From: Escherichia coli | Lineage (GTDB): Bacteria > Pseudomonadota > Gammaproteobacteria > Enterobacterales > Enterobacteriaceae | Direction: 5' to 3' (one strand) | NCBI RefSeq assembly: GCF_003018235.1 | Contig: NZ_CP027437.1 | DNA length: 64,000 bases | In this document: one piece after another, positions 1 through 64,000 of the stretch | Layout: the number at the start of each line of letters is the position of its first letter | Position numbering within the stretch: position 1 is the stretch's first letter | The notes under the pieces: generated by a model | The model's input: the letters and a program-made list of their open reading frames with translations, nothing else | Told to the model about the DNA's origin: nothing | The model's database searches: none | Position numbers and translations under genes: made by a program

Positions 1-168
1 AACGGCTTTCACCGCTTCGCCAATAGCATTAAAACGACCGGTAACCACTACACGGTCAAAAGGTTTAACCGCTGCCGCTTGCTCCGGTGTCAGTTCTGTT
101 GCTGCGTTAACGGAGAATGCCGTAGCAGAAAGCAGTGCCGACGCCAGGAGGGTGTTCTTAAGCTTCAT
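1..168 (-). CDS. ydgH: YdgH (DUF1471 periplasmic protein), 5' part only; gene continues beyond window start
   Basis: Reverse-strand translation from ATG (complement of 166-168) gives MKLKNTLLASALLSATAFSVNAATELTPEQAAAVKPFDRVVVTGRFNAIGEAVKAV (signal peptide plus mature N-terminus); position upstream of pntA. Confidence 0.75.
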   Translation of the reverse strand, partial: MKLKNTLLASALLSATAFSVNAATELTPEQAAAVKPFDRVVVTGRFNAIGEAVKAV

Positions 169-628
169 AAAAATAATCCTTCGCCTTGCGCAAACCAGGT
201 ACTGGTATTGTTATTAACGAGAAACGTGGCTGATTATTGCATTTAAACGGTGTAACTGTCTGCGTCATTTTTCATATCACATTCCTTAAGCCAATTTTAA
301 TCCTGCTCAAATGACCGTCTATGCTTAAAAAACAGCCGTATCAGCATCAATACTACTGAAGCAACTGAATTGTATAAGTTAATTTAATGTTAAGTAGTGA
401 TTCGTGCCGGGGCGATGTCTCGTTTTACCTGACCGTCGAAGACAATTATCAGTCTTTATCCGGCGTTCTAAGGTGTTTATCCCACTATCACGGCTGAATC
501 GTTAATATTTTGCGAGTTCACGCCGAAATACTGATTTTTGGCGCTAGATCACAGGCATAATTTTCAGTACGTTATAGGGCGTTTGTTACTAATTTATTTT
601 AACGGAGTAACATTTAGCTCGTACATGA

Positions 629-2224
<1,596 letters not shown>

Positions 2225-2231
2225 GGGGTAA

Positions 2232-3623
<1,392 letters not shown>

Positions 3624-3627
3624 CCCT

Positions 3628-3656
3628 GACGGCCTCTGCGGAGGCCGTCACTCTTT
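3628..3656. terminator. Hairpin between convergent pntB and tqsA, likely bidirectional rho-independent terminator
   Basis: gacggcctc-tgc-gaggccgtc perfect 9-bp stem immediately after pntB stop, followed by T-rich tract. Confidence 0.6.
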
Positions 3657-4682
3657 ATTGAGATCGCTTAACAGAACGGCGATGCTTTGACCTCCCGCTG
3701 TTTGTTCAAGCGCAATTTTGACAATAATTGTCAACGGCACGGAAAGCAGCATACCCACCGGTCCTAACAACCATCCCCAAAAAATCAACGACAAAAATAC
3801 CACCAATGTCGAAAGCCCCAGCCCACGTCCCATGATGCGCGGCTCCAGAATATTGCCGAAGACCAGATTAATCAGCAGATATCCCGCCAGCACCAGCAAC
3901 GCTTCGTAGAAGCCATTAAACACCAGTACCTGAGCGATAGGGGGGATTGCCGCGAGAACTGAACCAATATTCGGGATGTAATTAAGCGCAAAGGCCAGCA
4001 ATCCCCAGACAAAAGCGAAGCGAACATCGAGTGCGGCGAGCATCGCCCAGGCGACCAGGCCGGTGATGATGCTGATGGCTGTTTTCAGCACCAGATAATG
4101 AGACACACTGTCAATCGCACGCTGAATCGCCGCCATCCCTTCAACCGGACGCGCCATCATTTGCTGAAATTTTCCGGGCAATTGTGGCACTTCGAGCAAC
4201 ATAAACAGCACCGTCAGCAGCAATAAAAATATTGATGACATGGCATTAGATAACTGCGTCAATAAGTTGGTGAGCAACGTCATCGCCGCGTTCGGATCAA
4301 TGTAATGCGCCAGTTGGTCAACTGAGACATCAATCCCTACGCGTTGCAACAACGGTTCAATCGCTTGCAGCGGCGTCATAATAGAGTTGCGATATTGCGG
4401 TAACGTCCGCGTCAACTCGTTGAGCGCGGAACCCAGATAAGCTAATAGCAACACCATCGCCATCACGATGATGGTCATCAAAATCGACACTGCCAGTACA
4501 CGCGGCACACGCCAGCGGACCATGTGTTGCACCAGCGGGTTAAGAATAACAGCAATAAATAATGCGAGAATAAACGGCACGATGATCTCGGCGGCAAAAC
4601 GGATACCGCAGAGAATAATGACCAGCATTCCCAACATAATGACGATTTTTAGGCCATTGAGCGTGATGATCGGCTTTGCCAT
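3648..4682 (-). CDS. tqsA: AI-2 exporter / AI-2E family transporter TqsA (YdgG)
   Basis: 344-aa polytopic membrane protein; size and synteny match ydgG/tqsA. Confidence 0.85.
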
Positions 4683-5093
4683 GCTTGTCCCCGTTTTTTC
4701 TTCCTTTGCTAATAATAATGTCTTTTTCGCTCCGTCATCATAACGAAAATCAAACCGCTCAGGTAAAGAAGTGAAAATATTTTGAGTTAATTCTTAAGCT
4801 ATGATACAAATCAGGCGTGTTCAACTACCGAGGACAATTATCATCCGCGATGACGAGAAGCAACACTGCGGATAATTGTAATATTATGGACAATTTGTTC
4901 AGGACGTTATTTTCTACATTTACCCATCTTCGTACCTCATCCACTATCTTGCTCGTAGGTGAGCAACACTGGCGCAACGCGCTTTAGTCCTTACTTCTGC
5001 CTAAGCTTGCGCCATGCGCGGAGCTTGACCACTTTACTTTGGTTTCGCTGAATTAAGCGAAAATTAAAATAATTCTCTTGCAGGAGAAGGACA

Positions 5094-5459
5094 ATGTATA
5101 TTTATTGGATTTTATTAGGTCTGGCTATTGCTACAGAAATTACCGGTACGCTGTCCATGAAATGGGCGAGCGTCAGTGAGGGAAATGGCGGCTTTATTTT
5201 AATGCTGGTGATGATTTCTCTGTCGTATATATTTCTCTCTTTCGCCGTTAAAAAGATCGCCTTAGGCGTGGCTTATGCGCTGTGGGAAGGTATCGGTATT
5301 TTATTTATTACCTTGTTTAGCGTTTTGTTATTCGACGAAAGTTTATCGCTGATGAAAATTGCCGGGTTAACCACCCTGGTGGCCGGGATTGTGTTGATCA
5401 AATCAGGTACCCGTAAAGCGCGTAAACCTGAACTGGAGGTGAACCATGGCGCAGTTTGA
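5094..5459 (+). CDS. mdtJ: Spermidine export protein MdtJ (SMR family)
   Basis: 121-aa four-helix SMR-type protein, [35 protein letters not shown]; overlaps mdtI start. Confidence 0.9.
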
Positions 5460-5775
5460 ATGGGTTCACGCCGCCTGGCTGGCATTGGCAATCGTGCTGG
5501 AAATCGTTGCTAACGTTTTTTTGAAATTTTCTGACGGCTTTCGTCGCAAAATATTTGGCGTGCTCTCTCTGGCGGCGGTGCTGGCTGCCTTTAGTGCGCT
5601 TTCTCAGGCCGTTAAAGGGATCGACTTGTCTGTCGCTTATGCATTGTGGGGCGGATTTGGTATTGCCGCCACGTTAGCCGCAGGTTGGATCTTGTTTGGT
5701 CAACGGTTAAATCGTAAAGGCTGGATTGGCCTGGTCTTGCTGTTGGCTGGAATGATCATGGTGAAACTTGCCTGA
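5446..5775 (+). CDS. mdtI: Spermidine export protein MdtI (SMR family)
   Basis: 109-aa SMR-type protein translationally coupled to mdtJ (14-bp overlap), RBS GGAGG. Confidence 0.9.
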
Positions 5776-5813
5776 TGAACACGCTGCCCGCGCTGTCGGG
5801 CAGCGTTTGAACA

Positions 5814-6635
5814 TTATTTTTGCGACAGTTGATCCAGCCTGTCGCGAAAACCGGTAACAGAAATGGCCCGGTTATCGGCGCGCCAGCGATCTTTCGCGGC
5901 AGGAGCCGAACTTTGCACCCCAATTAATTGCCAGCCGTCATCGGTATGCAACATCAGAGGCGAACCGCTGTCACCCGGCAAGGTATCGCACTGATGCGAC
6001 ATCACCGACGTTTGCGCCCAGCCAGTCACTTCACAGTTTTGATGACTGTACAACGTATCGAGATGATCTTCAGGGTATCCCGCCTGAGTCACTTTACGAC
6101 CTGCCGCTTTTAATGCGGCGGTAAGCGCGGCTTTATCTCCCTCAAATAACGGCAATGGTGTAATGCCAGAAGGGGGATTACGTAGCACAATCAAACCGAA
6201 GTCCCACGGCGCAGCTGCGGGAGGAACAATCCAACCATCCCCATCTGCTTTTAACCGCTTTCCCAGTGTCGGGTCAACGCGGCCTTCTATGTCGTGGATC
6301 TCATAGCGCCAAAGACCTTTATTTGACACGAAACGCAGCGCTACCGCTTTATCGGCTTTACCCTTTGGCGGCGTCAATAAACAGTGTCCTGCCGTTAATG
6401 CCAGATTGGGTGCAATCAGCGTCGCCGTACATAAATTGCCGCTGGCCGTTTCCAGTTGGCCAACCGCATCCCACGGTGATTGGGTCGTGTCATTCACTGG
6501 CACACGATCATCATGACCAAAAAACAGGGTGCTGACCTCATCGTTTGCCGATTTGGCAACGTCTGGTTTATCTGCAAACACAAAAGCAGACGTCAAACTA
6601 ATTGCACCCAACACTACAGCAATGGTTGTACGCAT
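5814..6635 (-). CDS. ydgD: Secreted trypsin-like serine protease YdgD (peptidase S1 family)
   Basis: 273 aa, signal peptide [21 protein letters not shown], catalytic-type motifs TAGHC and GDSGSP. Confidence 0.85.
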
Positions 6636-6910
6636 ATCACACTCTGGTGGGTAATTATGATTATTAAAAGCAAACCCTCATAAATACTATAGACGGGACG
6701 GGATGAAAGTGGGAGTAAAATCAGATAACTACGATCAGGAAAGATAAAAACGGGCGGCAATCAGTGCGCATAAAATAAGGATGATAAGAATGAACTCAAA
6801 GCGATAACGGCCCACCATACTACCCTCCGCTAAAGGCGGTGCTAAACGTTATCCGCTTAGCACCGTAATTTTCAGGCGCGAGGGGGCGCGCCAGCATTAC
6901 TATTGATAAC

Positions 6911-7219
6911 TTACGCTGCGGGTTGTGCAGCAGGTTTTGCCGGTTGCTGAGGGCTGTGTTTCTTGGCGTGTTTCTTCGCTGCCTGCGCTTTTTGTTCAGG
7001 AGCTTTCTGTTCAGCTTTGGCATTTTTATGATGCTTTTTAGCCGCCTGCGCTTTCTGGGCAGGTGCTGCTTTATGCTGTTTTTTATGATGTGTGGTTTTC
7101 GCCGGCGCTGCTTTGGTGGTCGTCGCAGTCGGAGCAGGTGTGGTCGCAGTTTCTGCAGCAAAGGCAGCAGAAGACAGACCCATAGCAGCGGCAACAACCA
7201 GAGCTAATACTTTTTTCAT
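6911..7219 (-). CDS. asr: Acid shock protein Asr
   Basis: 102 aa from [21 protein letters not shown] (start codon complement at 7217-7219); His/Lys/Ala-rich repetitive periplasmic protein; track ORF 6911..7246 carries a 9-aa upstream extension. Confidence 0.85.
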
Positions 7220-7642
7220 TGTCATACCCTCAATTTGTTTTTTCATTTAACCCCACTGCGGGGCCGTTGAAATAACTATATCCCTGGGAATGGCAGACTT
7301 CCGTGAGTGGTTGGTTTCAGCGTGTAACGATATGTACAAACGCTGAATAAATTACAGCGTTGATAATAACGTATTGTGACTTAAGGGAAATTTAGCTACC
7401 AATAATAGTAGTCTTGATCAGGTTAACTATTTTACTACTTACAAAGCGGTAGAATAACTGCGCATCAGTAATAAATGACACACAGCAAAATGAATCCGTT
7501 TATTTGGGTACTTATAATCCTGATGACACTAGATGCGCTGCGGGAATTGGCTGGCGCTTCGTCTATTTTAGGATGGCTATTAACGTTGGTTTGAGCAGGC
7601 AATAAGTCCGGATGGGTATTTACCGCAGTCCGGACTTATTTT

Positions 7643-8896
7643 TCAGGCGTGCAGACGACGATGCAAACGCGTCCCGACCAGCAGAGCAATGACCAGCATC
7701 AGAGCAATAAATGCGCCGACGCCGTTCCAGCCATAGTTATGCCAGAAAACACCACCCAGCGTCCCGGCAATACTCGACCCCAGATAGTAACTGAACAGAT
7801 ACAGCGAGGAGGCCTGGCCTTTAGCGCGTTTTGCGCGGGGGCCGATCCAGCTGCTGGCAACGGAGTGGGCTGCGAAGAATCCGGCTGAGAAGAATAACAT
7901 TCCGGCAAAGATCAGCCACAGCGAGCTAAATAAGGTCATCAGTAAACCAAACAGCATAACCCCCGTCGAAAACAACATCACCGGACCGCGCCCATAGCGG
8001 GTGGTCATTGTTCCGGCTTTGGGTGAGCTCCATGTACCGGTCAAATAAGCCAGCGATAATAAGCCAACCACGGCCTGGCTGACATGCCAGGGGGAGAGCA
8101 TCAACCGATAGCCGATGTAATTAAACAGCGTGACGAACGACCCCATCAGCAAAAAGCCTTCTGCGAACAATAACGGTAATCCCCGGTCACGCCAGTGCAG
8201 ACGAAAGTTGATAAACAACGTCTTAGGTCGCAGCGAAGTCGGGCGAAAATGGCGTGATTCAGGGAGGATTTTCCAGAACATTAACGCCGAGGCCAGCGCG
8301 AAACAACCGATTGCCGCCAGCGCAATTCGCCAGTTGAAAAAGTCCGTGAAGACACCGCTAATTAAGCGTCCGCTCATGCCGCCAATTGAGTTGCCGCTGA
8401 TATACAACCCCATCGAAAAGGCCACGAAACTGGGGTGGATTTCCTCGCTAAGATAAGTCATGCCAACAGCTGCTACGCCACTTAACGAAAGCCCAATCAA
8501 GGCGCGCATAATCAAAATGCCGTGCCAGCTGGTCATCATTGTCGAAAGTAACGTACAAATGGAGGCCAACAGTAGCGCCGTGACCATCACTGGTTTGCGA
8601 CCAATGGCATCGGATAACGGGCCAGTAAACAGCAAACCGATAGCCAACATCGCCGTGGAAATGGACAGTGAAATACTACTGTTCGCGGGCGTTAAGCCAA
8701 ACTCCTGCGAAAGCACCGGAAGGATAGGTTGCACACAATAGAGAAGTGCGAAGGTTGCCAGTCCGGCAGAGAACAGCGCCAGGGTGACGCGCATAAATTG
8801 CGGCGTACCGCGTTTAATAAATTGATTTGGCTGAGAAATGCTTTGCTTGTCAGTGTCGCTTGCCGGAGCGCCATCAACAGTTGTAGTACGGCTCAC
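7643..8896 (-). CDS. ynfM: MFS transporter YnfM
   Basis: 417-aa 12-TM major facilitator; synteny between asr and ynfL. Confidence 0.85.
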   Translation of the reverse strand: MSRTTTVDGAPASDTDKQSISQPNQFIKRGTPQFMRVTLALFSAGLATFALLYCVQPILPVLSQEFGLTPANSSISLSISTAMLAIGLLFTGPLSDAIGRKPVMVTALLLASICTLLSTMMTSWHGILIMRALIGLSLSGVAAVGMTYLSEEIHPSFVAFSMGLYISGNSIGGMSGRLISGVFTDFFNWRIALAAIGCFALASALMFWKILPESRHFRPTSLRPKTLFINFRLHWRDRGLPLLFAEGFLLMGSFVTLFNYIGYRLMLSPWHVSQAVVGLLSLAYLTGTWSSPKAGTMTTRYGRGPVMLFSTGVMLFGLLMTLFSSLWLIFAGMLFFSAGFFAAHSVASSWIGPRAKRAKGQASSLYLFSYYLGSSIAGTLGGVFWHNYGWNGVGAFIALMLVIALLVGTRLHRRLHA

Positions 8897-9002
8897 TTGA
8901 AATCCTTGCTAAATATGCCTGTGGATCAGGCTTATGAATAGATTAGGAAAATGGAATTGTTCTGTCTAATATATTAATAATCTCAAATAAGATGTTTTAA
9001 AT

Positions 9003-9896
9003 ATGAATATTGAACTTCGTCATCTGCGTTACTATGTTGCTGTTGCAGAAGAGCTGCATTTCGGGCGCGCCGCTGCCCGCCTGAATATTTCGCAACCGCC
9101 GCTAAGTCAGCAGATTCAGGCACTGGAGCAACAAATCGGTGCCCGACTGCTGGCACGAACTAATCGCAGTGTATTGCTGACGGCAGCAGGAAAACAGTTT
9201 CTTGCAGATAGTCGGCAAATCCTGTCTATGGTGGATGACGCTGCCGCTCGCGCTGAAAGACTGCATCAGGGTGAAGCGGGGGAGTTGCGCATTGGTTTTA
9301 CTTCGTCCGCTCCTTTTATTCGGGCGGTGTCCGATACGTTATCGCAGTTTCGCCGTGATTATCCCGATGTCCATTTACAAACCCGCGAAATGAACACTCG
9401 CGAGCAAATCGCTCCGCTCATTGAAGGAACGCTGGATATGGGATTGCTGCGTAACACAGCGTTACCGGAGACGCTTGAACACGCAGTCATCGTCCATGAA
9501 CCGCTTATGGCGATGATCCCGCACGATCATCCCCTGGCAAATAACCCGAGTGTAACGCTGGCTGAACTGGCGAAAGAACCCTTTGTCTTTTTTGATCCGC
9601 ACGTAGGGACAGGGCTGTATGACGATATTCTCGGACTGATGCGACGTTACAATTTGACGCCCGTCATCACTCAGGAGGTGGGTGAGGCAATGACCATCAT
9701 CGGTCTGGTTTCCGCTGGTCTGGGTGTTTCAATTTTGCCTGCGTCATTTAAACGTGTTCAGCTCAACGAAATGCGCTGGGTGCCGATTGCTGAAGAGGAT
9801 GCGGTTTCTGAAATGTGGTTGGTCTGGCCGAAACACCATGAACAAAGTCCGGCTGCGCGTAACTTTCGTATTCATCTGCTGAATGCTCTCAGGTGA
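9003..9896 (+). CDS. ynfL: LysR-family transcriptional regulator YnfL
   Basis: 297 aa, N-terminal HTH MNIELRHLRYYVAVAEELHFGRAAARLNISQPPLSQQIQALE, divergent from ynfM. Confidence 0.85.
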   Translation: MNIELRHLRYYVAVAEELHFGRAAARLNISQPPLSQQIQALEQQIGARLLARTNRSVLLTAAGKQFLADSRQILSMVDDAAARAERLHQGEAGELRIGFTSSAPFIRAVSDTLSQFRRDYPDVHLQTREMNTREQIAPLIEGTLDMGLLRNTALPETLEHAVIVHEPLMAMIPHDHPLANNPSVTLAELAKEPFVFFDPHVGTGLYDDILGLMRRYNLTPVITQEVGEAMTIIGLVSAGLGVSILPASFKRVQLNEMRWVPIAEEDAVSEMWLVWPKHHEQSPAARNFRIHLLNALR

Positions 9897-10030
9897 GGGA
9901 AATTTCAGCGAAAAAGCCCGAAAAATGTGCTGTTAATCACATGCCTAAGTAAAAATTTGACGACACGTATTGAAGTGCTTCACCATAGCCTACAGATTAT
10001 TTCGGAGCGCGAAAATATAGGGAGTATGCG

Positions 10031-11251
10031 GTGGTTGCTGAAAATCAGCCTGGGCACATTGATCAAATAAAGCAGACCAACGCGGGCGCGGTTTATCGCC
10101 TGATTGATCAGCTTGGTCCAGTCTCGCGTATCGATCTTTCCCGTCTGGCGCAGCTGGCTCCTGCCAGTATCACTAAAATTGTCCGTGAGATGCTCGAAGC
10201 ACACCTGGTGCAAGAGCTGGAAATCAAAGAAGCGGGGAACCGTGGCCGTCCGGCAGTGGGGCTGGTGGTTGAAACTGAAGCCTGGCACTATCTTTCTCTG
10301 CGCATTAGTCGCGGGGAGATTTTCCTTTCTTTGCGCGATCTGAGCAGCAAACTGGTAGTGGAGGAGTCGCAGGAACTGGCGTTAAAAGATGACTCGCCAT
10401 TGCTGGATCGTATCATTTCCCATATCGATCAGTTTTTTATCCGCCACCAGAAAAAACTTGAGCGTCTGACTTCGATTGCCATAACCTTGCCGGGAATTAT
10501 TGATACGGAAAATGGTATTGTACATCGCATGCCGTTCTACGAGGATGTAAAAGAGATGCCGCTCGGCGAGGCGCTGGAGCAGCATACCGGCGTACCGGTT
10601 TATATTCAGCATGATATCAGCGCATGGACGATGGCTGAGGCCTTGTTTGGTGCCTCACGCGGGGCGCGCGATGTGATTCAGGTGGTTATCGATCACAACG
10701 TGGGGGCGGGCGTCATTACCGATGGTCATCTGCTACACGCAGGCAGCAGTAGCCTCGTGGAAATAGGTCACACGCAGGTCGACCCGTATGGGAAACGCTG
10801 TTATTGCGGGAATCACGGCTGCCTCGAAACCATCGCCAGTGTAGACAGTATTCTTGAGCTGGCACAGCTGCGTCTCAATCAATCCATGAGCTCGATGTTA
10901 CATGGACAACCGTTAACCGTGGACTCATTGTGTCAGGCGGCATTGCGCGGCGATCTACTGGCAAAAGACATCATTACCGGGGTAGGCGCGCATGTCGGTC
11001 GCATTCTTGCCATCATGGTGAATTTATTTAACCCACAAAAAATACTGATTGGCTCACCGTTAAGTAAAGCGGCAGATATCCTCTTCCCGGTCATCTCGGA
11101 CAGCATCCGTCAGCAGGCCCTTCCTGCGTATAGTCAGCACATTAGCGTTGAGAGTACTCAGTTTTCTAACCAGGGTACGATGGCAGGGGCTGCGCTGGTA
11201 AAAGACGCGATGTATAACGGTTCTTTGTTGATTCGTCTGTTGCAGGGTTAA
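10031..11251 (+). CDS. mlc: ROK-family global repressor Mlc (DgsA)
   Basis: 406 aa starting at GTG (MVAENQPGHIDQIKQTNAGAVYRLIDQLGPVSRIDL), ROK zinc motif CYCGNHGCLE. Confidence 0.9.
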   Translation: MVAENQPGHIDQIKQTNAGAVYRLIDQLGPVSRIDLSRLAQLAPASITKIVREMLEAHLVQELEIKEAGNRGRPAVGLVVETEAWHYLSLRISRGEIFLSLRDLSSKLVVEESQELALKDDSPLLDRIISHIDQFFIRHQKKLERLTSIAITLPGIIDTENGIVHRMPFYEDVKEMPLGEALEQHTGVPVYIQHDISAWTMAEALFGASRGARDVIQVVIDHNVGAGVITDGHLLHAGSSSLVEIGHTQVDPYGKRCYCGNHGCLETIASVDSILELAQLRLNQSMSSMLHGQPLTVDSLCQAALRGDLLAKDIITGVGAHVGRILAIMVNLFNPQKILIGSPLSKAADILFPVISDSIRQQALPAYSQHISVESTQFSNQGTMAGAALVKDAMYNGSLLIRLLQG

Positions 11252-11375
11252 CATTTTTTAACTGTTCTACCAAAATTTGCGCTATCTCAATTTGGGCCAG
11301 GAAAGCATAACTTAGACTTTCAAGGTTAATTATTTTCCTGGTTTATATTTGTGAAGCATAACGGTGGAGTTAGTG

Positions 11376-12071
11376 ATGCTGAAGCGTTTCTTTATTACCG
11401 GTACAGACACTTCTGTAGGGAAAACGGTGGTTTCCCGCGCATTGCTACAAGCGTTAGCCTCCCAGGGAAAAACGGTTGCGGGATATAAACCCGTAGCGAA
11501 GGGGAGCAAAGAGACACCCGAAGGGCTGCGTAATAAAGATGCCCTGGTGTTGCAGAGTGTTTCAACCATCGAACTGCCTTATGAAGCAGTTAATCCTATC
11601 GCGTTAAGCGAAGAAGAAAGTAGCGTGGCGCACAGTTGCCCAATCAATTACACCCTCATTTCAAACGGCCTGGCAAACCTGACCGATAAAGTCGATCATG
11701 TGGTGGTAGAAGGGACTGGCGGCTGGCGCAGTCTGATGAATGATTTGCGTCCGCTCTCTGAATGGGTGGTGCAGGAACAACTGCCGGTGTTGATGGTTGT
11801 CGGTATTCAGGAAGGTTGCATTAACCATGCACTGCTAACAGCTCAGGCGATCGCCAACGACGGGCTACCGCTCATTGGCTGGGTGGCTAACCGAATCAAT
11901 CCAGGACTGGCGCATTATGCGGAAATCATTGATGTGCTCGGTAAAAAACTTCCGGCACCGCTCATTGGTGAACTGCCTTATCTGCCGCGCGCCGAACAGC
12001 GTGAACTGGGGCAATACATCCGCTTAGCTATGCTTCGCAGTGTGCTGGCGGTAGATAGAGTCACGGTGTAA
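11376..12071 (+). CDS. ynfK: Dethiobiotin synthetase paralogue YnfK (BioD-like)
   Basis: 231 aa from [17 protein letters not shown] (P-loop), RBS GGTGGAG before ATG 11376; track ORF begins 12 nt earlier. Confidence 0.85.
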
Positions 12072-13280
12072 CGTCCGCGAAATTACCGACGCAATTACGC
12101 AGGCAATCAATAAACCGGGGAGTAGCTGATACTCCCCGGTCATTTCACATATCATCAACGTCGACATAATCGGCGCGTGCGTGGTTGCCGCCAACAGTGT
12201 CGCCATCCCGGTAAATCCGAGTAAAAGCGTAATTTCTTCGCCATCAGGGAACCATAATCCCAGGCTACGACCATACAACATGCCAATGGCAAGACCGATA
12301 AATAGCGTCGGTGTAAAGACACCACCGGGCGCGCCAGAACCACTACTCGCCAGCACGGCAAACAGTTTACAGAGGAAGATCCCGGCAATGATCATTAACA
12401 GTGGCGGGGCGGTTAAAAAGGATTGTACGGTGCTATAGCCGTTGCCCCACACTGCAGGTGTGAACAGGGAAAGCAGACCCACGATCAACCCGCCCAGTGC
12501 CAGTTGCCAGGGCGGCGCAAGTTTGAGACTTACAAATCCACGATGACAGGCGTTCATTAACGTTAACAACAGTGGTCCGCACAGACCTGCCAGCACACCT
12601 GTACTGATAATCAGCGCATAGTCACGAGCCTGAACCGTCACTGAGAGTTGTACGCTGTAGAGTAACGCGTCGCTATGATTAATCAGATTGCTAACCAGCA
12701 ACGCCACGACGGCGGAAATAATCACCGGGCCGAGAGAGGCCAACATCATAGTGCCAAACAGCACTTCGGCTATAAATAAACTGCCAGCAAGCGGGGCGCG
12801 ATAGGCCGCAGCCATTCCCGCCGCAGCTCCACAGGCGATCCATAATTTCCACTCCTGGCGTGGCGTAAAACGTTGGACAAAACAGGAGGCGGCAAGGGCA
12901 GCTAAAAGAATCATCGCACCTTCGCGACCAATTGCACTGCCGCTGGTTACTACCAGCAGAGAGGCAAGCGATTTAACCAGGCTTGCTGCGTAATCAAACT
13001 GCCCATCGGTTTGTAACGCTTCCATGTAATCGGTCGGCGCATGAGGGCGTTGCTGGGTAAATTTCTGCCAGCCCATCAGCAACAAACCCGCCGCCAGTCC
13101 GCCGAGCGCCGGAGTTAGCAGCCGTCGCCACGGGGAAAGATTTGTCGCTGCATTGACCAGACTGCCCGAGTCATTATTGAGGAACAACCACTCCAGTAGC
13201 AGCATCGTATGACGAAACCCGGCAACGGCAAAGGCCGCGAGAATACCGACGACTGTTGCGATAAGCAGACGGCGGAACAT
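12024..13280 (-). CDS. clcB: Voltage-gated ClC-type chloride channel ClcB (YnfJ)
   Basis: 418 aa from [22 protein letters not shown] (start complement 13278-13280); ClC motifs GSGAPGG and GREGA; 3' end overlaps ynfK 3' end by 48 bp. Confidence 0.85.
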
Positions 13281-13473
13281 AGTGCGCAGATCCGGATAGA
13301 TGTGTAGATGATGCATGAGCAGAAATGGGCAATGAAACACGGGCGACTATTTTGCGGCAAAAGAGGCCAGACGCAAAAGCAGTGCGTGCTTTAAGAGATA
13401 AAAAACGTGACACTGTAACCTATTATTGCCGAATTGCGCGTAATCGCCACCATCCGGCAATATTACGGTGATC

Positions 13474-14088
13474 CTATCGAAAGAGTGGTTTAACCGCGAC
13501 AGGAATTAACAGTTGTGATTGCCATTGCGCCAGCGTTAAGCGAGCCAGTTCACCCAGTGCACGGTAGAAAGGGTGTTCTGCTTTTTCGATAAAAACGTCA
13601 AGAAAACGTGTTGACCACGGAAAAAGGTGCCATGCCAGCAATTCTTCGCATTCTGTCTGGCGACCATTCTCCGCCAACCACGCAGCCATCAACAGCAGTG
13701 AACCAAAATGATCTTCCGGTTCGTTTTGCTGCATTTCAAACTGAATGCCTTTCTCGCGCATCCACTGACGAAGTGCCAATGTTGAATCGCCAAACAGCAC
13801 AGATTCGCGATCCAGCCAGACCGACCCCCACGGCGGTGATGGCAGAGCCCACGGACCGACAAACAAACGCTGCCAGGCCTGGGCGCGAGTCTCTTCACTC
13901 TGTGCCTGAAAAGCCGTCACCAGCGGCGCTAATGACGCTTCTGGTAGAGGCCACTGAGTTTCCCAGCCGTCACGGGTGAGTACCGCAACCAGGGGGGCGG
14001 CTTCCGCACTCTCTGGAGCGTAATAAAACAGCGCGCCCAACACGCGCGCCGCGACAGAAAAATTATCTTGCTGTGAAAAATGGGTCAT
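13474..14088 (-). CDS. dmsD: Tat proofreading chaperone DmsD
   Basis: 204 aa from MTHFSQQDNFSVAARVLGALFYYAPESAEAAPLVAVL; last gene of the ynfEFGH-dmsD cluster. Confidence 0.9.
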   Translation of the reverse strand: MTHFSQQDNFSVAARVLGALFYYAPESAEAAPLVAVLTRDGWETQWPLPEASLAPLVTAFQAQSEETRAQAWQRLFVGPWALPSPPWGSVWLDRESVLFGDSTLALRQWMREKGIQFEMQQNEPEDHFGSLLLMAAWLAENGRQTECEELLAWHLFPWSTRFLDVFIEKAEHPFYRALGELARLTLAQWQSQLLIPVAVKPLFR

Positions 14089-14130
14089 TCCTAACATCCT
14101 GAAATGTGCGGGTTGCCCCGCACCAATTTG

Positions 14131-14985
14131 TTAACCTGCAATAGCCATTCCTACCGTCATGTGCAGGCCATAAAAGAGCACACGCCCGATCATCTCACCG
14201 CCAAGTATGAGGATTAGCCCCAGAACAAGTCCGGCAACGTGAGGTTCACGGCGACGAATGAGCGGACAAAGCCAGCATCCTAGACCTGTGCATAACAATA
14301 CCACACGCCAGACCTGTAAGGAGGCGTAATCTGGTACCAGTGCGCTGGCTTGTTGTACGGATGAGTGAATAGACGCCAGAGACAAACCTTGCAGCACAAT
14401 CACCCCGGCACAAGCGATCAGCGCCAGAACGCTAATGATGGCAAATGGTGTGGTATTAAATGTAACGCGGGCTGCCCGCAGAATTGCAGCAGCAAGTATT
14501 GGACCGCTCAATAATACTGTCAGGAAGAAAGCCAGCGTAGTGTAACCGTTATGCCAGGTTGGCACAGTGTCGATTTGATACACGCCGGTCATCATCCAGA
14601 CGAAAATGACGCCGAGCGCCATGCTGACAAGTAACCAGAGTTTCCCCAACGCTTGCGGCATTTTACCGATGATCGCCACCAGCCACCATAATCCGCCAAC
14701 GGCAAAAAATATTGAACCGGCAGCAATCTCGTTACTCAGACCAGAAGCTCCGATTCGATTCAGCGAGTTAAACGCCCGCAGTGGCGATCCCAGGTGCATG
14801 ACAGAGGCAATAAACCCGATGCCCATCAACAGCCAGAGGAAAAACATGCCACGAACAATGTGCTGACGGTCTGCGTCATTTTTGGCGGCGAACCAGCCAA
14901 TTCCGCTAACAATCAGCGCGCCTACTACGCATTGACCCAATACGGTAAAGATAACCAGTGGCCATTCATGCCATCCATTTCCCAT
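14131..14985 (-). CDS. ynfH: DMSO-reductase-type membrane anchor subunit YnfH (DmsC paralogue)
   Basis: 284 aa from MGNGWHEWPLVIFTVLGQCVVGALIV; 8-TM anchor; track ORF has an 80-aa unsupported upstream extension overlapping ynfG. Confidence 0.85.
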   Translation of the reverse strand: MGNGWHEWPLVIFTVLGQCVVGALIVSGIGWFAAKNDADRQHIVRGMFFLWLLMGIGFIASVMHLGSPLRAFNSLNRIGASGLSNEIAAGSIFFAVGGLWWLVAIIGKMPQALGKLWLLVSMALGVIFVWMMTGVYQIDTVPTWHNGYTTLAFFLTVLLSGPILAAAILRAARVTFNTTPFAIISVLALIACAGVIVLQGLSLASIHSSVQQASALVPDYASLQVWRVVLLCTGLGCWLCPLIRRREPHVAGLVLGLILILGGEMIGRVLFYGLHMTVGMAIAG

Positions 14986-14986
14986 T

Positions 14987-15604
14987 TTACACTTCCTCCG
15001 GATTAGCCAGATAACCAGTGGTATCGCCGGTCGGGCGGCTGTTGGCGTTAGGTTTGATAACGATATTGGGTTTTGTGAAATGCGCGCGCGGCAGTGGCGC
15101 GACGGCAGCCAGAGTGCCGTGCTTCTGGCGCAGCTCTTCAATTGGACCGAACTCAAGTGCACGCAGCGGGCAGGATTCGACGCATATGGGTTGTTTCCCC
15201 TCGGCGACGCGCGAATAACAACCATCGCACTTCGTCATGTGCCCTTTTTCAGCATTGTACTGTGGCGCGCCGTACGGACAAGCCATGTGGCAGTAGCGGC
15301 AGCCGATACAAACATCTTCATCAACCACCACAAAGCCATCTTCACGCTTATGCATTGCGCCGCTGGGGCAGACTTTTGTACATGCGGGGTCATCGCAATG
15401 GTTACAGGAGATGGAGAGATAATAAGCGAACACGTTCTGGTGCCAGACGCCATTATCTTCCTGCCAGTCGCCGCCAGCATATTCATAAATACGGCGGAAA
15501 CTGACTTCCGGGCCAAGATCTTTAAAATCTTTGCACGCCAGTTCGCAGGTTTTACAGCCAGTACAGCGGCTGGAATCGATAAAAAATCCATATTGTGTGG
15601 TCAT
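14987..15604 (-). CDS. ynfG: DMSO-reductase-type 4Fe-4S subunit YnfG (DmsB paralogue)
   Basis: 205 aa with four ferredoxin-type Cys clusters (CTGCKTCELAC, CNHCDDPACTKVC, CIGCRYCHMACP, CDGCYSRVAEGKQPICVESCP). Confidence 0.9.
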   Translation of the reverse strand: MTTQYGFFIDSSRCTGCKTCELACKDFKDLGPEVSFRRIYEYAGGDWQEDNGVWHQNVFAYYLSISCNHCDDPACTKVCPSGAMHKREDGFVVVDEDVCIGCRYCHMACPYGAPQYNAEKGHMTKCDGCYSRVAEGKQPICVESCPLRALEFGPIEELRQKHGTLAAVAPLPRAHFTKPNIVIKPNANSRPTGDTTGYLANPEEV

Positions 15605-15614
15605 GGGCTACTCC

Positions 15615-18038
15615 TTAAACCTTTTCGATCTGGACAAGATTGCTGTGCGACGGGTTTCCCTTTGCCAGCGGTGAAGGGCGGTGAGAGGTCAGAATATTGA
15701 TACTGCCGCCGTGATCGACCCGGTCACCAAACATATCCGCTTTAAGCCACGCACCTTGCCCGATGGCGGTAACGCCAGGCAGAATACGCGGAGTCACTTT
15801 TGCGGCAATCAGCATTTCTCCATTATTGTTAAATACCCGCACGGTATCGCCATGACGGATACCGCGTGCCTGAGCATCAATAGGGTTTATCCACACCTCT
15901 TGTGGGCAGGCCTGCTGTAACACATCAATATTGCCGTAGCTGGAGTGGGTACGCGCTTTGTAGTGGAAGCCCGTTAGCTGCAGTGGATAGGTTTTCCGCA
16001 GGGGATCGTCCCAGCCATCAAAACCTGGGGTATACGCAGGAAGGGGATGAATAATTTCATCTTTTTTCAATTCCCAGGTATCCGCAATCGTCGCCAGTCG
16101 TTCAGAATAAATTTCGATTTTCCCCGAAGGTGTTTTCAACGGGTTTGCCTGTGGATCTTCACGGAATGCGCGGAAAGCGACGTAGTGTTCTTCCGGGCAT
16201 TTTTTCTTAAAGATCCCGGTCGTTTTCATCTCCTCGTAGTCGGGCATCTCAGGGTTACGTTCCTTCGTTTTCGCATGGAGATATTTGATCCATTCGTGCT
16301 GACTGCGGCCTTCAGTAAAGGTTTGATAAACGTCTGGTCCTAAGCGTTTGGCGACTTCACTCAGCATCCAGTAGATGGGTTTGCGTTCAAATTTTGCTGA
16401 GGTTGCGGGTTGGGCGAGGATCACATAGCCCATATTCCCGGCAGATTCGTGAGAGATAAGGTCTTCTTGCTCTGTTGGCATCAGGTCGGGCAACAGGATA
16501 TCGCAATACTTAGCCGAGGCAGTCATGAAGTGGTCAATGCCAACAATCATCTCGCACTTGCTGTCATCCTGAAGCACCTCATGGGTGTGATTGATGTCGC
16601 CATGTTGATTGATCAATGTGTTACTGGCGTAGCACCATAAAAACTTGATGGGGACATCCAGTTTTTCTTTTCCACGAACACCATCACGGGTCGCGGTCAT
16701 TTCCGTACCGTGGTCGATGGCATCTGTCCATGTAAAGACGGAAATCTGCGTTTTAACAGGATTCTCAAGCATCGGGAACCATTCTACCCCCAGATCCCAG
16801 CTACCTTCGCGTACACCTGAGTTGCCGCCGTTTATGCCGACGTTACCGGTGAGAACGGAAAGCATGGCAATAGCGCGGGACGTTTGTTCGCCGTTGGAGT
16901 GTCGTTGTGGCCCCCAACCCTGACAAATATAAGCAGGTTTTGCTGAACCGATCTCTCGTGCCAACTGGATAATTTTTTCTGCCGGGATGCTGGTGATTTT
17001 TGCTGCCCATTCCGGCGTTTTAGCTATGCCGTCAGGCCCTTCGCCCAGAATATAGGCTTTATAATGCGCGTTACGTGGTGCGTTGGCGGGCAGCGTTTTT
17101 TCATCGTAACCAACACAATATTTGTCGAGAAATGGCTGATCGACCATGTTTTCAGTAATCAGTACCCAGGCAATCGCACAGGCCAGTGCGCCATCGGTGC
17201 CTGGGCGAATTGGCAGCCATTCATCTTCACGCCCGGCAGCAGTGTCGTTATAACGTGGATCGATGACGATCATGCGTGCGTTTGAACGTTCTCGGGCTTG
17301 CTCGACGTAGTAAGTGACACCACCGCCGCTCATCCGGGTTTCTGCCGGGTTATTTCCGAACATAACGACCAGTTTCGTATTGGCTATATCATCCGGGCTG
17401 TTGCCATCATTGGCACCGAACATATAACTCATTGCGGCACTGATTTGAGCGGTACTGTAGCTGCCATAGCGACTGAGAAAACCACCGCAAGAGTTCATCA
17501 GACGGTACGGGACGTTCGAGTTGGTGATGTTTCCGCCATCTACGCCTGTTCCGTACAGGACATGTACAGCCTCATTGCCGTATTCTTTCAGGATCCGCCG
17601 AAGATTATCACTGATGGTATCCAGGGCTTCATCCCAACTTATCCGTTCAAATTTACCTTCACCGCGCTTGCCGACGCGCTTCATGGGATATTTCAACCTA
17701 TCAGGATGATTCATCCGTCGGCGGATAGAGCGCCCGCGTAAACACGCCCGAACCTGATGATTACCGTAGACGTCGTCACCTGTCGTATCAGACTCCACCC
17801 AGTACACGGTGTCATCTTTCACATGCAAACGTAACAGACAGCGGCTCCCGCAGTTAACGGTGCAGGAACTCCAGACCGCTTTCTCTTCTACCGGTGCCTC
17901 TGCCGCTCGGACCATTTGGGAAAATGGCAGAGTGAAAGCACTGCTTGCCAGCGCAAGACTGCCAAGTGCGGAGGTTTTCATCAGACTTCTACGGCTGATT
18001 TCAGCCTTCATGAGCGCCTCTGTGGTATGGATTTTCAT
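15615..18038 (-). CDS. ynfF: Molybdopterin oxidoreductase catalytic subunit YnfF (DmsA paralogue, selenate/DMSO reductase family)
   Basis: 807 aa from MKIHTTEALMKAEISRRSLMK (twin-arginine signal), N-terminal Cys cluster CTVNCGSRC, molybdopterin-binding domains. Confidence 0.9.
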   Translation of the reverse strand: MKIHTTEALMKAEISRRSLMKTSALGSLALASSAFTLPFSQMVRAAEAPVEEKAVWSSCTVNCGSRCLLRLHVKDDTVYWVESDTTGDDVYGNHQVRACLRGRSIRRRMNHPDRLKYPMKRVGKRGEGKFERISWDEALDTISDNLRRILKEYGNEAVHVLYGTGVDGGNITNSNVPYRLMNSCGGFLSRYGSYSTAQISAAMSYMFGANDGNSPDDIANTKLVVMFGNNPAETRMSGGGVTYYVEQARERSNARMIVIDPRYNDTAAGREDEWLPIRPGTDGALACAIAWVLITENMVDQPFLDKYCVGYDEKTLPANAPRNAHYKAYILGEGPDGIAKTPEWAAKITSIPAEKIIQLAREIGSAKPAYICQGWGPQRHSNGEQTSRAIAMLSVLTGNVGINGGNSGVREGSWDLGVEWFPMLENPVKTQISVFTWTDAIDHGTEMTATRDGVRGKEKLDVPIKFLWCYASNTLINQHGDINHTHEVLQDDSKCEMIVGIDHFMTASAKYCDILLPDLMPTEQEDLISHESAGNMGYVILAQPATSAKFERKPIYWMLSEVAKRLGPDVYQTFTEGRSQHEWIKYLHAKTKERNPEMPDYEEMKTTGIFKKKCPEEHYVAFRAFREDPQANPLKTPSGKIEIYSERLATIADTWELKKDEIIHPLPAYTPGFDGWDDPLRKTYPLQLTGFHYKARTHSSYGNIDVLQQACPQEVWINPIDAQARGIRHGDTVRVFNNNGEMLIAAKVTPRILPGVTAIGQGAWLKADMFGDRVDHGGSINILTSHRPSPLAKGNPSHSNLVQIEKV

Positions 18039-18098
18039 CATTACTCACTTATTGCTTTTCAAACAAAATGTCATGTCAGAATTTATGGTTGTAGTGGG

Positions 18099-20524
18099 TT
18101 ATATTTTTTCGATCTCGACCAGATTAGTGTGCTGCGGGTTTCCCTTCGCCAGTGGTGAAGGGCGCAGAGTGGTTAGCGTATTCACACAGCCGCCATGGTC
18201 GATTTTATCGCCAGACATATTGGCCTCGTGCCAGGCTCCCTGGCCCATAGCGCTAACCCCAGGGAGAATGCGTGGTGTCACTTTGGCTGGTAGCCGAACT
18301 TCGCCACGATGGTTATACACCCGCACCATATCGCCGTTGGCAATCCCACGTTTCTGTGCGTCTATAGGGTTGATCCACACCTCCTGACGGCAGGCAGCCT
18401 TCAGGACATCAATGTTGCCGTAGGTCGAGTGAGTACGGGATTTGTAATGGAAACCGAACAGTTGCAGTGGAAAGGTACTACGTTCAGGGGAGTCCCAGCC
18501 TTCAAAGGTTGAGGCATAAACCGGCAGTGGGCTTATCACTTCATCTTTTTCCAGTTCCCAGGTACGGGCAATTTCCGCCAGCTTGCTGGAATAAATTTCA
18601 ATCTTACCGGAAGGCGTTTTAAGTGGATTTGCCTCGGGGTCGTCACGAAATGCTTTGTAGGCGACAAAATGACCATTGGGATCTTTACGCTTATAGATAC
18701 CCATTTTTTTCAGTTCGTCGTAAGACGGTAACGCCGGATCTTTGGCAAGCATTTTGGCGTACAGATGTTGTAACCATTGTTCCTGCGTGCGACCTTCTGT
18801 GAACTTTTGATAGACGTCAGGTCCAAGACGTTTCGCGACCTCACTCAGGATCCAGTAAATCGGTTTGCGTTCGAATTTTTCGCTGGTGACTGGCTGAAGG
18901 AAAATGAGATATCCCATGTTACCGGCGTAGTCGTTAGGAATAATATCTTCCTGCTCAACGGTCATCAGGTCTGGCAGCAGAATGTCGGCATATTTTGCCG
19001 ATGAGGTCATAAAGTTTTCGATGACCACAATCATTTCGCATTTCGATTCGTCCTGCAGAATTTCATGCGTTTTGTTGATGTCAGAATGCTGATTAACGAG
19101 GGTATTTCCCGCATAGTTCCAGATGAACTTAATGGGCACATCCAGTTTATCTTTGCCCCGGACACCGTCGCGGATTGCCGTCATTTGCGGGCCATGATCG
19201 ATAGCATCTGTCCAGCTGAAGCAGGAGATTGACGTTTTGACCGGATTATCCAGCACCGGTAGGCGTTCTATGGTAATGGTATAGGTCGATTCACGCGCGC
19301 CACTATTCCCGCCGCTGATGCCGACATTGCCCGTCAGAATAGGCAACATCGCAATAGCACGTGCAGTCAGCTCGCCGTTTGCCTGGCGTTGCGGTCCCCA
19401 GCCCTGGCAGATATAAGCGGGTTTTGCTGTGCCAATTTCACGCGCCAGTTTGATGATACGGTCCACCGGGATACCGGTAATTTGCGAAGCCCACTGCGGC
19501 GTTTTCGCTGTTTTATCGTCACCTTCACCAAGAATATAGGCTTTATAGTGACCATTTTTTGGTGCATCTGCGGGTAAGGTTTTTTCGTCATAGCCGACGC
19601 AGTATTTATCGAGAAAAGGTTGATCAACGAGATTTTCGTTAATCAATACCCAGGCAATACCCGCAACCAGCGCGGCATCGGTGCCCGGGCGAATAGGTTG
19701 CCATTCGTCTTCACGACCAGCAGCTGTATCGGTATATCGCGGATCGATAACAATCATTTTGCGTTCGATTTCTCGCGCGCTTTTTCAAGAAGATAAGTGA
19801 TGCCACCGCCGCTCATGCGGGTTTCTGCCGGGTTGTTACCAAACATCACGACCAGCTTGCTGTTTTCAATATCCGTGGTGCTGTTGCCATCATTACTGCC
19901 GTAGGTGTAGGGCATGGCACAGGAAATTTGCGCGGTGCTGTAGGAGCCATACTGGTTGAGTGAACCGCCGTAGCAGTTCATCAGGCGTTTGACCGCCGAG
20001 GCGGATGGCGAAGAGCGGGTCATATTGCCGCCAACGATCCCTGAAGAGTACTGAATATATACAGCCTCATTGCCATATTGTTCGACGGTTTTTTTCAGGC
20101 TACTGGCGATAGTATCCAGGGCTTCATCCCAGCTAATCCGTTCGAATTTGCCTTCGCCGCGTTTGCCCACGCGTTTCATTGGGTAATTCAAGCGATCGGG
20201 ATGATTAATACGCCGACGGATGGAGCGACCGCGCAAACAGGCACGTACTTGATGATTGCCATACTCGTCGTTGCCGGTGTTGTCAGTTTCCACCCAGGTC
20301 ACTTCATTATCTTTAACATGCAGACGAAGTGCACAGCGGCTACCACAGTTGACGGAACAGGCACCACAGAGCACTTTCTCGCTGGCCTGTTGTACCGCTG
20401 CCGCTGCACTGCGCAGGGTGAACGGTAAAGAAAAACCGCCTGCAGCCAGCGCCAGAGAACCTATCGCGGTAGATTTAACGAGTGTTCTGCGGCTGATGCC
20501 CACCATTTGTTCATTTTTGGACAT
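18099..20524 (-). pseudogene. ynfE: ynfE (DmsA-type catalytic subunit) interrupted by a 1-bp frameshift in a homopolymer run
   Basis: Two adjacent ORFs in different frames (19754..20524, 256 aa, twin-arginine N-terminus MSKNEQMVGISRRTLVK; 18099..19757, 552 aa, begins MIVIDPRY) together align collinearly with intact YnfF; junction reads gca aaa tga ttg on the coding strand, where the paralogue has an in-frame ...NAR-MIVIDPRY. Confidence 0.75.
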
Positions 20525-20623
20525 AACTCACTCCCTGTTCTTTATCGTTATATAAAAGTTTATATATTGAATATTTAGCGCGCTAACAATAGAGGGAGTC
20601 TACCTATTTTGGGTTAAGAATTA

Positions 20624-20637
20624 TTAATCCATATCAA
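20624..20637. promoter_or_regulatory. Candidate FNR-type site upstream of ynfE operon
   Basis: TTAAT-CCAT-ATCAA, one mismatch from TTGAT-N4-ATCAA, centred ~106 bp upstream of ynfE start codon; anaerobic-respiration operon context. Confidence 0.3.
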
Positions 20638-20722
20638 TAGAAGGGTATGAGTAATAAGGTGGGATTATGTTGTATGTTCAAATCGCCGGATGTGTCGTAT
20701 CCGGCGTGCAGTCGATAATGTG

Positions 20723-21028
20723 TTACTGCGGTTCGGCAGGCGCGCCATCCTGGGTAGACTGCGCGGGAGCAGAGACGTTACCGCTGGTGGTGCGGGTGTA
20801 GAGAATTTTATGCGTATCATTAGCGCAATGCCCGACGACCTGGGAATCAGGCTGATCAACCTGGTCATTGGGTACAATACTTAACGTGAAGCTGCTTTCG
20901 GGTACGCCATTATTGATAATGCGCTGTGATATATCGCTCTGTATGCGCTCACAGGATCCCGGCGCGGCGAGTACCGCGGGTGAGGCGAGGGCGAGCAGAA
21001 GCGCGGCACAGCAGGTTGAGAGTTTCAT
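20723..21028 (-). CDS. ynfD: Secreted DUF1161-type protein YnfD
   Basis: 101 aa from MKLSTCCAALLLALASPAVLA (signal peptide); synteny between ynfE and ynfC. Confidence 0.75.
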   Translation of the reverse strand: MKLSTCCAALLLALASPAVLAAPGSCERIQSDISQRIINNGVPESSFTLSIVPNDQVDQPDSQVVGHCANDTHKILYTRTTSGNVSAPAQSTQDGAPAEPQ

Positions 21029-21135
21029 CATAAGCTCCTTACGCGAAGATAACTTCTCTAAGCATAGCATTTAACGTGTAAAGTACTGTATTTGCTACTA
21101 TGATTGAGAATCATCTCTACTCTCTGGTGACTGTT

Positions 21136-21846
21136 GTGAAATACAAATTACTGCCATGCTTACTCGCGATATTCCTCACAGGATGTGACCGCACAGAGGT
21201 AACACTTTCCTTTACCCCTGAGATGGCCAGTTTCTCTAATGAATTCGATTTTGATCCGCTGCGTGGTCCGGTAAAAGATTTCACTCAGACATTAATGGAT
21301 GAGCAAGGTGAAGTGACGAAACGTGTTTCGGGGACTTTGTCGGAAGAAGGCTGTTTTGATTCACTCGAATTACTGGATCTGGAAAATAATACCGTGGTTG
21401 CCCTGGTACTGGACGCCAATTATTACCGTGATGCCCAGACACTGGAGAAAAGAGTTCGTTTGCAGGGAAAATGCCAGCTAGCAGAATTACCTTCTGCCGG
21501 GGTGAGTTGGGAAACCGATGATAATGGCTTTGTGATTAAAGCCAGCAGCAAACAGATGCAGATGGAATATCGCTATGATGATCAGGGTTATCCGCTGGGT
21601 AAAACCACGAAAAGTAACGACAAAACATTATCTGTTAGCGCTACGCCATCAACGGATCCGATCAAAAAATTAGATTACACAGCGGTTACTTTACTGAATA
21701 ATCAAAGGGTTGGTAATGTAAAACAGAGCTGTGAATATGACAGTCACGCCAATCCGGTGGACTGTCAGCTAATCATTGTTGATGAAGGAGTAAAACCCGC
21801 CGTCGAACGGGTTTACACCATCAAAAATACTATCGATTATTATTAA
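21136..21846 (+). CDS. ynfC: UPF0257 lipoprotein YnfC
   Basis: 236 aa from GTG 21136 giving MKYKLLPCLLAIFLTGCDRTEV (lipobox LTGC); no in-frame ATG at the expected start. Confidence 0.75.
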   Translation: MKYKLLPCLLAIFLTGCDRTEVTLSFTPEMASFSNEFDFDPLRGPVKDFTQTLMDEQGEVTKRVSGTLSEEGCFDSLELLDLENNTVVALVLDANYYRDAQTLEKRVRLQGKCQLAELPSAGVSWETDDNGFVIKASSKQMQMEYRYDDQGYPLGKTTKSNDKTLSVSATPSTDPIKKLDYTAVTLLNNQRVGNVKQSCEYDSHANPVDCQLIIVDEGVKPAVERVYTIKNTIDYY

Positions 21847-21848
21847 TG

Positions 21849-22409
21849 CTATTGTGCGGTCGGCTTCAGGAGAGTCTGACCCGGTATTTTGTGCTCTGCC
21901 AGATACTGATGCTGGAATATGCACATGCGAATGGCATTCCGATATTGACCATTAATAAAGAACTCATGCATCAATTCACCTTCAACCGTAAAGCCAAGCT
22001 TGCGGTAAATGTGAATCGCTTTTTCATTCTCTTTATCGACGATCAGATACAGCTTATAGAGATTGAGAACGGTGAAGCCATAGTCCATTGCTAATTTTGC
22101 GGCACGCGTTGCCAGACCTTTCCCCTGATATTCCGGGGAGATAATTATCTGAAATTCTGCGCGGCGATGAACATGGTTAATTTCCACCAGCTCCACCAGA
22201 CCGGCTTTTTCGCCGTCACATTCCACCACAAAGCGCCGTTCGCTCTGATCGTGAATATGCTTATCGTACAGATCAGAGAGTTCAACAAAGGCTTCGTAGG
22301 GTTCCTCAAACCAGTAACGCATCACACTGGCGTTATTGTCGAGTTGATGTACATAGCGTAAATCTTCACGCTCCAGCGGGCGTAGCTTAACACTGTGGGC
22401 GCTTGGCAT
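21849..22409 (-). CDS. speG: Spermidine N1-acetyltransferase SpeG (GNAT family)
   Basis: 186 aa [41 protein letters not shown]...; GNAT fold motifs. Confidence 0.95.
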
Positions 22410-22443
22410 AACGTGTCCTTACATTCCTTAAATCAATAACAGG

Positions 22444-22785
22444 TTATGGGGTAATAACGCGGCCAGTTCGACGGTCCAGGCAGCGCAAAGTATTTGGCTC
22501 CCAGTAGGCATTGATGTTGGCGCTTTGCTCACATTTATCGCGGTTATCAAAAGCGGCGTCGGCTTTATCCCACTCTTTTTCAGTGCGTTTATTCACTTTC
22601 TGGCGCAGATTGCGCGTGTCATTCCATTGCTCTTTTTCCATAGCGGCGTGCTGGCGGCTTTGTGCACTGTCGCCAGACTCAATCACCAGTTTGTTAGTTT
22701 CGGCATGAACAGTTGTGCTCAATGCCAGTGTGCAAGGCAGCAGAAAAGCGAGCAGGCCAATTCGTTTGCTGAGAGTAATTTTCAT
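22444..22785 (-). CDS. ynfB: Secreted DUF1283-type protein YnfB
   Basis: 113 aa, signal peptide [28 protein letters not shown]; synteny next to speG. Confidence 0.8.
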
Positions 22786-22919
22786 AATTCATTCCCTGTA
22801 TGAATGATTAAAGGTGATTCTACACCATCCACTGCGAACGCAAAACGTACCAGGAGGATGTTTATATTGATGATATTATGTCGTCCTATAACTATACATG
22901 ATGTCAATAAGTGACAAAG

Positions 22920-23246
22920 ATGATTAAAACAACGTTACTATTTTTTGCTACTGCGCTGTGTGAAATTATTGGATGCTTTCTGCCCTGGTTGTGGTTAAAA
23001 CGAAACGCCAGTATCTGGCTGTTACTTCCGGCGGGGATTTCTCTGGCACTGTTTGTCTGGTTGTTAACGTTGCATCCTGCGGCGAGTGGGCGTGTTTACG
23101 CGGCTTATGGTGGCGTTTATGTCTGCACGGCGTTGATGTGGCTGCGCGTTGTGGATGGCGTGAAACTGAGTCTTTATGACTGGACGGGGGCGTTGATTGC
23201 GCTTTGCGGCATGTTGATCATTGTTGCGGGCTGGGGGCGCGCGTAA
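22920..23246 (+). CDS. ynfA: UPF0060 inner-membrane protein YnfA
   Basis: 108 aa from [26 protein letters not shown]; four TM helices. Confidence 0.8.
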
Positions 23247-23451
23247 GGACATAAATCCATTTTATCAATAAGATACAAGGAAGTGTCAGCTGACAAAAGG
23301 TATTCTATTTCATCTTTTGTCAACCATTCACGGCGCAAATATACGCCTTTTTTTGTGATCACTCCGGCTTTTTTTGATCTTCATGCTTGTATGGTAGTAG
23401 CTCAGTTGCGTAGATTTCATGCATCATGACAAGCGATGCAAGGAATCGAAC

Positions 23452-24666
23452 ATGAAGATCGTAAAGGCTGAAGTTTTTGTTACCTGTCCGGGGCGTAATT
23501 TCGTCACATTAAAAATCACCACTGAGGACGGTATTACGGGCCTTGGGGATGCCACCCTCAATGGACGTGAGCTTTCCGTGGCCTCTTATTTGCAGGATCA
23601 CCTTTGTCCGCAGCTTATTGGTCGCGATGCGCACCGTATCGAAGATATCTGGCAGTTTTTCTATAAAGGTGCTTACTGGCGTCGCGGTCCGGTTACGATG
23701 TCGGCCATTTCAGCGGTTGATATGGCGCTGTGGGATATTAAAGCCAAAGCTGCCAACATGCCGCTTTACCAGTTACTCGGCGGCGCGTCTCGTGAAGGGG
23801 TGATGGTTTATTGCCATACCACCGGTCACAGTATTGATGAAGCTCTGGATGATTATGCTCGTCATCAGGAGCTGGGATTCAAAGCCATCCGCGTGCAGTG
23901 CGGAATCCCTGGTATGAAAACCACCTACGGCATGTCGAAAGGTAAAGGTCTGGCTTATGAACCCGCAACTAAAGGACAGTGGCCGGAAGAGCAGCTGTGG
24001 TCGACGGAGAAATACCTCGATTTTATGCCGAAATTGTTTGACGCGGTACGTAACAAGTTTGGTTTTAATGAACATTTGCTGCATGACATGCACCATCGCT
24101 TAACGCCTATTGAAGCGGCGCGCTTTGGTAAAAGCATTGAAGATTATCGCATGTTCTGGATGGAAGACCCGACGCCTGCGGAAAACCAGGAATGCTTCCG
24201 TCTCATTCGCCAACATACCGTCACACCCATCGCGGTGGGTGAAGTCTTCAACAGCATCTGGGACTGCAAGCAACTGATTGAAGAGCAACTTATCGATTAT
24301 ATCCGCACTACGCTGACCCACGCGGGTGGCATTACCGGTATGCGCCGGATTGCCGATTTTGCTTCGTTGTATCAGGTACGTACTGGCTCACACGGTCCTT
24401 CCGATTTGTCACCAGTCTGCATGGCTGCGGCGCTGCACTTTGATCTGTGGGTCCCCAATTTCGGTGTCCAGGAGTACATGGGTTATTCCGAACAAATGCT
24501 TGAAGTCTTCCCGCACAACTGGACTTTCGATAACGGCTATATGCATCCGGGAGACAAACCGGGTCTTGGCATCGAATTCGATGAAAAGCTGGCGGCGAAA
24601 TATCCCTATGAACCTGCTTATCTACCAGTCGCACGTCTGGAAGATGGCACGCTGTGGAACTGGTAA
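23452..24666 (+). CDS. rspA: Starvation-sensing protein RspA (enolase superfamily, D-mannonate/altronate dehydratase-like)
   Basis: 404 aa from [40 protein letters not shown]; track ORF carries an 11-aa upstream extension. Confidence 0.9.
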
Positions 24667-24677
24667 GGAGTAAGATA

Positions 24678-25697
24678 ATGAAAAGCATATTAATTGAAAA
24701 ACCGAATCAACTGGCGATTGTCGAACGTGAAATACCCACCCCGTCAGCGGGTGAAGTACGAGTAAAAGTAAAACTTGCCGGAATTTGTGGTTCAGATAGC
24801 CATATTTATCGTGGGCATAATCCTTTTGCGAAATATCCGCGCGTCATTGGTCATGAATTCTTTGGCGTCATTGATGCAGTGGGTGAAGGCGTGGAAAGCG
24901 CCAGAGTCGGTGAACGTGTTGCAGTCGATCCGGTGGTCAGCTGTGGGCATTGCTATCCGTGCTCTATAGGTAAACCGAACGTTTGTACGACACTGGCTGT
25001 ATTAGGTGTGCACGCTGACGGTGGTTTCAGTGAATATGCCGTGGTGCCGGCAAAAAATGCGTGGAAAATTCCTGAAGCAGTGGCCGATCAATATGCGGTG
25101 ATGATCGAACCTTTTACCATTGCGGCTAACGTTACCGGTCATGGTCAACCGACTGAAAATGATACCGTTCTGGTTTACGGTGCCGGTCCAATCGGCCTGA
25201 CGATCGTTCAGGTATTAAAAGGCGTCTATAACGTTAAGAATGTGATTGTTGCCGATCGCATTGATGAACGACTGGAAAAAGCGAAAGAGAGCGGGGCAGA
25301 CTGGGCGATTAATAACAGCCAGACACCGCTTGGCGAGATTTTCGCTGAAAAAGGCATAAAGCCGACATTAATTATCGATGCGGCTTGTCATCCTTCAATC
25401 CTGAAAGAAGCCGTAACGCTGGCTTCTCCAGCGGCACGTATTGTATTGATGGGCTTCTCCAGTGAACCGTCTGAAGTGATTCAGCAAGGAATTACCGGAA
25501 AAAAACTCTCTATTTTCTCTTCACGCTTAAATGCAAATAAATTTCCGGTCGTTATCGACTGGTTAAGTAAAGGGTTAATTAAACCAGAAAAATTAATTAC
25601 CCATACGTTTGATTTCCAGCATGTTGCTGATGCCATTAGTTTATTTGAACAGGATCAAAAACATTGCTGCAAAGTCTTACTCACTTTTTCTGAATAA
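24678..25697 (+). CDS. rspB: Zinc-dependent alcohol/sugar dehydrogenase RspB
   Basis: 339 aa from MKSILIEKPNQLAIVEREIPTPSAGEVRVKVKLAGICGSDSHIYRG; MDR zinc-ligand motifs; RBS AAGGAG. Confidence 0.9.
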   Translation: MKSILIEKPNQLAIVEREIPTPSAGEVRVKVKLAGICGSDSHIYRGHNPFAKYPRVIGHEFFGVIDAVGEGVESARVGERVAVDPVVSCGHCYPCSIGKPNVCTTLAVLGVHADGGFSEYAVVPAKNAWKIPEAVADQYAVMIEPFTIAANVTGHGQPTENDTVLVYGAGPIGLTIVQVLKGVYNVKNVIVADRIDERLEKAKESGADWAINNSQTPLGEIFAEKGIKPTLIIDAACHPSILKEAVTLASPAARIVLMGFSSEPSEVIQQGITGKKLSIFSSRLNANKFPVVIDWLSKGLIKPEKLITHTFDFQHVADAISLFEQDQKHCCKVLLTFSE

Positions 25698-25754
25698 TAC
25701 CAATAACGGCGAGTAAGTAGTACGCATCTTACCTCTTTTTTAGAGATAACCATT

Positions 25755-25883
25755 ATGACAATAGAAAAACACGAAAGAAGCACTAAGGATTTGGTGAAAG
25801 CAGCAGTATCGGGATGGCTGGGCACTGCGCTTGAATTTATGGATTTCAAGAGTCATACGTGTCAACTATTTGATAAATATTAA
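25755..25883 (+). pseudogene. ydfJ: 5' fragment of MFS transporter gene ydfJ truncated by prophage insertion
   Basis: ATG 25755 opens MTIEKHERSTKDLVKAAVSGWLGTALEFMDFKSHTCQLFDKY*, a typical MFS N-terminus ending 1 nt before the integrase stop codon; Qin is known to split ydfJ in K-12. Confidence 0.5.
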
Positions 25884-25884
25884 A

Positions 25885-27180
25885 TTAATTTTTCATTGCT
25901 TCGTTATGGGGCATGGTTGGGGCAAACTCGCTTAACTGTGTATTTAACAAAGCTACCTGTGCATTATTGTTTTCAGACATCCATTTTCCGTATACCTGAA
26001 ATACCATTTGCGCATCTGCATGGCCCATCTGGTTTGCTATAAATGCCGGGTTAGCACCAGCTGTCAGCGACCAGCAGGCATAAGTATGTCTCGACTGATA
26101 TGATTTTCGATGGCGGAGTCCGGCACGTTTTATCGCTGCGTCCCACATCTGCCTTATTGAGTCAACGGTAAAATGGTCACCATAATTTTTTACTCTCGCT
26201 GACACTTCAGGTTGAAAAACAAAGGTGCATTTTTGTTTTTCTGTTCTGCCATACTCTCTGAGGTGAACATCAATGATATGCTCTTTGCTCAGTCTCGTTA
26301 ATGTCATCTGACTCCGGAGAGCGTCGATTGCTGGCTTAATAAGATGAATGACCCGATTGGTTCCCGCCTGTGTTTTTGGTACCGTGAAACGGTCTTTTGC
26401 TAAATTTCTCCTGATCATCATTGTTCCATTTTTCAGATCTATGTCCTCCCATCCAAGTGCACACAGCTCACCAGGGCGAACGCCAGTATAAACAGAAACA
26501 CACCATAAATTTTTTGCTTGCTGATTTCTGCACGCATCGATAAGACGGATAAATTCCTCCCGCGAAAGAGGATCCGGAATGGTTCTTGATTCCTTTAATG
26601 GCGAGATCCCCTTAAACGGATTATCTGGCAGGTAACCGTTATCAACACCAAACTGGAACACGGCGTTAAGATTTGTCATGTAATTATTTACAGTTACAGC
26701 CGATCTCCCTGGTTGTGTAACAATATAGTTACTTTTGGGGATCTGGTATCCAGTCAGTAGCTCTTTACGAACCTCCAGTAATTTTTCTTTATTAATCGAT
26801 GAGGCAAGATTTTTTTCACCGATTATGCTCAGGATATTTTTGATGACGGCACGGTATGTGTTGAGTGATGTTTTGGCGACTTCAGTTTCTTTCAGTGCCA
26901 GAAATTTTTCAGCCAGTTCTTTTATGGTTAAATCTTGTCGGGCCTCACCAAATTTTTCCAGATTGCGTGAGGAGGGAAACTGTTTTGCATAGTCGAAAAC
27001 ACCAGTTTTTATTGCGTAACAAACAGAGGAGCGTAGTTCACCTGCAACGCGCCTGTTTTTTGCTGTGTCAGGAACCCCCAGATTTTCCCTGACTCTTACG
27101 CCTTTATAAACAAACCAGATACGTAATTTCCATCCATGGTTTTCCACGCCTGTCGGATATTTCATTTCAACTTCTCTCAT
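25885..27180 (-). CDS. intQ: Prophage tyrosine integrase (lambda Int family), apparently intact
   Basis: 431-aa ORF (alternative start MKYPTGVENHGWKL at 27165); C-terminal catalytic region with R...HxxR...Y residues (RHRKSYQSRHTYACW... MGHADAQMVFQVYGKW); adjacent to attachment junction. Confidence 0.85.
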   Translation of the reverse strand: MREVEMKYPTGVENHGWKLRIWFVYKGVRVRENLGVPDTAKNRRVAGELRSSVCYAIKTGVFDYAKQFPSSRNLEKFGEARQDLTIKELAEKFLALKETEVAKTSLNTYRAVIKNILSIIGEKNLASSINKEKLLEVRKELLTGYQIPKSNYIVTQPGRSAVTVNNYMTNLNAVFQFGVDNGYLPDNPFKGISPLKESRTIPDPLSREEFIRLIDACRNQQAKNLWCVSVYTGVRPGELCALGWEDIDLKNGTMMIRRNLAKDRFTVPKTQAGTNRVIHLIKPAIDALRSQMTLTRLSKEHIIDVHLREYGRTEKQKCTFVFQPEVSARVKNYGDHFTVDSIRQMWDAAIKRAGLRHRKSYQSRHTYACWSLTAGANPAFIANQMGHADAQMVFQVYGKWMSENNNAQVALLNTQLSEFAPTMPHNEAMKN

Positions 27181-27199
27181 TAGTTAGTGTGGCTTTTAG

Positions 27200-27451
27200 T
27201 CAAGTAAGATGACGTCTTGGTCTCGCTGATGCCTGGCGCAAAATCCAGCGATCAATTTCTTCCAGGTTGTAAAAGCATGGACTGTTATCCCATGGCATAC
27301 CGTCATGAGCGACATGCTTATATTCCCTTCCTTCCATAAACGATTTTTCCCGGGCCTTTTTTAACGTACCTTTTTTTATTCCTTTCAGCGCAATTAACTG
27401 CTCTTCGGATACCCATTTGCCGGGAGAGACAATCATGATTACTTCGCTCAT
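27200..27451 (-). CDS. Putative excisionase / small DNA-binding protein
   Basis: 83-aa basic ORF immediately upstream of int on the same strand, the usual xis position; sequence itself is not diagnostic to me. Confidence 0.5.
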   Translation of the reverse strand: MSEVIMIVSPGKWVSEEQLIALKGIKKGTLKKAREKSFMEGREYKHVAHDGMPWDNSPCFYNLEEIDRWILRQASARPRRHLT

Positions 27452-27523
27452 CGATTTCTTTATCTCTTACATCAGACGAGCGCCGGTTGCAGAATACCAG
27501 TCACAACCGGCGACAGTTGAACA

Positions 27524-29995
27524 TTAAGAATCAGCCTGACTCGGGATCAGTTTTTGCCAGATAACTGAAACGTATTTTGCCTGGTAACGGGCGTCATCAA
27601 GTGCATTATGGCGCTCACCTTCGAATGGAATAGCCGTTCTGGCATCGAAGTCTATGGCTTTCCCCAGCTCAACGATTGTGCGTACATCGCGATCGTTGTA
27701 GTAACGCCACGGGCAGGGGATCCCCTGCCGTTCGTATGAACGGCGCAAAATCGTGTTGTCGAAGTTGGCTCCATTTCCCCAAACCTGAACAAAAAATTCA
27801 CCGGAGTTTTCGTCGATAAATTCCCGCAATTGTAACAGTGCATCATCTAACGGGATTTCATCGGTCATAATGGCAGATTGCGCTTCGCGTGATTGCTTAA
27901 GCCACCATTTAATGGTGTCCCGATCAATGACTCCGCCAGCAGTTTCCAGATCGATAGTCTTACTAAATTCCGGTCCCATATCTCCGGTTTGCGGATCGAA
28001 AAATATTGCACCTATTGAGATGATCGGGGCATCAGGATTTTTTCCCATGGTTTCAAGGTCGATCATTAGATGGTCACACGTCCTGCTGGTGGATGTGATT
28101 TCGTGATGACCGTTCACCTTAATTGAGTGATCTGCCGTCTCGCCAGTTTCATTATCGCTATTGTGATGCTGATTGCCGCCAGTGTTCTCCTTGTGTGGAT
28201 GTTCAGCGCCTTCCATTTCCTCCGGATCATCTTCCTGAACTTCAACCTGATACTCTTCATCGAATGTTTCTTGGTATGTTGCGTCGCCCATCACCGCGCC
28301 ACAATCAGGGCAGTTGCCGCCGCCGGTCTGACCGCAGGCGGTGCAGACTTTTTCCACTTCCTGTTGCGCCACTGGTTCAGGCTGTTTCGTTTCTGGCTCG
28401 TTTTGTAACGCATTTGTGCTGTTTTGTTCCGCTTTTTGGTAGTTCCGTTCCGATTCATGCTGGTTCTGGTTCACAGAATCGCGGGTCTGGATCCCCTTAA
28501 CCCATTTCGGATCATTCGGGTCACTAATCCCTTCAACAAATTCACCACGTGATGCAGCAAGCAACTTATCGGCGTCAGGCTGGCTGATATTGGCTGCCTG
28601 CATAATTTTGTTTACTTCGTCAGCGGTAACTTTTATCGGCTCTGGTTGTTCTGAATCTTCAGCGGTATCTACATTTTGCGGTAAGCCCGTGTATGTGCCA
28701 TTTTTTCGGGCAAAATATTCTTCTTTTGTGATTTCAGTGGCGCCAGCAGCCAGTGCCTTATCCAGACCAGAAAGTTTGTTTGCGCGACCGTATTTTTCTC
28801 CGTCCTTATCTGCGAAGAGGAAATAGAACGGCCCCTCACGCTCTACAGATGGTTCAGCTTCCGGCGCGGTTTCATTTTTTGGGATATCAGATACCTCAGT
28901 TTCCACTGCATCAGTTTGTGTTTCTGATGACTGGAGAACATCAACAGTGCCCAGGTCTGTTTCTTCATTCTCAAACACGCCCTTTGTCGTCAGGTATTCG
29001 CAGATATATTTGTTCAGTGCTATGGGATCTTTGTGAATGTCGATCGGACGCTCACGGACAAGGCCAAAAATAGTCTGGCGGTCGTAGCGAAGGGCATCAG
29101 GCTGTTTGCGCATTGATGCCGAGATACGCTTCCAGTCTTCGCGGTCGTTGTCGATAACTTCTTTTTTTGCCCAGCGATGGATGCTGCCGTCAATGTTTCC
29201 GGCATCCACATCACCAGGCCAGAGAGCGTAGGCCAGTTCGTCATCCAGTGTTTTCCATGTCTGCTTGTATTCGCGATGAATGGCAGCAATGACCGGGCTG
29301 ATTTTTCCTGTTGAATTTTCAGTGTACTGTTGATTGGCTCTGGCGCGGGCGAGATCAACAACAGACGTGTATTTTCCGGTTTCCTTGCGTTCACCTTCGC
29401 GACGTTTTTTCCAGATGCGCATCTCTGCCTGAATTTCGGGCCATTTAGCACCAGGAATACATTTATGCTTAACCCACCCAATGGCGTGCAACTTAAGCTC
29501 CGGATACATGGCGTTAACTTCTGGCATTTTCATCAACGCTTCAACGATATGTCCGTCGAATGTTGCCATGTCTTCCTGCAACAATTCCTGTGCGCTAATA
29601 ACCATATCAACGGTGATGTTTTCACATGTGTCGAACTTAACCATGACAGCGTTCTGTACTTCAGGGGCCAGCTTGTCAAAAGTGACGTTCATCGGATCGG
29701 ATTCAGTCTCAACCGGGACAAAAGAAGCAGACTCCTCATCCCAGCGGTTTTCCTGCATATATTCAGCATCCCATGAATCGAGGGCAGGGCGGGGTATGCC
29801 AGGTTTATCCTCGCAGACAATAAATTTATAAGCGCAGTCCTGAGCAGCCGGATAATGTTCCAGGAACTGCCAGTGAAATTTTGCTCGAGCACGGCGTTCG
29901 TCGCCAGCTTCAATGGCTGTGGCTACAGCCACAGCGCCTTCTTCCCTTGTTGCCAGTTCGTCAGGAATAGCGGCGCAAATAAAGACTTTACTCAT
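27524..29995 (-). CDS. Large prophage protein with C-terminal DnaQ-like 3'-5' exonuclease domain (full-length YdfE-like; annotated in related prophages as exodeoxyribonuclease VIII)
   Basis: 823 aa; C-terminal ~190 aa carries exonuclease-type acidic motifs (MIDLETMG, WGNGANFD, HNALDDARYQ); central CxxC...CxxC (CTACGQTGGGNCPDCG); acidic low-complexity linker. Confidence 0.7.
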   Translation of the reverse strand: MSKVFICAAIPDELATREEGAVAVATAIEAGDERRARAKFHWQFLEHYPAAQDCAYKFIVCEDKPGIPRPALDSWDAEYMQENRWDEESASFVPVETESDPMNVTFDKLAPEVQNAVMVKFDTCENITVDMVISAQELLQEDMATFDGHIVEALMKMPEVNAMYPELKLHAIGWVKHKCIPGAKWPEIQAEMRIWKKRREGERKETGKYTSVVDLARARANQQYTENSTGKISPVIAAIHREYKQTWKTLDDELAYALWPGDVDAGNIDGSIHRWAKKEVIDNDREDWKRISASMRKQPDALRYDRQTIFGLVRERPIDIHKDPIALNKYICEYLTTKGVFENEETDLGTVDVLQSSETQTDAVETEVSDIPKNETAPEAEPSVEREGPFYFLFADKDGEKYGRANKLSGLDKALAAGATEITKEEYFARKNGTYTGLPQNVDTAEDSEQPEPIKVTADEVNKIMQAANISQPDADKLLAASRGEFVEGISDPNDPKWVKGIQTRDSVNQNQHESERNYQKAEQNSTNALQNEPETKQPEPVAQQEVEKVCTACGQTGGGNCPDCGAVMGDATYQETFDEEYQVEVQEDDPEEMEGAEHPHKENTGGNQHHNSDNETGETADHSIKVNGHHEITSTSRTCDHLMIDLETMGKNPDAPIISIGAIFFDPQTGDMGPEFSKTIDLETAGGVIDRDTIKWWLKQSREAQSAIMTDEIPLDDALLQLREFIDENSGEFFVQVWGNGANFDNTILRRSYERQGIPCPWRYYNDRDVRTIVELGKAIDFDARTAIPFEGERHNALDDARYQAKYVSVIWQKLIPSQADS

Positions 29996-30088
29996 TTTGT
30001 TTTAACCTCATGACAGATTTAAGGATGAACAAATCCCTGCTATTGCTGGCATATAAGAATGAAACCGGATATTTATTACGGAACTGTT

Positions 30089-30280
30089 TTAAAGACCTGC
30101 CGGGATTTCGATATTATCCTGGTGAATAACTTTATCGACCGGGTAACAGTTACCGGGAATTTTCTGTTCGGTTGCTGCAGTCATACACTCCTGTATTGTC
30201 CTGTGAACACTGACTGCAATATCAACTGGCTCTCCGGAAACAAGAAAAACTGTCAGAACAAGCGCAAATGCTGAATTCAT
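30089..30280 (-). CDS. ydfD: Small prophage protein YdfD
   Basis: 63 aa from MNSAFALVLTVFLVSGEPVD (signal-like N-terminus); start overlaps dicB stop by 4 nt (ATGA); size and synteny match Qin ydfD. Confidence 0.55.
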   Translation of the reverse strand: MNSAFALVLTVFLVSGEPVDIAVSVHRTIQECMTAATEQKIPGNCYPVDKVIHQDNIEIPAGL

Positions 30281-30465
30281 TGTGCACATCCTTTTGGCAT
30301 CAGACGTAAACGAGCCAGCATTGAAACAATGCATATTTTATTTAATAGCTCCCGTTCTTGTTTTCTCTTGTTAATGGCATCTTCAGTAAATACAGGGTTA
30401 CTGATAGTGACACCAATTTCAAAACAACCTTCAGACGTATTAACGTTTGGTAATAACGTTTTCAT
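30277..30465 (-). CDS. dicB: Cell-division inhibitor DicB
   Basis: 62 aa MKTLLPNVNTSEGCFEIGVTISNPVFTEDAINKRKQERELLNKICIVSMLARLRLMPKGCAQ matches my recollection of DicB; located downstream of dicF. Confidence 0.8.
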   Translation of the reverse strand: MKTLLPNVNTSEGCFEIGVTISNPVFTEDAINKRKQERELLNKICIVSMLARLRLMPKGCAQ

Positions 30466-30636
30466 TATCGCGTCCTCAACAATGAATTTTGTGATGCAGT
30501 GCCTGGTGCCTCCAGGTGACGTTAACCAGTTAACAATTAACGCCGGATACAGAGAATCCACCCATAACACTGTTTTTGGTTTTAACTGTTCCGCGTGCGC
30601 TTAGCCGCATTCACCGCATCACAAAACTCACTTTAA

Positions 30637-32872
<2,236 letters not shown>

Positions 32873-32934
32873 TTACCAGATTTAGACATCTGTTTCCGAT
32901 AGCCCGTTCTGATGCTACACTTTTTGCTATTTTC

Positions 32935-33621
32935 ATGAACCTCATAAACACATTTATGACTGTTGCTGATTTCAAACGCCCCAAATTGGAGCTCCCAAAC
33001 GGGGCAAAAAAACTATTACTGCACTCTTGCTGTGCTCCATGTTCCGGTGAAGTGATGGAGGCGCTTCAGGCCTCGGGAATCGACTACACCATCTTTTTCT
33101 ACAACCCGAACATTCATCCTCAGAAAGAGTATTTAATTCGTAAGGATGAGAATATTCGCTTTGCTAAACAACACGGCGTGCCATTTATTGATGCTGATTA
33201 CGACACAGACAACTGGTTTGAGCGAGCCAAAGGAATGGAATGGGAGCCTGAACGAGGGATCCGTTGTACCATGTGTTTTGACATGCGTTTTGAGCGGACT
33301 GCGCTGTATGCCGCTGAAAATGGTTTCAGTGTGATCAGTAGCTCACTGGGCATTTCACGCTGGAAAAATATGCAGCAGGTTAACGACTGTGGACGGCGAG
33401 CCGTCGCGTATTATCCGGGCATGGTGTACTGGGATTATAACTGGCGAAAGCAGGGCGGCTCTTCCCGCATGATTGAAATCAGCAAGCGCGAACAATTCTA
33501 TCAGCAGGAATATTGTGGCTGCGTGTATTCACTGCGCGATACCAATCTACACCGCAAATCTCAGGGACGCCCTCTAATCAAAATTGGTCAACTCCACTAC
33601 GGTAAAGAAGGGCAGGAATGA
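32935..33621 (+). CDS. DUF208 / QueH-like protein (putative epoxyqueuosine reductase)
   Basis: Motif [16 protein letters not shown] near N-terminus plus conserved Cys at CTMC and YCGCVYS; start uncertain (ATG 32935 or 32956, no clear SD; track ORF from 32842). Confidence 0.6.
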
Positions 33622-33702
33622 TTTTATATTATGCCAACAACGGAGCGTAGCAGTGTTTCTATATATAGTACGCCTACCTTAATTTTCAAATAATCATGAT
33701 TA

Positions 33703-33739
33703 ATGAGCAGGTCATCAGTGCAAGCAATGACCTGCTCAT
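33703..33739. repeat. Perfect 13-bp inverted repeat (hairpin or operator-like palindrome) downstream of queH-like gene
   Basis: atgagcaggtcat-cagtgcaagca-atgacctgctcat; followed by cttgttg, weak U-tract. Confidence 0.4.
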
Positions 33740-34236
33740 CTTGTTGAAATTAGAGGAAATCTTGAAGCCATGATATGGCTTAAAATAACGTTTGATTATT
33801 TTACCTGCTGTTTGTCCCTGGTTTAAAGTCGGTTGTCTGATTTGATTACGCGCAACTGACGCTTACGTATTGAAGTAACGAGCACGAAGACACATATTTA
33901 TCAGTGCCTGTATACGTCAAGAGCAGGAGATTTATGTGCTGGTTCTCAAATGCACGCTGGCTATTGTGGCTGTAATGGCAATTTATTGTCTTGTTATTGT
34001 TCTTATGGATCACCTTACTGATTGATTTCATATTGGCGAGGTAACGGTAGTTAAGTAGAATGGCTGCGGGTGCTTGAGGCTATCTGCCTCGGGCATGAAC
34101 ACCAACGGCAGATAGAGAAAAGCCCCAGTTAACATTACGCGTCCTGCAAGACGCTTAACATTAATCTGAGGCCAATTTCATGCTAGACACATGTAGGTTA
34201 GCCTCTTACGTGCCGAAAGGCAAGGAGAAGCAGGCT

Positions 34237-34392
34237 ATGAAGCAGCAAAAGGCGATGTTAATCGCCCTGATCGTCATTTGTTTAACCGTCATAGTGACGG
34301 CACTGGTAACGAGGAAAGACCTCTGCGAGGTACGAATCCGAACCGGCCAGACGGAGGTCGCTGTCTTCACAGCTTACGAACCTGAGGAGTAA
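34237..34392 (+). CDS. hokD: Hok-family type I toxin HokD (RelF)
   Basis: 51 aa MKQQKAMLIALIVICLTVIVTALVTRKDLCEVRIRTGQTEVAVFTAYEPEE; RBS AAGGAGAAG; overlapping upstream mok-like frame from 34180. Confidence 0.85.
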   Translation: MKQQKAMLIALIVICLTVIVTALVTRKDLCEVRIRTGQTEVAVFTAYEPEE

Positions 34393-34459
34393 GAGACCCG
34401 GCGAGGGAGAAATCCCTCGCCACCTCTGATGTGGCAGGCATCCTCAACGCACCCGCACT

Positions 34460-34486
34460 TAACCCGCTTCGGCGGGTTTTTGTTTT
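34460..34486 (+). terminator. Rho-independent terminator after hokD
   Basis: aacccgc-ttcg-gcgggtt followed by tttgttttt. Confidence 0.6.
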
Positions 34487-34608
34487 TATTTTCAACGCGT
34501 TTGAAGTTCTGGACGGTGCCGGAATAGAATCAAAAATACTTAAGTAGCGCGCAGGGATAAGAGGGATGGTCCCTTAAAGGGGAGAGCTAATTATCCGGAA
34601 GGATTCTG

Positions 34609-34860
34609 ATGATGAACATCGAAGAACTGCGTAAAATTTTTTGTGAAGATGGCCTCTATGCTGTGTGCGTTGAAAATGGAAATCTTGTTAGTCATTACCG
34701 CATTATGTGTTTGCGAAAGAATGGGGCTGCGTTAATTAATTTTGTGGATGGTCGAGTGACAGACGGATTTATCTTGCGCGAAGGTGAGTTTGTCACTTCA
34801 TTACAGGCACTGAAAGAGATCGGAATAAAAGCAGGCTTTTCAGCTTTTGCAGAAGAATAA
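34609..34860 (+). CDS. rem: Small prophage protein, Rem-like by position
   Basis: 83-aa ORF between hokD and ydfU, the Qin position of rem (same length); sequence not independently recognised. Confidence 0.4.
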   Translation: MMNIEELRKIFCEDGLYAVCVENGNLVSHYRIMCLRKNGAALINFVDGRVTDGFILREGEFVTSLQALKEIGIKAGFSAFAEE

Positions 34861-34926
34861 ACTCATCTACAATCTTGCGCGGGGCTGAACTCCCGCTGAG
34901 TAACACCGTGCCACCGGAGAAAACCG

Positions 34927-35205
34927 ATGGCACGCAACGTAAAATATTACAATTCTGATAATTCGCCCGTTCTTGCCTGCACGCACGAGCGGTATTCTCA
35001 CGCATTCAAGTCTGAATGGTTCCAGCACCCTCCATGCACTGAAGAGCAGGCTGAATGGATAATTCAGTGTTACCGCAGGCGCGGATACGAGGTTAAGAAA
35101 GCCCTTAGTCTCGACTACCGTCACTGGATAATCTCAGTCAGATTGCCTTACTCCGAACGCCCACCGCGTCCGTCCCGTACATTCCAGCAACGCATCTGGA
35201 GGTAA
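34927..35205 (+). CDS. Hypothetical prophage protein
   Basis: 92-aa ORF with RBS GGAGAAAA; stop 1 nt before GTG start of ydfU (translational coupling). Confidence 0.4.
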   Translation: MARNVKYYNSDNSPVLACTHERYSHAFKSEWFQHPPCTEEQAEWIIQCYRRRGYEVKKALSLDYRHWIISVRLPYSERPPRPSRTFQQRIWR

Positions 35206-35206
35206 C

Positions 35207-36256
35207 GTGCGGGTATTACTTCGACCTGTTCTGGTACCGGAACTCGGGCTGGTGGTCGTTAAGCCGGGCCGTGAATCCATGCCGGTATTCCACAATACCC
35301 GGGTACTGGTGGAGCCGGAACCGAAAAGCATGCGTAATCTGCCGTCCGGGGTCGTTCCTGCCGTTCGCCAGCCGCTGGTGGAAGACAAAACATTGCTGCC
35401 GTTTTTCAGTAACGCACGGGTAATTCGTGCTGCTGGTGGTGCTGGTGCATTGTCTGACTGGCTGTTGCGCCATATTAAATCCTGCCAGTGGCCACACGGC
35501 GATTATCATCACAGTGAAACCGTTATTCACCGTTATGGTACCGGCGCAATGGTGTTGTGCTGGCACTGCGACAACCAGCTGCGTGACCAGACATCCGAAT
35601 CACTCGAGCAACTTGCTCATCAAAACCTGTCAGCATGGATGATTGACGTCATCGGTCACGCAATAAGCGGTACGCAGGAGCGTGAATTATCTCTGGCTGA
35701 ATTATCCTGGTGGGCGGTCCGCAATCAGGTGGCGGACGCGCTACCGGAAGCGGTATTACGTCGCTCGCTGGGATTACCAGCGGAAAAAAACTGCTCGGTG
35801 TACCGCGAAAGCGACATCGTACCGGGAGAGCAGACCGCCACCAGCATATTGAAACAGCGCACAAAAAATCTTGCACCGTTGCCTCACGCCCACCAGCAAC
35901 AAAACCCATCACAGGAAAAGACGGTGGTAAGCATCACCGTTGATCCAGAGTCTCCGGAATCTTTCATGAAGCTGCCTAAACGTCACCGTTGGGTTAAGGA
36001 GAAATACACACGCTGGGTTAAGACACAGCCGTGTGCTTGCTGCGGTATGCCAGCCGACGATCCGCATCATCTGATTGGTCACGGGCAGGGCGGAATGGGA
36101 ACCAAAGCACATGATCTCTTTGTGTTGCCTTTGTGCAGAAAGCATCACGACGAGCTGCATGCGAATACCGTGGCATTTGAAGAGAAGTATGGCTCCCAGC
36201 TGGAGCTGATATTTCGTTTTATCGATCGTGCGCTGGCAATAGGCGTACTGGCGTAA
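35207..36256 (+). CDS. ydfU: DUF968 prophage protein YdfU with C-terminal HNH-like motif
   Basis: 349 aa from GTG with RBS CTGGAGG; C-terminal CACCGMPADDPHHLIGHGQ...CRKHHDELH resembles HNH/zinc-hook; size and synteny match Qin ydfU. Confidence 0.65.
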   Translation: MRVLLRPVLVPELGLVVVKPGRESMPVFHNTRVLVEPEPKSMRNLPSGVVPAVRQPLVEDKTLLPFFSNARVIRAAGGAGALSDWLLRHIKSCQWPHGDYHHSETVIHRYGTGAMVLCWHCDNQLRDQTSESLEQLAHQNLSAWMIDVIGHAISGTQERELSLAELSWWAVRNQVADALPEAVLRRSLGLPAEKNCSVYRESDIVPGEQTATSILKQRTKNLAPLPHAHQQQNPSQEKTVVSITVDPESPESFMKLPKRHRWVKEKYTRWVKTQPCACCGMPADDPHHLIGHGQGGMGTKAHDLFVLPLCRKHHDELHANTVAFEEKYGSQLELIFRFIDRALAIGVLA

Positions 36257-36269
36257 GTGGAGAACGAGC

Positions 36270-48024: not shown

Positions 48025-49532
48025 TGGCAATTCTTGATGATGTGATTGGCGTTTTTTCACCAGGATGGAAAGCGGCAAGGCTGCGTTCCCGAGCGGTGAT
48101 CCAAGCTTATGAGGCCGTAAAAACGACGCGGACACACAAAGCCCGACGGGAGAACCGAACTGCCGACCAGTTAAGCCAGTACGGGGCCGTGTCGTTACGT
48201 GAGCAGGCCCGTTACCTTGATAACAACCACGATCTGGTCATTGGTGTATCTGACAAGCTGGAAGAACGGGTGGTGGGGAAAAACGGGATTATTGTCGAGC
48301 CACATCCGGTATTACGCAATGGTGCCATTGCCCGTGACCTGGCAGCGGAGATACGTACCCGATGGAGTGAATGGTCTGTCAGTCCGGAAGTCACCGGGCA
48401 GTTTACCCGTCCGATGCTGGAACGTCTGATGCTGCGTACCTGGCTGCGCGATGGTGAGGTGTTTGCCCAGATGGTTTCCGGGCGCATAAACAGCCTGACG
48501 CCTTCTGCCGGTGTTCATTTCTGGCTGGAGGCGCTCGAGCCGGACTTTATTCCCATGACCAGTGATGAGAGCAACAGGCTGAATCAGGGCGTGTTTGTTG
48601 ATGACTGGGGGCGTCCCGAAAAATATCTGGTGTATAAAAGTCGTCCTGTATCCGGACGGCAGATGGAAACCAAAGAAGTGGATGCAGAGCGAATGCTGCA
48701 TCTTAAATTTGTTCGCCGTCTGCACCAGATGCGCGGGACGTCTTTATTGTCCGGTGTGCTGATCCGCCTCAGCGCCCTGAAAGAGTATGAAGATTCTGAG
48801 CTGACTGCAGCAAGGATCGCCGCTGCTCTGGGGATGTACATCCGGAAAGGCGACGGACAGAGCTATGAAACGGATGGTAATGACAGCAAGGAGAATGAAC
48901 GCGAGCTTACCATTCAGCCAGGCATTATTTACGACGATCTGAAACCCGGCGAAGAAATCGGAATGGTGAAGTCGGATCGTCCCAATCCTAACCTTGAAAC
49001 TTTTCGTAATGGTCAGTTGCGTGCCGTGGCGGCGGGCAGTCGTCTGAGTTTTTCCAGTACGGCACGCAACTATAACGGCACTTACAGCGCCCAGCGTCAG
49101 GAACTGGTTGAGTCTACTGATGGCTACCTGATCCTGCAGGACTGGTTTATTGGTGCCGTCACCCGCCCGATGTATCGTGCCTGGCTGAAACAGGCTGTGG
49201 CATCCGGTGTTATCAGGCTACCCCGCGATCTTGACCGTTCTTCACTGTATACCGCGGTGTATTCCGGACCAGTGATGCCGTGGATTGACCCTGTTAAGGA
49301 GGCTGAGGCCTGGAAAATCCAGATTCGTGGTGGAGCGGCGACAGAATCAGACTGGGTACGTGCTGGTGGTCGTAATCCGGATGATGTCAAACGTCGGCGC
49401 AAGGCCGAAATTGATGAAAACCGCAAGCTGGATCTGGTATTTGATACCGATCCGGCCAGTGATAAAGGAGGCAGCAGTGCCGCAACGAAACGACAGGAGC
49501 CGCAGCACACCGACGACCAGTCCGAAGAATAA
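48024..49532 (+). CDS. Portal protein (lambda gpB-like)
   Basis: 502 aa from MAILDDVIGVFSPGWKAARLRSRAVIQAYEAV; track ORF carries an upstream extension overlapping W. Confidence 0.8.
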   Translation: MAILDDVIGVFSPGWKAARLRSRAVIQAYEAVKTTRTHKARRENRTADQLSQYGAVSLREQARYLDNNHDLVIGVSDKLEERVVGKNGIIVEPHPVLRNGAIARDLAAEIRTRWSEWSVSPEVTGQFTRPMLERLMLRTWLRDGEVFAQMVSGRINSLTPSAGVHFWLEALEPDFIPMTSDESNRLNQGVFVDDWGRPEKYLVYKSRPVSGRQMETKEVDAERMLHLKFVRRLHQMRGTSLLSGVLIRLSALKEYEDSELTAARIAAALGMYIRKGDGQSYETDGNDSKENERELTIQPGIIYDDLKPGEEIGMVKSDRPNPNLETFRNGQLRAVAAGSRLSFSSTARNYNGTYSAQRQELVESTDGYLILQDWFIGAVTRPMYRAWLKQAVASGVIRLPRDLDRSSLYTAVYSGPVMPWIDPVKEAEAWKIQIRGGAATESDWVRAGGRNPDDVKRRRKAEIDENRKLDLVFDTDPASDKGGSSAATKRQEPQHTDDQSEE

Positions 49533-49545
49533 TTCCTGGTTCAGG

Positions 49546-51504
49546 ATGCAGGCTGGTCACCAGAGTGACGCGGATATTTATATTTATGACGAGATTGGTT
49601 TCTGGGGTGTTACAGCGAAGCAGTTTATCAGTGATCTGAATGCACTGGGCGATATCACCCACATTAATCTCCATATTAATTCACCGGGTGGCGATGTCTT
49701 TGAAGGCATCGCCATTTTTAATGCGCTGAAAACACATGGTGCGTCCATTACCGTTTATGTCGACGGTGTGGCGGCGTCAATGGCGTCGGTCATTGCGATG
49801 GTGGGAAACCCGGTCATTATGCCGGAAAACACTTTCATGATGATTCATAAACCATTTGGCTTTACGGGCGGTGATGCGGAGGACATGCGCACCTATGCCG
49901 ACCTGCTCGATAAAGTTGAGGCGGTTCTGTTACCCGCTTATGCACAGAAAACCGGGAAAACCACCGATGAAATTGCTGCCATGCTGGCGGATGAGACCTG
50001 GATGTCCGGTGCCGAATGTCTGGCACATGGATTTGCTGATCAGGTAACGCCAGCCGTTAAGGCAATGGCATGTATTCAGTCAAAACGTACAGAGGAATTT
50101 AAAAAGATGCCGGAATCCATTCGAAACATGATTACTCCGCCACGCAACAGTGCTCCACGCGTACAGGATGATGAACCTGCAGCCTCCCGGACGCCAGTGC
50201 AGGCAGCAGCACCCGTGGTGGATGAAAACAGTATCCGTGCGCAGGTACTGGCAGAGCAAAAAGCGCGTGTAAACGGTATTAATGATCTGTTTGCCATGTT
50301 TGGCGGGCGTTATCAGACTCTGCAGGCTCAGTGTCTTGCCGATCCTGAATGTTCGCTGGAGCAGGCCCGCGAAAAGCTGTTGAACGAGATGGGGCGCGAG
50401 TCCACGCCATCCAATAAAAATACCCCGGCTCATATTTATGCCGGTAACGGTAATTTTGTGGGGGACGGGATCCGCCAGGCGCTGATGGCGCGTGCCGGAT
50501 TTGAAAAAACCGAACGTGATAATGTCTACAACGGGATGACCCTGCGTGAATATGCCCGTATGTCACTGACTGAACGGGGTATTGGGGTTTCCAGTTATAA
50601 CCCGATGCAGATGGTCGGTGCGGCGTTCACACACAGTACGTCTGACTTCGGTAATATTCTGCTGGATGTTGCGAACAAAGCCATTCTGCAGGGCTGGGAA
50701 GATGCTCCTGAAACCTATGAACAGTGGACGCGGAAAGGTCAGTTGTCTGATTTTAAAATTGCCCATCGTGTGGGTATGGGGGGCTTCAGTGCTCTGCGTC
50801 AGGTGCGTGAAGGGGCGGAATATAAATACGTCACCACCGGAGATAAACAGGCCACTATTGCACTGGCGACCTATGGCGAGCTGTTCAGTATCACCCGTCA
50901 GGCCATTATCAATGATGATCTGAATATGCTGACCGATGTCCCGATGAAGCTGGGCCGTGCGGCGAAATCCACCATTGCCGATCTGGTTTATGCCATTCTG
51001 ACGTCTAACCCGAAAATCTCCACAGATAATGTAAGTCTGTTCGATAAAGCGAAACATGCAAACGTACTGGAGAGCGCTGCAATGGACGTGGCATCGCTGG
51101 ATAAAGCCCGCCAGTTGATGCGCGTTCAGAAAGAGGGGGAGCGTCATCTGAATATTCGTCCTGCGTTCGTACTGGTACCGACGGCGATGGAGTCTGTTGC
51201 TAACCAGGTCATTCGCTCCTCAAGTGTCAAGGGGGCTGACATTAACGCCGGTATTATTAACCCGGTGAAAGATTTTGCGACCGTTATTGCAGAGCCTCGT
51301 CTTGATGATAACAGCCAGACCACCTTCTACCTGGCTGCGTCCAAAGGCTCCGATACGATTGAAGTGGCTTATCTCAACGGTGTGGATACGCCATATATTG
51401 ATCAGATGGAGGGCTTCAGTGTGGATGGCGTGACAACGAAAGTGCGTATTGACGCCGGTGTCGCGCCAGTTGATCACCGCGGTCTGGTGAAATGTACGGC
51501 GTAA
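49546..51504 (+). CDS. Prohead protease (ClpP/S49-like) - scaffold - HK97-fold major capsid fusion protein
   Basis: 652 aa from MQAGHQSDADIYIYDEIGFWGV; N-terminal ClpP-like domain (INSPGGDVFEGIAIFNAL...ASMASVIAM), Ala/Gln-rich coiled linker, C-terminal ~350-aa capsid domain. Confidence 0.75.
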   Translation: MQAGHQSDADIYIYDEIGFWGVTAKQFISDLNALGDITHINLHINSPGGDVFEGIAIFNALKTHGASITVYVDGVAASMASVIAMVGNPVIMPENTFMMIHKPFGFTGGDAEDMRTYADLLDKVEAVLLPAYAQKTGKTTDEIAAMLADETWMSGAECLAHGFADQVTPAVKAMACIQSKRTEEFKKMPESIRNMITPPRNSAPRVQDDEPAASRTPVQAAAPVVDENSIRAQVLAEQKARVNGINDLFAMFGGRYQTLQAQCLADPECSLEQAREKLLNEMGRESTPSNKNTPAHIYAGNGNFVGDGIRQALMARAGFEKTERDNVYNGMTLREYARMSLTERGIGVSSYNPMQMVGAAFTHSTSDFGNILLDVANKAILQGWEDAPETYEQWTRKGQLSDFKIAHRVGMGGFSALRQVREGAEYKYVTTGDKQATIALATYGELFSITRQAIINDDLNMLTDVPMKLGRAAKSTIADLVYAILTSNPKISTDNVSLFDKAKHANVLESAAMDVASLDKARQLMRVQKEGERHLNIRPAFVLVPTAMESVANQVIRSSSVKGADINAGIINPVKDFATVIAEPRLDDNSQTTFYLAASKGSDTIEVAYLNGVDTPYIDQMEGFSVDGVTTKVRIDAGVAPVDHRGLVKCTA

Positions 51505-51524
51505 ACGTCGCAGACAACAACTCT

Positions 51525-51547
51525 GATGGCCCGTAAGGGCTTTTTTT
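51525..51547 (+). terminator. Possible rho-independent terminator after capsid gene
   Basis: Short hairpin ggccc-gtaa-gggc followed by ttttttt. Confidence 0.4.
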
Positions 51548-51590
51548 GTACCTGAAATCAGCCTCTGAACGGGGCTGTGCGGAGACAGTT

Positions 51591-51914
51591 ATGGCAAAGA
51601 ATTTTGTAGAAGAAGGAAAAACGGTGGCGATTGTTGCCAGTGCAGCCATCAGCAGCGGAGATCTGGTGCAGGTGGGTGATGTTTTTGCGGTGGCGCTGAC
51701 CGATATTCCACAGGGTGAAACAGGCGACGGCATGACCGAAGGTGTGTTTATCCTGCCTAAACTGAAAACGGATGACATGAAAACGGGTAAGAAGGTTTAT
51801 CTGAAGTCCGGAAAAGTTCAGCTGACTAACAGCGGCTCTGATCCGCTGGTCGGGGTTGTCTGGGCAGATGCCGGAACCAGTGCAGAAGAAGTGCCGGTAA
51901 AACTCAATGTCTGA
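51591..51914 (+). CDS. Small head protein (decoration or head-completion protein, unassigned)
   Basis: 107 aa from MAKNFVEEGKTVAIVASAAISSGDLVQVGDVFAVALTDI after RBS GGAG; position directly after capsid gene. Confidence 0.5.
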   Translation: MAKNFVEEGKTVAIVASAAISSGDLVQVGDVFAVALTDIPQGETGDGMTEGVFILPKLKTDDMKTGKKVYLKSGKVQLTNSGSDPLVGVVWADAGTSAEEVPVKLNV

Positions 51915-52182
51915 TCCCTTTTCCCGGCTGGCAGCGCGTATGGATGCGATCACGGTCAGAAAGATGGGAAAGACAGCCTCGATTAATGATGTCGATATGG
52001 CTGTGATCCCGGGCGAAACACTGGCAGAGCTGAATGCTCTGTCCGGACCTGCGGTCTCTCTGGTGGTGTTTTCTTCGGGATACCGCCCACGGCGCGGGGA
52101 TCGCGTTGTTTATGACGGACAACAATGGACGGTCACACGGCATGAACGTTTTAACGGTAAGCCAATGATCTTTATTGAGTAA
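51907..52182 (+). CDS. Head-tail connector / head completion protein (FII-like position)
   Basis: 91-aa ORF overlapping the previous gene by 8 nt, upstream of gpZ homologue. Confidence 0.5.
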   Translation: MSDPFSRLAARMDAITVRKMGKTASINDVDMAVIPGETLAELNALSGPAVSLVVFSSGYRPRRGDRVVYDGQQWTVTRHERFNGKPMIFIE

Positions 52183-52193
52183 AGAGGTGTGGG

Positions 52194-52772
52194 ATGAAGG
52201 GGCTTGAGAATGCCATCCGCAATCTGAACAGCCTTGATACCCGTATGGTGCCACAGGCCAGCGCATGGGCGATAAACCGTGTGGCACAGAAAGCGGTCTC
52301 GGTTGCCACCCGGCAGGTTGCCGGGAATACCGTTGCGGGAGATAACCAGGTGAAAGGGATCCCCCTGAAACTGGTACGTCAGCGTGTCCGGGTGTTTAAA
52401 GCCAGTCCGTCAGGAAAAATGACGGCCAGGATCCGCGTTAACCGGGGCAATCTGCCCGCCATTAAGCTGGGGACAGCCCGGGTCAGACTGGCCCGGCGTG
52501 GTGGAAAACTGCAGTACCGTGGCAGTGTGCTGAAGGTGGGTAAATATCTTTTCCGGGATGCGTTTATTCAGCAACTGGCGAATGGTCGCTGGCATGTGAT
52601 GCGGCGTATTGATGGCAAAAATCGTTACCCCATTGATGTGGTGAAAATCCCGCTGTCCGGACCGCTGACACAGGCATTTGAAGATGCCCGCGACCACATC
52701 ATTGCTGCGGAAATGCCGAAACAGCTGGGGTATGCACTGAAACAACAACTGAGGTTATGGCTGACCCGATGA
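52194..52772 (+). CDS. Minor tail protein Z (lambda gpZ-like)
   Basis: 192 aa, same length and position as lambda Z; RBS GAGGTG. Confidence 0.7.
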   Translation: MKGLENAIRNLNSLDTRMVPQASAWAINRVAQKAVSVATRQVAGNTVAGDNQVKGIPLKLVRQRVRVFKASPSGKMTARIRVNRGNLPAIKLGTARVRLARRGGKLQYRGSVLKVGKYLFRDAFIQQLANGRWHVMRRIDGKNRYPIDVVKIPLSGPLTQAFEDARDHIIAAEMPKQLGYALKQQLRLWLTR

Positions 52773-53170
52773 ACCGGCATACACAAATCCGCCAGGCCGT
52801 ACTGGCACGCCTTCGGGAACAGTGTGGAGACAGCGCCACGTTTTTTGACGGGCTTCCGGCATTTATTGATGTGCAGGAACTGCCTGCCGTGGCGGTGTGG
52901 CTGAGTGATGCTCAGTACACCGGAAAAATGACGGATGAAGATGACTGGCAGGCTGTTCTGCATATTGCCGTCTTCATCCGGGCACAGGCACCGGATTCAG
53001 AGCTGGATATGTGGATGGAGAGCACCATTTTCCCTGCCCTGAATGATATACCGGCACTTTCCGGACTCATCGACACCCTGATCCCACTCGGTTTTAACTA
53101 TCAACGTGATAATGAGATGGCCACCTGGGCGATGGCGGAAATCACGTACCAGATCACGTACACGAATTAA
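52757..53170 (+). CDS. Tail terminator protein U (lambda gpU-like)
   Basis: 137 aa, overlaps Z stop, precedes major tail gene. Confidence 0.7.
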   Translation: MADPMNRHTQIRQAVLARLREQCGDSATFFDGLPAFIDVQELPAVAVWLSDAQYTGKMTDEDDWQAVLHIAVFIRAQAPDSELDMWMESTIFPALNDIPALSGLIDTLIPLGFNYQRDNEMATWAMAEITYQITYTN

Positions 53171-53180
53171 GGAGGTGGTA

Positions 53181-53924
53181 ATGACCACACCAAATCCACT
53201 GGCAAAGACGAAAGGTGCGGGGACGACGTTCTGGATGTATACCGGCAACGGCGATGCGTTTGCGAACCCTTTGTCGGACACTGACTGGCTGCGTCTTGCG
53301 ATGGTGAAGGATCTGCAACCTGGCGAAATGACCGCTGATGCAGAAGATGACACTTATCTCGATGATGAAGATGCAGACTGGAAAACGACAACCCAGGGGC
53401 AGAAATCCGTTGGTGATACTTCGGCGACGCTGGCCTGGCGTCCGGGTGACAGCGGGCAGAAAAAACTGGTTCAGTTGTTCGACTCCGGTGAAGTCTGCGC
53501 GTTTCGTATCAAATATCCCAACGGCACTGTTGATGTTTTCCGTGCCTGGCTGAGCTCACTGGGTAAAACCATTGCCTCAAAAGACGTGATGACCCGCACT
53601 GTGAAAATCAGCGGTGTGGGGCGTCCGTATCTGGCAGAGGAAGGCACTGAAACCGTGAGCGTTACCGGGCTGACAGTATCACCGGCGTCTGCCAGTGTAA
53701 AAGTGGGAGCAACCACCACGCTGACCTTTACAGTAAAACCTGACGGAGCCAGTGACAAAGCGATCAGTGTGCATTCGTCAGATCCACAGACTGCCACGGT
53801 TACCCTGAACGGACTTGTGGCCACGGTAAAAGGCGTGAAGCAGGGCAGTGTCAGCATTGTGGGCATGACCGCTGACGGGAATTTTGTGGCTGTGACTGCG
53901 GTGACTGTCAGCGCAGCAGGTTAA
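53181..53924 (+). CDS. Major tail protein V with C-terminal Ig-like (Big_2-type) domain
   Basis: 247 aa from MTTPNPLAKTKGAGTTFWMY after RBS AAGGAGGTGG; C-terminal beta-rich repeat VSVTGLTVSPASASVKVGATTTLTFTVKPDGASDKAISVHSSDPQTATVT. Confidence 0.8.
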   Translation: MTTPNPLAKTKGAGTTFWMYTGNGDAFANPLSDTDWLRLAMVKDLQPGEMTADAEDDTYLDDEDADWKTTTQGQKSVGDTSATLAWRPGDSGQKKLVQLFDSGEVCAFRIKYPNGTVDVFRAWLSSLGKTIASKDVMTRTVKISGVGRPYLAEEGTETVSVTGLTVSPASASVKVGATTTLTFTVKPDGASDKAISVHSSDPQTATVTLNGLVATVKGVKQGSVSIVGMTADGNFVAVTAVTVSAAG

Positions 53925-53981
53925 CAGGACGATACTCATCATTTGCCCCGGTTATGCGGGGCTTTTTTGCAGGTGGAGAAC

Positions 53982-54371
53982 ATGATGTTTCTGAAACAGG
54001 ACACGTTTAATTATGAAAAACAGTCCGTGGTGCTCAGTGAGCTGTCCGGGCTGCAGAGAATTGAATATCTGACGTTTGTTCAGCAGCGAACGGCAAAGTT
54101 TGATGCCGGGGAGGGAGAACTGCCGGAGGCTGAACGACAGATTGCTTTTCTGCGGATGGGGATGGATATCAATGCCTGGCTGGTTTCCCGCTCACTGTGG
54201 AATGCGGATCAGTCTAAGGATGTAGAGACGCTTTGCGCATCCGTTATTACAACATGGTCGTATGATGCCCTGGGTGCGGGGGCGGAGATGGTTCTGTCGC
54301 TGAGCGGTATGGGGGCCATTGATAATGCCGTGGATGATGAGCATGAGGCGCTGACGCCGGAAAAGTCCTGA
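53982..54371 (+). CDS. Tail assembly chaperone G (lambda gpG-like)
   Basis: 129 aa from MMFLKQDTFNYEK after RBS GGTGGAG; followed by -1 frame T ORF. Confidence 0.75.
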   Translation: MMFLKQDTFNYEKQSVVLSELSGLQRIEYLTFVQQRTAKFDAGEGELPEAERQIAFLRMGMDINAWLVSRSLWNADQSKDVETLCASVITTWSYDALGAGAEMVLSLSGMGAIDNAVDDEHEALTPEKS

Positions 54372-54709
54372 CGCGGGAAATGCAGTTTGTCATGCGGCTT
54401 GCCCGGGAGTTCCGGCGGGCAGACTGGCGGCGGATGCTGTCGGAAATGTCGGCCACTGAGCTTGGTGAGTGGGGCGATTATTTCCGGATGCAGAGCTTCA
54501 GTGATGTGTGGATGGATGCGCAGTTTGCCTCGCTGAAGGCATTGATCGTGATAATGGTGTCCGGCAGCAGTGATGCTGCGGTGGCTGATTTCAGCCTTTT
54601 ACCGGAAGAGAACGGGATACCGGAGCGAACGGACGAAGAACTGATGCATCTTGGGGAAGGTATTTCCGGAGGTGTGCGTTATGGAGCAGATAGCCAACCT
54701 GGTCATTGA
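54359..54709 (+). CDS. Tail assembly chaperone T portion, expressed as G-T fusion by programmed -1 frameshift
   Basis: T frame is -1 relative to G and is open only from 54347 (three stop codons at 54335-54346); candidate slippery heptamer G_GAA_AAG at 54359-54365, just before G stop. Confidence 0.65.
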   Translation, partial: GKVLTREMQFVMRLAREFRRADWRRMLSEMSATELGEWGDYFRMQSFSDVWMDAQFASLKALIVIMVSGSSDAAVADFSLLPEENGIPERTDEELMHLGEGISGGVRYGADSQPGH

Positions 54710-57700
54710 TTTGGGGATTGATGCGGCAGAGTTTAAAAATGAAATTCCCCGTATCAAAAACCTTCTGAATGGTGCAGCCAGCGATGCAGAACGGTCTTCT
54801 GCCCGTATGCAGCGTTTTATGGAGCGTCAGACTCAGGCCGCCCGGCAGACAACGCAGGCAGCTTCTTCGGCTGCAACAGCCGCATCCGTCCATGCGCAGA
54901 CGGTGGAGAAGAACGCACAGGCTCATGAACGCATGGCCCGCGAGGTGGAGAAAACCCGCCAGCGCATGGAGGCACTGAGCCAGAAAATGCGCGAGGAACA
55001 GGCGCAGGCCATGGCTCTGGCGGAGGCTCAGGATAAAGCGGCTGCTGCGTTTTATCGTCAGATTGACAGTGTGAAACAGGCCAGTGCGGGGCTGCAGGAA
55101 TTACAGCGTATTCAGCAGCAGATCCGACAGGCCAGAAACAGTGGCGGGATTGGTCAGCAGGATTATCTGGCGCTGATTTCTGAGGTTACTGCGAAAACCC
55201 GTGTTCTTACACAGGCTGAGGAAGAGGCTACCCGACAGAAAGTGGCGTTTATCCGTCAGCTTAAAGAGCAGGCAACCCGCCTGAATCTTTCATCTTCTGA
55301 GTTGCTTCGTGCTAAGGCAGCCCAGCTGGGGGTAAGCAGTGCTGCAGAAGTGTATATCCGCAAAATGGAGCATGCAGGAAAAGCCACGCATTCGCTGGGT
55401 CTGAAAAGTGCATCAGCCCGCCAGGAGATAGGCGTTCTGATAGGTGAACTGGCCCGCGGCAATTTAGGGGCGCTGAGGGGATCCGGGATAACGCTGGCTA
55501 ACCGTGCCGGATGGATAGACACACTGATGTCACCGAAAGGCATGATGCTTGGCGGGGTTATTGGCGGTATTGCCGCGGCCGTCTATGGTCTGGGTAAAGC
55601 CTGGTATGACGGTCAGAAGGAGGGGGAAGAATTTAACCGCCAGTTGTCGCTGACGGGGCATTATGCCGGAGTCACTGCCGGGCAGCTGTGGACGCTCAGT
55701 CGTGCTATTTCCGGGAATGGTATCACGCAACATGCTGCAGCCGGTGCGCTGGCTCAGGTGGTGGGGAGTGGTGCATTTCGTGGAAACGATATCGGTATGG
55801 TGGCGAGAGCTGCCGCACAGATGGAGCGATCGGTTGGCCAGTCGGTCAGCGATACCATAAATCAGTTTAAGCGGCTGAAGGATGATCCTGTAAATGCCGC
55901 GAAGGCTCTGGACAATGAGCTGCATTTTCTTACTGCCACTCAGCTTGAGCAGATACGCGTCCTTGGGGAGCAGGGGCGGTCCAGTGATGCTGCACGGATA
56001 GCCATGTCTGCACTGGCAGAGGAAACCGGTCGGCGTACTGCGGATATTGATAATAACCTCAATGCGCTTGGCAGTACGCTGAAGTATCTGTCTGATTTGT
56101 GGAGTCGTTTCTGGGATGCGGCCATGAATATTGGTCGTGAAGACTCGCTGGATGAACAGATTGCCGCTTTACAGGAGAAAGTGTCGCGGGCGAAAAGACT
56201 CCCCTGGACGGCATCATCTTCTCAGGTTGAATACGATCAGCAGCGTCTTAACGATCTTCAGGAGAAAAAACGCCAGAAGGATTTGCAGGATGCAAAAGAG
56301 CAGGCAGAGCGGAATTATCAGGAGCAACAGAAACGCCGTAATGCTGAAAATGCTGCACTGAACCGGATGAATGAAACGGAAGCAGCACGACATCAGCGTG
56401 AAATTGCGCGTATTAATGCCATGCAGTACGCCGATCAGGCTGTCAGGGATGCGGCGATACAACGTGAAAATGAACGTTACGAGAAAGCCCTGGCATCCGG
56501 TAAGAAAAAAACACGCGAAACCCGTAATGATGAGGCCACCCGGTTATTGCTGCAGTACAGTCAGCAACAGGCACAGGTGGAAGGACAGATTGCTGCTGCC
56601 AGACAGTCAGTAGGCATTGCCACGGAAAGGATGACAGAAGCGCATAAACAGCTTCTGGCTCTGCAGCAGCGCATCAGCGACCTAGACGGGAAAAAACTTA
56701 CGGCAGATGAAAAGAGTGTGCTGGCCCGTAAAGATGAACTGATTCAGGCACTGACGCTGCTGGATGTAAAACAGCAGGAGCTTCAGAAACAGACGGCACT
56801 CAACGAGCTGAAGAAAAAAACAATTCAGCTGACCAGTCAACTGGCTGAAGAAGAGCGCGCTCAGCGTCAGCAACATGACCTGGATATCGCCACGGTGGGT
56901 ATGGGTGATCAGCAGCGACAGCGATATCAGGTACAACTGAGTCTTCGCCAGAAATACCAGCAACAGCTGGAGCAGTTGAGGCGGGATAGTGAGCAGAAAG
57001 GGACATATAACACGGATGACTACAGAAAGGCCGAGCAGGCGCTGACGGAGAGCCTGAACCGACAACTGAATGAGAATCGCCGTTACTGGCAACAGCTTGA
57101 AGTTGTGCAGGGTAACTGGAAAAACGGAGTCCTGCGTGCATTTCAGGATTTTACCGTGGATGCAGATAATACGGCAGAAACAGCAGAACAGGTGTTCTCG
57201 TCAGCCTTCAGCAACATGGGAAATGGCCTGGCAACTTTTGTCACTACCGGCAAACTCAATTTCAAATCCTTCACCTCTTCTGTGCTGTCAGATATGGCGA
57301 AAATCCTGGCGCAGGCAACCATGATGAAATCGATAAAAGGGATTGGCAGTGTACTGGGATTTGATCTCAGCAGCCTTTCCCTGAATGCCAATGGGGGGAT
57401 TTATCAGTCTGCTGATTTGAGTCGTTACAGTGGCACGGTGGTTAACCGTCCGACGTTTTTTGCTTTTGCAAAAGGCGCGGGTGTGATGGGGGAAGCGGGA
57501 CCTGAAGCCATTCTGCCATTGCGTCGTGGTGCTGACGGTAAGCTGGGGGTTGTGGCGGATATTGGGGGTTCAGGTATGGCGATGTTTTCCCCGCAGTACA
57601 ACATCGAGATCAATAACGATGGCACGAACGGGCAGATAGGTCCGGCTGCCCTGAAGGCGGTTTATGACCTCGGGAAAAAAGCGGCAGCGGACTTTATGCA

Positions 57701-57746
57701 ACAGCAGGCCCGTGATGGTGGTCGGTTAAGTGGAGCATATCGGTAA
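54681..57746 (+). CDS. Tail tape measure protein (lambda gpH-like)
   Basis: 1021 aa from MEQIANLVIDLGIDAAEF after RBS GGAGGTG; long coiled-coil Gln/Ala/Arg-rich central region, Gly-rich C-terminal part. Confidence 0.85.
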   Translation: MEQIANLVIDLGIDAAEFKNEIPRIKNLLNGAASDAERSSARMQRFMERQTQAARQTTQAASSAATAASVHAQTVEKNAQAHERMAREVEKTRQRMEALSQKMREEQAQAMALAEAQDKAAAAFYRQIDSVKQASAGLQELQRIQQQIRQARNSGGIGQQDYLALISEVTAKTRVLTQAEEEATRQKVAFIRQLKEQATRLNLSSSELLRAKAAQLGVSSAAEVYIRKMEHAGKATHSLGLKSASARQEIGVLIGELARGNLGALRGSGITLANRAGWIDTLMSPKGMMLGGVIGGIAAAVYGLGKAWYDGQKEGEEFNRQLSLTGHYAGVTAGQLWTLSRAISGNGITQHAAAGALAQVVGSGAFRGNDIGMVARAAAQMERSVGQSVSDTINQFKRLKDDPVNAAKALDNELHFLTATQLEQIRVLGEQGRSSDAARIAMSALAEETGRRTADIDNNLNALGSTLKYLSDLWSRFWDAAMNIGREDSLDEQIAALQEKVSRAKRLPWTASSSQVEYDQQRLNDLQEKKRQKDLQDAKEQAERNYQEQQKRRNAENAALNRMNETEAARHQREIARINAMQYADQAVRDAAIQRENERYEKALASGKKKTRETRNDEATRLLLQYSQQQAQVEGQIAAARQSVGIATERMTEAHKQLLALQQRISDLDGKKLTADEKSVLARKDELIQALTLLDVKQQELQKQTALNELKKKTIQLTSQLAEEERAQRQQHDLDIATVGMGDQQRQRYQVQLSLRQKYQQQLEQLRRDSEQKGTYNTDDYRKAEQALTESLNRQLNENRRYWQQLEVVQGNWKNGVLRAFQDFTVDADNTAETAEQVFSSAFSNMGNGLATFVTTGKLNFKSFTSSVLSDMAKILAQATMMKSIKGIGSVLGFDLSSLSLNANGGIYQSADLSRYSGTVVNRPTFFAFAKGAGVMGEAGPEAILPLRRGADGKLGVVADIGGSGMAMFSPQYNIEINNDGTNGQIGPAALKAVYDLGKKAAADFMQQQARDGGRLSGAYR

Positions 57747-58075
57747 TGGAGACGTTTCACTGGAAAGTGCGCCCGGATATGAATGTGGTATCAGAGCCGA
57801 AAGTGGTGACAGTGAAGCTGGGCGATGGTTATGAACAGCGTCGTGCGGCGGGACTGAATAACCAGTTGTCGACTTACAGCGTGACGATACGTGTTCGTAA
57901 ATGTGAACACCCATCTTTAAAAGCCTTTCTGGAACGGCACGGTGGCGTCCGTGCATTTCAGTGGACGCCACCTTATGACTGGAAACCGATCAGGGTGGTT
58001 TGTCGTAAATGGTCGGCAAGCGTGGGGGCGCTGTGGGTAACCATAACGGCAGATTTTGAACAGGTCGTGGCATAG
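57746..58075 (+). CDS. Minor tail protein M (lambda gpM-like)
   Basis: 109 aa, same length as lambda M; start overlaps H stop. Confidence 0.8.
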   Translation: METFHWKVRPDMNVVSEPKVVTVKLGDGYEQRRAAGLNNQLSTYSVTIRVRKCEHPSLKAFLERHGGVRAFQWTPPYDWKPIRVVCRKWSASVGALWVTITADFEQVVA

Positions 58076-58084
58076 GAGGCTCTG

Positions 58085-58783
58085 ATGCAGGATATTCCAC
58101 AGGAAACACATCATGAGACGACACGCCTCACTCAGTCAGCCCAGGTGGTGCTATGGGAAATCGATCTGGCAGAGGTCGGTGGTGAACGTTATTTTTTCTG
58201 TAATGAGCAGAACGAAAAAGGTGAGCCGGTTATCTGGCAGGGGCGGCAGTATCAGGTATACCCCATTCAGGGGACGGGATTTGAACTGAACGGCAAGGGC
58301 AGTGCTGCCCGTCCGACACTGACGGTTTCTAACCTGCACGGCATGGTCACCGGGATGGCGGAAGACCTGCAGAGTCTGGTCGGAGGAACGGTGGTCCGGC
58401 GTAAGGTTTACGCCCGTTTTCTGGATGCGGTGAACTTCGTCAACGGAAACAGTGACGCCGATCCGGAGCAGGAGGTGATCAGCCGCTGGCGCATCGAGCA
58501 GTGCAGCGAACTGAGCGCGGTGAGTGCCTCTTTTGTACTGTCCACGCCGACGGAAACGGACGGTGCCGTTTTTCCGGGACGTATCATGCTGGCCAACACC
58601 TGCACCTGGACCTATCGCGGTGATGAGTGCGGTTATCACGGTCCGGCGGTCGCGGATGAATATGATCAGCCGACGTCCGATATCACGAAGGATAAATGCA
58701 GCAAATGCCTGAGCGGCTGTAAGTTTCGCAATAACGTCGGCAACTTTGGCGGCTTCCTTTCCATTAACAAACTTTCGCAGTGA
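58085..58783 (+). CDS. Minor tail protein L (lambda gpL-like)
   Basis: 232 aa, same length as lambda L; C-terminal Cys cluster CSKCLSGCKF. Confidence 0.8.
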   Translation: MQDIPQETHHETTRLTQSAQVVLWEIDLAEVGGERYFFCNEQNEKGEPVIWQGRQYQVYPIQGTGFELNGKGSAARPTLTVSNLHGMVTGMAEDLQSLVGGTVVRRKVYARFLDAVNFVNGNSDADPEQEVISRWRIEQCSELSAVSASFVLSTPTETDGAVFPGRIMLANTCTWTYRGDECGYHGPAVADEYDQPTSDITKDKCSKCLSGCKFRNNVGNFGGFLSINKLSQ

Positions 58784-59532
58784 ATCCCATGACAGAGACA
58801 GAATCAGCGATTCTGGCGCACGCCCGGCGATGTGCGCCAGCGGAGTCGTGCGGCTTCGTGGTGAGAACACCGGAGGGGGAAAAATATTTTCCCTGCGTGA
58901 ATATCTCCGGTGAGCCGGAGGAGTATTTCCGGATGTCGCCGGAGGACTGGCTGCGGGCAGAGATGCAGGGTGAGATTGTGGCGCTGGTCCACAGCCACCC
59001 CGGTGGTCTGCCCTGGCTGAGTGAGACCGACCGGCGGCTGCAGGTGCAGAGTGATTTGCCGTGGTGGCTGGTTTGCCGGGGGGCGATTCACAAGTTCCGC
59101 TGTGTGCCACATCTTTCCGGGCGGCGCTTTGAGCACGGGGTGACGGACTGTTACACGCTGTTCCGGGATGCTTACCATCTGGCGGGGATTGAGATGCCGG
59201 ATTTTCATCGCGAGGATGACTGGTGGCGTAACGGTCAGAATCTCTATCTGGATAATCTGGAGGCCACAGGGCTGTATCAGGTGCCGTTGTCAGCGGCGCA
59301 GCCGGGCGATGTGCTGCTGTGCTGTTTTGGTTCATCGGTGCCGAATCATGCCGCCATTTACTGTGGTGACAGCGAGCTGCTGCACCATATTCCTGAACAA
59401 CTGAGCAAACGAGAGAGGTACACCGACAAATGGCAGCGACGCACACACTCCCTCTGGCGTCACCGGGCATGGCACGCATCTGCCTTTACGGGGATTTACA
59501 ACGATTTGGCCGCCGCATCGACCTTCGAGTGA
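58780..59532 (+). CDS. Tail assembly protein K (JAMM/Mov34 + NlpC/P60 domains)
   Basis: 250 aa; JAMM motif VHSHPGG and NlpC/P60-like Cys-His region; overlaps L stop. Confidence 0.8.
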   Translation: MNPMTETESAILAHARRCAPAESCGFVVRTPEGEKYFPCVNISGEPEEYFRMSPEDWLRAEMQGEIVALVHSHPGGLPWLSETDRRLQVQSDLPWWLVCRGAIHKFRCVPHLSGRRFEHGVTDCYTLFRDAYHLAGIEMPDFHREDDWWRNGQNLYLDNLEATGLYQVPLSAAQPGDVLLCCFGSSVPNHAAIYCGDSELLHHIPEQLSKRERYTDKWQRRTHSLWRHRAWHASAFTGIYNDLAAASTFE

Positions 59533-60077
59533 AAACGGGGTCCGAAGCCATCCGGGCGCTGGCCATGCAGATCCCGGCGTTTCGTCAGAAACTGAGCGAC
59601 GGCTGGTACCAGGTACGCATTGCCGGGCGTGATGCAGGTGAAACCGAATTGTCTGCCCGTCTTAATGAGCCGCTGGCAAATGGTGCCGTGATCCACATCG
59701 TGCCGCGTCTGGCGGGAGCTAAAAGTGGCGGTGTGTTTCAGGTGGTGCTGGGGGCGGCGCTGATTGCGGTGGCATGGTGGAACCCTGTGGGCTGGCTGGG
59801 TGCCGCGGCTGTATCGGGCATGTATGCGGCAGGGGCCAGTATGATCCTGGGCGGAGTGGCGCAGATGCTGGCACCGAAAGCCAGGACGCCCACGGCAGCA
59901 AGTACAGATAACGGCAAACAGAACACCTATTTCTCCTCACTGGATAACATGGTTGCCCAGGGCAATGTTCTGCCCGTTCTGTACGGTGAAATGCGCGTGG
60001 GGTCGCGGGTGGTCTCTCAGGAGATCAGCACGGCAGACGAAGGGGATGGTGGTCAGGTTGTGGTGATTGGTCGCTGA
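59430..60077 (+). CDS. Tail assembly protein I (lambda gpI-like)
   Basis: 215 aa MAATHTLPLASPGMARICLYGDLQRFGRRIDLRVK...; overlaps 3' end of K in another frame. Confidence 0.75.
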   Translation: MAATHTLPLASPGMARICLYGDLQRFGRRIDLRVKTGSEAIRALAMQIPAFRQKLSDGWYQVRIAGRDAGETELSARLNEPLANGAVIHIVPRLAGAKSGGVFQVVLGAALIAVAWWNPVGWLGAAAVSGMYAAGASMILGGVAQMLAPKARTPTAASTDNGKQNTYFSSLDNMVAQGNVLPVLYGEMRVGSRVVSQEISTADEGDGGQVVVIGR

Positions 60078-60137
60078 TGAAAAACGTTTTATGTGAAACC
60101 GCCTCCGGGCGGTTTTGTCGTTTATGGAGCGTGAGGA

Positions 60138-63100
60138 ATGGGTAAAGGCAGCAGTAAGGGGCATACTCCGCGCGAAGCGAAGGACAACCTGAAGTCCACG
60201 CAGTTGCTGAGTGTGATCGATGCCATCAGCGAAGGGCCGGTTGAAGGTCCGGTGGACGGATTAAAAAGCGTGCTGCTGAACAGTACGCCAGTGCTGGACA
60301 CTGAGGGGAATACCAACATCTCCGGCGTCACGGTGGTGTTCCGGGCCGGTGAGCAGGAGCAGACTCCGCCGGAGGGGTTTGAATCCTCCGGTTCCGAGAC
60401 GGTGCTGGGTACGGAAGTGAAATATGACACGCCGATCACCCGCACCATCACGTCGGCAAACATCGACCGTCTGCGCTTTACCTTCGGTGTGCAGGCACTG
60501 GTGGAAACCACCTCAAAGGGGGACAGGAATCCATCGGAAGTCCGCCTGCTGGTTCAGATACAGCGTAACGGTGGCTGGGTGACGGAAAAAGACATCACCA
60601 TTAAGGGCAAAACCACCTCGCAGTATCTGGCCTCGGTGGTGGTGGATAACCTGCCGCCGCGCCCGTTTAATATCCGGATGCGCAGGATGACGCCGGACAG
60701 CACCACAGACCAGCTGCAGAACAAAACGCTCTGGTCGTCATACACCGAAATTATCGATGTGAAACAGTGCTACCCGAACACGGCACTGGTCGGCGTGCAG
60801 GTGGACTCGGAGCAGTTCGGCAGCCAGCAGGTGAGCCGTAATTATCATCTGCGCGGGCGTATTCTGCAGGTGCCGTCGAACTATAACCCGCAGACGCGGC
60901 AATACAGCGGTATCTGGGACGGAACGTTTAAACCGGCATACAGCAACAACATGGCCTGGTGTCTGTGGGATATGCTGACCCACCCGCGCTACGGCATGGG
61001 GAAACGTCTTGGTGCGGCGGATGTGGATAAATGGGCGCTGTATGTCATCGGCCAGAATTGCGACCAGTCGGTGCCGGACGGCTTTGGCGGCACGGAGCCG
61101 CGCATCACCTGTAATGCCTGGCTGACCACACAGCGCAAGGCGTGGGATGTGCTCAGTGATTTCTGCTCGGCGATGCGCTGTATGCCGGTATGGAACGGGC
61201 AGACGCTGACGTTCGTGCAGGACCGGCCATCGGATAAGGTGTGGACCTATAACCGCAGTAATGTGGTGATGCCGGATGATGGCGCGCCGTTCCGCTACAG
61301 CTTCAGCGCCCTGAAGGACCGCCATAATGCCGTTGAGGTGAACTGGATTGACCCGAACAACGGCTGGGAGACGGCGACAGAGCTTGTTGAAGATACGCAG
61401 GCCATTGCCCGTTACGGTCGTAATGTCACGAAGATGGATGCCTTTGGTTGTACCAGTCGGGGGCAGGCACACCGCGCCGGGCTGTGGCTGATTAAAACGG
61501 AGCTGCTGGAGACGCAGACCGTGGACTTCAGCGTGGGCGCAGAAGGGCTTCGCCATGTACCGGGCGATGTCATTGAAATCTGCGATGATGACTATGCGGG
61601 GATCAGCATCGGCGGGCGCGTGCTGGCGGTGAACAGCCAGACCCGGACGCTGACGCTCGACCGTGAAATCACGCTGCCATCCTCCGGTACCACGCTGATA
61701 AGCCTGGTTGACGGAAGTGGCAATCCGGTCAGCGTGGAGGTCCAGTCCGTCACCGACGGCGTGAAGGTGAAAGTGAGCCGTGTTCCTGACGGCGTTGCAG
61801 AATACAGCGTGTGGGGGCTGAAGTTGCCGACGTTGCGCCAGCGCCTGTTCCGCTGTGTGAGTATCCGTGAGAACGATGACGGCACGTATGCCATCACTGC
61901 CGTGCAGCATGTACCGGAAAAAGAGGCCATCGTGGATAACGGGGCGCACTTTGACGGCGACCAGAGCGGCACGGTGAATGGTGTCACGCCGCCAGCGGTG
62001 CAGCACCTGACCGCCGAAGTCACCGCAGACAGCGGGGAATATCAGGTGCTGGCGCGCTGGGACACGCCGAAGGTGGTGAAGGGCGTGAGCTTCCTGCTCC
62101 GTCTGACCGTAACAGCGGATGACGGCAGTGAGCGGCTGGTCAGCACGGCCCTGACGACGGAAACCACATACCGCTTCAGGCAACTGGCGCTGGGGCGTTA
62201 CACGCTGACGGTCCGGGCGGTAAATGCGTGGGGACAGCAGGGCGATCCGGCATCGGTATCGTTCCGGATTGCCGCACCGGCTGCGCCGTCGCGGATTGAG
62301 CTGACGCCGGGCTATTTTCAGATAACCGCCACGCCGCATCTTGCGGTTTATGATCCGACGGTACAGTTTGAGTTCTGGTTCTCGGAAACGCGGATTACCG
62401 ATATCAGGCAGGTTGAAACCACAGCCCGCTACCTTGGCACGGGGCTGTACTGGATAGCCGCCAGTATCAATATCAAACCGGGCCATGATTATTACTTTTA
62501 TATCCGCAGTGTGAACATCGTTGGCAAATCGGCATTCGTGGAGTCCGTCGGTCGGGCGAGCGATGATGCGGAAGGTTACCTGGATTTTTTCAAAGGCAAG
62601 ATAACCGAATCCCATCTCGGCAAGGAGCTGCTGGAAAAAGTCGATCTGACGGAGGATAACGCCAGCAGACTGGATGAGTTTTCGAAAGAGTGGAAGGATG
62701 CCAACGATAAATGGAATGCCATGTGGGCTGTCAAAATTGAGCAGACCAAAGACGGCAAACATTATGTCGCGGGTATTGGCCTCAGTATGGAGGACACGGA
62801 GGAAGGCAAACTGAGCCAGTTTCTGGTTGCCGCTAACCGTATCGCGTTTATTGACCCGGCAAACGGGAATGAAACGCCGATGTTTGTGGCGCAGGGCAAT
62901 CAGATATTCATGAACGACGTGTTCCTGAAACGCCTGACGGCCCCCACCATTACCAGTGGTGGAAATCCACCGGCATTTTCCCTGACACCGGATGGGCGGC
63001 TGACGGCGAAAAATGCCGATATCAGCGGTAACGTGAATGCGAACTCCGGGACGCTCAACAACGTCACGATTAACGAGAACTGTCGGGTTCTGGGAAAACT

Positions 63101-63533
63101 GTCCGCGAACCAGATTGAAGGCGATCTCGTTAAAACAGTGGGCAAAGCTTTCCCCCGGGACTCCCGTGCACCGGAACGGTGGCCATCAGGGACCATTACC
63201 GTCAGGGTTTATGACGATCAGCCGTTTGACCGGCAGATTGTTATTCCGGCGGTGGCATTCAGCGGCGCTAAACATGAGAGAGAGCATACTGATATTTACT
63301 CCTCATGCCGTCTGATAGTGCGGAAAAACGGTGCTGAAATTTATAACCGTACCGCGCTGGATAATACGCTGATTTACAGTGGCGTTATTGATATGCCTGC
63401 CGGTCACGGTCACATGACGCTGGAGTTTTCGGTGTCAGCATGGCTGGTAAATGACTGGTATCCCACAGCAAGTATCAGCGATTTGCTGGTTGTGGTGATG
63501 AAGAAAGCCACCGCAGGCATCAGTATCAGCTGA
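60138..63533 (+). CDS. Host specificity / central tail fibre protein J
   Basis: 1131 aa (lambda J is about the same length); RBS GAGGAATG; fibronectin-III-like central repeats. Confidence 0.85.
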
Positions 63534-63553
63534 ATTTTATAACCCATATACGG

Positions 63554-63578
63554 GCACCAGAAATGGTGCTTTTTTTTT
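63554..63578 (+). terminator. Rho-independent terminator after J
   Basis: gcacca-gaaa-tggtgc followed by ttttttttt. Confidence 0.75.
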
Positions 63579-63599
63579 GCAGAAAAGCGAGAGGTAATT

Positions 63600-64000
63600 A
63601 TGCGTAAACTTTATGCCGCCATTTTGTCCGCAGCCATTTGTCTGGCCGTATCCGGTGCGCCTGCATGGGCATCTGAACATCAGTCCACGCTGAGCGCGGG
63701 GTATCTTCATGCCTCGACGAACGTTCCCGGCAGCGATGATCTTAACGGGATTAACGTGAAATACCGTTATGAGTTTACGGACACACTGGGGCTGGTGACG
63801 TCATTCAGCTATGCAGGAGACAAGAATCGCCAGCTTACCCGTTACAGCGATACCCGCTGGCATGAAGATTCCGTTCGTAACCGCTGGTTCAGCGTGATGG
63901 CGGGGCCGTCTGTGCGCGTGAATGAATGGTTCAGCGCGTATGCGATGGCGGGTGTGGCTTACAGCCGTGTGTCGACTTTCTCCGGGGATTATCTCCGCGT
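63600..64000 (+). CDS. lom: Lom/Ail-family outer membrane protein, 5' part (gene continues beyond window end)
   Basis: [59 protein letters not shown]... signal peptide plus beta-barrel strands; RBS GAGAGG; position after J as in lambda. Confidence 0.75.

Follow-up and report, generated by a model that had tools for sequence, protein, structure and literature searches.

What is the inverted repeat that lies between tqsA and the spermidine exporter genes mdtJ and mdtI in Escherichia coli: a site in the DNA, a structure in the mRNA, or a product of chance? The divergently oriented tqsA and mdtJ genes are 411 bp apart (positions 4683-5093 of the window, the whole 64,000-nucleotide stretch of DNA that was analyzed). 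A preliminary description, which correctly put this distance at about 410 bp, had noted an imperfect palindrome at about 4840-4890 and had suggested that it was either a regulator-binding site or an RNA structure. The repeat is present, although its actual position is 4834-4879. We found that it is very probably an RNA hairpin of an already known leader and is held there by purifying selection. The best overall explanation, to which we give a probability of roughly 55%, is that this conserved stem-loop serves translation initiation at mdtU, the upstream open reading frame (uORF) of the mdtUJI operon.

The repeat lies in the leader of a known spermidine-responsive operon

The intergenic region differs from that of strain K-12 at 5 of its 411 positions, all of them downstream of 4965 and none in the hairpin, and the published results on the K-12 leader therefore transfer to the window. 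The mdtJI transcription start site (TSS) was mapped by primer extension in Shigella/E. coli to a G lying 278 nt upstream of the mdtJ ATG (PMC4636849), and dRNA-seq data, as cited in PMC7815308, put it at that same G. This TSS lies upstream of the repeat and not downstream of it, which places the repeat inside the 5' UTR, one of the two locations (5' UTR or promoter) that the preliminary description had thought probable. The sequence upstream of the TSS is probably the mdtUJI promoter, with a −35 element TTGAGT (4782-4787) and an extended −10 element TGaTACAAA (4802-4810), separated by 17 bp when the spacer is counted to TACAAA. The TG and the TA.AA of the −10 element are kept across genera in the leader alignment. 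Leuzzi et al. reported −10 and −35 boxes associated with the mdtJI TSS (PMC4636849), and a simple consensus promoter scan made no call for the mdtUJI promoter. The coordinates of all features are collected in Table 1.

Adams et al. (2021, eLife; PMC7815308) described in this leader a 34-codon uORF, ydgV, which they renamed mdtU and whose stop codon lies 106 nt upstream of mdtJ. The window has the same uORF, with its ATG at 4886 and its TAG at 4985-4987, again 106 nt upstream of mdtJ; in K-12 it is annotated as b4777, of 102 nt. Those authors showed that mdtU is robustly translated from its AUG and that a start-codon mutation abolishes this translation. They also mapped a Rho-dependent 3' end, reflecting premature termination, 6 nt into mdtJ (about 5099 in the window). 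Spermidine at pH 9 gives read-through, inducing mdtJ at the level of both mRNA and protein, and the induction is lost when the mdtU start codon is mutated (PMC7815308). Sensing was tentatively placed by Adams et al. in the MdtU C terminus, by analogy with SpeFL, and they mention a predicted pairing of the mdtU RNA with the mdtJ ribosome-binding site (RBS) (PMC7815308). A 2025 review still lists the mdtJI mechanism as undetermined, and overproduction of the CspD protein is known to raise mdtUJI expression. The preliminary description was thus right to suspect a long 5' UTR with polyamine-responsive control of mdtJI, which is published, and it missed the main feature of that leader, the translated uORF.

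Set against this background, the leader and its polyamine control are known, and what is new is the stem-loop as a sub-element. No account of a hairpin at +18 to +63 of the mRNA turned up in our literature searches. The repeat lies immediately before the mdtU AUG, on its 5' side, as an accessory to the leader and not as its known control element.

Table 1. Features of the tqsA-mdtJI locus (window coordinates)
Feature	Coordinates	Strand	Basis
tqsA	3648-4682	−	Annotation
Probable mdtUJI promoter	4782-4810	+	Sequence inference and published TSS position
mdtUJI TSS, G (mdtJ ATG = +278)	4817	+	Two independent published mappings, placed by near-identity with K-12
Single-stranded, conserved 5' end GUGUUYAACUACY	4817-4829	+	Alignment; conservation 0.86-0.90
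SD-like GAGG adjoining the 5' side of the stem	4830-4833	+	Alignment, anti-SD pairing energies
Inverted repeat forming an RNA stem-loop, +18 to +63 of the mRNA	4834-4879	+	Folding, conservation, covariation
A/U-rich spacer AAUAUU between stem and mdtU AUG, 6 nt	4880-4885	+	5-8 nt in other genera, mostly 6
uORF mdtU (ydgV), 33 aa plus UAG, MDNLFRTLFSTFTHLRTSSTILLVGEQHWRNAL	4886-4987	+	In-frame part of the 4817-4987 ORF
MdtU C-terminal codons GEQHWRNAL plus UAG, conserved; candidate arrest peptide	4958-4987	+	Codon variation, conservation peak
Pyrimidine-rich anti-SD-like segment UCCUUACUUCUGCC just after the mdtU stop	4988-5001	+	Predicted folds
Hairpin UUCGCU/AGCGAA, best-covarying leader helix	5044-5061	+	RNAalifold and repeat search
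mdtJ ribosome-binding region, conservation peak	5073-5093	+	RNAalifold
mdtJ	5094-5459	+	RefSeq annotation, near-identical E. coli genomes and K-12
mdtI, after mdtJ	5446-5775	+	RefSeq annotation, near-identical E. coli genomes and K-12
mdtJ and mdtI, spermidine/multidrug SMR exporter	5094-5775	+	Annotation

The repeat is predicted to fold into a two-part stem with a bulge

A repeat search returned perfect 9-nt arms, ACAATTATC (4834-4842) and GATAATTGT (4871-4879), separated by a gap of 28 nt, together with a second, overlapping 9-nt pair at 4840-4848/4868-4876. Written out as acaattatcatccgc ... gcggataattgt, the repeat has 15 nt in its left arm and 12 nt in its right arm, the left arm carrying three additional bases. 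RNA folding resolves these arms into 13 bp in two helices: a lower stem of 7 bp (4834-4840/4873-4879) and an upper stem of 6 bp (4844-4849/4867-4872). Between the two lies a 3-nt bulge on the 5' side (UCA, 4841-4843), and the upper stem closes a 17-nt loop (4850-4866) containing an invariant AAGCAA. The 3' end of the hairpin is 6 nt from the mdtU AUG.

The predicted energy of the hairpin is −13.0 kcal/mol, with a z score of −2.8 in a 55-nt folding window but only −0.4 in a 74-nt one. It is both the minimum free energy (MFE) and the centroid structure, in a local fold as well as in a fold of the 294-nt leader, and its pairs have probabilities of 0.9-1.0 whatever transcript length was folded. 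Even so, when the 411-bp region was shuffled 5000 times with its dinucleotides preserved, 329 of the shuffles (6.6%) contained a perfect 9-bp inverted repeat with a gap of 3-40 nt. The repeat by itself is therefore within chance, and it is conservation that raises it above chance.

Several other roles for the RNA were tried and set aside. The hairpin was rejected as an intrinsic terminator, since the terminator scan made no calls and no terminator-like site, with a GC-rich stem followed by a U tract, was present in 4600-5200; the stem is followed by AAUAUUAUGG. A scan of 4400-5400 against Rfam 15 at a permissive E value returned only U3 and VqmR, at E values of 0.41 and 7.4, far below the gathering scores. 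An antisense RNA was also considered: the minus strand folds about equally well, but the G-U pairs of the E. coli type occur on the plus strand only, and we found no evidence of antisense transcription at the hairpin. A direct repeat, AGCAACACTG (at 4859 and 4962), was examined as an alternative-pairing element and taken as chance, since K-12 has a G at 4966 and the repeat is not conserved.

The hairpin lies in the best-conserved part of the leader

We looked for the leader across related genomes in a scan that took one genome per species. It yielded 80 mdtJ loci, from Escherichia, Citrobacter, Enterobacter, Lelliottia, Kluyvera, Leclercia, Salmonella, Kosakonia, Pluralibacter, Buttiauxella, Cedecea, Phytobacter, Silvania, Erwinia and others, and eight more came from Pantoea, Pseudescherichia and relatives. 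A first search with the MdtJ protein reached close relatives only; a second, from an Erwinia protein and eight contigs, added the Pantoea/Pseudescherichia clade. The comparative set stops short of the more distant Enterobacterales Yersinia, Serratia and Klebsiella. Every readable mdtJ locus in it has mdtU, and homologues of the uORF precede mdtJ in about 80 loci.

The best-conserved block of the leader is 4817-4905, with identities to the window of 0.81-0.94 per 10-nt block across about 24 lineages; by the same measure, identity falls to 0.4-0.5 in the middle of mdtU and in the mdtU-mdtJ spacer. It is thus the untranslated 70 nt before mdtU, and not the uORF, that forms the most strongly conserved part of the leader. 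Within the hairpin the loop AGAAGCAACA is the most conserved part, at an identity of 0.94. The same picture holds within the species: of 5,422 E. coli genomes, 5,041 (93%) share an identical 81-nt segment 4817-4897, as against 14 of 5,399 for an 81-nt segment just after mdtU. With a covariance model the hairpin element was found in every locus, at 180-330 nt before mdtJ, even where a gene other than tqsA is the upstream neighbor. The element stays with mdtJI when the upstream neighbor changes and therefore belongs to mdtUJI.

Most of the comparative evidence on pairing agrees with an RNA structure. The two-part stem with its 5' bulge is the MFE structure in almost all of 46 unique homologous sequences, and RNAalifold, run on an independent alignment of whole leaders made with MAFFT, recovered both stems. 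The upper stem carries compensatory changes, C-G to U-A in Leclercia and Silvania and G-C to A-U in the Erwinia/Pantoea/Pseudescherichia clade (one change common to the clade), and its pairs are never broken in the comparative set. Pairing was found in 92.5% of alignment cells, versus 45% or less when the partners were slid. The bulge, of 3-4 nt, sits at the same position in all genera, and its sequence varies (UCA, UUC, ACU or UUA). Double changes affect four pairs in only six cells, a number of pairs that 0 of 500 shuffles reached among these very similar sequences. The covariation score of the same sequences was matched by 57 of 500 shuffles and so does not rise above them, and the structure tested was itself derived from the sequences used in the test.

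Covariation is thin because the sequence barely varies, and conservation alone is unable to separate an RNA structure from a protein-binding sequence. The structure appears compatible with the data and preserved, on positive evidence that is modest. Taken together with the conservation, it leads us to regard the repeat with considerable confidence as an RNA hairpin under purifying selection. Between the two options in the preliminary description, the RNA structure is thus better supported than the regulator-binding site, on account of the compensatory changes, the two-part stem with its shifting bulge and the spacing of the arms, 37 bp apart.

The MdtU C terminus appears to be selected as a peptide

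A second conserved part of the leader lies at the end of mdtU. As in the description by Adams et al., MdtU is conserved across gammaproteobacterial genera, and most strongly so at its C terminus. The C-terminal amino acids are kept in about 75 unique ORFs, drawn from more than 16 genera, while the codons for G, E, Q, R, A and L vary synonymously; the residues W, R and L never change, and the UAG stop is present in 75 of 75 unique ORFs. This pattern points to selection at the level of the peptide and agrees with the proposal of an arrest peptide by Adams et al. In the consensus fold, a hairpin can form at 4967-4987 as well.

The hairpin may bridge a distant Shine-Dalgarno sequence to the mdtU start codon

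mdtU has no canonical Shine-Dalgarno (SD) sequence at a normal distance from its AUG. The only GGA in the linear upstream sequence is at −16, inside the upper stem, and the stretch from −17 to −4 gives an anti-SD pairing of −3.3 kcal/mol or weaker. Directly before the stem is the SD-like GAGG, replaced by GGAG in Leclercia, Silvania, Phytobacter and "Ca. Pantoea soli." For GAGG or GGAG the energy of anti-SD pairing is −5.6 to −6.6 kcal/mol in nearly all of 68 unique sequences. In the linear sequence GAGG lies 52 nt from the mdtU AUG, and once the hairpin is folded the distance is about 6 nt, within a functional range of 5-11 nt.

We therefore propose, from the arrangement of these motifs, that the stem-loop is part of the mdtU translation-initiation region. 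The folded hairpin would shorten the SD-AUG distance from 52 to about 6 nt and so create a split ribosome-binding site, and mdtU, with no normal SD, appears to depend on a GAGG bridged in this way. Efficient loading of ribosomes on mdtU would then allow the downstream events, in which the ribosome would occupy GEQHWRNAL-UAG or arrest there, the mdtJ SD would become exposed and Rho would be excluded. A ribosome halted at the mdtU stop would, in this chain, mask the pyrimidine segment at 4988-5001, which could free the mdtJ initiation region and hinder Rho. That the hairpin acts by SD-AUG bridging in particular, as the phage T4 examples discussed below would suggest, we hold only tentatively and with slightly less than even confidence.

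Two predictions stand against bridging. In the full-length leader, GAGG is predicted to pair with a downstream CUUC just after the mdtU stop, with an unpaired probability of 0.02, and the UG of the mdtU AUG lies inside a small conserved hairpin, UGGAC/GUUCA. Moreover, pure shortening of the spacer leaves the loop, the most conserved part, unexplained, and the loop's conservation suggests a specific contact. The hairpin that would be bridged, at 46 nt, is also much larger than its counterparts in phage T4.

Further pairings are predicted in the rest of the leader. The partner of the segment at 4988-5001 is the mdtJ SD region in the single-sequence MFE structure and GAGG at 4830-4833 in the RNAalifold consensus. 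RNAalifold further pairs 4819-4823, in the conserved 5' end, with 5002-5006, a pairing in which compensatory changes are absent. At the mdtJ start, UUCUC (5073-5077) pairs with GAGAA (5084-5088) in five invariant pairs, covering the mdtJ SD AGGAGAAGGA. The helix at 5044-5061 has pairs with 8, 4, 2, 1 and 1 both-side changes among 15 sequences.

Other explanations of the repeat

We think it unlikely that the bulged hairpin is itself the spermidine sensor, tuning the presentation of the SD and AUG and hence mdtU initiation, be it by the mechanism of the class 1 mRNAs of the polyamine modulon or in a riboswitch-like form. In class 1 mRNAs the SD is obscure or distant, and stimulation proceeds through a structural change in a bulged-out region of a 5'-UTR hairpin (PMC7177335). 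That published mechanism would fit a leader with a distant SD and a bulge whose position is kept in all genera while its sequence varies, and the same idea is cited for oppA by Adams et al. (PMC7815308). The near-invariant loop would suggest specific recognition, and the dependence of induction on mdtU translation fits control at initiation as well as it fits arrest. On the other hand, excess spermidine inhibits rather than stimulates several mRNAs with a distant SD (PMC7177335), a match in Rfam is absent, and the selection on the MdtU C-terminal peptide, together with the invariant UAG, points to a nascent-peptide arrest sensor. If such a sensor did exist here, it would be a natural polyamine-responsive RNA switch coupled to a uORF and controlling Rho termination. 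Very unlikely, in our estimation, is a docking site for a CsrA-type protein or an sRNA, made up of the loop and the flanking GGA motifs (GAGGACAAU, GCGGAUAA and AUGGACAAU), which would repress mdtU translation and so promote Rho termination. Of only eight copies of GGACAAU on both strands of the whole 64-kb window, three do lie on the plus strand in a span of 264 nt, one at 4832, one at the mdtU start (4888) and one at the mdtJ start (5089); the hairpin would bring the first two of these together, and the loop is invariant. Yet two of the three copies are explained by their start-codon or SD context, and the motif count in the window as a whole is at chance level. The GGA motifs also lie outside hairpin loops, unlike preferred CsrA sites, and none of the papers found that mention both mdtJ and CsrA describes such an interaction.

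At the level of DNA, the repeat could be an operator for AcrR, H-NS or a polyamine-responsive regulator that binds the arms downstream of the TSS and blocks transcription, which we consider quite unlikely. mdtUJI is up 2- to 3-fold in an acrR mutant, and AcrR weakly shifts a 286-bp fragment that includes the repeat (4757-5042 in the window), although this shift is partial and was seen at 1 µM protein (PMC9769551). The 3' arm and the mdtU AUG (4867-4890) do coincide with a sequence that ranks among the best matches to the 24-bp acrAB operator, but it has 10 mismatches, and 57 sites with 10 or fewer mismatches in the 64-kb window put it near background; an operator of the AcrR (TetR-family) type, a 24-bp palindrome like TACATACATTTGTGAATGTATGTA, was rejected on this ground. 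A PuuR operator, suggested by the GGACAAT repeats, was likewise rejected: the K-12 puuA-puuD intergenic region has boxes of the AAAATATAATGACCA type and no GGACAAT, and the best resemblance in the leader is 11/15, in AT-rich sequence. H-NS binds the region and represses the mdtJI operon, and reporter activity rises when sequence downstream of the TSS is deleted (PMC4636849), an effect explained by removal of the Rho attenuator. High conservation of arms and loop would be expected of a protein site too, but arms 37 bp apart from center to center are wrong for a dimeric operator, and compensatory transitions on both arms, with a drifting bulge and pairing kept, fit an RNA rather than recognition by a protein. 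The last explanation, that the palindrome arose by chance or is a coding part of a longer, 56-aa YdgV beginning at GTG 4817, is effectively refuted already by the conservation and the start-codon data. The shuffling frequency given above would allow chance, and PGAP annotates a 56-aa "protein YdgV" over the repeat, as in many RefSeq records. The repeat is, however, conserved far above the true coding part of mdtU. The 56-aa frame was rejected because its GTG is the TSS itself, which leaves no room for initiation signals, and because Enterobacter, Leclercia and Buttiauxella lack the in-frame ATG found upstream at 4850, the frame in Buttiauxella being closed by a stop. The published start-codon mutant, moreover, abolishes translation, and the 34-codon length of the ORF puts the mutated ATG at 4886 (PMC7815308).

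The leader as a whole is a textbook-style case of uORF-coupled, Rho-dependent attenuation that keeps spermidine nontoxic. Should the conserved stem-loop merely support constitutive initiation at mdtU, it would be a small refinement of known biology. The comparative data supply specific mutations that could separate sensing at initiation from arrest by the nascent peptide.

Comparison with known systems

The closest system is the K-12 mdtU-mdtJI leader itself (PMC7815308), with which the window shares the locus, the order tqsA/mdtU/mdtJ/mdtI, the length and position of the uORF and the TSS context. Nothing differs in kind, and the published description lacks the stem-loop and the arrangement of GAGG, hairpin and AUG.

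For that arrangement the best parallel is in phage T4 genes 38 and 25, where experiments have shown that a hairpin cuts an SD-AUG spacing of 22 nt to 5 nt and one of 27 nt to 11 nt (PMC3014915). The two cases share with the mdtU leader a distant SD-like motif, a stable intervening hairpin, a functional spacing once folded (6 nt here) and phylogenetic conservation. They differ in size, with structures of about 16-17 nt versus 46 nt and a large conserved loop here, and in setting, since here the gene served by the predicted arrangement would be a regulatory uORF of a cellular operon.

The class 1 mRNAs of the polyamine modulon (oppA, rmf, fis and others; Igarashi/Kashiwagi group) resemble mdtU in combining a distant SD and a hairpin with a conserved bulge in a gene tied to spermidine. 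They are growth genes stimulated at physiological polyamine levels, whereas mdtUJI responds to excess spermidine and its output is transcription antitermination through the uORF. The speFL-speF leader, as cited in PMC7815308, is comparable in the mdtU uORF and not in the inverted repeat: it too is a leader uORF of polyamine metabolism with Rho-dependent attenuation and a conserved C-terminal peptide at the stop. As described there, it differs from mdtU in that the peptides are unrelated and the ligand is ornithine rather than spermidine, and stalling at mdtU is a candidate mechanism only.

Sequence constraint within the mdtUJI leader

The 5' segment of the leader, from the mapped transcription start through the beginning of mdtU (4817–4897), was identical in 93% of 5,422 E. 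coli genomes, whereas the equal-length segment following mdtU (4988–5068) was identical in 0.3% and had fallen to ≤95% identity in over a thousand genomes. Constraint differs sharply inside a single UTR. The gene upstream of the leader was not tqsA in the added loci from Pantoea, Pseudescherichia and relatives (L084–L091), being, for example, a PfkB kinase or tautomerase gene. Despite this different neighbor, these loci kept the leader element, at an unchanged distance from mdtJ.

Three copies of the motif GGACAAT fall in a 264-nt stretch of the plus strand, at the hairpin base (4832), the mdtU start codon (4888) and the mdtJ start codon (5089); the whole 64-kb window holds eight copies on both strands.

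Predicted RNA pairings around mdtU and mdtJ

Pairings predicted in the mdtUJI leader RNA
Feature	Position	Location	Basis
Long-range helix	4819–4833 with 4994–5006	Encloses the entire mdtU ORF	RNAalifold prediction
Hairpin UGGAC/GUUCA	4887–4901	UG of the mdtU AUG and codons 2 to 5	High predicted probability
Hairpin UUCGCU/AGCGAA	5044–5061	Between mdtU and mdtJ	Covariation
UUCUC/GAGAA	5073–5077 with 5084–5088	Inside the mdtJ Shine-Dalgarno region	

The clearest covariation in the whole leader was found in the mdtU-mdtJ spacer hairpin, where both sides had changed at one pair in up to 8 of the 15 aligned sequences. This hairpin may serve as a pause structure or have a function linked to Rho. The UUCUC/GAGAA pairing was invariant in all 15 aligned genera and is predicted to form a local helix sequestering the mdtJ Shine-Dalgarno sequence.

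The long-range helix would pair GUUCA at the 5' end and the SD-like GAGG with CUUC...UAAGC just 3' of the mdtU stop codon. Since its changes were one-sided only (G-C/G-U), the alignment argues weakly for a helix closing the mdtU ORF. The small hairpin at the mdtU start codon was invariant, and RNA and coding constraint are therefore inseparable there.

The MdtU peptide

Across the window and the homologous loci L002–L081, the last nine mdtU codons (GEQHWRNAL; 4958–4987 with the stop codon) varied synonymously while the amino acids were kept, and the stop codon was UAG in all 75 unique ORFs. These patterns indicate, at the sequence level, that selection acts on the C-terminal peptide of MdtU and perhaps on RF1-specific termination at the UAG.

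Many RefSeq (PGAP) E. coli records instead carry a 56-amino-acid "protein YdgV" (4817–4987), whose GTG start at 4817 coincides with the mapped transcription start. This longer form is probably an annotation artifact. The product with experimental support is the 33-amino-acid MdtU translated from the ATG at 4886, as is also given in the K-12 record.

Follow-up and report, generated by a model that had tools for sequence, protein, structure and literature searches.

A probable recent slippage in an A-run interrupts ynfE in part of one Escherichia coli clone

The window analysed here, a stretch of 64,000 nucleotides of an Escherichia coli genome, carries the genes ynfEFGH-dmsD on its minus strand. 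The place of ynfE is that of the first gene of the group, downstream of ynfD, and the gene order is identical in annotated relatives. Four of the genes are intact: ynfF, the tandem paralogue of ynfE (15615..18041), ynfG (14987-15604), ynfH (14131-14985) and dmsD (13474-14088). A preliminary description of this DNA had held that ynfF is whole, and it is indeed uninterrupted and scores 1774.5 bits against its own profile NF041884, above the cut-off of 1650. Compared with the ynfF of O169:H41 it has 15 synonymous differences and one nonsynonymous difference, and no internal stop. The gene ynfE, in contrast to its paralogue, is present as two minus-strand open reading frames (ORFs), one at 19754..20524 (256 aa) and one at 18099..19757 (552 aa), as listed by the ORF table with its translations.

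Read directly, the minus strand at the junction of these two frames runs ...GAG AAA TCG AAC GCA AAA TGA TTG TTA TCG.... The frameshift site is the run of four A's at 19757..19760 (four T's on the plus strand), which has five A's in intact alleles, where the codons read GCA AAA ATG. The deletion leaves stop and start interlocked as ATGA at 19754..19757: the 3' fragment begins with an ATG at 19757-19755, the native Met257 codon, which shares bases with the TGA (19756-19754) that ends the 5' fragment. The first translation ends with ...EKSNAK* and the second starts with MIVIDPRYTD..., and both are collinear with intact YnfF (...ERSNARMIVIDPRYND...), as had been noted in the preliminary description. 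Together the two products come to 256 + 552 = 808 aa, the exact length of YnfE, with zero residues missing or changed; the expectation that one extra A would restore an 808-aa frame thus holds to the residue.

The family profiles divide at the same point. Against the NCBIfam model for YnfE (NF041885) the first ORF covers profile positions 2-253 with 510.8 bits and the second covers positions 254-805 with 1249.3 bits, so that the fragments are contiguous on the profile; for both the top score is to YnfE rather than to YnfF or DmsA. Neither fragment singly reaches the cut-off of 1675 bits, while the summed score of approximately 1760 exceeds it. A single uninterrupted YnfE of about 808 aa that reaches this cut-off is absent from the window, where a stop follows codon 256. 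The 5' fragment holds the Tat signal ISRRTLVK (residues 10-17 of its translation), the Fe4S4 cysteine motif C56-x3-C60-x3-C64 and the first third of the molybdopterin oxidoreductase domain, with Pfam matches to PF04879 at residues 54-108 and to profile positions 1-127 of PF00384. The 3' fragment holds the remainder of PF00384 (profile positions 140-353), followed by the molybdopterin dinucleotide-binding domain PF01568. The break therefore lies inside PF00384, between profile positions 127 and 140 and just ahead of the conserved IVIDPR strand, which in YnfE aligns with the matching strands of DorA and TorA-type reductases.

We compared the ynfE alleles of related strains, the check proposed with the preliminary description, and found one base more in the intact orthologues and in the clone-mates alike. 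Every complete E. coli genome with an alignment spanning ynfE has one base more there (2427 nt versus 2426 nt in the window), and the additional base of the intact alleles falls exactly at the A-run, as the proposed 1-bp loss in an A/T homopolymer requires. The window's ynfE is 99.4% identical at the DNA level to the intact ynfE of the best complete RefSeq genome. At the junction, O169:H41 reads GCA AAA ATG and strain 042 reads GCC AAA ATG. Loss of the C from a GCC codon of the 042 type was considered and rejected: with a C restored only 042 is equally close, and the clone-mates have five A's. With an A restored in a 205-nt query, 569 complete genomes are at least 99% identical, and five A's are present in the intact clone-mates L014 and L015. 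The alleles compared indicate that the event is a contraction of five A's to four, from an ancestral GCA AAA ATG to GCA AAA TGA. The 75-nt junction with four A's occurs in 0 of the 5,296 complete E. coli genomes having a match, and no GTDB species representative contains the exact junction. In 315 of 5,426 complete genomes, no contiguous match covers 80% or more of ynfE.

The four-A allele is by no means confined to the window. It is found on 22-23 other public contigs; the exact 256-aa product is on 21-23 public contigs and the exact 552-aa product on 20. The five contigs that were read, Logan assemblies of separate SRA runs (SRR21507360, SRR11357309, SRR20959444, SRR15713652 and SRR21461730), all carry it, and here the evidence from independent runs takes the form of assemblies built from reads. 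These five are 99.96-99.99% identical to the window and have private SNPs both relative to the window and relative to each other. The same clone also holds the intact state. Adding one A back yields an 808-aa protein (P0031) that is on record under four NCBI accessions annotated YnfE and on eight contigs, which gives 22-23 contigs with four A's versus eight with five. Specifically, GCA_012768955.1 and the Logan assembly of SRR35421096, both with five A's, differ from the window at three positions each over approximately 19 kb, the A-run included. Since clone-mates still have five A's and encode an identical but uninterrupted protein, the frameshift is a recent polymorphism inside the clone and not an old fixed loss.

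The distribution of flanking SNPs bears on how often the contraction arose. Of the few informative sites, the SNP at 10328 fits a four-A allele that arose once, and site 23385 is in four-gamete conflict both with the frameshift and with 10328. Given this conflict a single origin is unproven; most simply, the frameshift arose once and 23385 is homoplastic or recombined, and the A-run may instead have slipped repeatedly or reverted. Site 23385 lies in the intergenic region between ynfA and rspA, where an A7/A8 run and this C/T SNP are 17 nt apart (23369-23385), and this segment upstream of rspA may be a minor hotspot of mutation.

The ynfE of this clone also differs from others in three amino acids. 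Codons 52-53 (20366..20371, minus strand), directly before the Fe4S4 cysteine motif, read CTC TGT (Leu-Cys) versus GTC TGG (Val-Trp) elsewhere in E. coli, and codon 276 (19698..19700, minus strand) reads CAA (Gln) versus Leu or Ile in other YnfE and Leu in YnfF. The other YnfE sequences all have W at position 53 and L or I at position 276 (16 of 16), and YnfF has W and L. For the 75 nt around codons 52-53 the closest complete genome is still two mismatches away. For the 205 nt that include codon 276, with the A restored, no complete genome is 100% identical and the best is 99.5% identical, that is, one mismatch; we infer that this mismatch is the CAA codon, where two references read CTT or CTA. 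The intact allele (P0031) bears V52L, W53C and L276Q as well, which excludes decay after the frameshift as their source. The three substitutions are thus specific to the clone and older than the frameshift, and ynfE may already have been weakly constrained or impaired before its frame was broken. As a separate observation, W53C (codons 53-56, window 20357-20368) places an extra cysteine three residues ahead of the first cysteine of the motif, giving C-G-A-C-S-V-N-C-G-S-R-C. A private-SNP comparison against four references, made to look for enrichment in ynfE, also returned many 'private' sites in ynfL and mlc, which probably represent recombination imports.

Taken together, these results are best explained by a genuine and recent slippage in one E. 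coli clone, in which five A's at ynfE codons 255-257 became four and ynfE was inactivated; we put the probability of this reading at roughly 90%, with the loss of function predicted from the gene sequence. Translation in the original frame stops after residue 256, midway through the molybdopterin-binding domain, and the full-length, Tat-exported catalytic subunit YnfE would no longer be produced. The YnfFGH enzyme would be retained, with ynfF, ynfG, ynfH and dmsD all intact, and the loss would be tolerated owing to YnfF and to weak selection on ynfE in E. coli generally. Some synthesis of the C-terminal fragment is possible, given that both halves are of wild-type sequence and that stop and start overlap in ATGA.

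The preliminary description had left a choice between genuine pseudogenisation and a homopolymer sequencing error. If the true genome had five A's, ynfE would be intact and the split an artefact of sequencing or assembly; the indel does sit in a homopolymer, and isolates with five A's do exist within the same clone. However, four A's recur in 22-23 contigs, from independent read sets with their own private SNPs, and the division between four and five A's is compatible with the informative SNP 10328. No fault of a single assembly can account for an allele that five separate assemblies with private SNPs carry. Nor does the window contain any other unexplained indel in 30.8 kb: over 30,854 bases aligned with a relative there are 219 mismatches and only two single-base gaps, and all 26 other backbone coding sequences are uninterrupted. 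The second gap, relative to O169:H41, is an A6/A7 run in the clcB-dmsD intergenic region (13393-13399), where two complete genomes match the A6 form without a mismatch over 75 nt and many others share its length; this difference is natural variation and no error. A general excess of homopolymer indels in the window can accordingly be set aside, there being just two in 30.8 kb, of which the second is a common natural allele. A run of four or five nucleotides is also well inside the accuracy of short-read sequencing. An error is hardly credible on this evidence, and the alleles indicate that the frameshift is a genuine mutation.

A genuine deletion could still be silent if both halves worked or if the frame were restored in translation, and could still be of benefit. 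A functional split enzyme would need reinitiation at the ATGA, assembly of the halves, cofactor binding and co-export through the N-terminal Tat signal. The deletion does yield an exact ATGA overlap, and the products do add up to the unaltered 808-aa sequence. However, nothing like AGGAGG precedes the ATG at the 5-13 nt spacing of a Shine-Dalgarno sequence (the closest GAG occupies -17 to -15), the cut falls within one Pfam domain and beside a conserved core strand, and the arrangement is limited to part of one clone and conserved nowhere else. We know of no precedent for such a functional split YnfE-type enzyme, and we give this reading very little chance. A four-A run is too short for transcriptional slippage. 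In translation, tRNA-Lys could slip by -1 on the A_AAA that precedes the UGA; the ribosome would then read AUG and could make full-length YnfE in useful amounts. Here the re-pairing is perfect (GC A_AAA_UGA), the product is exactly wild type, and A_AA.A is among the tetramers that respond to a stimulator (PMC4066793). Against this, unstimulated tetramers give about 0.15% frameshifting versus 0.11% background, A_AA.A is the weakest responsive motif (PMC4066793), and the four-A site is conserved nowhere else in other E. coli or in GTDB species representatives. Folding of the 94 nt downstream is no more stable than that of shuffled sequences (z = +0.74; 154 of 200 shuffles at least as good), and for want of such a stimulatory structure programmed frameshifting at A_AAA was rejected; we regard a useful slip as next to negligible. 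With neither a stimulatory structure nor a Shine-Dalgarno sequence, rescue by recoding or by reinitiation is unlikely, and it is very improbable that the 'pseudogene' is a functional, natural fragment-complementation variant that works by efficient reinitiation or by a -1 slip on A_AAA_UGA. A different kind of alternative is that the clone gains from losing YnfE, for instance because YnfG/YnfH and DmsD become available to YnfF or DmsA. Most sampled contigs of the clone have four A's (22-23 versus 8), ynfE has been inactivated repeatedly in E. coli, and YnfFGH is reportedly functional only in the absence of ynfE. However, public runs are not a random sample, weak selection equally predicts frequent pseudogenisation, and W53C and L276Q, at otherwise invariant positions and older than the frameshift, suggest a gene that was already little used. 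We consider adaptive loss unlikely; it concerns why the mutation spread and is compatible with slippage as the account of what the mutation is.

The slippage in ynfE has parallels of several kinds. By locus, synteny and sequence the window's gene is the ynfE of the E. coli/Salmonella ynfEFGH-dmsD system (NF041885), and it differs from the intact E. coli/Salmonella gene in that its frame is broken after codon 256. A 2026 pangenome study covering 2,377 E. coli genomes placed ynfE and ynfF among the most often pseudogenised metabolic genes (PMC13322260). The frameshift pseudogenes of that study are like the present case in gene, in class of event and in their restriction to a subset of strains; in contrast to them, the five-to-four allele is found in 0 of approximately 5,300 complete RefSeq genomes and segregates with an intact allele in its clone. 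Public collections contain further YnfE products that are truncated or frameshifted, P0006 and P0002 among them. In E. coli GPEC1031 (NZ_CM142797.1; L011 11114-19685) ynfE is split by an insertion of approximately 8.5 kb with a site-specific integrase, IS100 and an AP2-domain protein; here a mobile element has inactivated the gene independently. The junction also resembles the Z_ZZN sites for -1 frameshifting of IS3 and IS1 family elements, in its A_AAA, its perfect -1 re-pairing and the stop codon that follows; unlike those sites, it has no downstream stimulator and no conservation, and it arose by recent deletion from an in-frame gene. The lesion is thus ordinary gene decay of an already known kind, one more case of a documented pattern.

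The selenate reductase is the product of the ynf operon according to the literature, and selenate reduction is lost in an E. coli strain that lacks ynfEF (PMC12724226). For Salmonella, PMC5203670, citing Guymer 2009, describes YnfE as the main subunit of the selenate reductase and says that YnfF 'does not contribute greatly'. The ynf enzyme has been linked to tellurate reduction too (Fujita 2021, as cited in PMC12096835). The preliminary description had called ynfE and ynfF two redundant genes for Tat-exported molybdoenzyme subunits. That there are two such genes stands, but 'redundant' is too strong: with YnfE the main and YnfF the minor subunit in Salmonella, in the account of PMC5203670, the paralogues are not simply redundant. 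Selenate and tellurate reduction are probably lowered in the clone.

These results have some practical consequences. In annotation, ynfE of this genome should be flagged as a frameshifted pseudogene and should not be repaired as though it were an assembly error; in metabolic models of the clone, selenate and tellurate reduction belong to YnfF only. The coexisting isolates with four and five A's are natural near-isogenic pairs in which the contribution of YnfE could be measured in the presence of YnfF.

Elsewhere in the window, a Qin/Rac-like lambdoid prophage (25885-64000) adjoins rspB; similarity to the closest complete genomes ends at approximately 30854. Its integrase lies at 25885-27165, the sRNA DicF at 30640-30691 on the minus strand, hok/sok at 34068-34242 and two cspA-type 5' UTRs at 39490-39913 and 42390-42775. 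It also has an excisionase, an exonuclease, a terminase, an ORF of the size of a tail tape measure protein and a J-like ORF, the roles in the late region being assigned by size and position only. No tRNA gene was found in the window, and between the ORFs at 36270-37022 and 41148-41681 there is no ORF of at least 150 aa, the size of an Stx A subunit. The exonuclease gene (27524-29995) differs from that of O169:H41 by 11 nonsynonymous and 6 synonymous changes, compared with a total of 23 nonsynonymous and 117 synonymous differences in the chromosomal backbone genes, a pattern that points to divergence of the exonuclease gene under much weaker constraint or by recombination.

Follow-up and report, generated by a model that had tools for sequence, protein, structure and literature searches.

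The FNR operator upstream of the ynfEFGH-dmsD operon in an Escherichia coli genome: position, conservation and promoter context

Control of the ynfEFGH-dmsD operon (ynfEFGHI) by FNR and nitrate was already described in publications of 2005-2013. In E. coli K-12, Myers et al. (2013, PMC3688515) placed this operon in their Category 1, i.e., direct activation by FNR through one site, and positioned this site at -40.5 from the known transcription start (their Table 1, after EcoCyc and Kim 2012). The same work gives the ynfE ChIP peaks (Table S5), the motif found below the FNR ChIP-seq peak, which is TTGATATGGATTAA with a PWM score of 13.01 (Table S6), and the sigma70 occupancy, which rises from 27 in aerobic to 709 in anaerobic conditions (Table S2). 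It also lists ynfEFGH-dmsD as 'Activated' by FNR (Table S8) and puts the expression of ynfE, ynfF and ynfG at a +O2/-O2 ratio of about 0.027 (Table S12). According to three later citing papers, including PMC6561318, Xu, Busby and Browning (2009) described the promoter as FNR-activated and NarL-repressed. In PMC6561318, a ynfE promoter reporter reproduces this anaerobic and nitrate-repressed behavior, and the reporter data in PMC3547828 agree with an anaerobic FNR activation of the operon.

Two other operons are close to this one. In the paralogous dmsABC operon of E. coli, the dmsA FNR site is located at -41.5 and the promoter is directly activated by FNR (Myers et al. 2013, PMC3688515); a control by both ModE and FNR has also been published for dmsA. 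In Enterobacter cloacae SLD1a-1, the orthologous srnABCD operon, which encodes a Tat-exported molybdoenzyme (a selenate reductase), carries an annotated FNR site, ttgatgaggattaa (2025 paper, PMC12724226). Here, we describe the ynfE locus in a 64-kb stretch of E. coli DNA, called the window hereafter and to which all coordinates refer, and we compare it with these systems.

The FNR site and its K-12 counterpart

The FNR binding site is located at positions 20624-20637, on the minus strand, i.e., in the direction of ynfE. It reads TTAATCCATATCAA (TTAAT-CCAT-ATCAA) on the plus strand and TTGATATGGATTAA (TTGAT-ATGG-ATTAA) in the ynfE direction. Nine of the ten specified positions of the FNR consensus, TTGAT-N4-ATCAA, are respected, and the sole mismatch is a C to T change in the promoter-proximal half-site (ATTAA). 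The distance from the center of the site (20630.5) down to the first base of the ynfE start codon, the A at 20524 on the minus strand, is 106.5 bp. The preliminary description, made from the letters of the window, had announced a TTAAT-N4-ATCAA element one mismatch away from the FNR consensus and about 106 bp upstream of the ynfE start codon, and both statements are confirmed by these measurements.

By itself, the number of FNR motifs in the 64-kb window is at chance level: four one-mismatch matches are present for 3.13 expected, and at least four are obtained in 40 of 100 shuffled sequences. It is its position and its conservation which bring the 20624-20637 site above chance. The three remaining matches are located within a 344-aa ORF (4468-4481), at the 3' end of an ORF ending at 25697 (25645-25658), and between convergent gene ends (25870-25883). 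They look like chance matches and are usable as a control. The context allows one to pick the real operator among chance-level motif matches, from the sequence alone and without tools.

We compared the window with K-12 BW25113 from the FNR site through the ynfE ATG and found a single SNP, at position 20605. The K-12 ynfE ATG is at 1,658,069 in NC_000913.3 and, with a genome version offset that we take to be 1,976 bp, the Table S6 coordinate 1,655,980 presumably corresponds to the first base of the 14-mer. The 14-mer listed in this table and that of the window are identical, so that comparison with the mapped FNR ChIP sites puts exactly this sequence under the ynfE peak of Myers et al. (2013). 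Both the FNR occupancy in vivo and the FNR-dependent anaerobic activation of the operon are thus documented by published K-12 data for the same sequence as in the window. The anaerobic activation by FNR of a Tat-dependent ynfE operon, which had been proposed from the sequence, is in line with these data at three levels (ChIP-seq, sigma70 occupancy, and expression), and the placement near -41.5 that had been suggested for the site corresponds to a published value of -40.5 from the start for the identical K-12 sequence. In conclusion, the 14-mer is almost certainly the published FNR operator of ynfEFGH-dmsD, acting as a class II activation site. The finding is an ordinary one because this site was already known, and the present result is mainly a confirmation.

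The site is also conserved well beyond E. coli. A fetch anchored on YnfD returned 80 loci, with one genome per species, and a YnfE-like gene follows ynfD in 69 loci, i.e., 66 of these 80 and three E. coli loci fetched earlier. The analysis was carried out on 63 sequences: the window and the 62 loci whose YnfE match begins at residue 1. They represent about 20 enterobacterial genera, among which Escherichia, Citrobacter, Salmonella, Enterobacter, Lelliottia, Leclercia, Silvania, and Kosakonia. In 49 of them, a site with at most two mismatches to the FNR consensus precedes the ynfE start codon by 95-112 bp, for a background of 8.4e-4 such matches per position in the rest of the same 200-bp upstream regions. 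The information content is highest at TTGA and TTAA, columns which hardly vary, and the T by which ATTAA departs from the consensus is also maintained across genera. On the other hand, the 4-bp spacer varies (ATGG, ATGC, GAGG, AAGG, ATAC, CGTG, and others), as do the flanks. Conserved half-sites around a variable spacer and within variable flanks are the pattern expected of the site of a dimeric regulator. In Klebsiella and a few other genera, only a degenerate site is present at the same position (TTGAC-N4-GATAA).

Within E. coli, 3737 of 5426 complete genomes contain the exact 35-mer around the FNR site, and another 1297 contain it with one mismatch. A longer segment of 701 bp is present with at least 95% identity in 5383 of these 5426 genomes, and RefSeq annotates ynfD and ynfE at this locus.

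Promoter architecture and alternative readings

A candidate -10 hexamer, TAGACT, follows the FNR 14-mer at a distance of 21 bp, at 20597-20602 (minus strand), and was assigned from the sequence and the alignment. In most other genera, the hexamer is TAAACT, and the GGTA(A/G)ACT block which surrounds it is kept in nearly all of them. There is no recognizable -35 in the ynfE promoter, and a scan for sigma70 consensus promoters over 20400-21200 returned nothing; such an empty scan is expected for an activator-dependent promoter and is uninformative by itself. Arithmetic from the center of the site and the published -40.5 would place the transcription start at 20588-20590 (minus strand): at the A of 20590 for -40.5, the hexamer then extending from -12 to -7, or at 20588 for -42.5. 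The 21-bp distance between the 14-mer and TAGACT fits the -40.5 published for K-12, and the ynfE leader would be about 66 nt long.

In the standard class II arrangement, [4Fe-4S] FNR occupies DNA that includes part of the -35 region and makes contact with RNA polymerase. In anaerobic conditions, the dimeric [4Fe-4S] FNR would bind TTGATATGGATTAA, with its center about 40.5-42.5 bp upstream of the start, and would recruit RNA polymerase to a promoter whose -10 (TAGACT) is weak and which lacks a usable -35. In the presence of nitrate, activated NarL would bind the heptamer, which extends over the upstream edge of the -10, and switch the promoter off. We infer here the exact start and -10 of the present strain, and the protein contacts are those of the general class II FNR model. 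The site accounts for a selenate/tellurate reductase operon made only without oxygen and nitrate.

The NarL/NarP element is a putative remnant of a 7-2-7 site, located at 20601-20616 (plus strand) between the FNR site and the -10, and it was identified by motif match. In the ynfE direction, it reads TAACCCA-AA-ATAGGTA. One heptamer, TACCTAT (20601-20607, plus strand), matches TACYYMT perfectly and extends into the -10 at its upstream end, and the distal one, TAACCCA in the ynfE direction (20610-20616), has two mismatches. If bound there, NarL would block the polymerase, which agrees with the published nitrate repression. Pairs as degenerate as that of Escherichia (two mismatches) occur in the window at chance rate, four being found for 3.0 expected. 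At the same position in the other genera, the 7-2-7 is perfect in 10 of the 63 loci and has at most one mismatch in 27 of the 63. We observed that it is intact in many enterobacterial genera and has decayed to a single good heptamer in Escherichia. The SNP at 20605 falls in this heptamer, which is TACCTAT here and TACCCAT in K-12, and either form fits TACYYMT. The allele of the window is found, as an exact 61-bp match, in 516 of the 5426 complete E. coli genomes.

Further downstream, around the presumed start, a block at 20575-20592 (minus strand) is kept across genera, mostly as CATYATTAGC and as CTATTGTTAGCGCGCTAA in E. coli; the latter contains a 12-bp palindrome, TTAGCGCGCTAA, at 20586-20575. 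This block may be a start-site context or a further protein site. We also considered an RNA element in the leader. The 81 nt going from the presumed start through the first ynfE codons (20510-20590) fold no better than shuffled sequences (z = +1.0), and an RNA element was therefore rejected. An Rfam scan of 20300-21200 at E <= 1 gave one chance match only (BTE, 19 bits for a gathering score of 45), and no Moco or other riboswitch.

The 5' leader carries another dyad, ATTCAATATATAAACTTTTATATAACGAT, at 20544-20572 (minus strand), which resembles a ModE operator. Its core, TATAT-N7-TATAT, lies at 20550-20566, and TATAT-N7-TAYAT is found at this single locus in the window for 0.15 expected. It follows the dyad form CGnTATAT-N7-TAYATAnCG, with an exact core and a right arm (TATATAACG) that matches fully; the left arm (CAATATATA) shows two outer mismatches to the modA and moaA arms. 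The architecture is the same as in the modA, moaA, and dmsA sequences of K-12, and the closest likeness is with the dmsA leader. Among the genera compared, only Escherichia, Citrobacter, and Salmonella retain this dyad, which is absent in Enterobacter and beyond. We tentatively suggest, as a possibility that we hold to be rather unlikely, that it could be a ModE-molybdate operator at about +31, derived from the dmsA/ynfE duplication and retained only in these three genera, and that the conserved ATTAA could reflect a selection holding the affinity for FNR at a submaximal level. In the searchable literature, we found no link between ModE and ynfE other than incidental co-mentions. ModE may be a third input of the ynfE promoter that we did not find described in this literature. 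If this is true, the operon would integrate oxygen (through FNR), nitrate (through NarL), and molybdate (through ModE).

A placement of the FNR site other than class II has to be considered. FNR could act from a class I position (-61.5 or further) on a start located in the leader, where several -10-like TATA strings are found (20545-20570), or it could act on ynfD, which is FNR-repressed in one data set (Myers et al. 2013, Table S8, PMC3688515). However, these TATA strings are those of the ModE-like dyad and are not conserved beyond Escherichia, Citrobacter, and Salmonella, whereas nearly all genera keep the -10-like GGTA(A/G)ACT at the spacing of a class II promoter, and the published placement is -40.5 from the known start. 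As for ynfD, the FNR site is found downstream of its stop codon and of the hairpin that follows it, and therefore cannot be a promoter element of this gene. We thus consider an action from another position as highly improbable.

The nature of the site itself can be questioned in two ways. The 14-mer could be a fortuitous match in AT-rich intergenic DNA, with no regulatory role, and the chance-level frequency of such matches in the window (4 for 3.13), three of which are clearly outside promoters, goes in this direction. On the contrary, published data show an FNR ChIP-seq peak over the exact motif and an expression that depends on FNR, and the half-sites of 49 of the 63 loci stay at a constant distance while the spacer drifts, far from a background of 8.4e-4 per position. 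Alternatively, another protein of the CRP/FNR family, such as CRP, could use the site instead of FNR. The dyads recognized by CRP and by FNR are related, and the ATTAA half-site has no C as a symmetric counterpart to the discriminating G of TTGAT. The half-site preferred by CRP is GTGA, though, and the conserved half-site is TTGAT or TTGAC; moreover, ChIP of FNR and fnr-dependent expression have been published for this very site. On the basis of these published FNR ChIP and expression data, of the half-site sequence, and of the conservation across genera, we rejected both the chance match, to which we accord virtually no probability, and the use by CRP, for which the probability is just as negligible. 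The class II operator of FNR is the reading that we retain.

The ynfE operon and its neighborhood

In the ynfE direction (minus strand), the genes follow one another in the order ynfB, speG, ynfC, ynfD, ynfE, ynfF, ynfG, ynfH, and dmsD, and the order within the operon agrees with the RefSeq annotation of homologous E. coli loci. The ynfE ATG (20524-20522) is preceded by a Shine-Dalgarno sequence, AGGGAG (20531-20536). The ORF which starts at 20524 has NCBIfam selenate_YnfE as its best match and corresponds to RefSeq ynfE in the homologous E. coli loci, and the N-terminus of YnfE contains a twin-arginine motif, SRRTLVK. The rest of the operon (13474-18041, minus strand) is apparently intact, as judged from the ORF lists, and is composed of ynfF (15615-18041; NCBIfam selenate_YnfF, 1774 bits for a cut-off of 1650), ynfG (14987-15604), ynfH (about 14131-14985), and dmsD (13474-14097), all on the minus strand.

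In this genome, a 1-bp deletion near 19762 breaks ynfE (18099-20524, minus strand) into ORFs of 256 and 552 aa. The lost base is one C (GCC to GC) within 19755-19765, where the K-12 sequence GCCAAAATG becomes GCAAAATGA in the window. The resulting ORFs cover 19754-20524 and 18099-19757, the new TGA overlapping a native in-frame ATG. The 61-mer carrying the frameshift is present at 99% identity or above in only 2 of 5296 E. coli genomes. One of these two is strain LR-48, which is K-12-like and has the same deletion, and its ynfE is labeled 'frameshifted' in RefSeq. Because LR-48 shares this deletion while the nearest relative of the window, 19KM1831, has an intact ynfE without it, the deletion would be either recurrent or a sequencing error. 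If the first gene is really broken, the physiological output of the FNR activation may be lower.

Upstream of the promoter, a hairpin with an 8-bp stem (CGCCGGAU...AUCCGGCG) is found at 20684-20706 (minus strand), directly downstream of the ynfD stop codon. Its minimum free energy is -13.7 kcal/mol (z = -3.7), and its U tract is weak. A scan for intrinsic terminators over 20400-21200 made no call, including at this hairpin. In other genera, a different GC-rich hairpin (CCCTCCG...CGGAGGG) occupies the same place. The hairpin is probably the ynfD terminator and would separate the transcription unit of ynfD from that of ynfE.

At some distance from the operon, at about 25756-27180, we observed the start of a short ORF (MTIEKHERSTKDLVK...) downstream of an rspB-like ORF, followed by a 431-aa ORF on the minus strand. 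As a related genome has a site-specific integrase at the corresponding place, a prophage or an island may be inserted beside rspB, as is Qin in K-12.

The locus beside known systems

Beyond the confirmation of the operator, this locus offers modest leads for the regulation of molybdoenzyme operons, namely the ModE-like dyad that ynfE has in common with dmsA, the reduction of the NarL 7-2-7 to one heptamer in Escherichia, and the possibly recurrent frameshift of ynfE.

The closest described system is ynfEFGH-dmsD of K-12, which corresponds to the very same locus. K-12 has the same sequence for the 14-mer, the -10 region, the leader, and the start of ynfE, and it differs from the window by the SNP at 20605 in the NarL heptamer and by a ynfE devoid of the 1-bp frameshift deletion. 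In the paralogous dmsABC operon, the FNR site upstream of P1 (TTGATACCGAACAA in K-12) differs in sequence from that of ynfE. The dmsA leader nevertheless contains, downstream of its FNR site, a ModE-type dyad, ATTCGATGTATACAAGCCTATATAGCGAA, which is close to the dyad of the ynfE leader, and the spacing between the centers of the FNR and ModE-like elements is about 91 bp for dmsA and about 72 bp for ynfE. In the srnABCD operon of E. cloacae, the FNR site has the same half-sites as ynfE, including the non-consensus ATTAA, but its spacer differs; this same ttgatgaggattaa is also present in the Enterobacter loci that we fetched. Unlike ynfEFGH-dmsD, with its ynfE/ynfF pair, srnABCD has one gene for the catalytic subunit. 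Finally, the Enterobacter loci possess an intact NarL 7-2-7 and are devoid of the ModE-like dyad, in contrast to ynfE of E. coli.

Follow-up and report, generated by a model that had tools for sequence, protein, structure and literature searches.

Prophages that occupy ydfJ

Phage lambda has Int and Xis with attP and attB, and its target lies between gal and bio. Other lambdoid elements use a site inside ydfJ. In E. coli K-12 this site is taken by Qin, whose insertion deprives ydfJ of its promoter and first 28 codons, and Qin was found in 48% of 638 strains (PMC6379469). This cryptic prophage is reduced to 20.5 kb; IS2 interrupts its int, and head and tail genes are missing. The PPydfJ prophages of STEC are also integrated in ydfJ, often in clusters of two to four and with effector genes (Nakamura et al. 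2021, PMC8112680). From attP, attL, attR and attB, an att of 18 or 19 bp was defined for ydfJ prophages (S7 Fig legend in PMC8112680).

We analysed a 64,000-nt stretch of an E. coli genome (contig NZ_CP027437.1), hereafter the window, in which the sequence downstream of rspB passes from host into phage DNA. We read this region as the attL (B-O-P') of an mEp460/Qin-type lambdoid prophage, made by attP x attB recombination in ydfJ, with a probability of about 0.95. The junction is real but ordinary, and its site and att sequence are already published (PMC6379469, PMC8112680). That about half of all E. coli strains have an occupied ydfJ is likewise published; the gain here is correct annotation only, with the left prophage boundary now fixed to the nucleotide.

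The prophage resembles lambda in having a tyrosine integrase with an arm-binding domain, an adjoining excisionase, att beside int and a short identical core. Its core and target are different, and the target lies inside a gene, not between two genes as in lambda. The likeness to Qin goes further. Qin meets ydfJ at the same nucleotide and through the same core, and the adjoining phage arms differ by just two SNPs. The annotated Qin ends in MG1655 (1632277 and 1652745), between ynfP/rspB and ydfJ, coincide with this core and junction nucleotide. Over 1197 nt the K-12 intQ remnant and the integrase gene of the window are 99.4% identical. The earlier note's view that this is the target gene of Qin, and the insertion a site-specific one of the Qin family, therefore holds. 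In the interior, collinearity with the window extends over 54% of Qin, in segments of 93-99.4% identity, including the blocks dicB-dicF, hokD-rem-ydfU-ydfT and csp-lysis. Unlike Qin, the window prophage has an intact int and xis, as well as a complete complement of head and tail genes, with terminase, portal, capsid and tail genes present. Compared with the STEC clusters, the window shows the left part of one prophage.

The host/phage boundary and the att sites

Features of the junction region and the prophage in the window
Feature	Coordinates	Strand	Remarks
rspB	24678..25697	+	host gene upstream of the junction; ORF; related genomes have rspB annotated here
ydfJ 5' fragment, codons 1-31 (B arm and core)	25755..25847	+	identical to intact ydfJ of DETEC-C31 and ATCC 43886
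Chimeric 42-codon ORF	25755..25883	+	31 ydfJ codons and 11 phage codons; orthologue of K-12 ynfP
Extended imperfect att, TGAATTTATGGATTTCAAG	25832..25850		near the end, attB carries C instead of A; attP has one T fewer
att core, 11-bp exact, TTATGGATTTC	25837..25847		common to attL, attB, attR and attP
P' arm of the prophage	25848..26000 (extent approximate)		overlaps the int 3' end; identical to mEp460_ev081 attP right of the core
Prophage body	25848..64000		runs off the window end inside tail gene J (60138..63533)
Integrase gene, 426 aa	25885..27165	-	Pfam Arm-DNA-bind_2 and Phage_integrase; within a 431-codon ORF, 25885..27180
Two TGGGGCA copies, tentative candidate arm-type Int sites	25907..25924 (25907-25913, 25918-25924)	+	inside the int 3' coding end; weak statistics
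Excisionase gene	27200..27451	-	Pfam PF06806 (DUF1233, putative excisionase), E 1.2e-30; annotated excisionase in relatives
Rfam matches: DicF, sok, two cspA-type leaders	30640-30691, 34068-34242, 39490-39913, 42390-42775	-, +, +, +	

Upstream of rspB the genes speG, ynfB, ynfA and rspA follow the order usual in E. coli. We compared the window with the uninterrupted ydfJ of DETEC-C31 and ATCC 43886. The intact allele encodes an MHS-family MFS transporter of 455 aa with an MFS_1 match. The window is identical to these genomes from rspB to 25847 and unrelated beyond; past that point only AG at 25849-25850 is shared, which is a chance match. Intact ydfJ aligned with the short ORF over 96 nt (99%, E 2.5e-43), a match that chance does not explain, and every column was identical up to 25847. 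By this comparison the host/phage boundary is 25847/25848, 150 bp after rspB. This bears out the earlier note, which had placed the junction inside ydfJ and proposed the comparison with uninterrupted alleles: homology stops there, and in the ORF a 5' fragment of ydfJ is continued by phage DNA. The note's distance of 190 bp from rspB has to be corrected: it is the integrase gene that lies 190 bp away. Its interval of about 25840-25890 does contain the break, at the left edge, and covers the core only in part.

Of the full-length 455-aa ORF the window holds codons 1-31 only. We searched the window for the 3' part of ydfJ, for ydfI and for a second copy of the core and found none of them. No tRNA gene is present either, which rules out an integration targeted to a tRNA. 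The far end could be seen in relatives. The close relative SC487 has the same attL and, 45.7 kb on, an attR beside a ydfJ fragment without its N-terminus, followed by ydfI; the core occurs twice in this locus, once at each prophage end, and once in the window. In both SC487 and K-12 the ydfJ match at attR begins at the core, so that the ydfJ 3' fragment and the core repeat are present at the far end of both. By analogy with SC487, the attR of this genome is expected to read CACCTGTGAATTATGGATTTCCAGTTATATTCGCTCGG followed by ydfJ codons 29-455 and ydfI, about 6 kb beyond the window and gene J. It is possible that the right end is rearranged or deleted in this genome, or that the prophage is one of a tandem cluster, as the window ends in gene J, before attR. 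The attR core keeps an in-frame ATG, codon 29 of ydfJ (L004 47232; K-12 ydfJ b1543), and because of this K-12 YdfJ is annotated at 427 aa, without half of the first membrane segment.

Four sites were aligned, namely attL from the window, attB from the genomes with intact ydfJ, attR from SC487 and attP from the free phage mEp460_ev081. The alignment gave attL as B-O-P' and attR as P-O-B'. With the flanking imperfect matches, attB reads TGAATTTATGGATTTCCAG and attP reads TGAATTATGGATTTCAAG, and the att of the window is consistent with the published 18 or 19 bp (PMC8112680). The geometry is that of a classical Campbell integration over an 11-bp exact core within an imperfect 18/19-bp att. We also joined the P arm of SC487, the core and the P' arm of the window into a predicted attP of 611 bp. 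Four free phages, mEp460_ev081, PhiR42_1, Tritos and HannyBb, carry this sequence uninterrupted next to their integrase gene, at 98.7-99.7% identity.

The integrase combines an arm-binding domain (PF12167, E 1.6e-22) with a catalytic domain (PF00589, E 4e-18) and is similar to the Tn1549 Int and XerA structures. It matches the Int of mEp460_ev081 at 421 of 426 residues, and this 99% identity to a free-phage Int, together with the adjacent excisionase, supports integration through att; the five residues that differ weigh on the other side. From the geometry of the junction we infer that Int, with Xis, catalysed the integration and could reverse it. Unlike in lambda, only 37 bp separate the core from the int stop codon, so that any sites in the P' arm would overlap with the coding part of int. 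The heptamer TGGGGCA occurs three times near the core, always on one strand: at about -136, in the P arm of attP (L006 3165-3171), and at about +71 and +82. These three copies flanking the core may be arm-type Int sites, with weak statistics, as 14 of 200 shuffles reach three copies in 6.6 kb.

Origin of the junction and of the short ORF

In the proposed mechanism, the phage tyrosine integrase would recombine attP with attB inside ydfJ codons 28-31, across the identical 11 bp. The exchange parts the beginning of ydfJ (promoter, start codon and codons 1-31), which stays beside rspB, from the remainder of the gene, which should adjoin attR beyond the window. The strain is probably without a functional YdfJ transporter. 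The reading frame that begins at the ydfJ start runs into the P' arm for 11 codons and ends just short of the convergent int gene. An ORF of 42 codons ending 1 nt before the integrase stop had been reported in the earlier note and is present as described: its own stop codon occupies 25881-25883 and that of the minus-strand integrase ORF 25885-25887. It encodes MTIEKHERSTKDLVKAAVSGWLGTALEFMDFKSHTCQLFDKY, with the N-terminus MTIEKHERSTKDLVKAAVSGWLGTALEFMDF.

The short ORF by rspB thus exists because a prophage integrated into ydfJ. Its K-12 orthologue YnfP (b4534) has the same start and the same place by rspB and shares the first 34 residues, while the tails differ (42 aa in the window, 36 in K-12). 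YnfP is shorter because a SNP in the phage arm makes an earlier stop. It is among the small proteins detected by epitope tagging (PMC6001520 Table 1), which could be taken to mean that the ORF is an independent small-protein gene and not a relic of ydfJ. We consider this very unlikely. The detection means that the ydfJ start signals still work in K-12, not that the product is functional; 31 of the 42 codons are the beginning of ydfJ, and the tail is phage-arm sequence whose length changes with a SNP. The product would join 31 residues from the first membrane segment of YdfJ to a phage-encoded tail, 36 or 42 aa in total depending on the SNP in the P' arm. It is equally improbable that this chimeric stub, produced through what is left of the ydfJ start signals, does a job of its own for which the prophage has to be present.

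Of 5426 complete E. coli genomes, 2672 have the same attL, with a 601-bp probe covered to 80% or more, and other E. coli genomes carry intact ydfJ. The attL is near-identical throughout this half of all genomes, and the prophage is a mosaic, with the early region nearest HannyBb (99.5%), the late region nearest mEp460_ev081 (98.6%) and the Qin segments at 93-99.4%. Both observations would fit an old Qin insertion, made site-specifically and inherited vertically, whose interior later gave way, through homologous recombination, to sequence from incoming lambdoid phages. We hold such a history, without a recent integration, to be possible but rather unlikely. Free phages with a matching attP and a near-identical Int exist, however, so repeated fresh integration is equally possible. 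An insertion by a route other than att (illegitimate recombination or transposition), or an assembly artefact, is extremely improbable: we found no support for either, and the exact B-O-P' geometry, the same nucleotide in K-12 and in 2672 genomes, and the contiguous attP of the phages all stand against it. The preferred reading remains attP x attB recombination inside ydfJ.

Variation around the junction and in the prophage

Between 25500 and 26100 there were no hits at 100% identity among the matches listed from 5146 matching genomes, and scans of the same interval for promoter and terminator consensus sequences found nothing. The rspB codon at position 25503 is AAA (Lys) in the window and GAA (Glu) in O157 strain 493/89. 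The attL probe comparison seemed to contain a 1-nt indel (602 against 601 bases), which was dismissed, since it came from an offset in the coordinate report and one substitution in rspB. Farther upstream, ynfE (minus strand, 18099..20524) has a 1-nt deletion relative to K-12 at about 19761 (AACGCCAAAATG to AACGCAAAATG), which splits the gene into ORFs of 256 and 552 aa. The 141 bp around it had no exact counterpart in a complete E. coli genome among the matches listed (98.6%); the deletion could be a private frameshift or an error in sequencing.

The best matches to the whole window among the 5426 complete E. coli genomes had 97% coverage at 98.1% identity, or 92% at 99.5%. In the free phages mEp460_ev081, HannyBb, PhiR42_1 and Tritos attP is unbroken, whereas the window holds the integrated form, a mosaic of their modules. 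Inside the prophage, as in Qin, there are Rfam matches to the DicF sRNA, to the antitoxin RNA sok and to two thermoregulator leaders of the cspA type. At about 45194, shortly ahead of the terminase genes, the window aligns with the first position of both the mEp460 and the mEp460_ev081 genome, which is probably their cos end.

What the first reader, a model, noticed from the sequence alone, without database searches (positions are those of the whole stretch)
34180..34490. hokD toxin present without the relBE module it is fused to in K-12
The Hok-family toxin (51 aa), an overlapping mok-like frame and a strong 3' terminator are present, but no RelB/RelE-like ORFs are detectable upstream. In K-12, hokD is the third gene of relBEF. 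Here it appears as a stand-alone hok/mok unit whose sok-type antisense control is unverified.
Basis: partly seen in the sequence, partly recalled or inferred. Interest (0 to 1): 0.4.

Follow-up and report, generated by a model that had tools for sequence, protein, structure and literature searches.

The report
Intact hokD/sok toxin–antitoxin locus
This is an ordinary, complete hok/mok/sok toxin–antisense-RNA module in a Qin-like E. coli prophage; K-12 is the odd one, because a transposon carrying relBE landed at the start of its hokD gene.

Summary
hokD (51 aa, identical to K-12 HokD) lies at 34237-34392, followed by a terminator, and no relB or relE exists anywhere in the 64 kb. Upstream, at 34033-34236, lie a hok promoter, the full hok mRNA leader (Rfam RF01794, 115 bits), a mok start that is in frame with hok as in K-12 mokC, and an antisense Sok gene (34188→34112) with its own promoter. 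The 5' end pairs with the 3' end, as in plasmid R1 hok. So the "unverified" Sok control is present at sequence level.

This arrangement is the common state: 4033 of 5426 complete E. coli genomes and 74 phage records carry it. The relE–hokD junction occurs in 1165 genomes.

K-12's relBE–hokD is derived. A 3.27-kb IS1202-family (ISEsa1-type) element carrying relBE, ydfV and flxA is inserted at the hok ribosome-binding site, with a 15-bp duplication (GGAGAAGCAGGCTAT, single-copy here at 34224-34238). Elements with the same left end sit at the equivalent site of at least 12 different hok-family loci, which suggests hok-specific targeting. That relBE integrated into hokD is published; the vehicle and its targeting were not found in the papers searched.

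The window feature itself is already known and of low interest.

The parts
34033..34061 (+). hok mRNA promoter: -35 TTGGCG, 17-nt spacer, -10 TAGAAT
   Evidence: Promoter scan, 9/12 matches. The -10 aligns with the hokC promoter. The predicted +1, about 7 nt downstream, coincides with the start of the Rfam model at 34068.
34068..34487 (+). Full-length hok (mok-hok) mRNA, about 420 nt
   Evidence: MFE -171.6 kcal/mol, z=-8.2, with the 5' end paired to the 3' end. RNAalifold on 11 hokD-type loci gives the same closing helix.
34068..34080 (+). tac element (GGGTGCTTGAGGC) at the mRNA 5' end
   Evidence: Pairs with 34442..34454 in the MFE and consensus folds. Invariant in 11 loci. It forms the first helix of the Rfam RF01794 alignment.
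34068..34242 (+). hok mRNA leader matched by Rfam RF01794 'sok'. The model is on the sense strand and covers the tac stem, the Sok-target hairpin and the mok-SD/dcb stem.
   Evidence: 115.3 bits against a gathering score of 59, E=1.6e-25, model positions 1-157 of 157.
34112..34188 (-). Predicted SokD antisense RNA (about 77 nt): a single-stranded 5' tail complementary to the mok SD and start, then a long terminator hairpin and the tail CUUUUCUCUAU
   Evidence: Both ends are collinear with the annotated K-12 sokC (GUUCAGCAU...GGGGCUUUUCUCUAU). Fold -32.8 kcal/mol, z=-6.1.
34195..34223 (-). Predicted Sok promoter: -35 TTGCCT, 17-nt spacer, -10 TAACCT, +1 G at 34188
   Evidence: Placed by position relative to the sokC 5' end. 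Only 7/12 consensus matches, so the scan did not list it. K-12 hokD has lost this whole region.
34168..34171 (+). mok Shine-Dalgarno sequence GAGG, 8 nt before the mok ATG
   Evidence: Read directly from the sequence. Paired with the downstream box AGCCUC (34200-34205) in the Rfam structure.
34180..34392 (+). mokD ORF, 70 aa, in frame with hokD and sharing its stop codon
   Evidence: ORF list. Same layout as K-12 mokC/hokC. The ATG is conserved in 10 of 11 loci.
34237..34392 (+). hokD toxin CDS, 51 aa; SD AAGGAG at 34222-34227
   Evidence: 100% identical to K-12 HokD. PF01848 at 81.6 bits. PHROG 251. PGAP names it hokD in identical genomes.
34224..34238 (+). GGAGAAGCAGGCTAT: the unoccupied 15-bp target that is duplicated around the relBE-carrying IS1202-family element in K-12-type strains
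   Evidence: Single copy in the window. It flanks the 3274-bp insert on both sides in strain EC3 and in metagenomic contigs.
34442..34454 (+). fbi element (CCTCAACGCACCC), complementary to tac
   Evidence: All 12 tac-fbi pairs are kept in at least 10 of 11 loci.
34461..34487 (+). Intrinsic terminator of the hok mRNA
   Evidence: Stem of 7 pairs (5 G-C), loop of 4, then TTTGTTTTTA.

Best explanation
Window 34033-34487 is a complete type I toxin-antitoxin module, hokD/mokD/sokD. It lies in the early-right (nin-like) region of a Qin-like lambdoid prophage, between queH and rem.

**Proposed mechanism, inferred from the R1 hok/sok paradigm.**
1. A sigma-70 promoter makes a stable mRNA of about 420 nt.
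2. The 5' tac element of that mRNA pairs with the 3' fbi element. This keeps the mRNA closed, untranslated and not bound by Sok.
3. Slow 3' trimming removes fbi. The leader then refolds and exposes the mok Shine-Dalgarno sequence and start codon.
4. Translation that starts at mok (here in frame with hok) opens the hok start region, so toxin is made.
5. The short-lived antisense SokD RNA, transcribed from the opposite strand across the mok start region, pairs with that region. This blocks mok and hok translation and triggers duplex cleavage.
6. If the locus is lost or transcription stops, Sok decays first and Hok kills the cell by damaging the inner membrane.

**Evolutionary status.** The locus is the uninterrupted, ancestral allele. 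K-12's relBE-hokD operon arose when an IS1202-family element carrying relBE inserted at 34224-34238.

**Shown versus inferred.** Shown here: every sequence element, its conservation, the predicted folds and the population distribution. Inferred: transcription, RNA processing, killing and the biological role.
For: **The parts are present.**
- HokD is identical to the K-12 protein and matches PF01848.
- The full-length Rfam RF01794 match covers the leader.
- The hok promoter lies at the right distance from the mRNA start.
- The tac-fbi closing helix appears in the MFE fold (z=-8.2) and in the consensus fold of 11 loci, which also shows compensatory changes in other stems.
- The SokD sequence is collinear with annotated sokC and folds as a tail plus a terminator hairpin.
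- The in-frame mok matches the mokC precedent.

**The arrangement is common.**
- The same leader plus hokD occurs in 4033 of 5426 complete E. coli genomes.
- It occurs in 74 phage records, annotated Hok, MokW or 'phage maintenance protein'.

**Ancestral status.**
- K-12 identity begins only about 14-15 nt before the ATG.
- Strain EC3 keeps both flanks around a 3274-bp insert with a 15-bp direct repeat and 22/30 terminal inverted repeats ending TGT...ACA.
- The transposase scores 456 bits against the NCBIfam ISNCY model.

**Literature.**
- The R1 mechanism is summarised in PMC9841398.
- Intact hokD loci in non-K-12 strains are reported in PMC7232551.
- The statement that relBE integration truncated an ancestral hokD of about 70 codons is in PMC6379469.
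Against: - No expression data are available.
- The Sok promoter is weak by consensus (7/12) and the scan did not report it.
- The MFE fold of a 3'-trimmed mRNA did not reproduce the tac/ucb stem.
- Structurally intact chromosomal hokA, hokB and hokC loci were reported not to mediate post-segregational killing and not to respond to rifampicin (Pedersen & Gerdes 1999, as summarised in bioRxiv 10.1101/2025.08.07.668861).
- Because mok is in frame, ribosomes starting at mok would make a 70-aa extended Hok. The coupling details may therefore differ from R1.
Confidence: 0.85

Rival explanations
1. The locus is structurally complete but physiologically silent. It would be a conserved relic that neither kills nor stabilises the prophage under normal conditions. 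Any Hok activity would additionally depend on TadA A-to-I editing of Tyr47.
For: - Chromosomal hokA, hokB and hokC loci failed to mediate post-segregational killing (summary).
- hokD was listed among the hok genes reported to be inactive in E. coli (PMC5630033).
- The editable TACG motif lies at the Tyr47 codon, 34375.
- The Sok and hok promoters are only moderate consensus matches.
Against: - All regulatory elements are strongly conserved across prophages, phages and plasmids. tac and fbi are invariant in 11 loci and stems show compensatory changes.
- The locus is enriched in mobile elements.
- Overexpressed HokD is toxic (bioRxiv).
- The K-12 inactivity data concern the truncated K-12 hokD allele, not this one.
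Confidence: 0.35
2. The window once carried the relBE element and lost it by precise excision, so the stand-alone state is secondary.
For: The element is mobile, and the window's prophage sits at the same chromosomal site as K-12 Qin (rspB side). Downstream sequence is nearly identical to K-12.
Against: - The window has a single, clean copy of the 15-mer and no trace of either inverted repeat.
- The uninterrupted form is about 3.5 times as frequent and spans 88-100% identity across many unrelated prophage, phage and plasmid contexts.
- Precise excision of DDE-type insertion sequences is rare (general knowledge).
Confidence: 0.04
3. hokD here is expressed mainly by read-through from upstream (queH or the 29-aa ORF at 33936) as part of a longer transcript. 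In that case the hok/sok-type control would be secondary.
For: No terminator was detected on the + strand between the hairpin after queH (about 33703-33745) and the hok terminator. The small ORF ends 8 nt before the hok -35 box.
Against: - hokD loci with entirely different upstream DNA keep the same promoter -10 box and +1 position.
- A 5' extension would prevent the conserved tac-fbi pairing, which needs the native 5' end.
Confidence: 0.08

Closest known systems
hokC/mokC/sokC (gef) locus of E. coli K-12
   Same: - The leader is nearly collinear, with the same tac sequence and the same promoter position.
- mok is in frame with hok: MokC is MLNTCRV...KRAMKQHKAM and the window gives MLDTCRL...KQAMKQQKAM.
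- The 5' and 3' ends of Sok match annotated sokC.
   Different: - The window's leader has an extra 18 nt that lengthens the Sok terminator hairpin.
- K-12 hokC has IS186 immediately downstream; the window locus is not interrupted.
- The window locus is in a prophage, not in the core chromosome.
hok/mok/sok of plasmid R1 (parB)
   Same: The same set of elements is present: tac, fbi, the mok SD with its downstream box, an antisense Sok across the mok start, and a PF01848 toxin (mechanism in PMC9841398).
   Different: - In R1, mok is out of frame with hok (58 nt rather than 57 nt between the two ATGs, from my recollection of the R1 sequence). That spacing is seen here in the EC7, pXD35003 and PK-F-10132 variants.
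- The Hok sequences are only distantly similar.
- The R1 function (plasmid stabilisation) is experimentally shown. This locus is untested.
relB-relE-hokD (relBEF) of K-12 Qin prophage
   Same: The hokD CDS encodes the same protein. The 3' UTR, fbi, terminator and downstream rem-ydfU-ydfT are nearly identical.
   Different: - K-12 lacks the hok promoter, tac, mok and Sok.
- There, hokD follows relE by 71 nt, because an IS1202-family element carrying relBE was inserted at the hok SD.
- K-12 has also lost the left 1.2 kb of that element and the hok leader.
IS1202 family insertion sequences (ISNCY; ISEsa1 / ISTde1 groups)
   Same: The relBE-bearing element has the family's features.
- A transposase of 437-446 aa (NCBIfam ISNCY_2, 456 bits; PGAP 'IS1202-like ISEsa1 family').
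- Ends that read TGT...ACA.
- Imperfect inverted repeats of about 26-30 bp and a 15-16 bp duplication.
- These match the family descriptions (10.1101/2022.12.17.520857; PMC10132070).
   Different: - It is not present in this window; only its empty target is.
- It carries four passenger genes (flxA, ydfV, relB, relE).
- Both papers list ISEsa1-type or long-duplication members as having no known target. Here 39 of 44 left flanks carry hok-family target sequence: 36 hok leaders and 3 tandem arrays.

Membership tests
[quoted passage not shown] | Small membrane toxin of the Hok/Gef family (PF01848) | tested here: met
   PF01848 at 81.6 bits against a cutoff of 22. 100% identical to K-12 HokD. PHROG 251.
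[quoted passage not shown] | mok leader ORF with its own SD, starting upstream of hok and running through the hok start | tested here: met
   GAGG at 34168, ATG at 34180, 70-aa ORF. In-frame variant as in K-12 mokC. The ATG is conserved in 10 of 11 loci.
[quoted passage not shown] | cis-encoded antisense Sok RNA with its own promoter, complementary to the mok translation-initiation region and ending in a terminator hairpin | tested here: met
   Met at sequence level only. The ends are collinear with annotated sokC. Hairpin plus U-rich tail, z=-6.1. Promoter TTGCCT-17-TAACCT. Transcription was not tested.
[quoted passage not shown] | Long-range 5'-3' pairing (tac-fbi) that closes the full-length mRNA | tested here: met
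   A 12-pair helix between 34068-34079 and 34442-34454 in the MFE fold and in the consensus fold of 11 loci. The pairs are invariant, so they are conserved but give no covariation signal.
[quoted passage not shown] | Leader structure of the processed mRNA (tac/ucb stem, Sok-target hairpin, mok-SD/dcb stem) | tested here: met
   Rfam RF01794 covariance model, 115.3 bits against 59, full length. The MFE fold of a trimmed RNA did not reproduce the tac/ucb stem.
[quoted passage not shown] | 3' processing, RNase III cleavage of the duplex, and killing on loss of the locus | not testable with these tools
   Requires Northern blots, RNA-seq and genetic tests.
relBE type II toxin-antitoxin | RelB antitoxin and RelE toxin ORFs next to hokD | tested here: not met
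   tblastn with K-12 RelB and RelE against the whole window gives best E values of 2.2 and 1.0. No such ORFs lie in 33600-34240.
IS1202-family relBE transporter element | Terminal inverted repeats, transposase, and a duplicated 15-mer flanking an insert | tested here: not met
   The left inverted repeat is absent from the window even with 3 mismatches allowed. The 15-mer is present once. The window is the empty site.

The most novel reading that the evidence does not exclude
The 15 bp at window 34224-34238, the hok Shine-Dalgarno-to-start segment just 3' of the conserved AAGGCAA, may be the preferred target of a group of IS1202-family (ISEsa1-type) transposons that home specifically to hok-family toxin genes.

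- One such element carries relBE and created the classic K-12 'relBEF' operon.
- Insertion disconnects hok from its promoter, from mok and from Sok, and nearly always in one orientation.
- This would be an insertion sequence using a toxin gene's start site on plasmids and prophages as a safe, mobile landing pad.
- It would also place a type II toxin-antitoxin pair inside a type I locus.

The window holds the unoccupied target.
Probability: 0.5. Interest if true: 0.6.

Novelty: already known. Interest (0 to 1): 0.3.

Why it matters
The window's locus is a textbook system, so it changes little. Its main use is as a reminder that K-12's relBE-hokD layout is not the reference state. In most E. coli, hokD has its own promoter, its own mok and its own Sok RNA. 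Statements that "hokD lacks antisense control" or "is inactive" apply to the K-12 allele only.

The comparison also yields a mechanistic origin for the relBEF operon. A transposon carrying relBE inserted at the hok ribosome-binding site and left a 15-bp duplication. The comparison further suggests that related elements target hok genes specifically. If confirmed, this would be a new target specificity for IS1202-family elements. It would also be a route by which toxin-antitoxin systems capture or disarm one another on mobile DNA.

Tried and rejected
- **relBE remnants:** searched the whole window by tblastn for RelB, RelE, YdfV and FlxA. Nothing was found.
- **Sok promoter by consensus scan:** the scan did not list it because it has only 7/12 matches. 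It was placed instead by homology with annotated sokC.
- **3'-trimmed mRNA fold (34068-34440):** the MFE shows a 5' hairpin, not the tac/ucb stem. This is inconclusive; the Rfam structural alignment was used instead.
- **29-aa ORF (33936-34025) as part of the hok module:** rejected, because the same segment occurs without hok in L013 and L014.
- **Literature not available:** the Fozo et al. review (PMC2593563) is not held. Pedersen & Gerdes 1999 and Ramisetty & Santhosh 2016 are not held either, so they are cited only through papers that summarise them.
- **Spread by homologous recombination alone:** considered for the relBE element's presence in several hok loci, but rejected as the main route. 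Each locus carries its own matching duplicated 15-mer on both sides. One recombinant, L040, was seen.
- **Literature on IS1202, ISNCY or ISEsa1 linked to hok or relBE:** nothing relevant was found.

Full report
**1. What is in the window**

The window is E. coli chromosome carrying a Qin-like lambdoid prophage.
- Positions 33600-34900 are 100% identical to several RefSeq genomes. PGAP annotates queH, hokD and rem there.
- The surrounding order is integrase ... dicB ... queH, hokD, rem, ydfU (DUF968), antiterminator Q, csp genes, lysis genes and structural genes. The prophage lies next to rspB, as does K-12 Qin.
- The hokD ORF is at 34237-34392. It encodes a protein identical to K-12 HokD and matches PF01848.
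- A terminator follows at 34461-34478.
- tblastn with K-12 RelB, RelE, YdfV and FlxA finds nothing in the 64 kb.

**2.

Rfam's RF01794 ("sok") model matches 34068-34242 on the + strand over its full length (115 bits against a gathering score of 59, E=1.6e-25). The model covers the sense-strand hok mRNA leader and ends at the hok AUG.
- A promoter (TTGGCG, 17 nt, TAGAAT; 34033-34061) places +1 at about 34068, which is exactly where the model starts.
- The full-length RNA (34068-34487) folds with its first 12 nt (tac, GGGUGCUUGAGG) paired to 34442-34454 (fbi, CCUCAACGCACCC). The MFE is -171.6 kcal/mol and z=-8.2.
- The consensus fold of 11 hokD-type loci from different contexts has the same closing helix. 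It shows compensatory changes in the 3' stem-loop and in the tac hairpin.
- The mok SD (GAGG, 34168) and ATG (34180) are present. The ORF runs in frame into hok, giving 70 aa. This is exactly the layout of annotated mokC/hokC in K-12, and the N-termini are similar.
- Among related loci, both the in-frame (57 nt) and the R1-like out-of-frame (58 nt) spacings occur.

**3. Sok**

K-12 sokC is annotated with its 5' end 8 nt inside mokC.
- By alignment, the equivalent SokD starts at G34188 on the minus strand and ends at about 34112.
- The two RNAs have parallel ends: SokD is GUCUAGCAUGAAAUUGGCCUCAG...CUGGGGCUUUUCUCUAU and SokC is GUUCAGCAUAUAGGAGGCCUCGG...CGGGGCUUUUCUCUAU.
- SokD folds as a free 5' tail plus a long hairpin and a U-rich tail (-32.8 kcal/mol, z=-6.1). 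An 18-nt insert relative to hokC and to the Rfam consensus lengthens this hairpin.
- Upstream on the minus strand lie TTGCCT, a 17-nt spacer and TAACCT (34223-34195). This is a modest promoter and fell below the scan threshold.
- The tail is complementary to the mok SD and start codon, as the R1 mechanism requires (PMC9841398).

All defining sequence features of a hok/mok/sok module are therefore present. Expression and killing are inferred, not shown.

**4. How common it is**

- A 233-nt query spanning the leader and the hokD 5' end is covered at 80% or more in 4033 of 5426 complete E. coli genomes. The median is 2 places per genome and the maximum is 9.
- The K-12 relE-hokD junction is covered in 1165 genomes.
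- The locus sits between different upstream genes (DUF551, a methyltransferase, queH, a phage-plasmid antirepressor) and is usually followed by DUF968 and Q.
- It is present in 74 phage records, including mEp460, HannyBb and Stx phages.
- The literature already notes intact hokD in other strains (PMC7232551), enrichment of hok in prophages (bioRxiv 10.1101/2025.08.07.668861), and truncation of an "ancestral hokD ORF of about 70 codons" in K-12 by integration of relBE (PMC6379469).

The window feature is therefore already known.

**5. Why K-12 differs**

K-12 and the window are identical only from AGGAGAAGCAGGCTATG onwards. Strain EC3 retains both sides.
- The hokD leader (equivalent to window 34048-34238, 98.4% identical) is followed by a 3274-bp insert and then GGAGAAGCAGGCTAT-G...hokD.
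- The insert begins TGTTAAC and ends GTTGACA. Its terminal inverted repeats match at 22 of 30 positions, and it is flanked by a 15-bp direct repeat.
- It encodes a 437-aa transposase (NCBIfam ISNCY_2, 456 bits; PGAP "IS1202-like ISEsa1 family"), flxA, ydfV, relB and relE.
- These properties fit the IS1202 family: TGT/ACA ends, imperfect inverted repeats of 24-26 bp, and a 15-17 bp duplication class.
- K-12 keeps only the part of the element from within the transposase C-terminus (ydfW) rightwards. It has lost the left end of the element and the hok leader.
- The leader-to-left-inverted-repeat junction survives in 678 genomes, which therefore carry an orphan hokD leader and Sok gene.

**6. The element appears to target hok genes**

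- The complete element, 99.8% identical, is on 16 plasmids from Salmonella, Enterobacter and E. coli.
- On an IncI plasmid it sits in the pndA locus (duplication TGGAGGGGCTATGAT). On an IncF plasmid it sits in an R1-type hok locus (GGAGAAGAAGGCCA(T)). In each case the duplication starts just after the conserved AAGGCAA, with relE 71 nt upstream of the hok-family ATG.
- A scan of species-representative genomes for the right end gave 7 hits. Four were in hok sites, one of them in inverted orientation, and three were elsewhere.
- A metagenome scan for the left end gave 45 contigs. Thirty-six left flanks are hok-family leaders of at least 12 different sequences. Three are tandem arrays separated by a hok-type 15-mer. 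Five are unrelated and one has no flank.
- In 14 contigs the matching 14-15-mer recurs after the element. In 13 of these it directly follows the element's right end, 3274-3306 bp downstream in hokD loci and 4239 or 4602 bp downstream in R1-type hok loci. In L031 it recurs at +3060 without the right-end sequence before it.
- One contig (L040) has different 15-mers on its two sides. This indicates recombination between copies.
- Neither IS1202-family paper reports a target for ISEsa1-type or long-duplication members. No held paper links these elements to hok or relBE.

This is the most novel thread, but it concerns other genomes. The window contributes only the empty site at 34224-34238, which is single-copy and has no inverted repeat nearby.

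**7. Verdict**

Sok control is now verified at sequence level. The feature is an ordinary, already-known hokD/mokD/sokD locus. The apparent anomaly lies in K-12, not here. Interest is low for the window itself. It is raised somewhat by the transposon origin of relBEF and by the apparent hok-targeting of ISEsa1-type elements.

Noticed in passing
window 33936-34025 (+), with SD AGGAG at 33925-33929 and a possible promoter TTGAAG-17-CATATT at 33871-33899: A conserved 29-aa hydrophobic ORF with a GTG start (MLVLKCTLAIVAVMAIYCLVIVLMDHLTD) ends 8 nt before the hok -35 box.
- The frame, length, SD and start are kept in 8 variants that differ by synonymous and conservative changes.
- The segment occurs in 1838 of 5426 genomes, mostly unannotated.
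- Databases call it only 'membrane protein' or 'hypothetical protein', and it has no family match.
- It also occurs without hok (L013, L014).

Its function is unknown. It could be a small membrane protein or another small toxin.
   Followed up: partly
L021 1024-4297 (E. coli EC3); L022, L023 (plasmids); L027-L075: An IS1202-family (ISEsa1-type) element carrying flxA, ydfV and relBE is inserted at the SD/start of hokD, pndA and R1-type hok genes, with 15-16 bp duplications. Of 44 metagenomic left flanks, 39 carry hok-family target sequence: 36 hok leaders and 3 tandem arrays. This explains K-12 relBEF and suggests an insertion sequence that targets hok genes.
   Followed up: partly
window 30855-32800: An IS100 (IS21 family, istA/istB) replaces 3.78 kb that is present in the otherwise near-identical prophage of strain FHI_NMBU_03. 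The missing segment holds ydfB, ydfA, cI-like and cro-like repressors, ydaT, a replication gene and DUF977. The window's prophage has therefore lost its immunity and replication region. No complete genome in the collection has this exact junction.
   Followed up: partly
window 34375-34378: The hokD Tyr47 codon TAC sits in a TACG motif, the TadA A-to-I editing site. Editing is reported to recode Tyr to Cys in the hokC, hokD and hokE mRNAs (PMC5630033).
   Followed up: no
window 34172-34194 (alignment A5, columns 107-127): The alignment of hokD-type loci is 94% identical overall. The block around the mok start codon, which is also the 5' recognition tail of Sok, is hypervariable, with at least 7 different versions. 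This could reflect divergence of Sok/hok pairing specificity among the several co-resident copies (up to 9 per genome).
   Followed up: no
L021 833-1023 (EC3) and 678 E. coli genomes: An orphan hokD promoter, leader and Sok gene remain upstream of the relBE element, now reading into the transposase gene. In EC3 the Sok -35 box carries a change (GGCAA to GGCAC on the + strand) and mok would stop at the TAA inside the left inverted repeat.
   Followed up: no
L015 (strain PK-F-10132), alignment A5 column about 116: This hokD locus has ATA in place of the mok ATG, and changes in the hok SD region. It may be a naturally inactivated copy.
   Followed up: no
window 30640-30691 (-), 39490-39913 (+), 42390-42775 (+): Rfam finds DicF sRNA and two cspA-type thermoregulator leaders (cspB/cspF-like prophage cold-shock genes), as expected for a Qin-type prophage.
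   Followed up: no
window 14318-20683: This roughly 6.4-kb stretch has no counterpart in the FHI_NMBU_03 locus, where the dmsC/ynfD region appears shortened. It was not examined.
   Followed up: no

Follow-up and report, generated by a model that had tools for sequence, protein, structure and literature searches.

The window analysed here is a stretch of 64,000 nucleotides of Escherichia coli DNA, and within it positions 34927-36256 contain a gene for a 92-residue protein followed closely by ydfU, which encodes a 349-residue protein of the DUF968 family. The locus is the rem/small ORF/ydfU/Q segment of a Qin-like lambdoid prophage, and its features are as follows.

34927-35205, plus strand: small gene, 92 aa; ATG at 34927, stop TAA at 35203-35205
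35198-35209, plus strand: gene junction; GGAGG at 35198-35202, TAA at 35203-35205, C at 35206, GTG at 35207
35207-36256, plus strand: ydfU, 349 aa, DUF968 family (Pfam, PHROG 96, PGAP)
35207-35881, plus strand: YdfU N-terminal domain, residues 1-225 (AlphaFold model)
35888-35932, plus strand: disordered linker, residues 228-242 (pLDDT <50)
35942-36256, plus strand: predicted YdfU C-terminal HNH/His-Me finger domain, residues 246-349
36032-36160, plus strand: predicted HNH core, C276 to H318
34609-34860, plus strand: rem, upstream neighbour, context only (ORF listing, annotation)
36270-37022, plus strand: ydfT/antiterminator Q, downstream neighbour, context only (Pfam Antiterm, E 5e-50; annotation)

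An earlier note on this DNA had placed the end of the 92-residue ORF one nucleotide short of the GTG start of the 349-residue ORF, assigned the longer product to DUF968 and located the pair between hok and Q. The ORF listing and the sequence bear out the spacing exactly, the Pfam DUF968 profile (PF06147) is covered whole by YdfU residues 160-346 (257.4 bits against a cut-off of 27.8, E 8.7e-77), and the pair is flanked by hokD (34237-34392) and by Q/ydfT (36270-37022), which starts 13 nt downstream of ydfU.

The segment is 100% identical to the chromosome of E. coli strain CH4811, where PGAP annotates rem, a hypothetical protein, ydfU and ydfT and matches both gene limits exactly. The cultured phage HannyBb matches it at 99.8% identity and the cryptic K-12 prophage Qin at 92%. 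K-12 YdfU (b1560) is the same gene, likewise of 349 residues, with 92.3% nucleotide identity to the window copy and the same neighbours, rem upstream and ydfT/Q downstream. Qin is cryptic, and in MG1655 its intact 92-residue ORF (L003 4307-4585, minus strand) is missing from RefSeq, which shows a 346-nt 'intergenic' gap between rem and ydfU, whereas the window copy belongs to an apparently complete prophage nearly identical to HannyBb. Of the 5426 complete E. coli genomes, 4528 have sequences like the small ORF, at 8523 places, and 4546 have the Qin-type N-terminal half of ydfU, at 9103 places, with up to 8-9 copies per genome. About 84% of complete E. coli genomes carry the module, which is therefore among the commonest prophage modules of the species.

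Just upstream of rem the prophage has its own post-segregational killing module, a complete hok/sok locus (34068-34482, plus strand) with an Rfam sok match of 115 bits at 34068-34242, the hokD ORF at the position given above and a terminator-like hairpin at 34461-34478. The same prophage also carries a gene for the epoxyqueuosine reductase QueH (32956-33621, plus strand, in a longer ORF from 32842; Pfam QueH, E 4e-65, with PGAP in agreement), which adjoins a truncated methyltransferase pseudogene. The epoxyqueuosine reductase of E. coli itself is QueG, and the phage-borne QueH may have to do with queuosine or a 7-deazaguanine-related modification.

The small gene upstream of ydfU

The product of the small gene is labelled a hypothetical protein by PGAP (WP_023147795.1), is basic (pI 9.7) and is matched over residues 27-92 by phrog_1212 (E 5e-36). 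When the window copy is compared with those of K-12, PPompW and Tritos, dN/dS is 0.13-0.24 in the gene's own frame, 1.0-3.7 in four other frames and 0.24-0.38 in the codon-aligned antisense frame, and 78 of the 79 copies from the fetched loci are intact, at 273-279 nt. The 92-residue ORF is a real gene under purifying selection. Antisense ORFs were also considered as genes and were rejected, being broken in the window and having a higher dN/dS than the sense frame; at 34867-35388 on the minus strand the antisense frame is split into ORFs of 85 and 84 residues. The GenBank record of PhiR42_1 has a 137-residue antisense ORF (L004 3368-3781, minus strand) instead of the 92-residue gene, and this call is probably a mis-annotation.

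Three parts can be recognised in the small protein. Residues 1-26 form a leader that is predicted to be disordered and is fast-evolving in an almost neutral manner (pair diversity 0.35 nonsynonymous, 0.11 synonymous), residues 27-74 are modelled by AF2 as a beta-alpha-beta-beta core (pLDDT about 82), and residues 73-92 make up a strongly conserved, Arg-rich tail, LPYSERPPRPSRTFQQRIWR, with a pI of 11.8. The tail is the most constrained part, with a nonsynonymous diversity of 0.05 against a synonymous one of 0.16, and the constraint therefore lies on the protein and not on the DNA. The small protein matches no family in Pfam or NCBIfam, no solved structure and no defence-system model, and fold comparison returned only generic ferredoxin-like matches. 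Prophages of Klebsiella/Raoultella have a 67-residue version without the leader, in the same position and with an overlapping TGATG junction.

A paper that gives no coordinates reports a Rho-dependent terminator, described as very strong, 'upstream of ydfU' (PMC9160355). In its supplementary table the values for ydfU are markedly above those for rem, which is consistent with such a terminator in or near the small ORF. The small-ORF region of the window contains C-rich stretches, with a GC skew of -0.19 to -0.29 at 34920-35040 and 35120-35240. A search for RNA elements and for promoter and terminator sites within 34927-36256 found none above chance.

The Shine–Dalgarno sequence GGAGG of ydfU lies within the final two codons of the small gene, 4 nt ahead of the GTG. 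The junction GGAGG TAA N GTG, always with the GTG start and with an adjacent homolog of the small ORF, is found in all 76 related viral contigs that span the ydfU start together with enough upstream sequence. These contigs come from a locus search with a narrower alignment that gave close E. coli relatives only, and it was useful for the junction statistics and not for distant contexts. The close stop and start, the ribosome-binding site inside the upstream ORF and their conservation are together the architecture of translational coupling, and translation of ydfU may be coupled to that of the small gene.

Outside this lineage the gene upstream of ydfU varies. Full-length homologs of YdfU are found in Klebsiella/Raoultella, Ewingella, Xenorhabdus, Cronobacter, Plesiomonas, Gilliamella and Vibrio, and the small protein precedes them in Escherichia and Klebsiella/Raoultella. 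Its place is taken by an ANT-domain protein in Ewingella and Xenorhabdus, by a 280-residue, apparently ANT-like protein in SfV, and by unrelated proteins of 114 residues in Gilliamella and 57 residues in Vibrio. Most of these alternative genes also abut or overlap the start of the ydfU homolog, so that tight stop/start packing is general to the operon. The 92-residue protein is accordingly a lineage-specific companion and not an obligatory partner, as it is absent upstream of the homologs in SfV, Ewingella, Xenorhabdus, Gilliamella and Vibrio, and within its own lineage the association with ydfU is strict (76/76 loci). Phage Tritos has the small gene and ydfU without rem; the pair survives exchange of the genes further upstream, and rem lies outside the module.

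The position of ydfU is kept across genera. Seven distant loci were examined, and in four of them (Klebsiella/Raoultella, Ewingella, Xenorhabdus and one metagenomic contig) the homolog stands in the early operon directly before Q, with Q genes from three Pfam families; the loci of Gilliamella, Plesiomonas and Vibrio have no called Q beside it. In the Klebsiella/Raoultella prophages (L007 2834-5047, L098 1537-3750) a DinI homolog and a protein with a LexA DNA-binding domain are encoded just upstream of the pair. DinI is a known RecA modulator, and these neighbours are a weak hint towards an SOS/RecA theme.

The two domains of YdfU

PHROG 96 ('HNH endonuclease') matches YdfU over its full length (E 7e-174), and the DUF968 match is present in 35 of 35 diverse homologs. 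The AlphaFold model, for which 35 homologs of 26-82% identity were used, reaches a mean pLDDT of 88 and divides the protein into an N domain (residues 1-225), a disordered linker (228-242) and a C domain (246-349).

The earlier note had likened a Cys/His pattern near the C-terminus to HNH nuclease or zinc-hook folds. The pattern is present as C276-x2-C279 ... H287 H288 ... D303 ... C310-x2-H313 H314 ... H318, and the HNH-like reading holds in the AlphaFold model, in which strands 285-288 and 306-309 and helix 311-319 form a beta-beta-alpha core. The absence of the catalytic His, which would have counted against that reading, was not what HNH-motif alignment found: H288, H314 and H318 align with H157, H185 and H189 of Gp16, a protein of Staphylococcus phage PhiNM1, and C276, C279, C310 and H313 correspond to its C145, C148, C181 and H184. 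Among the 35 homologs the catalytic and metal positions are kept in 32 (H288), 35 (D303), 31 (H314) and 31 (H318), and the zinc-ligand positions in 35 (C276), 26 (C279), 28 (C310) and 26 (C/H313). The features by which HNH or His-Me finger domains are recognised, namely a beta-beta-alpha-metal fold, a catalytic His with metal-binding residues on the helix and a CxxC...CxxC/H site, are thus all present, and on sequence and model the C domain is a predicted zinc-bearing HNH (His-Me finger) domain. We found no published assay of YdfU nuclease activity in the literature. Searching the PDB with the single sequence gave only matches to YbcO at E 0.2-0.9, and a profile of the 35 homologs found no PDB match with an E of 1 or better; for PDB relatives of YdfU, fold comparison alone is informative.

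The N domain, which has no detectable PDB relative, contains a second beta-hairpin and helix at residues 105-125 of the model. Four positions of ligand type are conserved almost throughout the 35 homologs (C93 in 35, C/H101 in 34, C118 in 35 and H/C121 in 35), as are W119, D122 and N123. The unit mirrors the topology of the HNH zinc finger, and the position of the catalytic His is not conserved in it; the N domain is probably a putative structural zinc module of a non-catalytic kind. Aligning the N and C domains with hhalign gave a collinear alignment that pairs the Cys/His positions and is not significant (P 0.05-0.08, probability about 1%), and a BLAST sub-alignment of the N domain with the HNH domain of Gp16 has an E of 0.098. 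As a lead only, the N domain is possibly a degenerate HNH copy that arose by internal duplication.

The two domains also seem to differ in their history. DNA homology to SfV starts at about 35939, just after the linker, and identity between YdfU and SfV orf45 rises from about 46% over the N domain to about 91% over the C domain, which indicates a recombination joint inside ydfU and independent histories of the two domains. In SfV (L097 2829-3818 against window 35939-37022) the orf45 C domain, like the Q gene after it, is almost the same as in the window. Proteins in which the YdfU N-terminus is joined to tail-tip J, tail-fibre or portal proteins (P0264, P0311, P0312, P0368 and P0245) were rejected as chimeric gene calls or deletion products; they look like the remains of decaying prophages or chimeric assemblies and not like true architectures.

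Possible roles of YdfU and the small protein

In our assessment the chances are even that YdfU is an HNH nickase or nuclease, expressed early, whose targets are replication or recombination intermediates; RecA may take part, and the N domain would provide targeting. On this proposal ydfU would be a delayed-early gene, lying in the equivalent of the lambda nin region just upstream of the Q antiterminator gene. In the protein, C276, C279, C310 and H313 would hold a zinc ion, H288, H314 and H318 with the invariant D303 would form the metal and catalytic centre, and the second Cys/His zinc site in the N domain, probably non-catalytic, would give DNA or protein targeting. Early in lytic growth YdfU would then nick or cut DNA at intermediates of replication or recombination, perhaps stimulated by host RecA as for Gp16, with which it shares the HNH core, and for P1 Ref; the phage would gain in replication and recombination, and the host would bear the cost.

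The 92-residue protein would be translated just ahead of YdfU from the same mRNA, the ribosome-binding site of ydfU lying inside its last codons, and we take it to be a lineage-specific accessory whose Arg-rich tail would most likely contact DNA or YdfU. Going further, the small protein and YdfU could form a dedicated two-component nuclease, in which the tail docks on YdfU, possibly on its N-terminal zinc domain, and the docked protein restrains YdfU or directs it to RecA-bound or branched DNA; this we consider distinctly unlikely, and if true it would supply a new regulatory partner for the DUF968/Ref-like HNH lineage. Along the same line, the N domain may be an old HNH duplicate, now inactive, that has been put to use for targeting. 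Improbable to a somewhat greater degree is a pairing of toxin and neutraliser, with YdfU as a toxic nuclease and the co-translated small protein as a tail-binding inhibitor or dose controller. The small gene does come first and is tightly packed, as in type II toxin–antitoxin pairs, its tail is its most constrained part (0.05 against 0.16), and expression of either Ref or Gp16 by itself is toxic (PMC4713147, PMC12817073). Set against this are the homologs of SfV, Ewingella, Xenorhabdus, Gilliamella and Vibrio, which have unrelated upstream genes in place of the small protein, the absence of PADLOC matches and of any antitoxin family in Pfam or NCBIfam (the sole NCBIfam match, SocB-toxin for rem, scores 13 bits against a cut-off of 210 and is far sub-threshold), and the reassortment of alleles, the small gene of Tritos being 85% and its ydfU 97% identical to those of the window.

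For YdfU itself, the rival to which we give most weight, unlikely as we hold it to be, is a RecA-independent, structure-specific endonuclease for branched DNA, an analogue or partner of NinG/Rap and RusA that would trim or resolve junctions before packaging. It accords with the slot that ydfU fills just before Q, where lambda has ninG, with a NinG-like role in recombination and repair as proposed by Jablonska et al. (2017), and with RusA, which is often adjacent to or near ydfU homologs (adjoining in PPompW and Plesiomonas, one gene away in Ewingella and SfV), the gene of the related YbcO likewise adjoining rusA in DLP12. The presence of RusA and ydfU within one phage, however, argues against simple substitution, YdfU has no Pfam NinG match at E 0.1 or better, and RecA is linked both to Ref, the nearest structure, and to Gp16, the nearest relative in sequence that has been tested. 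A mainly non-catalytic DNA-binding or regulatory protein with two zinc fingers, its HNH domain kept for binding, is in our view highly improbable: H288, D303, H314 and H318 are retained in 31-35 of the 35 homologs, which come from several gammaproteobacterial orders, and without catalysis this would be difficult to account for, even though the catalytic His is missing in some homologs, the N domain is an HNH-like zinc unit without it, one homolog is annotated as a transcriptional regulator, and in Gp16 zinc-ligand mutants abolish growth inhibition fully while nuclease-centre mutants relieve it partly or not at all. We would give hardly any credence to a selfish homing endonuclease or a terminase-associated HNH enzyme assisting cos cleavage, roles that phage HNH enzymes often have and with which the mosaic exchange of the gene, as in SfV, would agree. 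However, ydfU belongs to the early operon, ahead of Q and not beside the terminase, so the adjacency typical of the HK97 gp74 type is absent; none of the seven distant loci has terminase or portal genes beside the ydfU homolog, and SfV has a separate HNH gene, orf53, at the right genome end beyond the lysis genes. The syntenic position conserved across genera and the large conserved N domain are likewise unlike free-standing homing endonucleases.

Much of this was already known, as the ydfU gene, the DUF968 family and the HNH assignment are found in the literature and annotation resources, and novelty is limited to the putative zinc site of the N domain, the real K-12 ORF with its constrained tail and the residue-level link to Gp16. 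YdfU-type genes are present in most E. coli genomes, often in several copies and including Shiga-toxin prophages. Should YdfU resemble Ref or Gp16 in action, prophages would widely carry a factor that, on induction, damages the host's DNA or remodels recombination, and phage yield, antibiotic–phage synergy and prophage mosaicism could then be affected. The gains made here are modest: a firm link to an enzyme that has recently been characterised, which tells exactly which residues to mutate; a small gene that is real and that the K-12 reference annotation lacks; and a conserved second putative zinc site that marks an unstudied domain.

Comparison with characterised nucleases

According to Curtis et al. 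(2014), Gram-positive 'DUF968' proteins combine an Orf-like domain with an HNH domain; Jablonska et al. (2017) placed DUF968 together with DUF1364/YbcO in group 7 of the His-Me finger proteins, naming YdfU. The PhiNM1 representative of the Gram-positive proteins now falls under Pfam HNHc_6. YdfU scores 25.4 bits against HNHc_6 (PF16784), below the cut-off of 26.6 and without the NinB/Orf-like N-terminal part, and 14.6 bits against RecA_dep_nuc (PF16786), below the cut-off of 26.9 and again without the N-terminal part; judged by these profiles, YdfU is a relative of both families and a member of neither.

Lambda NinG/Rap and RusA occupy the same stretch of the operon as YdfU, from the replication genes to Q, and are presumed, as is proposed for YdfU, to act on recombination intermediates. 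The Pfam search of YdfU gave no NinG or RusA match, hence no sequence relationship, and RusA is not an HNH enzyme. YbcO of DLP12 (DUF1364, PDB 3G27) is a single HNH domain, with a crystallised chain of 96 residues, whereas YdfU has two domains; in the alignment the final metal-ligand position is Asp in YbcO and His in YdfU, and YdfU has no Pfam DUF1364 match at E 0.1 or better.

The solved structure nearest to YdfU is that of P1 Ref (PDB 3PLW), an HNH nuclease that cuts only RecA-bound DNA and is toxic (PMC4713147). Ref binds DNA through a basic, disordered N-terminus of 76 residues (PMC4330346), in place of which YdfU has a folded N domain.

The nearest tested relative of YdfU in sequence is Gp16, which belongs to HNHc_6 (E 5e-117), scores above the DUF968 cut-off as well and is 39% identical to YdfU residues 273-328 over 59 aa (E 2e-9). 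Gp16 is an early-expressed, RecA-binding nickase whose nicking is enhanced by RecA; it inhibits the growth of the host, and the phage depends on it for efficient replication (PMC12817073). The two proteins differ in that Gp16, of 223 residues, has a NinB/Orf-like N domain, whereas YdfU has an unrelated one of 225 residues with its own zinc site, and in that YdfU has a small upstream partner here of a kind not described for Gp16. Both genes lie in the early replication/recombination region of their phages, and all six zinc and nuclease residues that were mutated in Gp16 in a 2026 study are conserved in YdfU.

Follow-up and report, generated by a model that had tools for sequence, protein, structure and literature searches.

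The head-shell gene of a lambdoid prophage of Escherichia coli, located in a window of 64,000 nucleotides (contig NZ_CP027437.1, assembly GCF_003018235.1), is a single gene of the Gifsy-2/mEp460/cdtI head type that very probably (at roughly 0.9) encodes a tripartite self-processing precursor. Domain, structure and homology evidence agree that a prohead protease, a scaffold-like linker and the major capsid domain lie in one polypeptide, as an earlier note on this DNA had proposed. This gene is the sole shell gene of a lambda-like head module, in which it is placed between the portal gene and the gene for a small cement protein (Table 1), and the interval between the terminase and the tail genes (45.2-54 kb) has no other gene for a capsid, a scaffold or a protease. 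The fused protease-scaffold-capsid arrangement is already known from Gifsy-2 and from a curated protein family. Given the Gifsy-2 description of 2010, that of MD8 in 2021, the existence of a dedicated NCBI naming model and the occurrence in ~40% of complete E. coli genomes, it has little weight as a discovery. The practical outcome is that annotation of the fusion gene should begin at GTG 49477, with a product of 675 aa, and not at ATG 49546.

Table 1. Coordinates of the fusion gene, its parts and its neighbors in the window (residues refer to the 675-aa form unless stated otherwise)
Feature	Coordinates	Strand	Residues or size	Remarks
gpA-type large terminase gene	45713..47815	+		Pfam GpA_ATPase and GpA_nuclease
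Lambda-family portal gene	48024..49532	+		Pfam Phage_portal_2, E 8e-82; RefSeq coordinates; immediately upstream of the fusion gene
Shine-Dalgarno sequence AAAGGAGG	49463..49470	+		5-6 nt upstream of GTG 49477
Likely full CDS, protease/scaffold-like/capsid fusion	49477..51504	+	675 aa, 73.5 kDa
ORF of the earlier note	49546..51504	+	652 aa	Starts at a Met codon inside the CDS and shares its frame
ClpP-fold serine protease domain	49537..50061	+	21-195
Putative catalytic Ser codon	49777..49779	+	S101 (S78 in the 652-aa form)	In GVAASMAS
Putative catalytic His codon	49846..49848	+	H124 (H101 in the 652-aa form)	In MIHKP
Junction segment	50062..50142	+	196-222	From the alignment
Variable disordered Ala/Pro/Val-rich linker	50143..50223	+	223-249
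Conserved three-helix scaffold-like module	50224..50406	+	250-310	Up to the conserved Pro311
Variable loop	50407..50454	+	311-326
Conserved helical stretch	50455..50598	+	327-374	N-terminal to the capsid-profile region
HK97-fold major capsid domain	50599..51492	+	375-672	Phage_capsid_4, Mu gpT-like
Terminator-like hairpin GGCCCGTAAGGGCT, then TTTTTTT	51528..51548	+		Between the fusion gene and the cement gene
Head decoration/cement gene	51591..51914	+	107 aa	Phage_cement_2, E 1e-20; PHROG 122 'head decoration', E 1e-46

The forward-strand frame that holds positions 49546..51504 contains no stop codon throughout, is open upstream to position 49276 (the first start listed in it is TTG 49285) and ends at 51504; a run of 652 codons without a stop has an estimated chance of (61/64)^652, or ~1e-14. 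Neither a stop nor a change of frame separates the domains, which bears out the claim of a single polypeptide. Domain HMM searches, suggested in the note as a check, place Pfam CLP_protease (residues 23-168 of the 652-aa form, E 4e-36) and Phage_capsid_4 (residues 352-649 of the same form, E 7e-55) in this one frame. Reverse-strand ORFs that overlap the fusion gene, such as that at 50563..51147 (194 aa), lie wholly inside this supported forward-strand gene and were treated as shadow ORFs.

The entire protein belongs to the curated family NF045540 (scaf_prot_MCP1, 'ClpP-like prohead protease/major capsid protein fusion protein'), whose name is also the one that RefSeq gives to the identical gene. 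It scores 985.2 bits against a cutoff of 475, with residues 9-651 aligned to profile positions 2-651 of 652, and this end-to-end score is accompanied by a ClpP-related protease with the Ser and His residues and by an in-frame capsid domain. The sister model NF045541 (scaf_prot_MCP2) yields 400 bits, under its cutoff of 525, and covers residues 197-649 only, while PHROG 133 matches the protein over its full length. The fusion gene is found in 2124 of the 5426 complete E. coli genomes, in 2002 of them uninterrupted at ≥80% coverage, and each of the 10 records listed among the E. coli carriers has it as one CDS. It is also carried by isolated phages, including Tritos and PhiR55_1 (100% identical protein), mEp460 and cdtI (99.7%), Ayreon, HannyBb, LLS, and mEp213. 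Among the best 150 clusters at 50% identity, >100 are colinear fusions of 640-740 aa, and this architecture is kept by lineages that are only 36-60% identical.

This distribution bears on a rival explanation, to which we give almost no chance, in which separate protease and capsid genes have been joined into one ORF by a recent mutation or by an error of sequencing or assembly. One relative (L009, P0165) does have a 201-aa protease ORF apart from a scaffold-capsid ORF of 443 aa; however, homology to the fused protein runs in frame upstream of the second ATG and part of the L009 protease differs as if frameshifted, so this split resembles a frameshifted copy. A curated full-length model of the fusion also speaks against an artefact, as does the same unbroken gene in the divergent lineages. 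Because the gene is conserved across ~2000 complete genomes that are independent of one another, as well as in isolated phages, the fusion is not a frameshift artefact, and the concern that the note had raised in this respect can be dismissed.

The head and tail module around the gene is complete and syntenic with loci annotated as intact in RefSeq, and an integrase, a Q antiterminator, a lysozyme and a terminase are all present in the window. The prophage is located at rspAB/ynfE, the Qin locus, which is occupied by a defective prophage in E. coli K-12; this location would fit a non-functional remnant in a decaying prophage from which no capsid is made. Such decay is very unlikely here, in view of the completeness of the module, the presence of those other phage genes and the identity of the protein to those in the deposited genomes of Tritos and PhiR55_1, the latter with E. 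coli C as the host. In phage mEp213, a rho-independent terminator is annotated at the position equivalent to that of the hairpin downstream of the fusion gene. The product of the cement gene goes under DUF2190 in RefSeq naming.

The start of the gene is the point on which the earlier note, which had placed it at ATG 49546, probably went wrong. The most likely start is GTG 49477, which is favored because it is preceded by the Shine-Dalgarno sequence AAAGGAGG and is the start used by RefSeq at the identical locus (NZ_CP076706), because the relatives have Ile at the ATG, because a conserved Trp lies upstream of it and because of the first strand of the AlphaFold model. In a Shine-Dalgarno scan, AAGGAGG with a spacer of 5 is the only strong site in the frame, and the site before GTG 49477 is conserved in mEp213 and ASU11. 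The codon equivalent to ATG 49546 specifies Ile in Gifsy-2, Fels-1 and MD8; in an alignment of 78 homologues, this column holds Met in 11 and Ile in 37, and the conserved Trp is found three residues upstream. In the AlphaFold model, the first strand of the fold is placed in this same region, at residues 22-26 of the 675-aa form. With the GTG as its start, the CDS shares its first 56 nt, in a different frame, with the 3' end of the portal gene. Public phage records differ on the start, giving versions of 652, 675, and 707 aa, and on the product name, which ranges from 'terminase protein' to 'Nu3'.

The N-terminal part had been called ClpP/S49-like. The S14/ClpP half of this assignment stands: CLP_protease is the best match, NCBIfam Clp_rel_HeadMat covers residues 9-167 of the 652-aa form, and a sequence match to ClpP (E 4e-16) brings the motifs of the Ser and the His into register. 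Membership in the S49/SppA family was rejected, as the matches are weak and the models score far below their cutoffs. S101 is inside a G-x-A-A-S-M motif that is aligned with the same motif of ClpP, whose Ser is the ClpP nucleophile, and H124 is aligned with the His residue of the ClpP 'IHQP' motif. The position of ClpP Asp171 is occupied by Glu173 (Glu in 66 of the 78 homologues), so the triad is not canonical. Since the catalytic Ser and His are both invariant in all 78 homologues, it is plausible that the protease is active and that the precursor processes itself.

The AlphaFold model of the whole protein has a mean pLDDT of 89, with only residues 1-16, 223-245 and 316-318 disordered. The middle of the protein had been described as an Ala/Gln-rich coiled segment. 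It is only mildly Ala-rich (13% Ala, 7% Gln), and no evidence of a coiled coil was found in it; what it does contain is a disordered linker and helices. The junction segment that follows the protease carries a conserved Pro (Pro212 in 71 of the 78 homologues) and also includes Met211, which is kept in close relatives only. The linker, with pLDDT values of <50 at residues 223-245, is poorly conserved and gap-rich in the alignment and consists of 22% Ala, 15% Pro, and 15% Val. The scaffold-like module comprises helices 250-273, 280-288, and 294-307 (pLDDT 91-97) and has the conserved pattern E..R...I...F....L...CL.D....AR..LL..LG....P. The next loop, which is variable in length and sequence and has pLDDT values of <50 at residues 316-318, is one candidate zone for maturation cleavage. 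Residues 327-374, with predicted helices 327-340 and 356-365, are outside both the coverage of Phage_capsid_4 and the Mu gpT structures and could be retained in the mature protein as an extended N-arm or belong to the scaffold that is removed. Position, helicity and conservation suggest a scaffold role for residues 250-374 as a whole. The C-terminal ~350 aa had been assigned to an HK97-fold capsid; the fold assignment is right, but the profiles cover only the last ~300 aa.

Homology with Gifsy-2 and analogy with the HK97 delta domain and with lambda C/Nu3 are the basis on which we infer the geometry of assembly, the autoproteolysis, the sites of cleavage and the function of the middle region as a scaffold. 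The precursor itself consists, in order, of a ClpP-fold protease, the junction and the Ala/Pro/Val-rich linker, the helical module, and a Mu gpT-type capsid domain. Precursor molecules would come together on the portal, which is of the lambda type, to build a T=7 procapsid with a shell made of the capsid domains, the N-terminal protease and scaffold-like parts facing inward and guiding assembly. The protease domains concentrated there would then cut off and break down an N-terminal portion of 35-41 kDa from every subunit, themselves included. The fragments would exit, the gpA terminase would package the DNA, and the shell would expand and be bound and stabilized by the 107-aa cement protein encoded just downstream. 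A literature search for proteomic or N-terminal data on members of this family gave nothing usable.

N-terminal parts on all ~415 subunits would, by arithmetic from the masses, place ~15-17 MDa inside the procapsid. This packing and stoichiometry problem would be relieved if the gene had two products, the full-length precursor and a protease-less scaffold-capsid protein started at ATG 50107 (Met211, in 'KKMPES') that would resemble HK97 gp5. Under this scheme, judged improbable, the shorter product would form most of the shell and the full-length form would be a minority that supplies the protease, in an extension to the capsid of the nesting of lambda C and Nu3; if true, it would explain a T=7 procapsid without ~415 protease domains inside. 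Met211 is found exactly at the protease/linker boundary and is kept in the window and in ASU11, mEp213, Gifsy-2 and MD8, where GAGGA or CAGGA precedes it by 10-11 nt, and lambda employs a nested start of this kind according to a passage in PMC8508860 that cites Shaw and Murialdo (1980). However, only 7 of the 78 homologues have Met in this column (V, A, I, P, T, L, or one of a few further residues is present in the rest), and the GAGGA is dictated by conserved Glu-Glu codons and is at a long spacing. The Shine-Dalgarno scan found no strong internal site anywhere in the fusion gene, ATG 50107 with its weak GAGG being the only candidate, and no report of a Met211-initiated product was found in the literature searched, which lay outside the primary Gifsy-2 paper. 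Two relatives that had been considered as stand-alone scaffold-capsid genes starting at MPxS were rejected: the first, P0165 (L009), is apparently a copy with a frameshift and has an odd context, and in P0228 the ORF is truncated where its contig of 1.5 kb ends.

Among the closest known systems is Gifsy-2, in which STM1034.3n is a full-length colinear orthologue (69.8% identity over 100% of the query in tblastn); the Fels-1 counterpart is 72.3% identical to the fusion protein. Gifsy-2 and the window share the gene order of large terminase, small W-like gene, portal, fusion, ~107-aa protein, gpZ, gpU and gpV, as well as the overlapping ends of the portal and fusion genes. The ~30% divergence between the two proteins is concentrated in the linker, the Gifsy-2 version of which is the longer, and a functional difference is not evident. 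A 'tripartite capsid gene' of Gifsy-2 was reportedly characterized by Effantin et al. in 2010, in Virology 402:355. The gene is referred to as one that fuses the prohead protease with the coat protein in a passage of PMC12315714 that cites Effantin et al. 2010, the Gifsy-2 capsid is listed as T=7 (PMC8814770, Table 1), and its trimeric cement protein sits at the 3-fold axes (PMC8538268). Pseudomonas phage MD8, from a different host, encodes gp5 (annotated as 693 aa), which is 57% identical over the full length and which has been described, in silico only, as a protease, scaffold and major capsid protein from one gene with a decoration gene downstream (PMC8508860, section 2.5).

With the C/Nu3/E/D genes of lambda, the window shares the position of the module after the gpA terminase, W and the gpB-type portal, the fusion of a ClpP-superfamily protease to a scaffold region, and a cement protein that stabilizes the mature shell. 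In lambda, however, the gpE capsid protein is the product of a separate gene, whereas the capsid domain in the window is part of the fusion ORF, and the Nu3 scaffold is also produced from a nested internal start, of which the window has no convincing equivalent. Two further points set against lambda are that the protease of the window scores as S14/ClpP, with the S49/SppA models below their cutoffs, and that the cement protein belongs to Phage_cement_2, the sole family found in a Pfam scan at E ≤ 0.001. The protease of HK97 (gp4) is encoded by a separate gene and belongs to a different, herpesvirus-protease-like fold family, whereas that of the window is the N-terminal ClpP-fold domain of the same polypeptide. 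The HK97 delta domain is ~102 aa long, compared to a non-protease region of at least ~130 aa plus a ~195-aa protease in the window, and the internal load, if every subunit carries the N-terminal part, would far exceed that of the HK97 delta domains. HK97 also relies on a covalent chainmail instead of a cement protein (PMC8538268).

The plus-strand frame spanning positions 49546 to 51504 contains no stop codons (it stays open upstream as far as 49276, with TTG 49285 as the earliest listed start codon) and, read from ATG 49546, encodes 652 aa. In the numbering of that form, the Pfam domains CLP_protease and Phage_capsid_4 match residues 23-168 (E = 4e-36) and 352-649 (E = 7e-55), respectively, with a weaker match to Mu-like_gpT. 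The NCBIfam domain model NF045542 (“head maturation protease, ClpP-related”) covers residues 9-167, the whole-protein model NF045540 ([quoted passage not shown]) covers the protein end to end at 985 bits (cutoff, 475 bits), making it a member of that family, and PHROG 133 matches over the full length. The domain HMM searches suggested in the earlier note place CLP_protease, Phage_capsid_4, and NF045540 in the same frame and, together with the uninterrupted frame and the PHROG 133 match, bear out its claim of a single polypeptide with protease and capsid domains. The three-part fusion is real and far exceeds chance.

The DNA of this gene is found in 2124 of 5426 complete E. coli genomes (in 2002 at ≥80% coverage), and all 10 listed E. 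coli records carry a single CDS with exactly the NF045540 product name. Among phages, the protein is identical in Tritos and PhiR55_1 (100%) and is matched in mEp460, cdtI, Ayreon, HannyBb, and phi458 (99.4-99.8% identity), VT1-Sakai and Stx2 phages (~78%), mEp213, mEp043, and LLS (74%), Fels-1 (72.3%), Gifsy-2 (69.8%), a Providencia phage (64%), and Pseudomonas phages MD8 and F10 (~57%), every match being colinear along the full length. When cluster representatives at 50% identity were searched exhaustively, 6757 proteins matched at E ≤ 1e-30; among the 150 best of these, over 100 are colinear fusions of 640-740 aa with 36-60% identity. This conservation across genomes, phages, and distant homologues therefore rules out a stop or frameshift dividing two genes as a general explanation. 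In one relative (GCA_000755365.1, BBMQ01000056.1, positions 2411-4386), the protease (201 aa) and scaffold-capsid (443 aa) ORFs do lie in different frames, and no portal or terminase was seen among the surrounding genes upstream; this split is probably a frameshifted remnant or the product of a low-quality assembly, and the locus could be a satellite-type element. Product names in deposited phage genomes disagree, ranging over “Major Capsid Protein,” “head maturation protease,” “head-tail preconnector protein Nu3,” “putative protease,” “terminase protein,” and “hypothetical protein.”

The start proposed in the earlier note, ATG 49546, is probably not the true one. The identical gene in RefSeq begins 69 nt upstream, at GTG 49477. 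Ahead of this codon, at a spacing of 5 nt, lies AAAGGAGG, the sole strong Shine-Dalgarno match in the entire frame; mEp213 and ASU11 keep this GTG with AAAGGAGG. Gifsy-2, Fels-1, and MD8 have an Ile codon (ATC or ATT) in place of ATG 49546, and an S-W-[FY] motif directly upstream of this position is conserved at the protein level; of 78 diverse homologues, 37 have Ile and 11 have Met in this column, and 42 of the 56 ungapped sequences retain the upstream Trp. In the AlphaFold model built from that alignment (mean pLDDT, 89), the first beta-strand (residues 22-26 of the longer form) begins ahead of Met 49546. Together, the RefSeq start, AAAGGAGG, Ile column, conserved Trp, and strand position make a product of 675 aa (73.5 kDa) likely. 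The starts annotated in public phage records differ, giving at least three lengths (652, 675, and 707 aa). From this GTG, the first 56 nt of the fusion gene (49477-49532) are shared with the end of the portal gene, which is read in a different frame; annotations of Gifsy-2 (86 nt), mEp213, and MD8 show homologous overlaps, and the arrangement suggests translational coupling of the portal and the capsid precursor.

Genes of the prophage and regions of the fusion protein (675-aa numbering)
Feature	Location	Strand	Basis or remark
Integrase	25885-27180	-	
823-aa protein, Rv2179c-like 3'-5' exoribonuclease domain	27524-29995	-	
DUF968			prophage in window
Q antiterminator	36270-37022		
Low-GC stretch	38-44 kb		36-44% G+C
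Lysozyme	41148-41681		
DUF1441 protein	45219-45713		
gpA-type large terminase	45713-47815		
Small W-position gene	47812-48024		
Lambda-family portal	48024-49532		
Fusion gene	49477-51504	+	
107-aa Phage_cement_2 / “head decoration” protein	51591-51914		
PF13856 “Gifsy-2” family protein	51907-52182		
gpZ, gpU, gpV	after 52182		
Disordered basic extension	residues 1-16		AlphaFold model
ClpP-fold protease	residues 21-~195		
Junction, Pro212 near-invariant	residues 196-222		homologue alignment
Ala/Pro/Val-rich linker, variable, disordered	residues 223-249		AlphaFold model and composition
Three conserved helices, up to conserved Pro311	residues 250-307		alignment and AlphaFold model
Variable loop	residues 311-326		pLDDT <50 at 316-318
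Conserved helices outside capsid profiles	residues 327-374		
Capsid domain, Phage_capsid_4 / Mu gpT-like	residues 375-672		

The fusion gene lies within a lambda-like late module whose gene order is identical to that of Gifsy-2. No further capsid, scaffold, or protease gene was found in this module, so shell, scaffolding, and proteolysis must all come from the fusion polypeptide. A hairpin resembling a terminator (GGCCCGTAAGGGCT, then seven Ts) occupies 51528-51548, 24 nt past the stop codon and ~43 nt before the cement gene, and a rho-independent terminator is annotated at the equivalent place in mEp213. This hairpin could set the ratio of capsid precursor to downstream gene expression, an odd role if equal copies of the cement protein are needed. 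The lambdoid prophage itself (~25.7-64 kb) adjoins chromosomal genes resembling rspA/rspB and ynfE, the site occupied by the Qin prophage; in the identical RefSeq locus, the stretch that separates the lysis genes from the DUF1441 gene carries cold-shock and small-protein cargo (cspI, ynfQ, ynfR, ynfN, and gnsB; window ~42.5-43.6 kb).

The catalytic residues of the protease domain are intact. The position of the ClpP catalytic Asp is occupied by Glu173 (49993-49995), with Glu in 66 and Asp in 7 of the 78 family members, and catalysis in this family may rely on a Ser-His-Glu triad or on a Ser-His dyad. The “Ala/Gln-rich coiled segment” of the earlier note is only a loose description of the central part, as region 196-326 (13% Ala, 7% Gln) resembles the protease domain in composition; likewise, the C-terminal region does have the HK97 capsid fold but extends for ~300 aa by capsid-family profiles, not ~350. 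Effantin's 2010 work reportedly described a ClpP-like N-terminus and a C-terminal capsid protein on either side of a central domain of ~200 residues that might act as a scaffold, a layout that fits the domain boundaries found here.

By analogy supported by the Gifsy-2 and MD8 literature, precursors would build a T=7 procapsid on the portal, holding their N-terminal parts in its interior, and the protease domains would then cut off and degrade the N-terminal 35-41 kDa (computed masses for a mature N-terminus anywhere from residue ~327 to ~376), to be followed by DNA packaging, shell expansion, and binding of the cement protein. [quoted passage not shown] 2010). The Gifsy-2 capsid is T=7 (PMC8814770, Table 1), its cement protein is trimeric and sits at the 3-fold axes (PMC8538268), and in MD8 one gene (gp5) has been interpreted as encoding the protease, the scaffold, and the major capsid protein (PMC8508860, section 2.5). 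Loops 311-326, 341-355, 366-375, and 386-390 are candidate cleavage zones.

A T=7 head has ~415 subunits, from which the internal parts are computed to total ~15-17 MDa; an internal start similar to that of lambda Nu3, if used, would relieve this load. The only candidate, ATG 50107 (Met211), is placed at the protease/linker boundary. Close relatives keep this Met with GAGGA or CAGGA 10-11 nt upstream, whereas only 7 of the 78 homologues have Met in this column, and the Shine-Dalgarno-like bases are dictated by Glu-Glu codons; a scan across the fusion gene revealed no strong internal Shine-Dalgarno sequence. Use of this start is unlikely. Two apparent stand-alone scaffold-capsid genes beginning at Met211 were artefacts, owing to a contig end and a frameshifted copy.

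The gene is orthologous to the tripartite capsid gene of Gifsy-2, and its fused protease/scaffold/capsid architecture is already known; the useful outcome is the corrected start and the domain map. In its working, it combines features of HK97, in which the scaffold is joined to the capsid protein and taken off by a phage protease, with features of lambda, in which a ClpP-superfamily protease is joined to the scaffold and a cement protein is added. The gene in the window belongs to neither system, because its capsid domain is part of the fusion and not a protein of its own, its protease has the ClpP fold, unlike the gp4-type protease of HK97, and its cement protein is of the Phage_cement_2 family.

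Follow-up and report, generated by a model that had tools for sequence, protein, structure and literature searches.

We propose that the open reading frame at 53181-53924 (+ strand) of the window, by which we mean the whole stretch of 64,000 nucleotides of Escherichia coli DNA analysed here, encodes a gpV-type tail tube protein of an mEp460/cdtI-like lambdoid prophage. The protein would combine a hexameric-ring tube domain with an outer, accessory Big_2 immunoglobulin (Ig)-like module that raises infectivity, and we put the probability of this reading at about 0.95. Judged by its sequence, the gene is the orthologue of bacteriophage lambda gene V within an mEp460/cdtI-like lambdoid E. coli prophage, and every sequence-testable defining feature of the gpV family and of Big_2 was found in it; no observation speaks against this identity. 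The locus itself is already known: lambda gpV is a textbook example of the arrangement, and annotations of several deposited phages include this allele. A first-pass annotation had called 53181-53924 a major tail protein with a C-terminal Ig-like domain, and both parts of that description are borne out below.

The V reading frame opens with an ATG at 53181, closes with a TAA at 53922-53924 and specifies 247 aa, the coordinates of the first-pass annotation being exact. Its ribosome-binding site is strong. A Shine-Dalgarno motif, AAGGAGG, read from the sequence at 53169-53175 (+), stands 5 nt before the ATG; the preceding gpU-like gene ends in a TAA (53168-53170) with which the motif overlaps. 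Three parts of the product can be delimited, all encoded on the + strand: an N-terminal tube-forming domain (aa 1-156, 53181-53648), in which the Pfam family Phage_TTP_12 occupies aa 18-152 (53232-53636); a variable inter-domain linker, EEGTETVS (aa 153-160, 53637-53660); and the C-terminal Big_2 Ig-like domain (aa 157-247, 53649-53921), in which the Pfam Big_2 match occupies aa 161-238 (53661-53894). Three further open reading frames in the same stretch, at 53471-53866 (-), 52997-53353 (-) and 53338-53553 (+), were considered and set aside as by-products of the V frame, their best Pfam E-value being 0.06. A search of 52500-55000 on both strands against Rfam returned no family at E<=0.1.

The assignment of the tube domain is carried by profile and structure-database matches that agree with one another. 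Phage_TTP_12 (PF16461) aligns along its whole length (profile positions 1-135 of 135) with aa 18-152, at E=7e-67 and 223.9 bits against a cut-off of 26.1, and the PHROG 41 profile, named 'major tail protein', covers the protein from end to end (1-246) at E=1.8e-123. When PDB sequences were searched, the top match was gpV of phage YDC107 (9mfe), at full length and E=1.1e-88. The lambda gpV chains 6p3e and 7t4f matched the V protein at E of about 1e-86, with 3e-86 over 1-245 for 6p3e, and the gpV N-domain chains 2k4q and 7t2e at about 1e-65 (7.6e-65 for 2k4q). Together with collinearity with lambda gpV, these matches uphold the name major tail protein.

For the C-terminal part, the first-pass annotation had described the last ~90 aa as β-rich and Big_2-type, and had named a Big_2 profile search as the check. 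That search found the domain: profile positions 2-76 of 79 of Big_2 (PF02368) align with aa 161-238 at E=2.1e-12, and the 47.3 bits obtained compare with a gathering score of 22.8. The NMR chain of the lambda gpV C-domain, 2l04, matches aa 160-245 by sequence with E=4.7e-14. An AlphaFold2 model was built from an alignment of 27 sequences, and its mean pLDDT is only 67. Within aa 163-244 it places eight β-strands with block-mean pLDDT values of 85-94, so the description of the segment is accurate. We confidently predict that aa 157-247 form an eight-stranded Ig-like β-sandwich. The low-confidence parts of the model include aa 1-9, 48-79, 129-138 and 144-156, pLDDT falling below 50 at aa 144-156. 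In monomeric gpV studied by NMR the disordered loops are 1-14, 50-78 and 149-153 (PMC8718954); the weak parts of the model at aa 1-9, 48-79 and 144-156 lie near these loops, and aa 129-138 are a further weak part of the model.

Comparison of the predicted fold with known structures leads to the same family. When the whole model was compared with the PDB by Foldseek, lambda gpV chains ranked first, and the C-domain superposed on 2L04 with a TM score of 0.82 and an rmsd of 2.8 Å over 88 columns, which, with the sequence match to the same structure, agrees with the earlier remark that the domain is seen in lambda gpV. The C-domain also matched the Big_2 domain of a Paenibacillus β-1,3-glucanase (7quz/7r3t) with an rmsd of 1.4-1.7 Å (1.5 Å for BglH, 7quz), as well as T5 pb6 and the capsid Ig-like domains of N4 and phi29. 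Addition of the Ig domain by a programmed frameshift, as in SPP1 gp17.1*, was considered and rejected: there is a single open reading frame, with the Ig domain in frame with the tube domain.

The neighbourhood of the gene follows the canonical Z-U-V-G-T-H tail order. Before V stand a gpZ-like gene at 52194-52772 (Minor_tail_Z, E=1.1e-76) and the gpU-like tail terminator gene at 52757-53170 (Phage_tail_U, E=1.8e-60). After it come the gpG chaperone gene at 53985-54371 (ATG at 53985; Phage_TAC_2, E=3.7e-40), a gpT segment in the -1 frame at 54380-54709 (Phage_tail_T, E=3.9e-14) and the gene for a lambda-type tape measure protein at 54681-57746 (TMP_2/Tape_meas_lam_C), all of them on the + strand. 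Before gpZ lie the cement protein and then a Gifsy-2-family small head-tail protein. This tail gene order matches the RefSeq annotation of the E. coli E2865 prophage and that of phage mEp460_ev081. In the head region, a ClpP-like protease is fused to the major capsid protein at 49576-51501 (CLP_protease + Phage_capsid_4) and is followed by the cement (decoration) protein at 51588-51911; the non-lambda-like head module as a whole occupies 49285-51911. Because a lambda-type tail is thus combined with a head of the ClpP-protease/capsid-fusion type, we regard the prophage as a mosaic lambdoid element of mEp460/cdtI type.

Several other features of the prophage were observed along the way. The gpG frame ends in ...CCG GAA AAG TCC TGA (window 54355-54380), with the gpT-like open reading frame in the -1 frame, a layout compatible with the programmed -1 frameshift between G and GT that lambdoid tails conserve, with GGAAAAG as the candidate slip site. 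The lambda G/GT slip site is GGGAAAG. At window 36001-46000 the G+C content is 0.36-0.46, and the structural genes after it reach about 0.52-0.59. The low-G+C part probably corresponds to the prophage's lysis and accessory/moron region; in relatives cspI, ynfN and gnsB occupy the matching region. The best 20-kb matches to window 44000-64000, in NZ_CP075852.1, NZ_AP045181.1 and NZ_CP075697.1, are 99.8% identical and aligned in two pieces, and in these three records the match spans about 1.26 kb more than it does in the window. The excess suggests either an insertion in those genomes, possibly an IS element, or a deletion in the head-tail module of the window.

In the 60-nt spacer between V and gpG, at 53945-53968 (+), lies a hairpin resembling an intrinsic terminator, GCCCCG-GTTATG-CGGGGC followed by TTTTTT. 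Its stem and T-run are kept in Ayreon, mEp460, Tritos and cdtI, where changes are confined to the loop, and the records of mEp460 and Ayreon label it a rho-independent terminator. In lambda, by contrast, the V-G spacer measures 15 nt and is without a hairpin. Partial termination at this candidate site is a possible means by which the abundant tube protein would be made in excess over the chaperones and the tape measure protein.

How widely is this form of V distributed? At the DNA level the gene is 99.9% identical to those of mEp460_ev081 and PhiR55_1 and 96-98% identical to those of Tritos, cdtI, Ayreon and phi458. Across the whole set of mEp460-type relatives, which comprises mEp460, mEp460_ev081, PhiR55_1, cdtI, Tritos, Ayreon, phi458 and E. 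coli alleles (e.g. WP_000211132.1), DNA identity ranges from 95.8 to 99.9%. It extends over the full gene, and the relatives share equal length, the same flanking genes and the post-V terminator. A recent domain swap at the linker was examined and rejected, all relatives at 95-99.9% being collinear and none bearing a foreign C-domain. The V gene was matched in 2,631 of the 5,426 complete E. coli genomes, with at least 95% identity in 1,822 of the matching genome records, and phages of this family are frequent in E. coli of human and cattle origin. In a large protein collection, 672 clusters match the V protein. Almost all homologues among the 120 matches listed carry both PF16461 and PF02368, which gives substance to the statement of the first-pass annotation that the domain is conserved here.

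The exceptions among the listed homologues consist of read-through or fused gene calls, internal duplications, V-J fusions and a Big_2 deletion. The last of these is found in a Shigella dysenteriae allele (P0075/P0076/P0078), present on 83 contigs, which is 227 aa long and has lost 20 aa in frame inside Big_2. In some E. coli prophage deletion remnants the V N-domain is fused to the C-terminus of gpJ. Variant homologues of the V protein also include P0101/P0115 and P0013/P0074. The internal tube/Ig duplications seen in some homologues may be assembly artefacts.

A single substitution sets the window allele apart. At base 53545 (codon 53544-53546) GGC is replaced by GCC, and Ala122 stands in the tube-forming N-domain in place of Gly122, a residue present in all 87 of the other full-length homologues including lambda gpV, where the motif reads VFRGW. 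Nothing but this base separates the window allele from its nearest counterparts in phages and E. coli (99.9% identity). Ala122 may have arisen by private mutation or by sequencing error, or may signal an impaired prophage copy; that it marks a tail-defective copy we consider very improbable.

The two domains of the protein evolve at different rates. Summed over pairs among nine close relatives, pN/pS comes to 0.035 in the tube domain; the Ig domain, at 0.24, has a value about seven times higher. These ratios are to be read as descriptive only, since pairs drawn from nine relatives are not independent. Across 88 full-length homologues the linker has the highest mean column entropy, 1.02 bits, followed by the C-domain with 0.84 and the N-domain with 0.35. 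The Ig domain is under purifying selection, several-fold weaker than that acting on the tube domain. Only P187, A205 and G222 are invariant within it in the 88 sequences, and P168 is nearly so. Along the Ig strands low and high entropy tend to alternate in the same sequences, as is expected of a β-sandwich with a constrained core and a freely varying surface.

The relatives of the Ig domain extend well beyond tails. When aa 157-247 alone were compared with phage genomes by tblastn, 500 phage records with a related Big_2 were recovered. These relatives sit in tail tube, capsid decoration, head and fibre proteins, of phages with both Gram-negative and Gram-positive hosts. Outside the family the top match, at 52.6%, is to a decoration protein from Acinetobacter phage Presley; lambda gpV stands at 43.4%. 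Genes of Salmonella phages annotated as 'structural protein with Ig domain' likewise reach about 49% and thus exceed lambda gpV. The pattern hints at an exchange of modules between the tail and head proteins of unrelated phages, and Ig-like domains of phages have been described as 'promiscuous' in their distribution (PMC9022992).

What does an Ig-like domain contribute to a tail tube? Following the lambda homologue, residues 1-156 would assemble into hexameric rings, stacked on one another around the tape measure protein to give a non-contractile tail tube, and residues 157-247 would be carried as a Big_2 sandwich on a short variable linker outside the tube, in six copies per ring, as in lambda. 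Most likely the Ig domain is not needed for building the tube and acts as an accessory module by which infectivity is increased. Part of the gain would come from contacts to neighbouring subunits and from Ig-Ig pairing at the outside of the tube; a hypothetical further contribution is weak attachment of low specificity to glycans on the cell surface. We infer surface display, the assembly role and the quantitative phenotype from lambda, in which loss of gpVC, the C-terminal domain, lowers activity about 100-fold and tails still form (PMC8718954). In the lambda tail gpVC lies parallel to the tube and makes an extra intra-ring contact to the neighbour's β1-β2 loop, and a surface network has been proposed (PMC8718954). 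On every ring three protrusions are seen, a pair of gpVC domains making up each of them (PMC10721106), and three ordered arrangements of Ig domains on the tube have been described for Ur-lambda tails (PMC12617516). The FN3 domain of the SPP1 tail tube is dispensable for infection (PMC8718954), and the lambda gpVC phenotype may therefore not transfer. The identity of only 44% to lambda in the C-domain leaves room for a surface chemistry unlike that of lambda.

The principal function of the domain can be read in several ways. It is a fair prospect, though held tentatively and short of even odds, that the domain is mainly a structural brace in assembly, its intra-ring contacts and Ig pairing improving tail yield or stability with no external ligand. 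In lambda the domain touches neighbouring subunits along the tube, and a structural role is suggested on that account (PMC8718954). The proposed surface network points the same way, as do the 100-fold drop in activity (PMC8718954), the two gpVC domains per protrusion (PMC10721106), a pN/pS of 0.24 and the retention of the Ig domain in almost all listed homologues. A brace is harder to square with the assembly of lambda tails without the domain (PMC8718954), with its poor order in cryo-EM maps (PMC10721106, PMC9022992), with a constraint about 7-fold weaker than on the tube domain, and with the highly variable linker. The parallel placement of the lambda domain and its contacts with neighbouring subunits (PMC8718954) argue in turn against its being mainly a weak adhesin, a reading that we regard as possible but doubtful. 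Here the many tail copies would putatively bind LPS/O-antigen, capsule or peptidoglycan fragments; equally doubtful is the attendant notion that such a low-affinity hold keeps the phage near the cell until gpJ meets its receptor. Weak carbohydrate adhesion, which the first-pass annotation had rightly offered as a supposition, was proposed by Fraser et al. 2006, and the hypothesis is repeated in PMC10721106 and PMC9022992, but it 'remains to be experimentally verified' in the words of PMC8718954, and PMC9022992 terms carbohydrate adhesion by phage Ig-like domains speculative. Its appeal lies in the spread of Big_2 over several exposed classes of virion protein, as expected of a generic surface module, and in surface-type positions that vary faster than in the tube domain. 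The closest non-phage structure is also a Big_2 beside a carbohydrate-binding module, in the β-1,3-glucanase 7quz, but the title of that entry names CBM56, not Big_2, as the glycan-binding part.

Adhesion to animal rather than bacterial surfaces appears unlikely. On this reading the domain would attach to mucus or epithelial glycans and retain the phage in the gut mucosa, in the manner of the 'bacteriophage adherence to mucus' model suggested for T4 Hoc. The phage family is indeed common in human and cattle E. coli, and mucin binding by the Ig-like domains of Hoc is cited in PMC9022992, but Hoc carries domains of the I-set family and not of Big_2 (PMC9022992). Ig-like-domain proteins of gut phages are reported to mediate epithelial adhesion, one of them with a single Big2-type domain; the phages concerned, however, infect Bacteroidota and mostly bear multi-domain adhesins (PMC13370021). 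Still less probable, indeed very improbable, is that the divergence of the Ig domain records adaptive tuning or swapping, among E. coli prophages, of specificity for host surfaces or mucus; were this true, Ig alleles would influence the O-antigen/capsule types or the gut niches that a lambdoid phage can exploit. The least credible reading, to which we give hardly any weight, makes the domain a neutral passenger or decaying relic in this prophage. Damaged natural variants exist (the S. dysenteriae deletion on 83 contigs and the V-gpJ fusions of E. coli remnants), and reviews record Ig-like domains as dispensable in some other phages. Nevertheless, a neutral passenger is largely refuted by the signal of purifying selection, with pN/pS well below 1 and the reading frame intact. 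Lineages of E. coli, Salmonella and lambda also retain the domain, the fold-core residues being preserved even where identity falls to 44%, and its removal from lambda has a 100-fold phenotype (PMC8718954). We rate a structural or assembly role slightly above weak glycan adhesion because the gpVC data from lambda are structural and carbohydrate adhesion is called unverified or speculative; mucus adhesion and absence of function are rated less likely. The structural, adhesive and mucus roles are not mutually exclusive and can coexist.

The locus can safely be annotated as a tail tube protein of gpV type that ends in a Big_2 domain, and it marks the tail module of an mEp460/cdtI-like lambdoid prophage. 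Beyond correct annotation the finding has little significance. It makes a small addition to the question of Ig domains on tail tubes, namely that constraint acts on the Ig domain too, though several-fold more weakly than on the tube domain that bears it.

Among known systems, lambda gpV is built to the same design. The lambda protein, taken from NC_001416 for global alignment, has 246 aa and aligns with the 247 aa of the window protein without internal gaps at 55% identity overall. The identity is distributed unevenly: the N-domain (aa 1-152) reaches 62.5% and the Ig domain (aa 161-247) 43.7%, and in the linker (aa 153-160) one residue of eight agrees. Both proteins consist of the same two domains, Phage_TTP_12 and Big_2, and are encoded in the same slot between U and G/T/H. 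The segment YLDDEDADW at aa 59-67 is identical in the two and belongs to the long loop with D61 and D62; among 27 homologues D61 is invariant and D62 nearly so, and in lambda gpV the changes D61A/D62A in this loop block ring-on-ring growth of the tube (PMC8718954). Structures of lambda gpV are available as PDB 6P3E, 7T4F and 8K36, with 2K4Q for the N-domain and 2L04 for the C-domain. The V protein of Escherichia phage YDC107 (9MFE) is a lambda-like allele, about as far from the window protein as lambda gpV itself. The head differs, in that lambda has a C/Nu3/D/E module and the window prophage one of the ClpP-protease/capsid-fusion type. More distant parallels are offered by T5 pb6 (5NGJ), the N4 capsid decoration protein and the phi29 capsid BIG2 domain, which display an appended or C-terminal Big_2 at the virion surface (PMC8718954). 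For T5 pb6 and the other Big_2 phage proteins sequence identity reaches only 13-20%. The T5 tube is also built differently, pb6 having a duplicated tube domain that forms trimeric rings and an Ig domain set orthogonal to the tube (PMC8718954), in contrast to the parallel gpVC of lambda.
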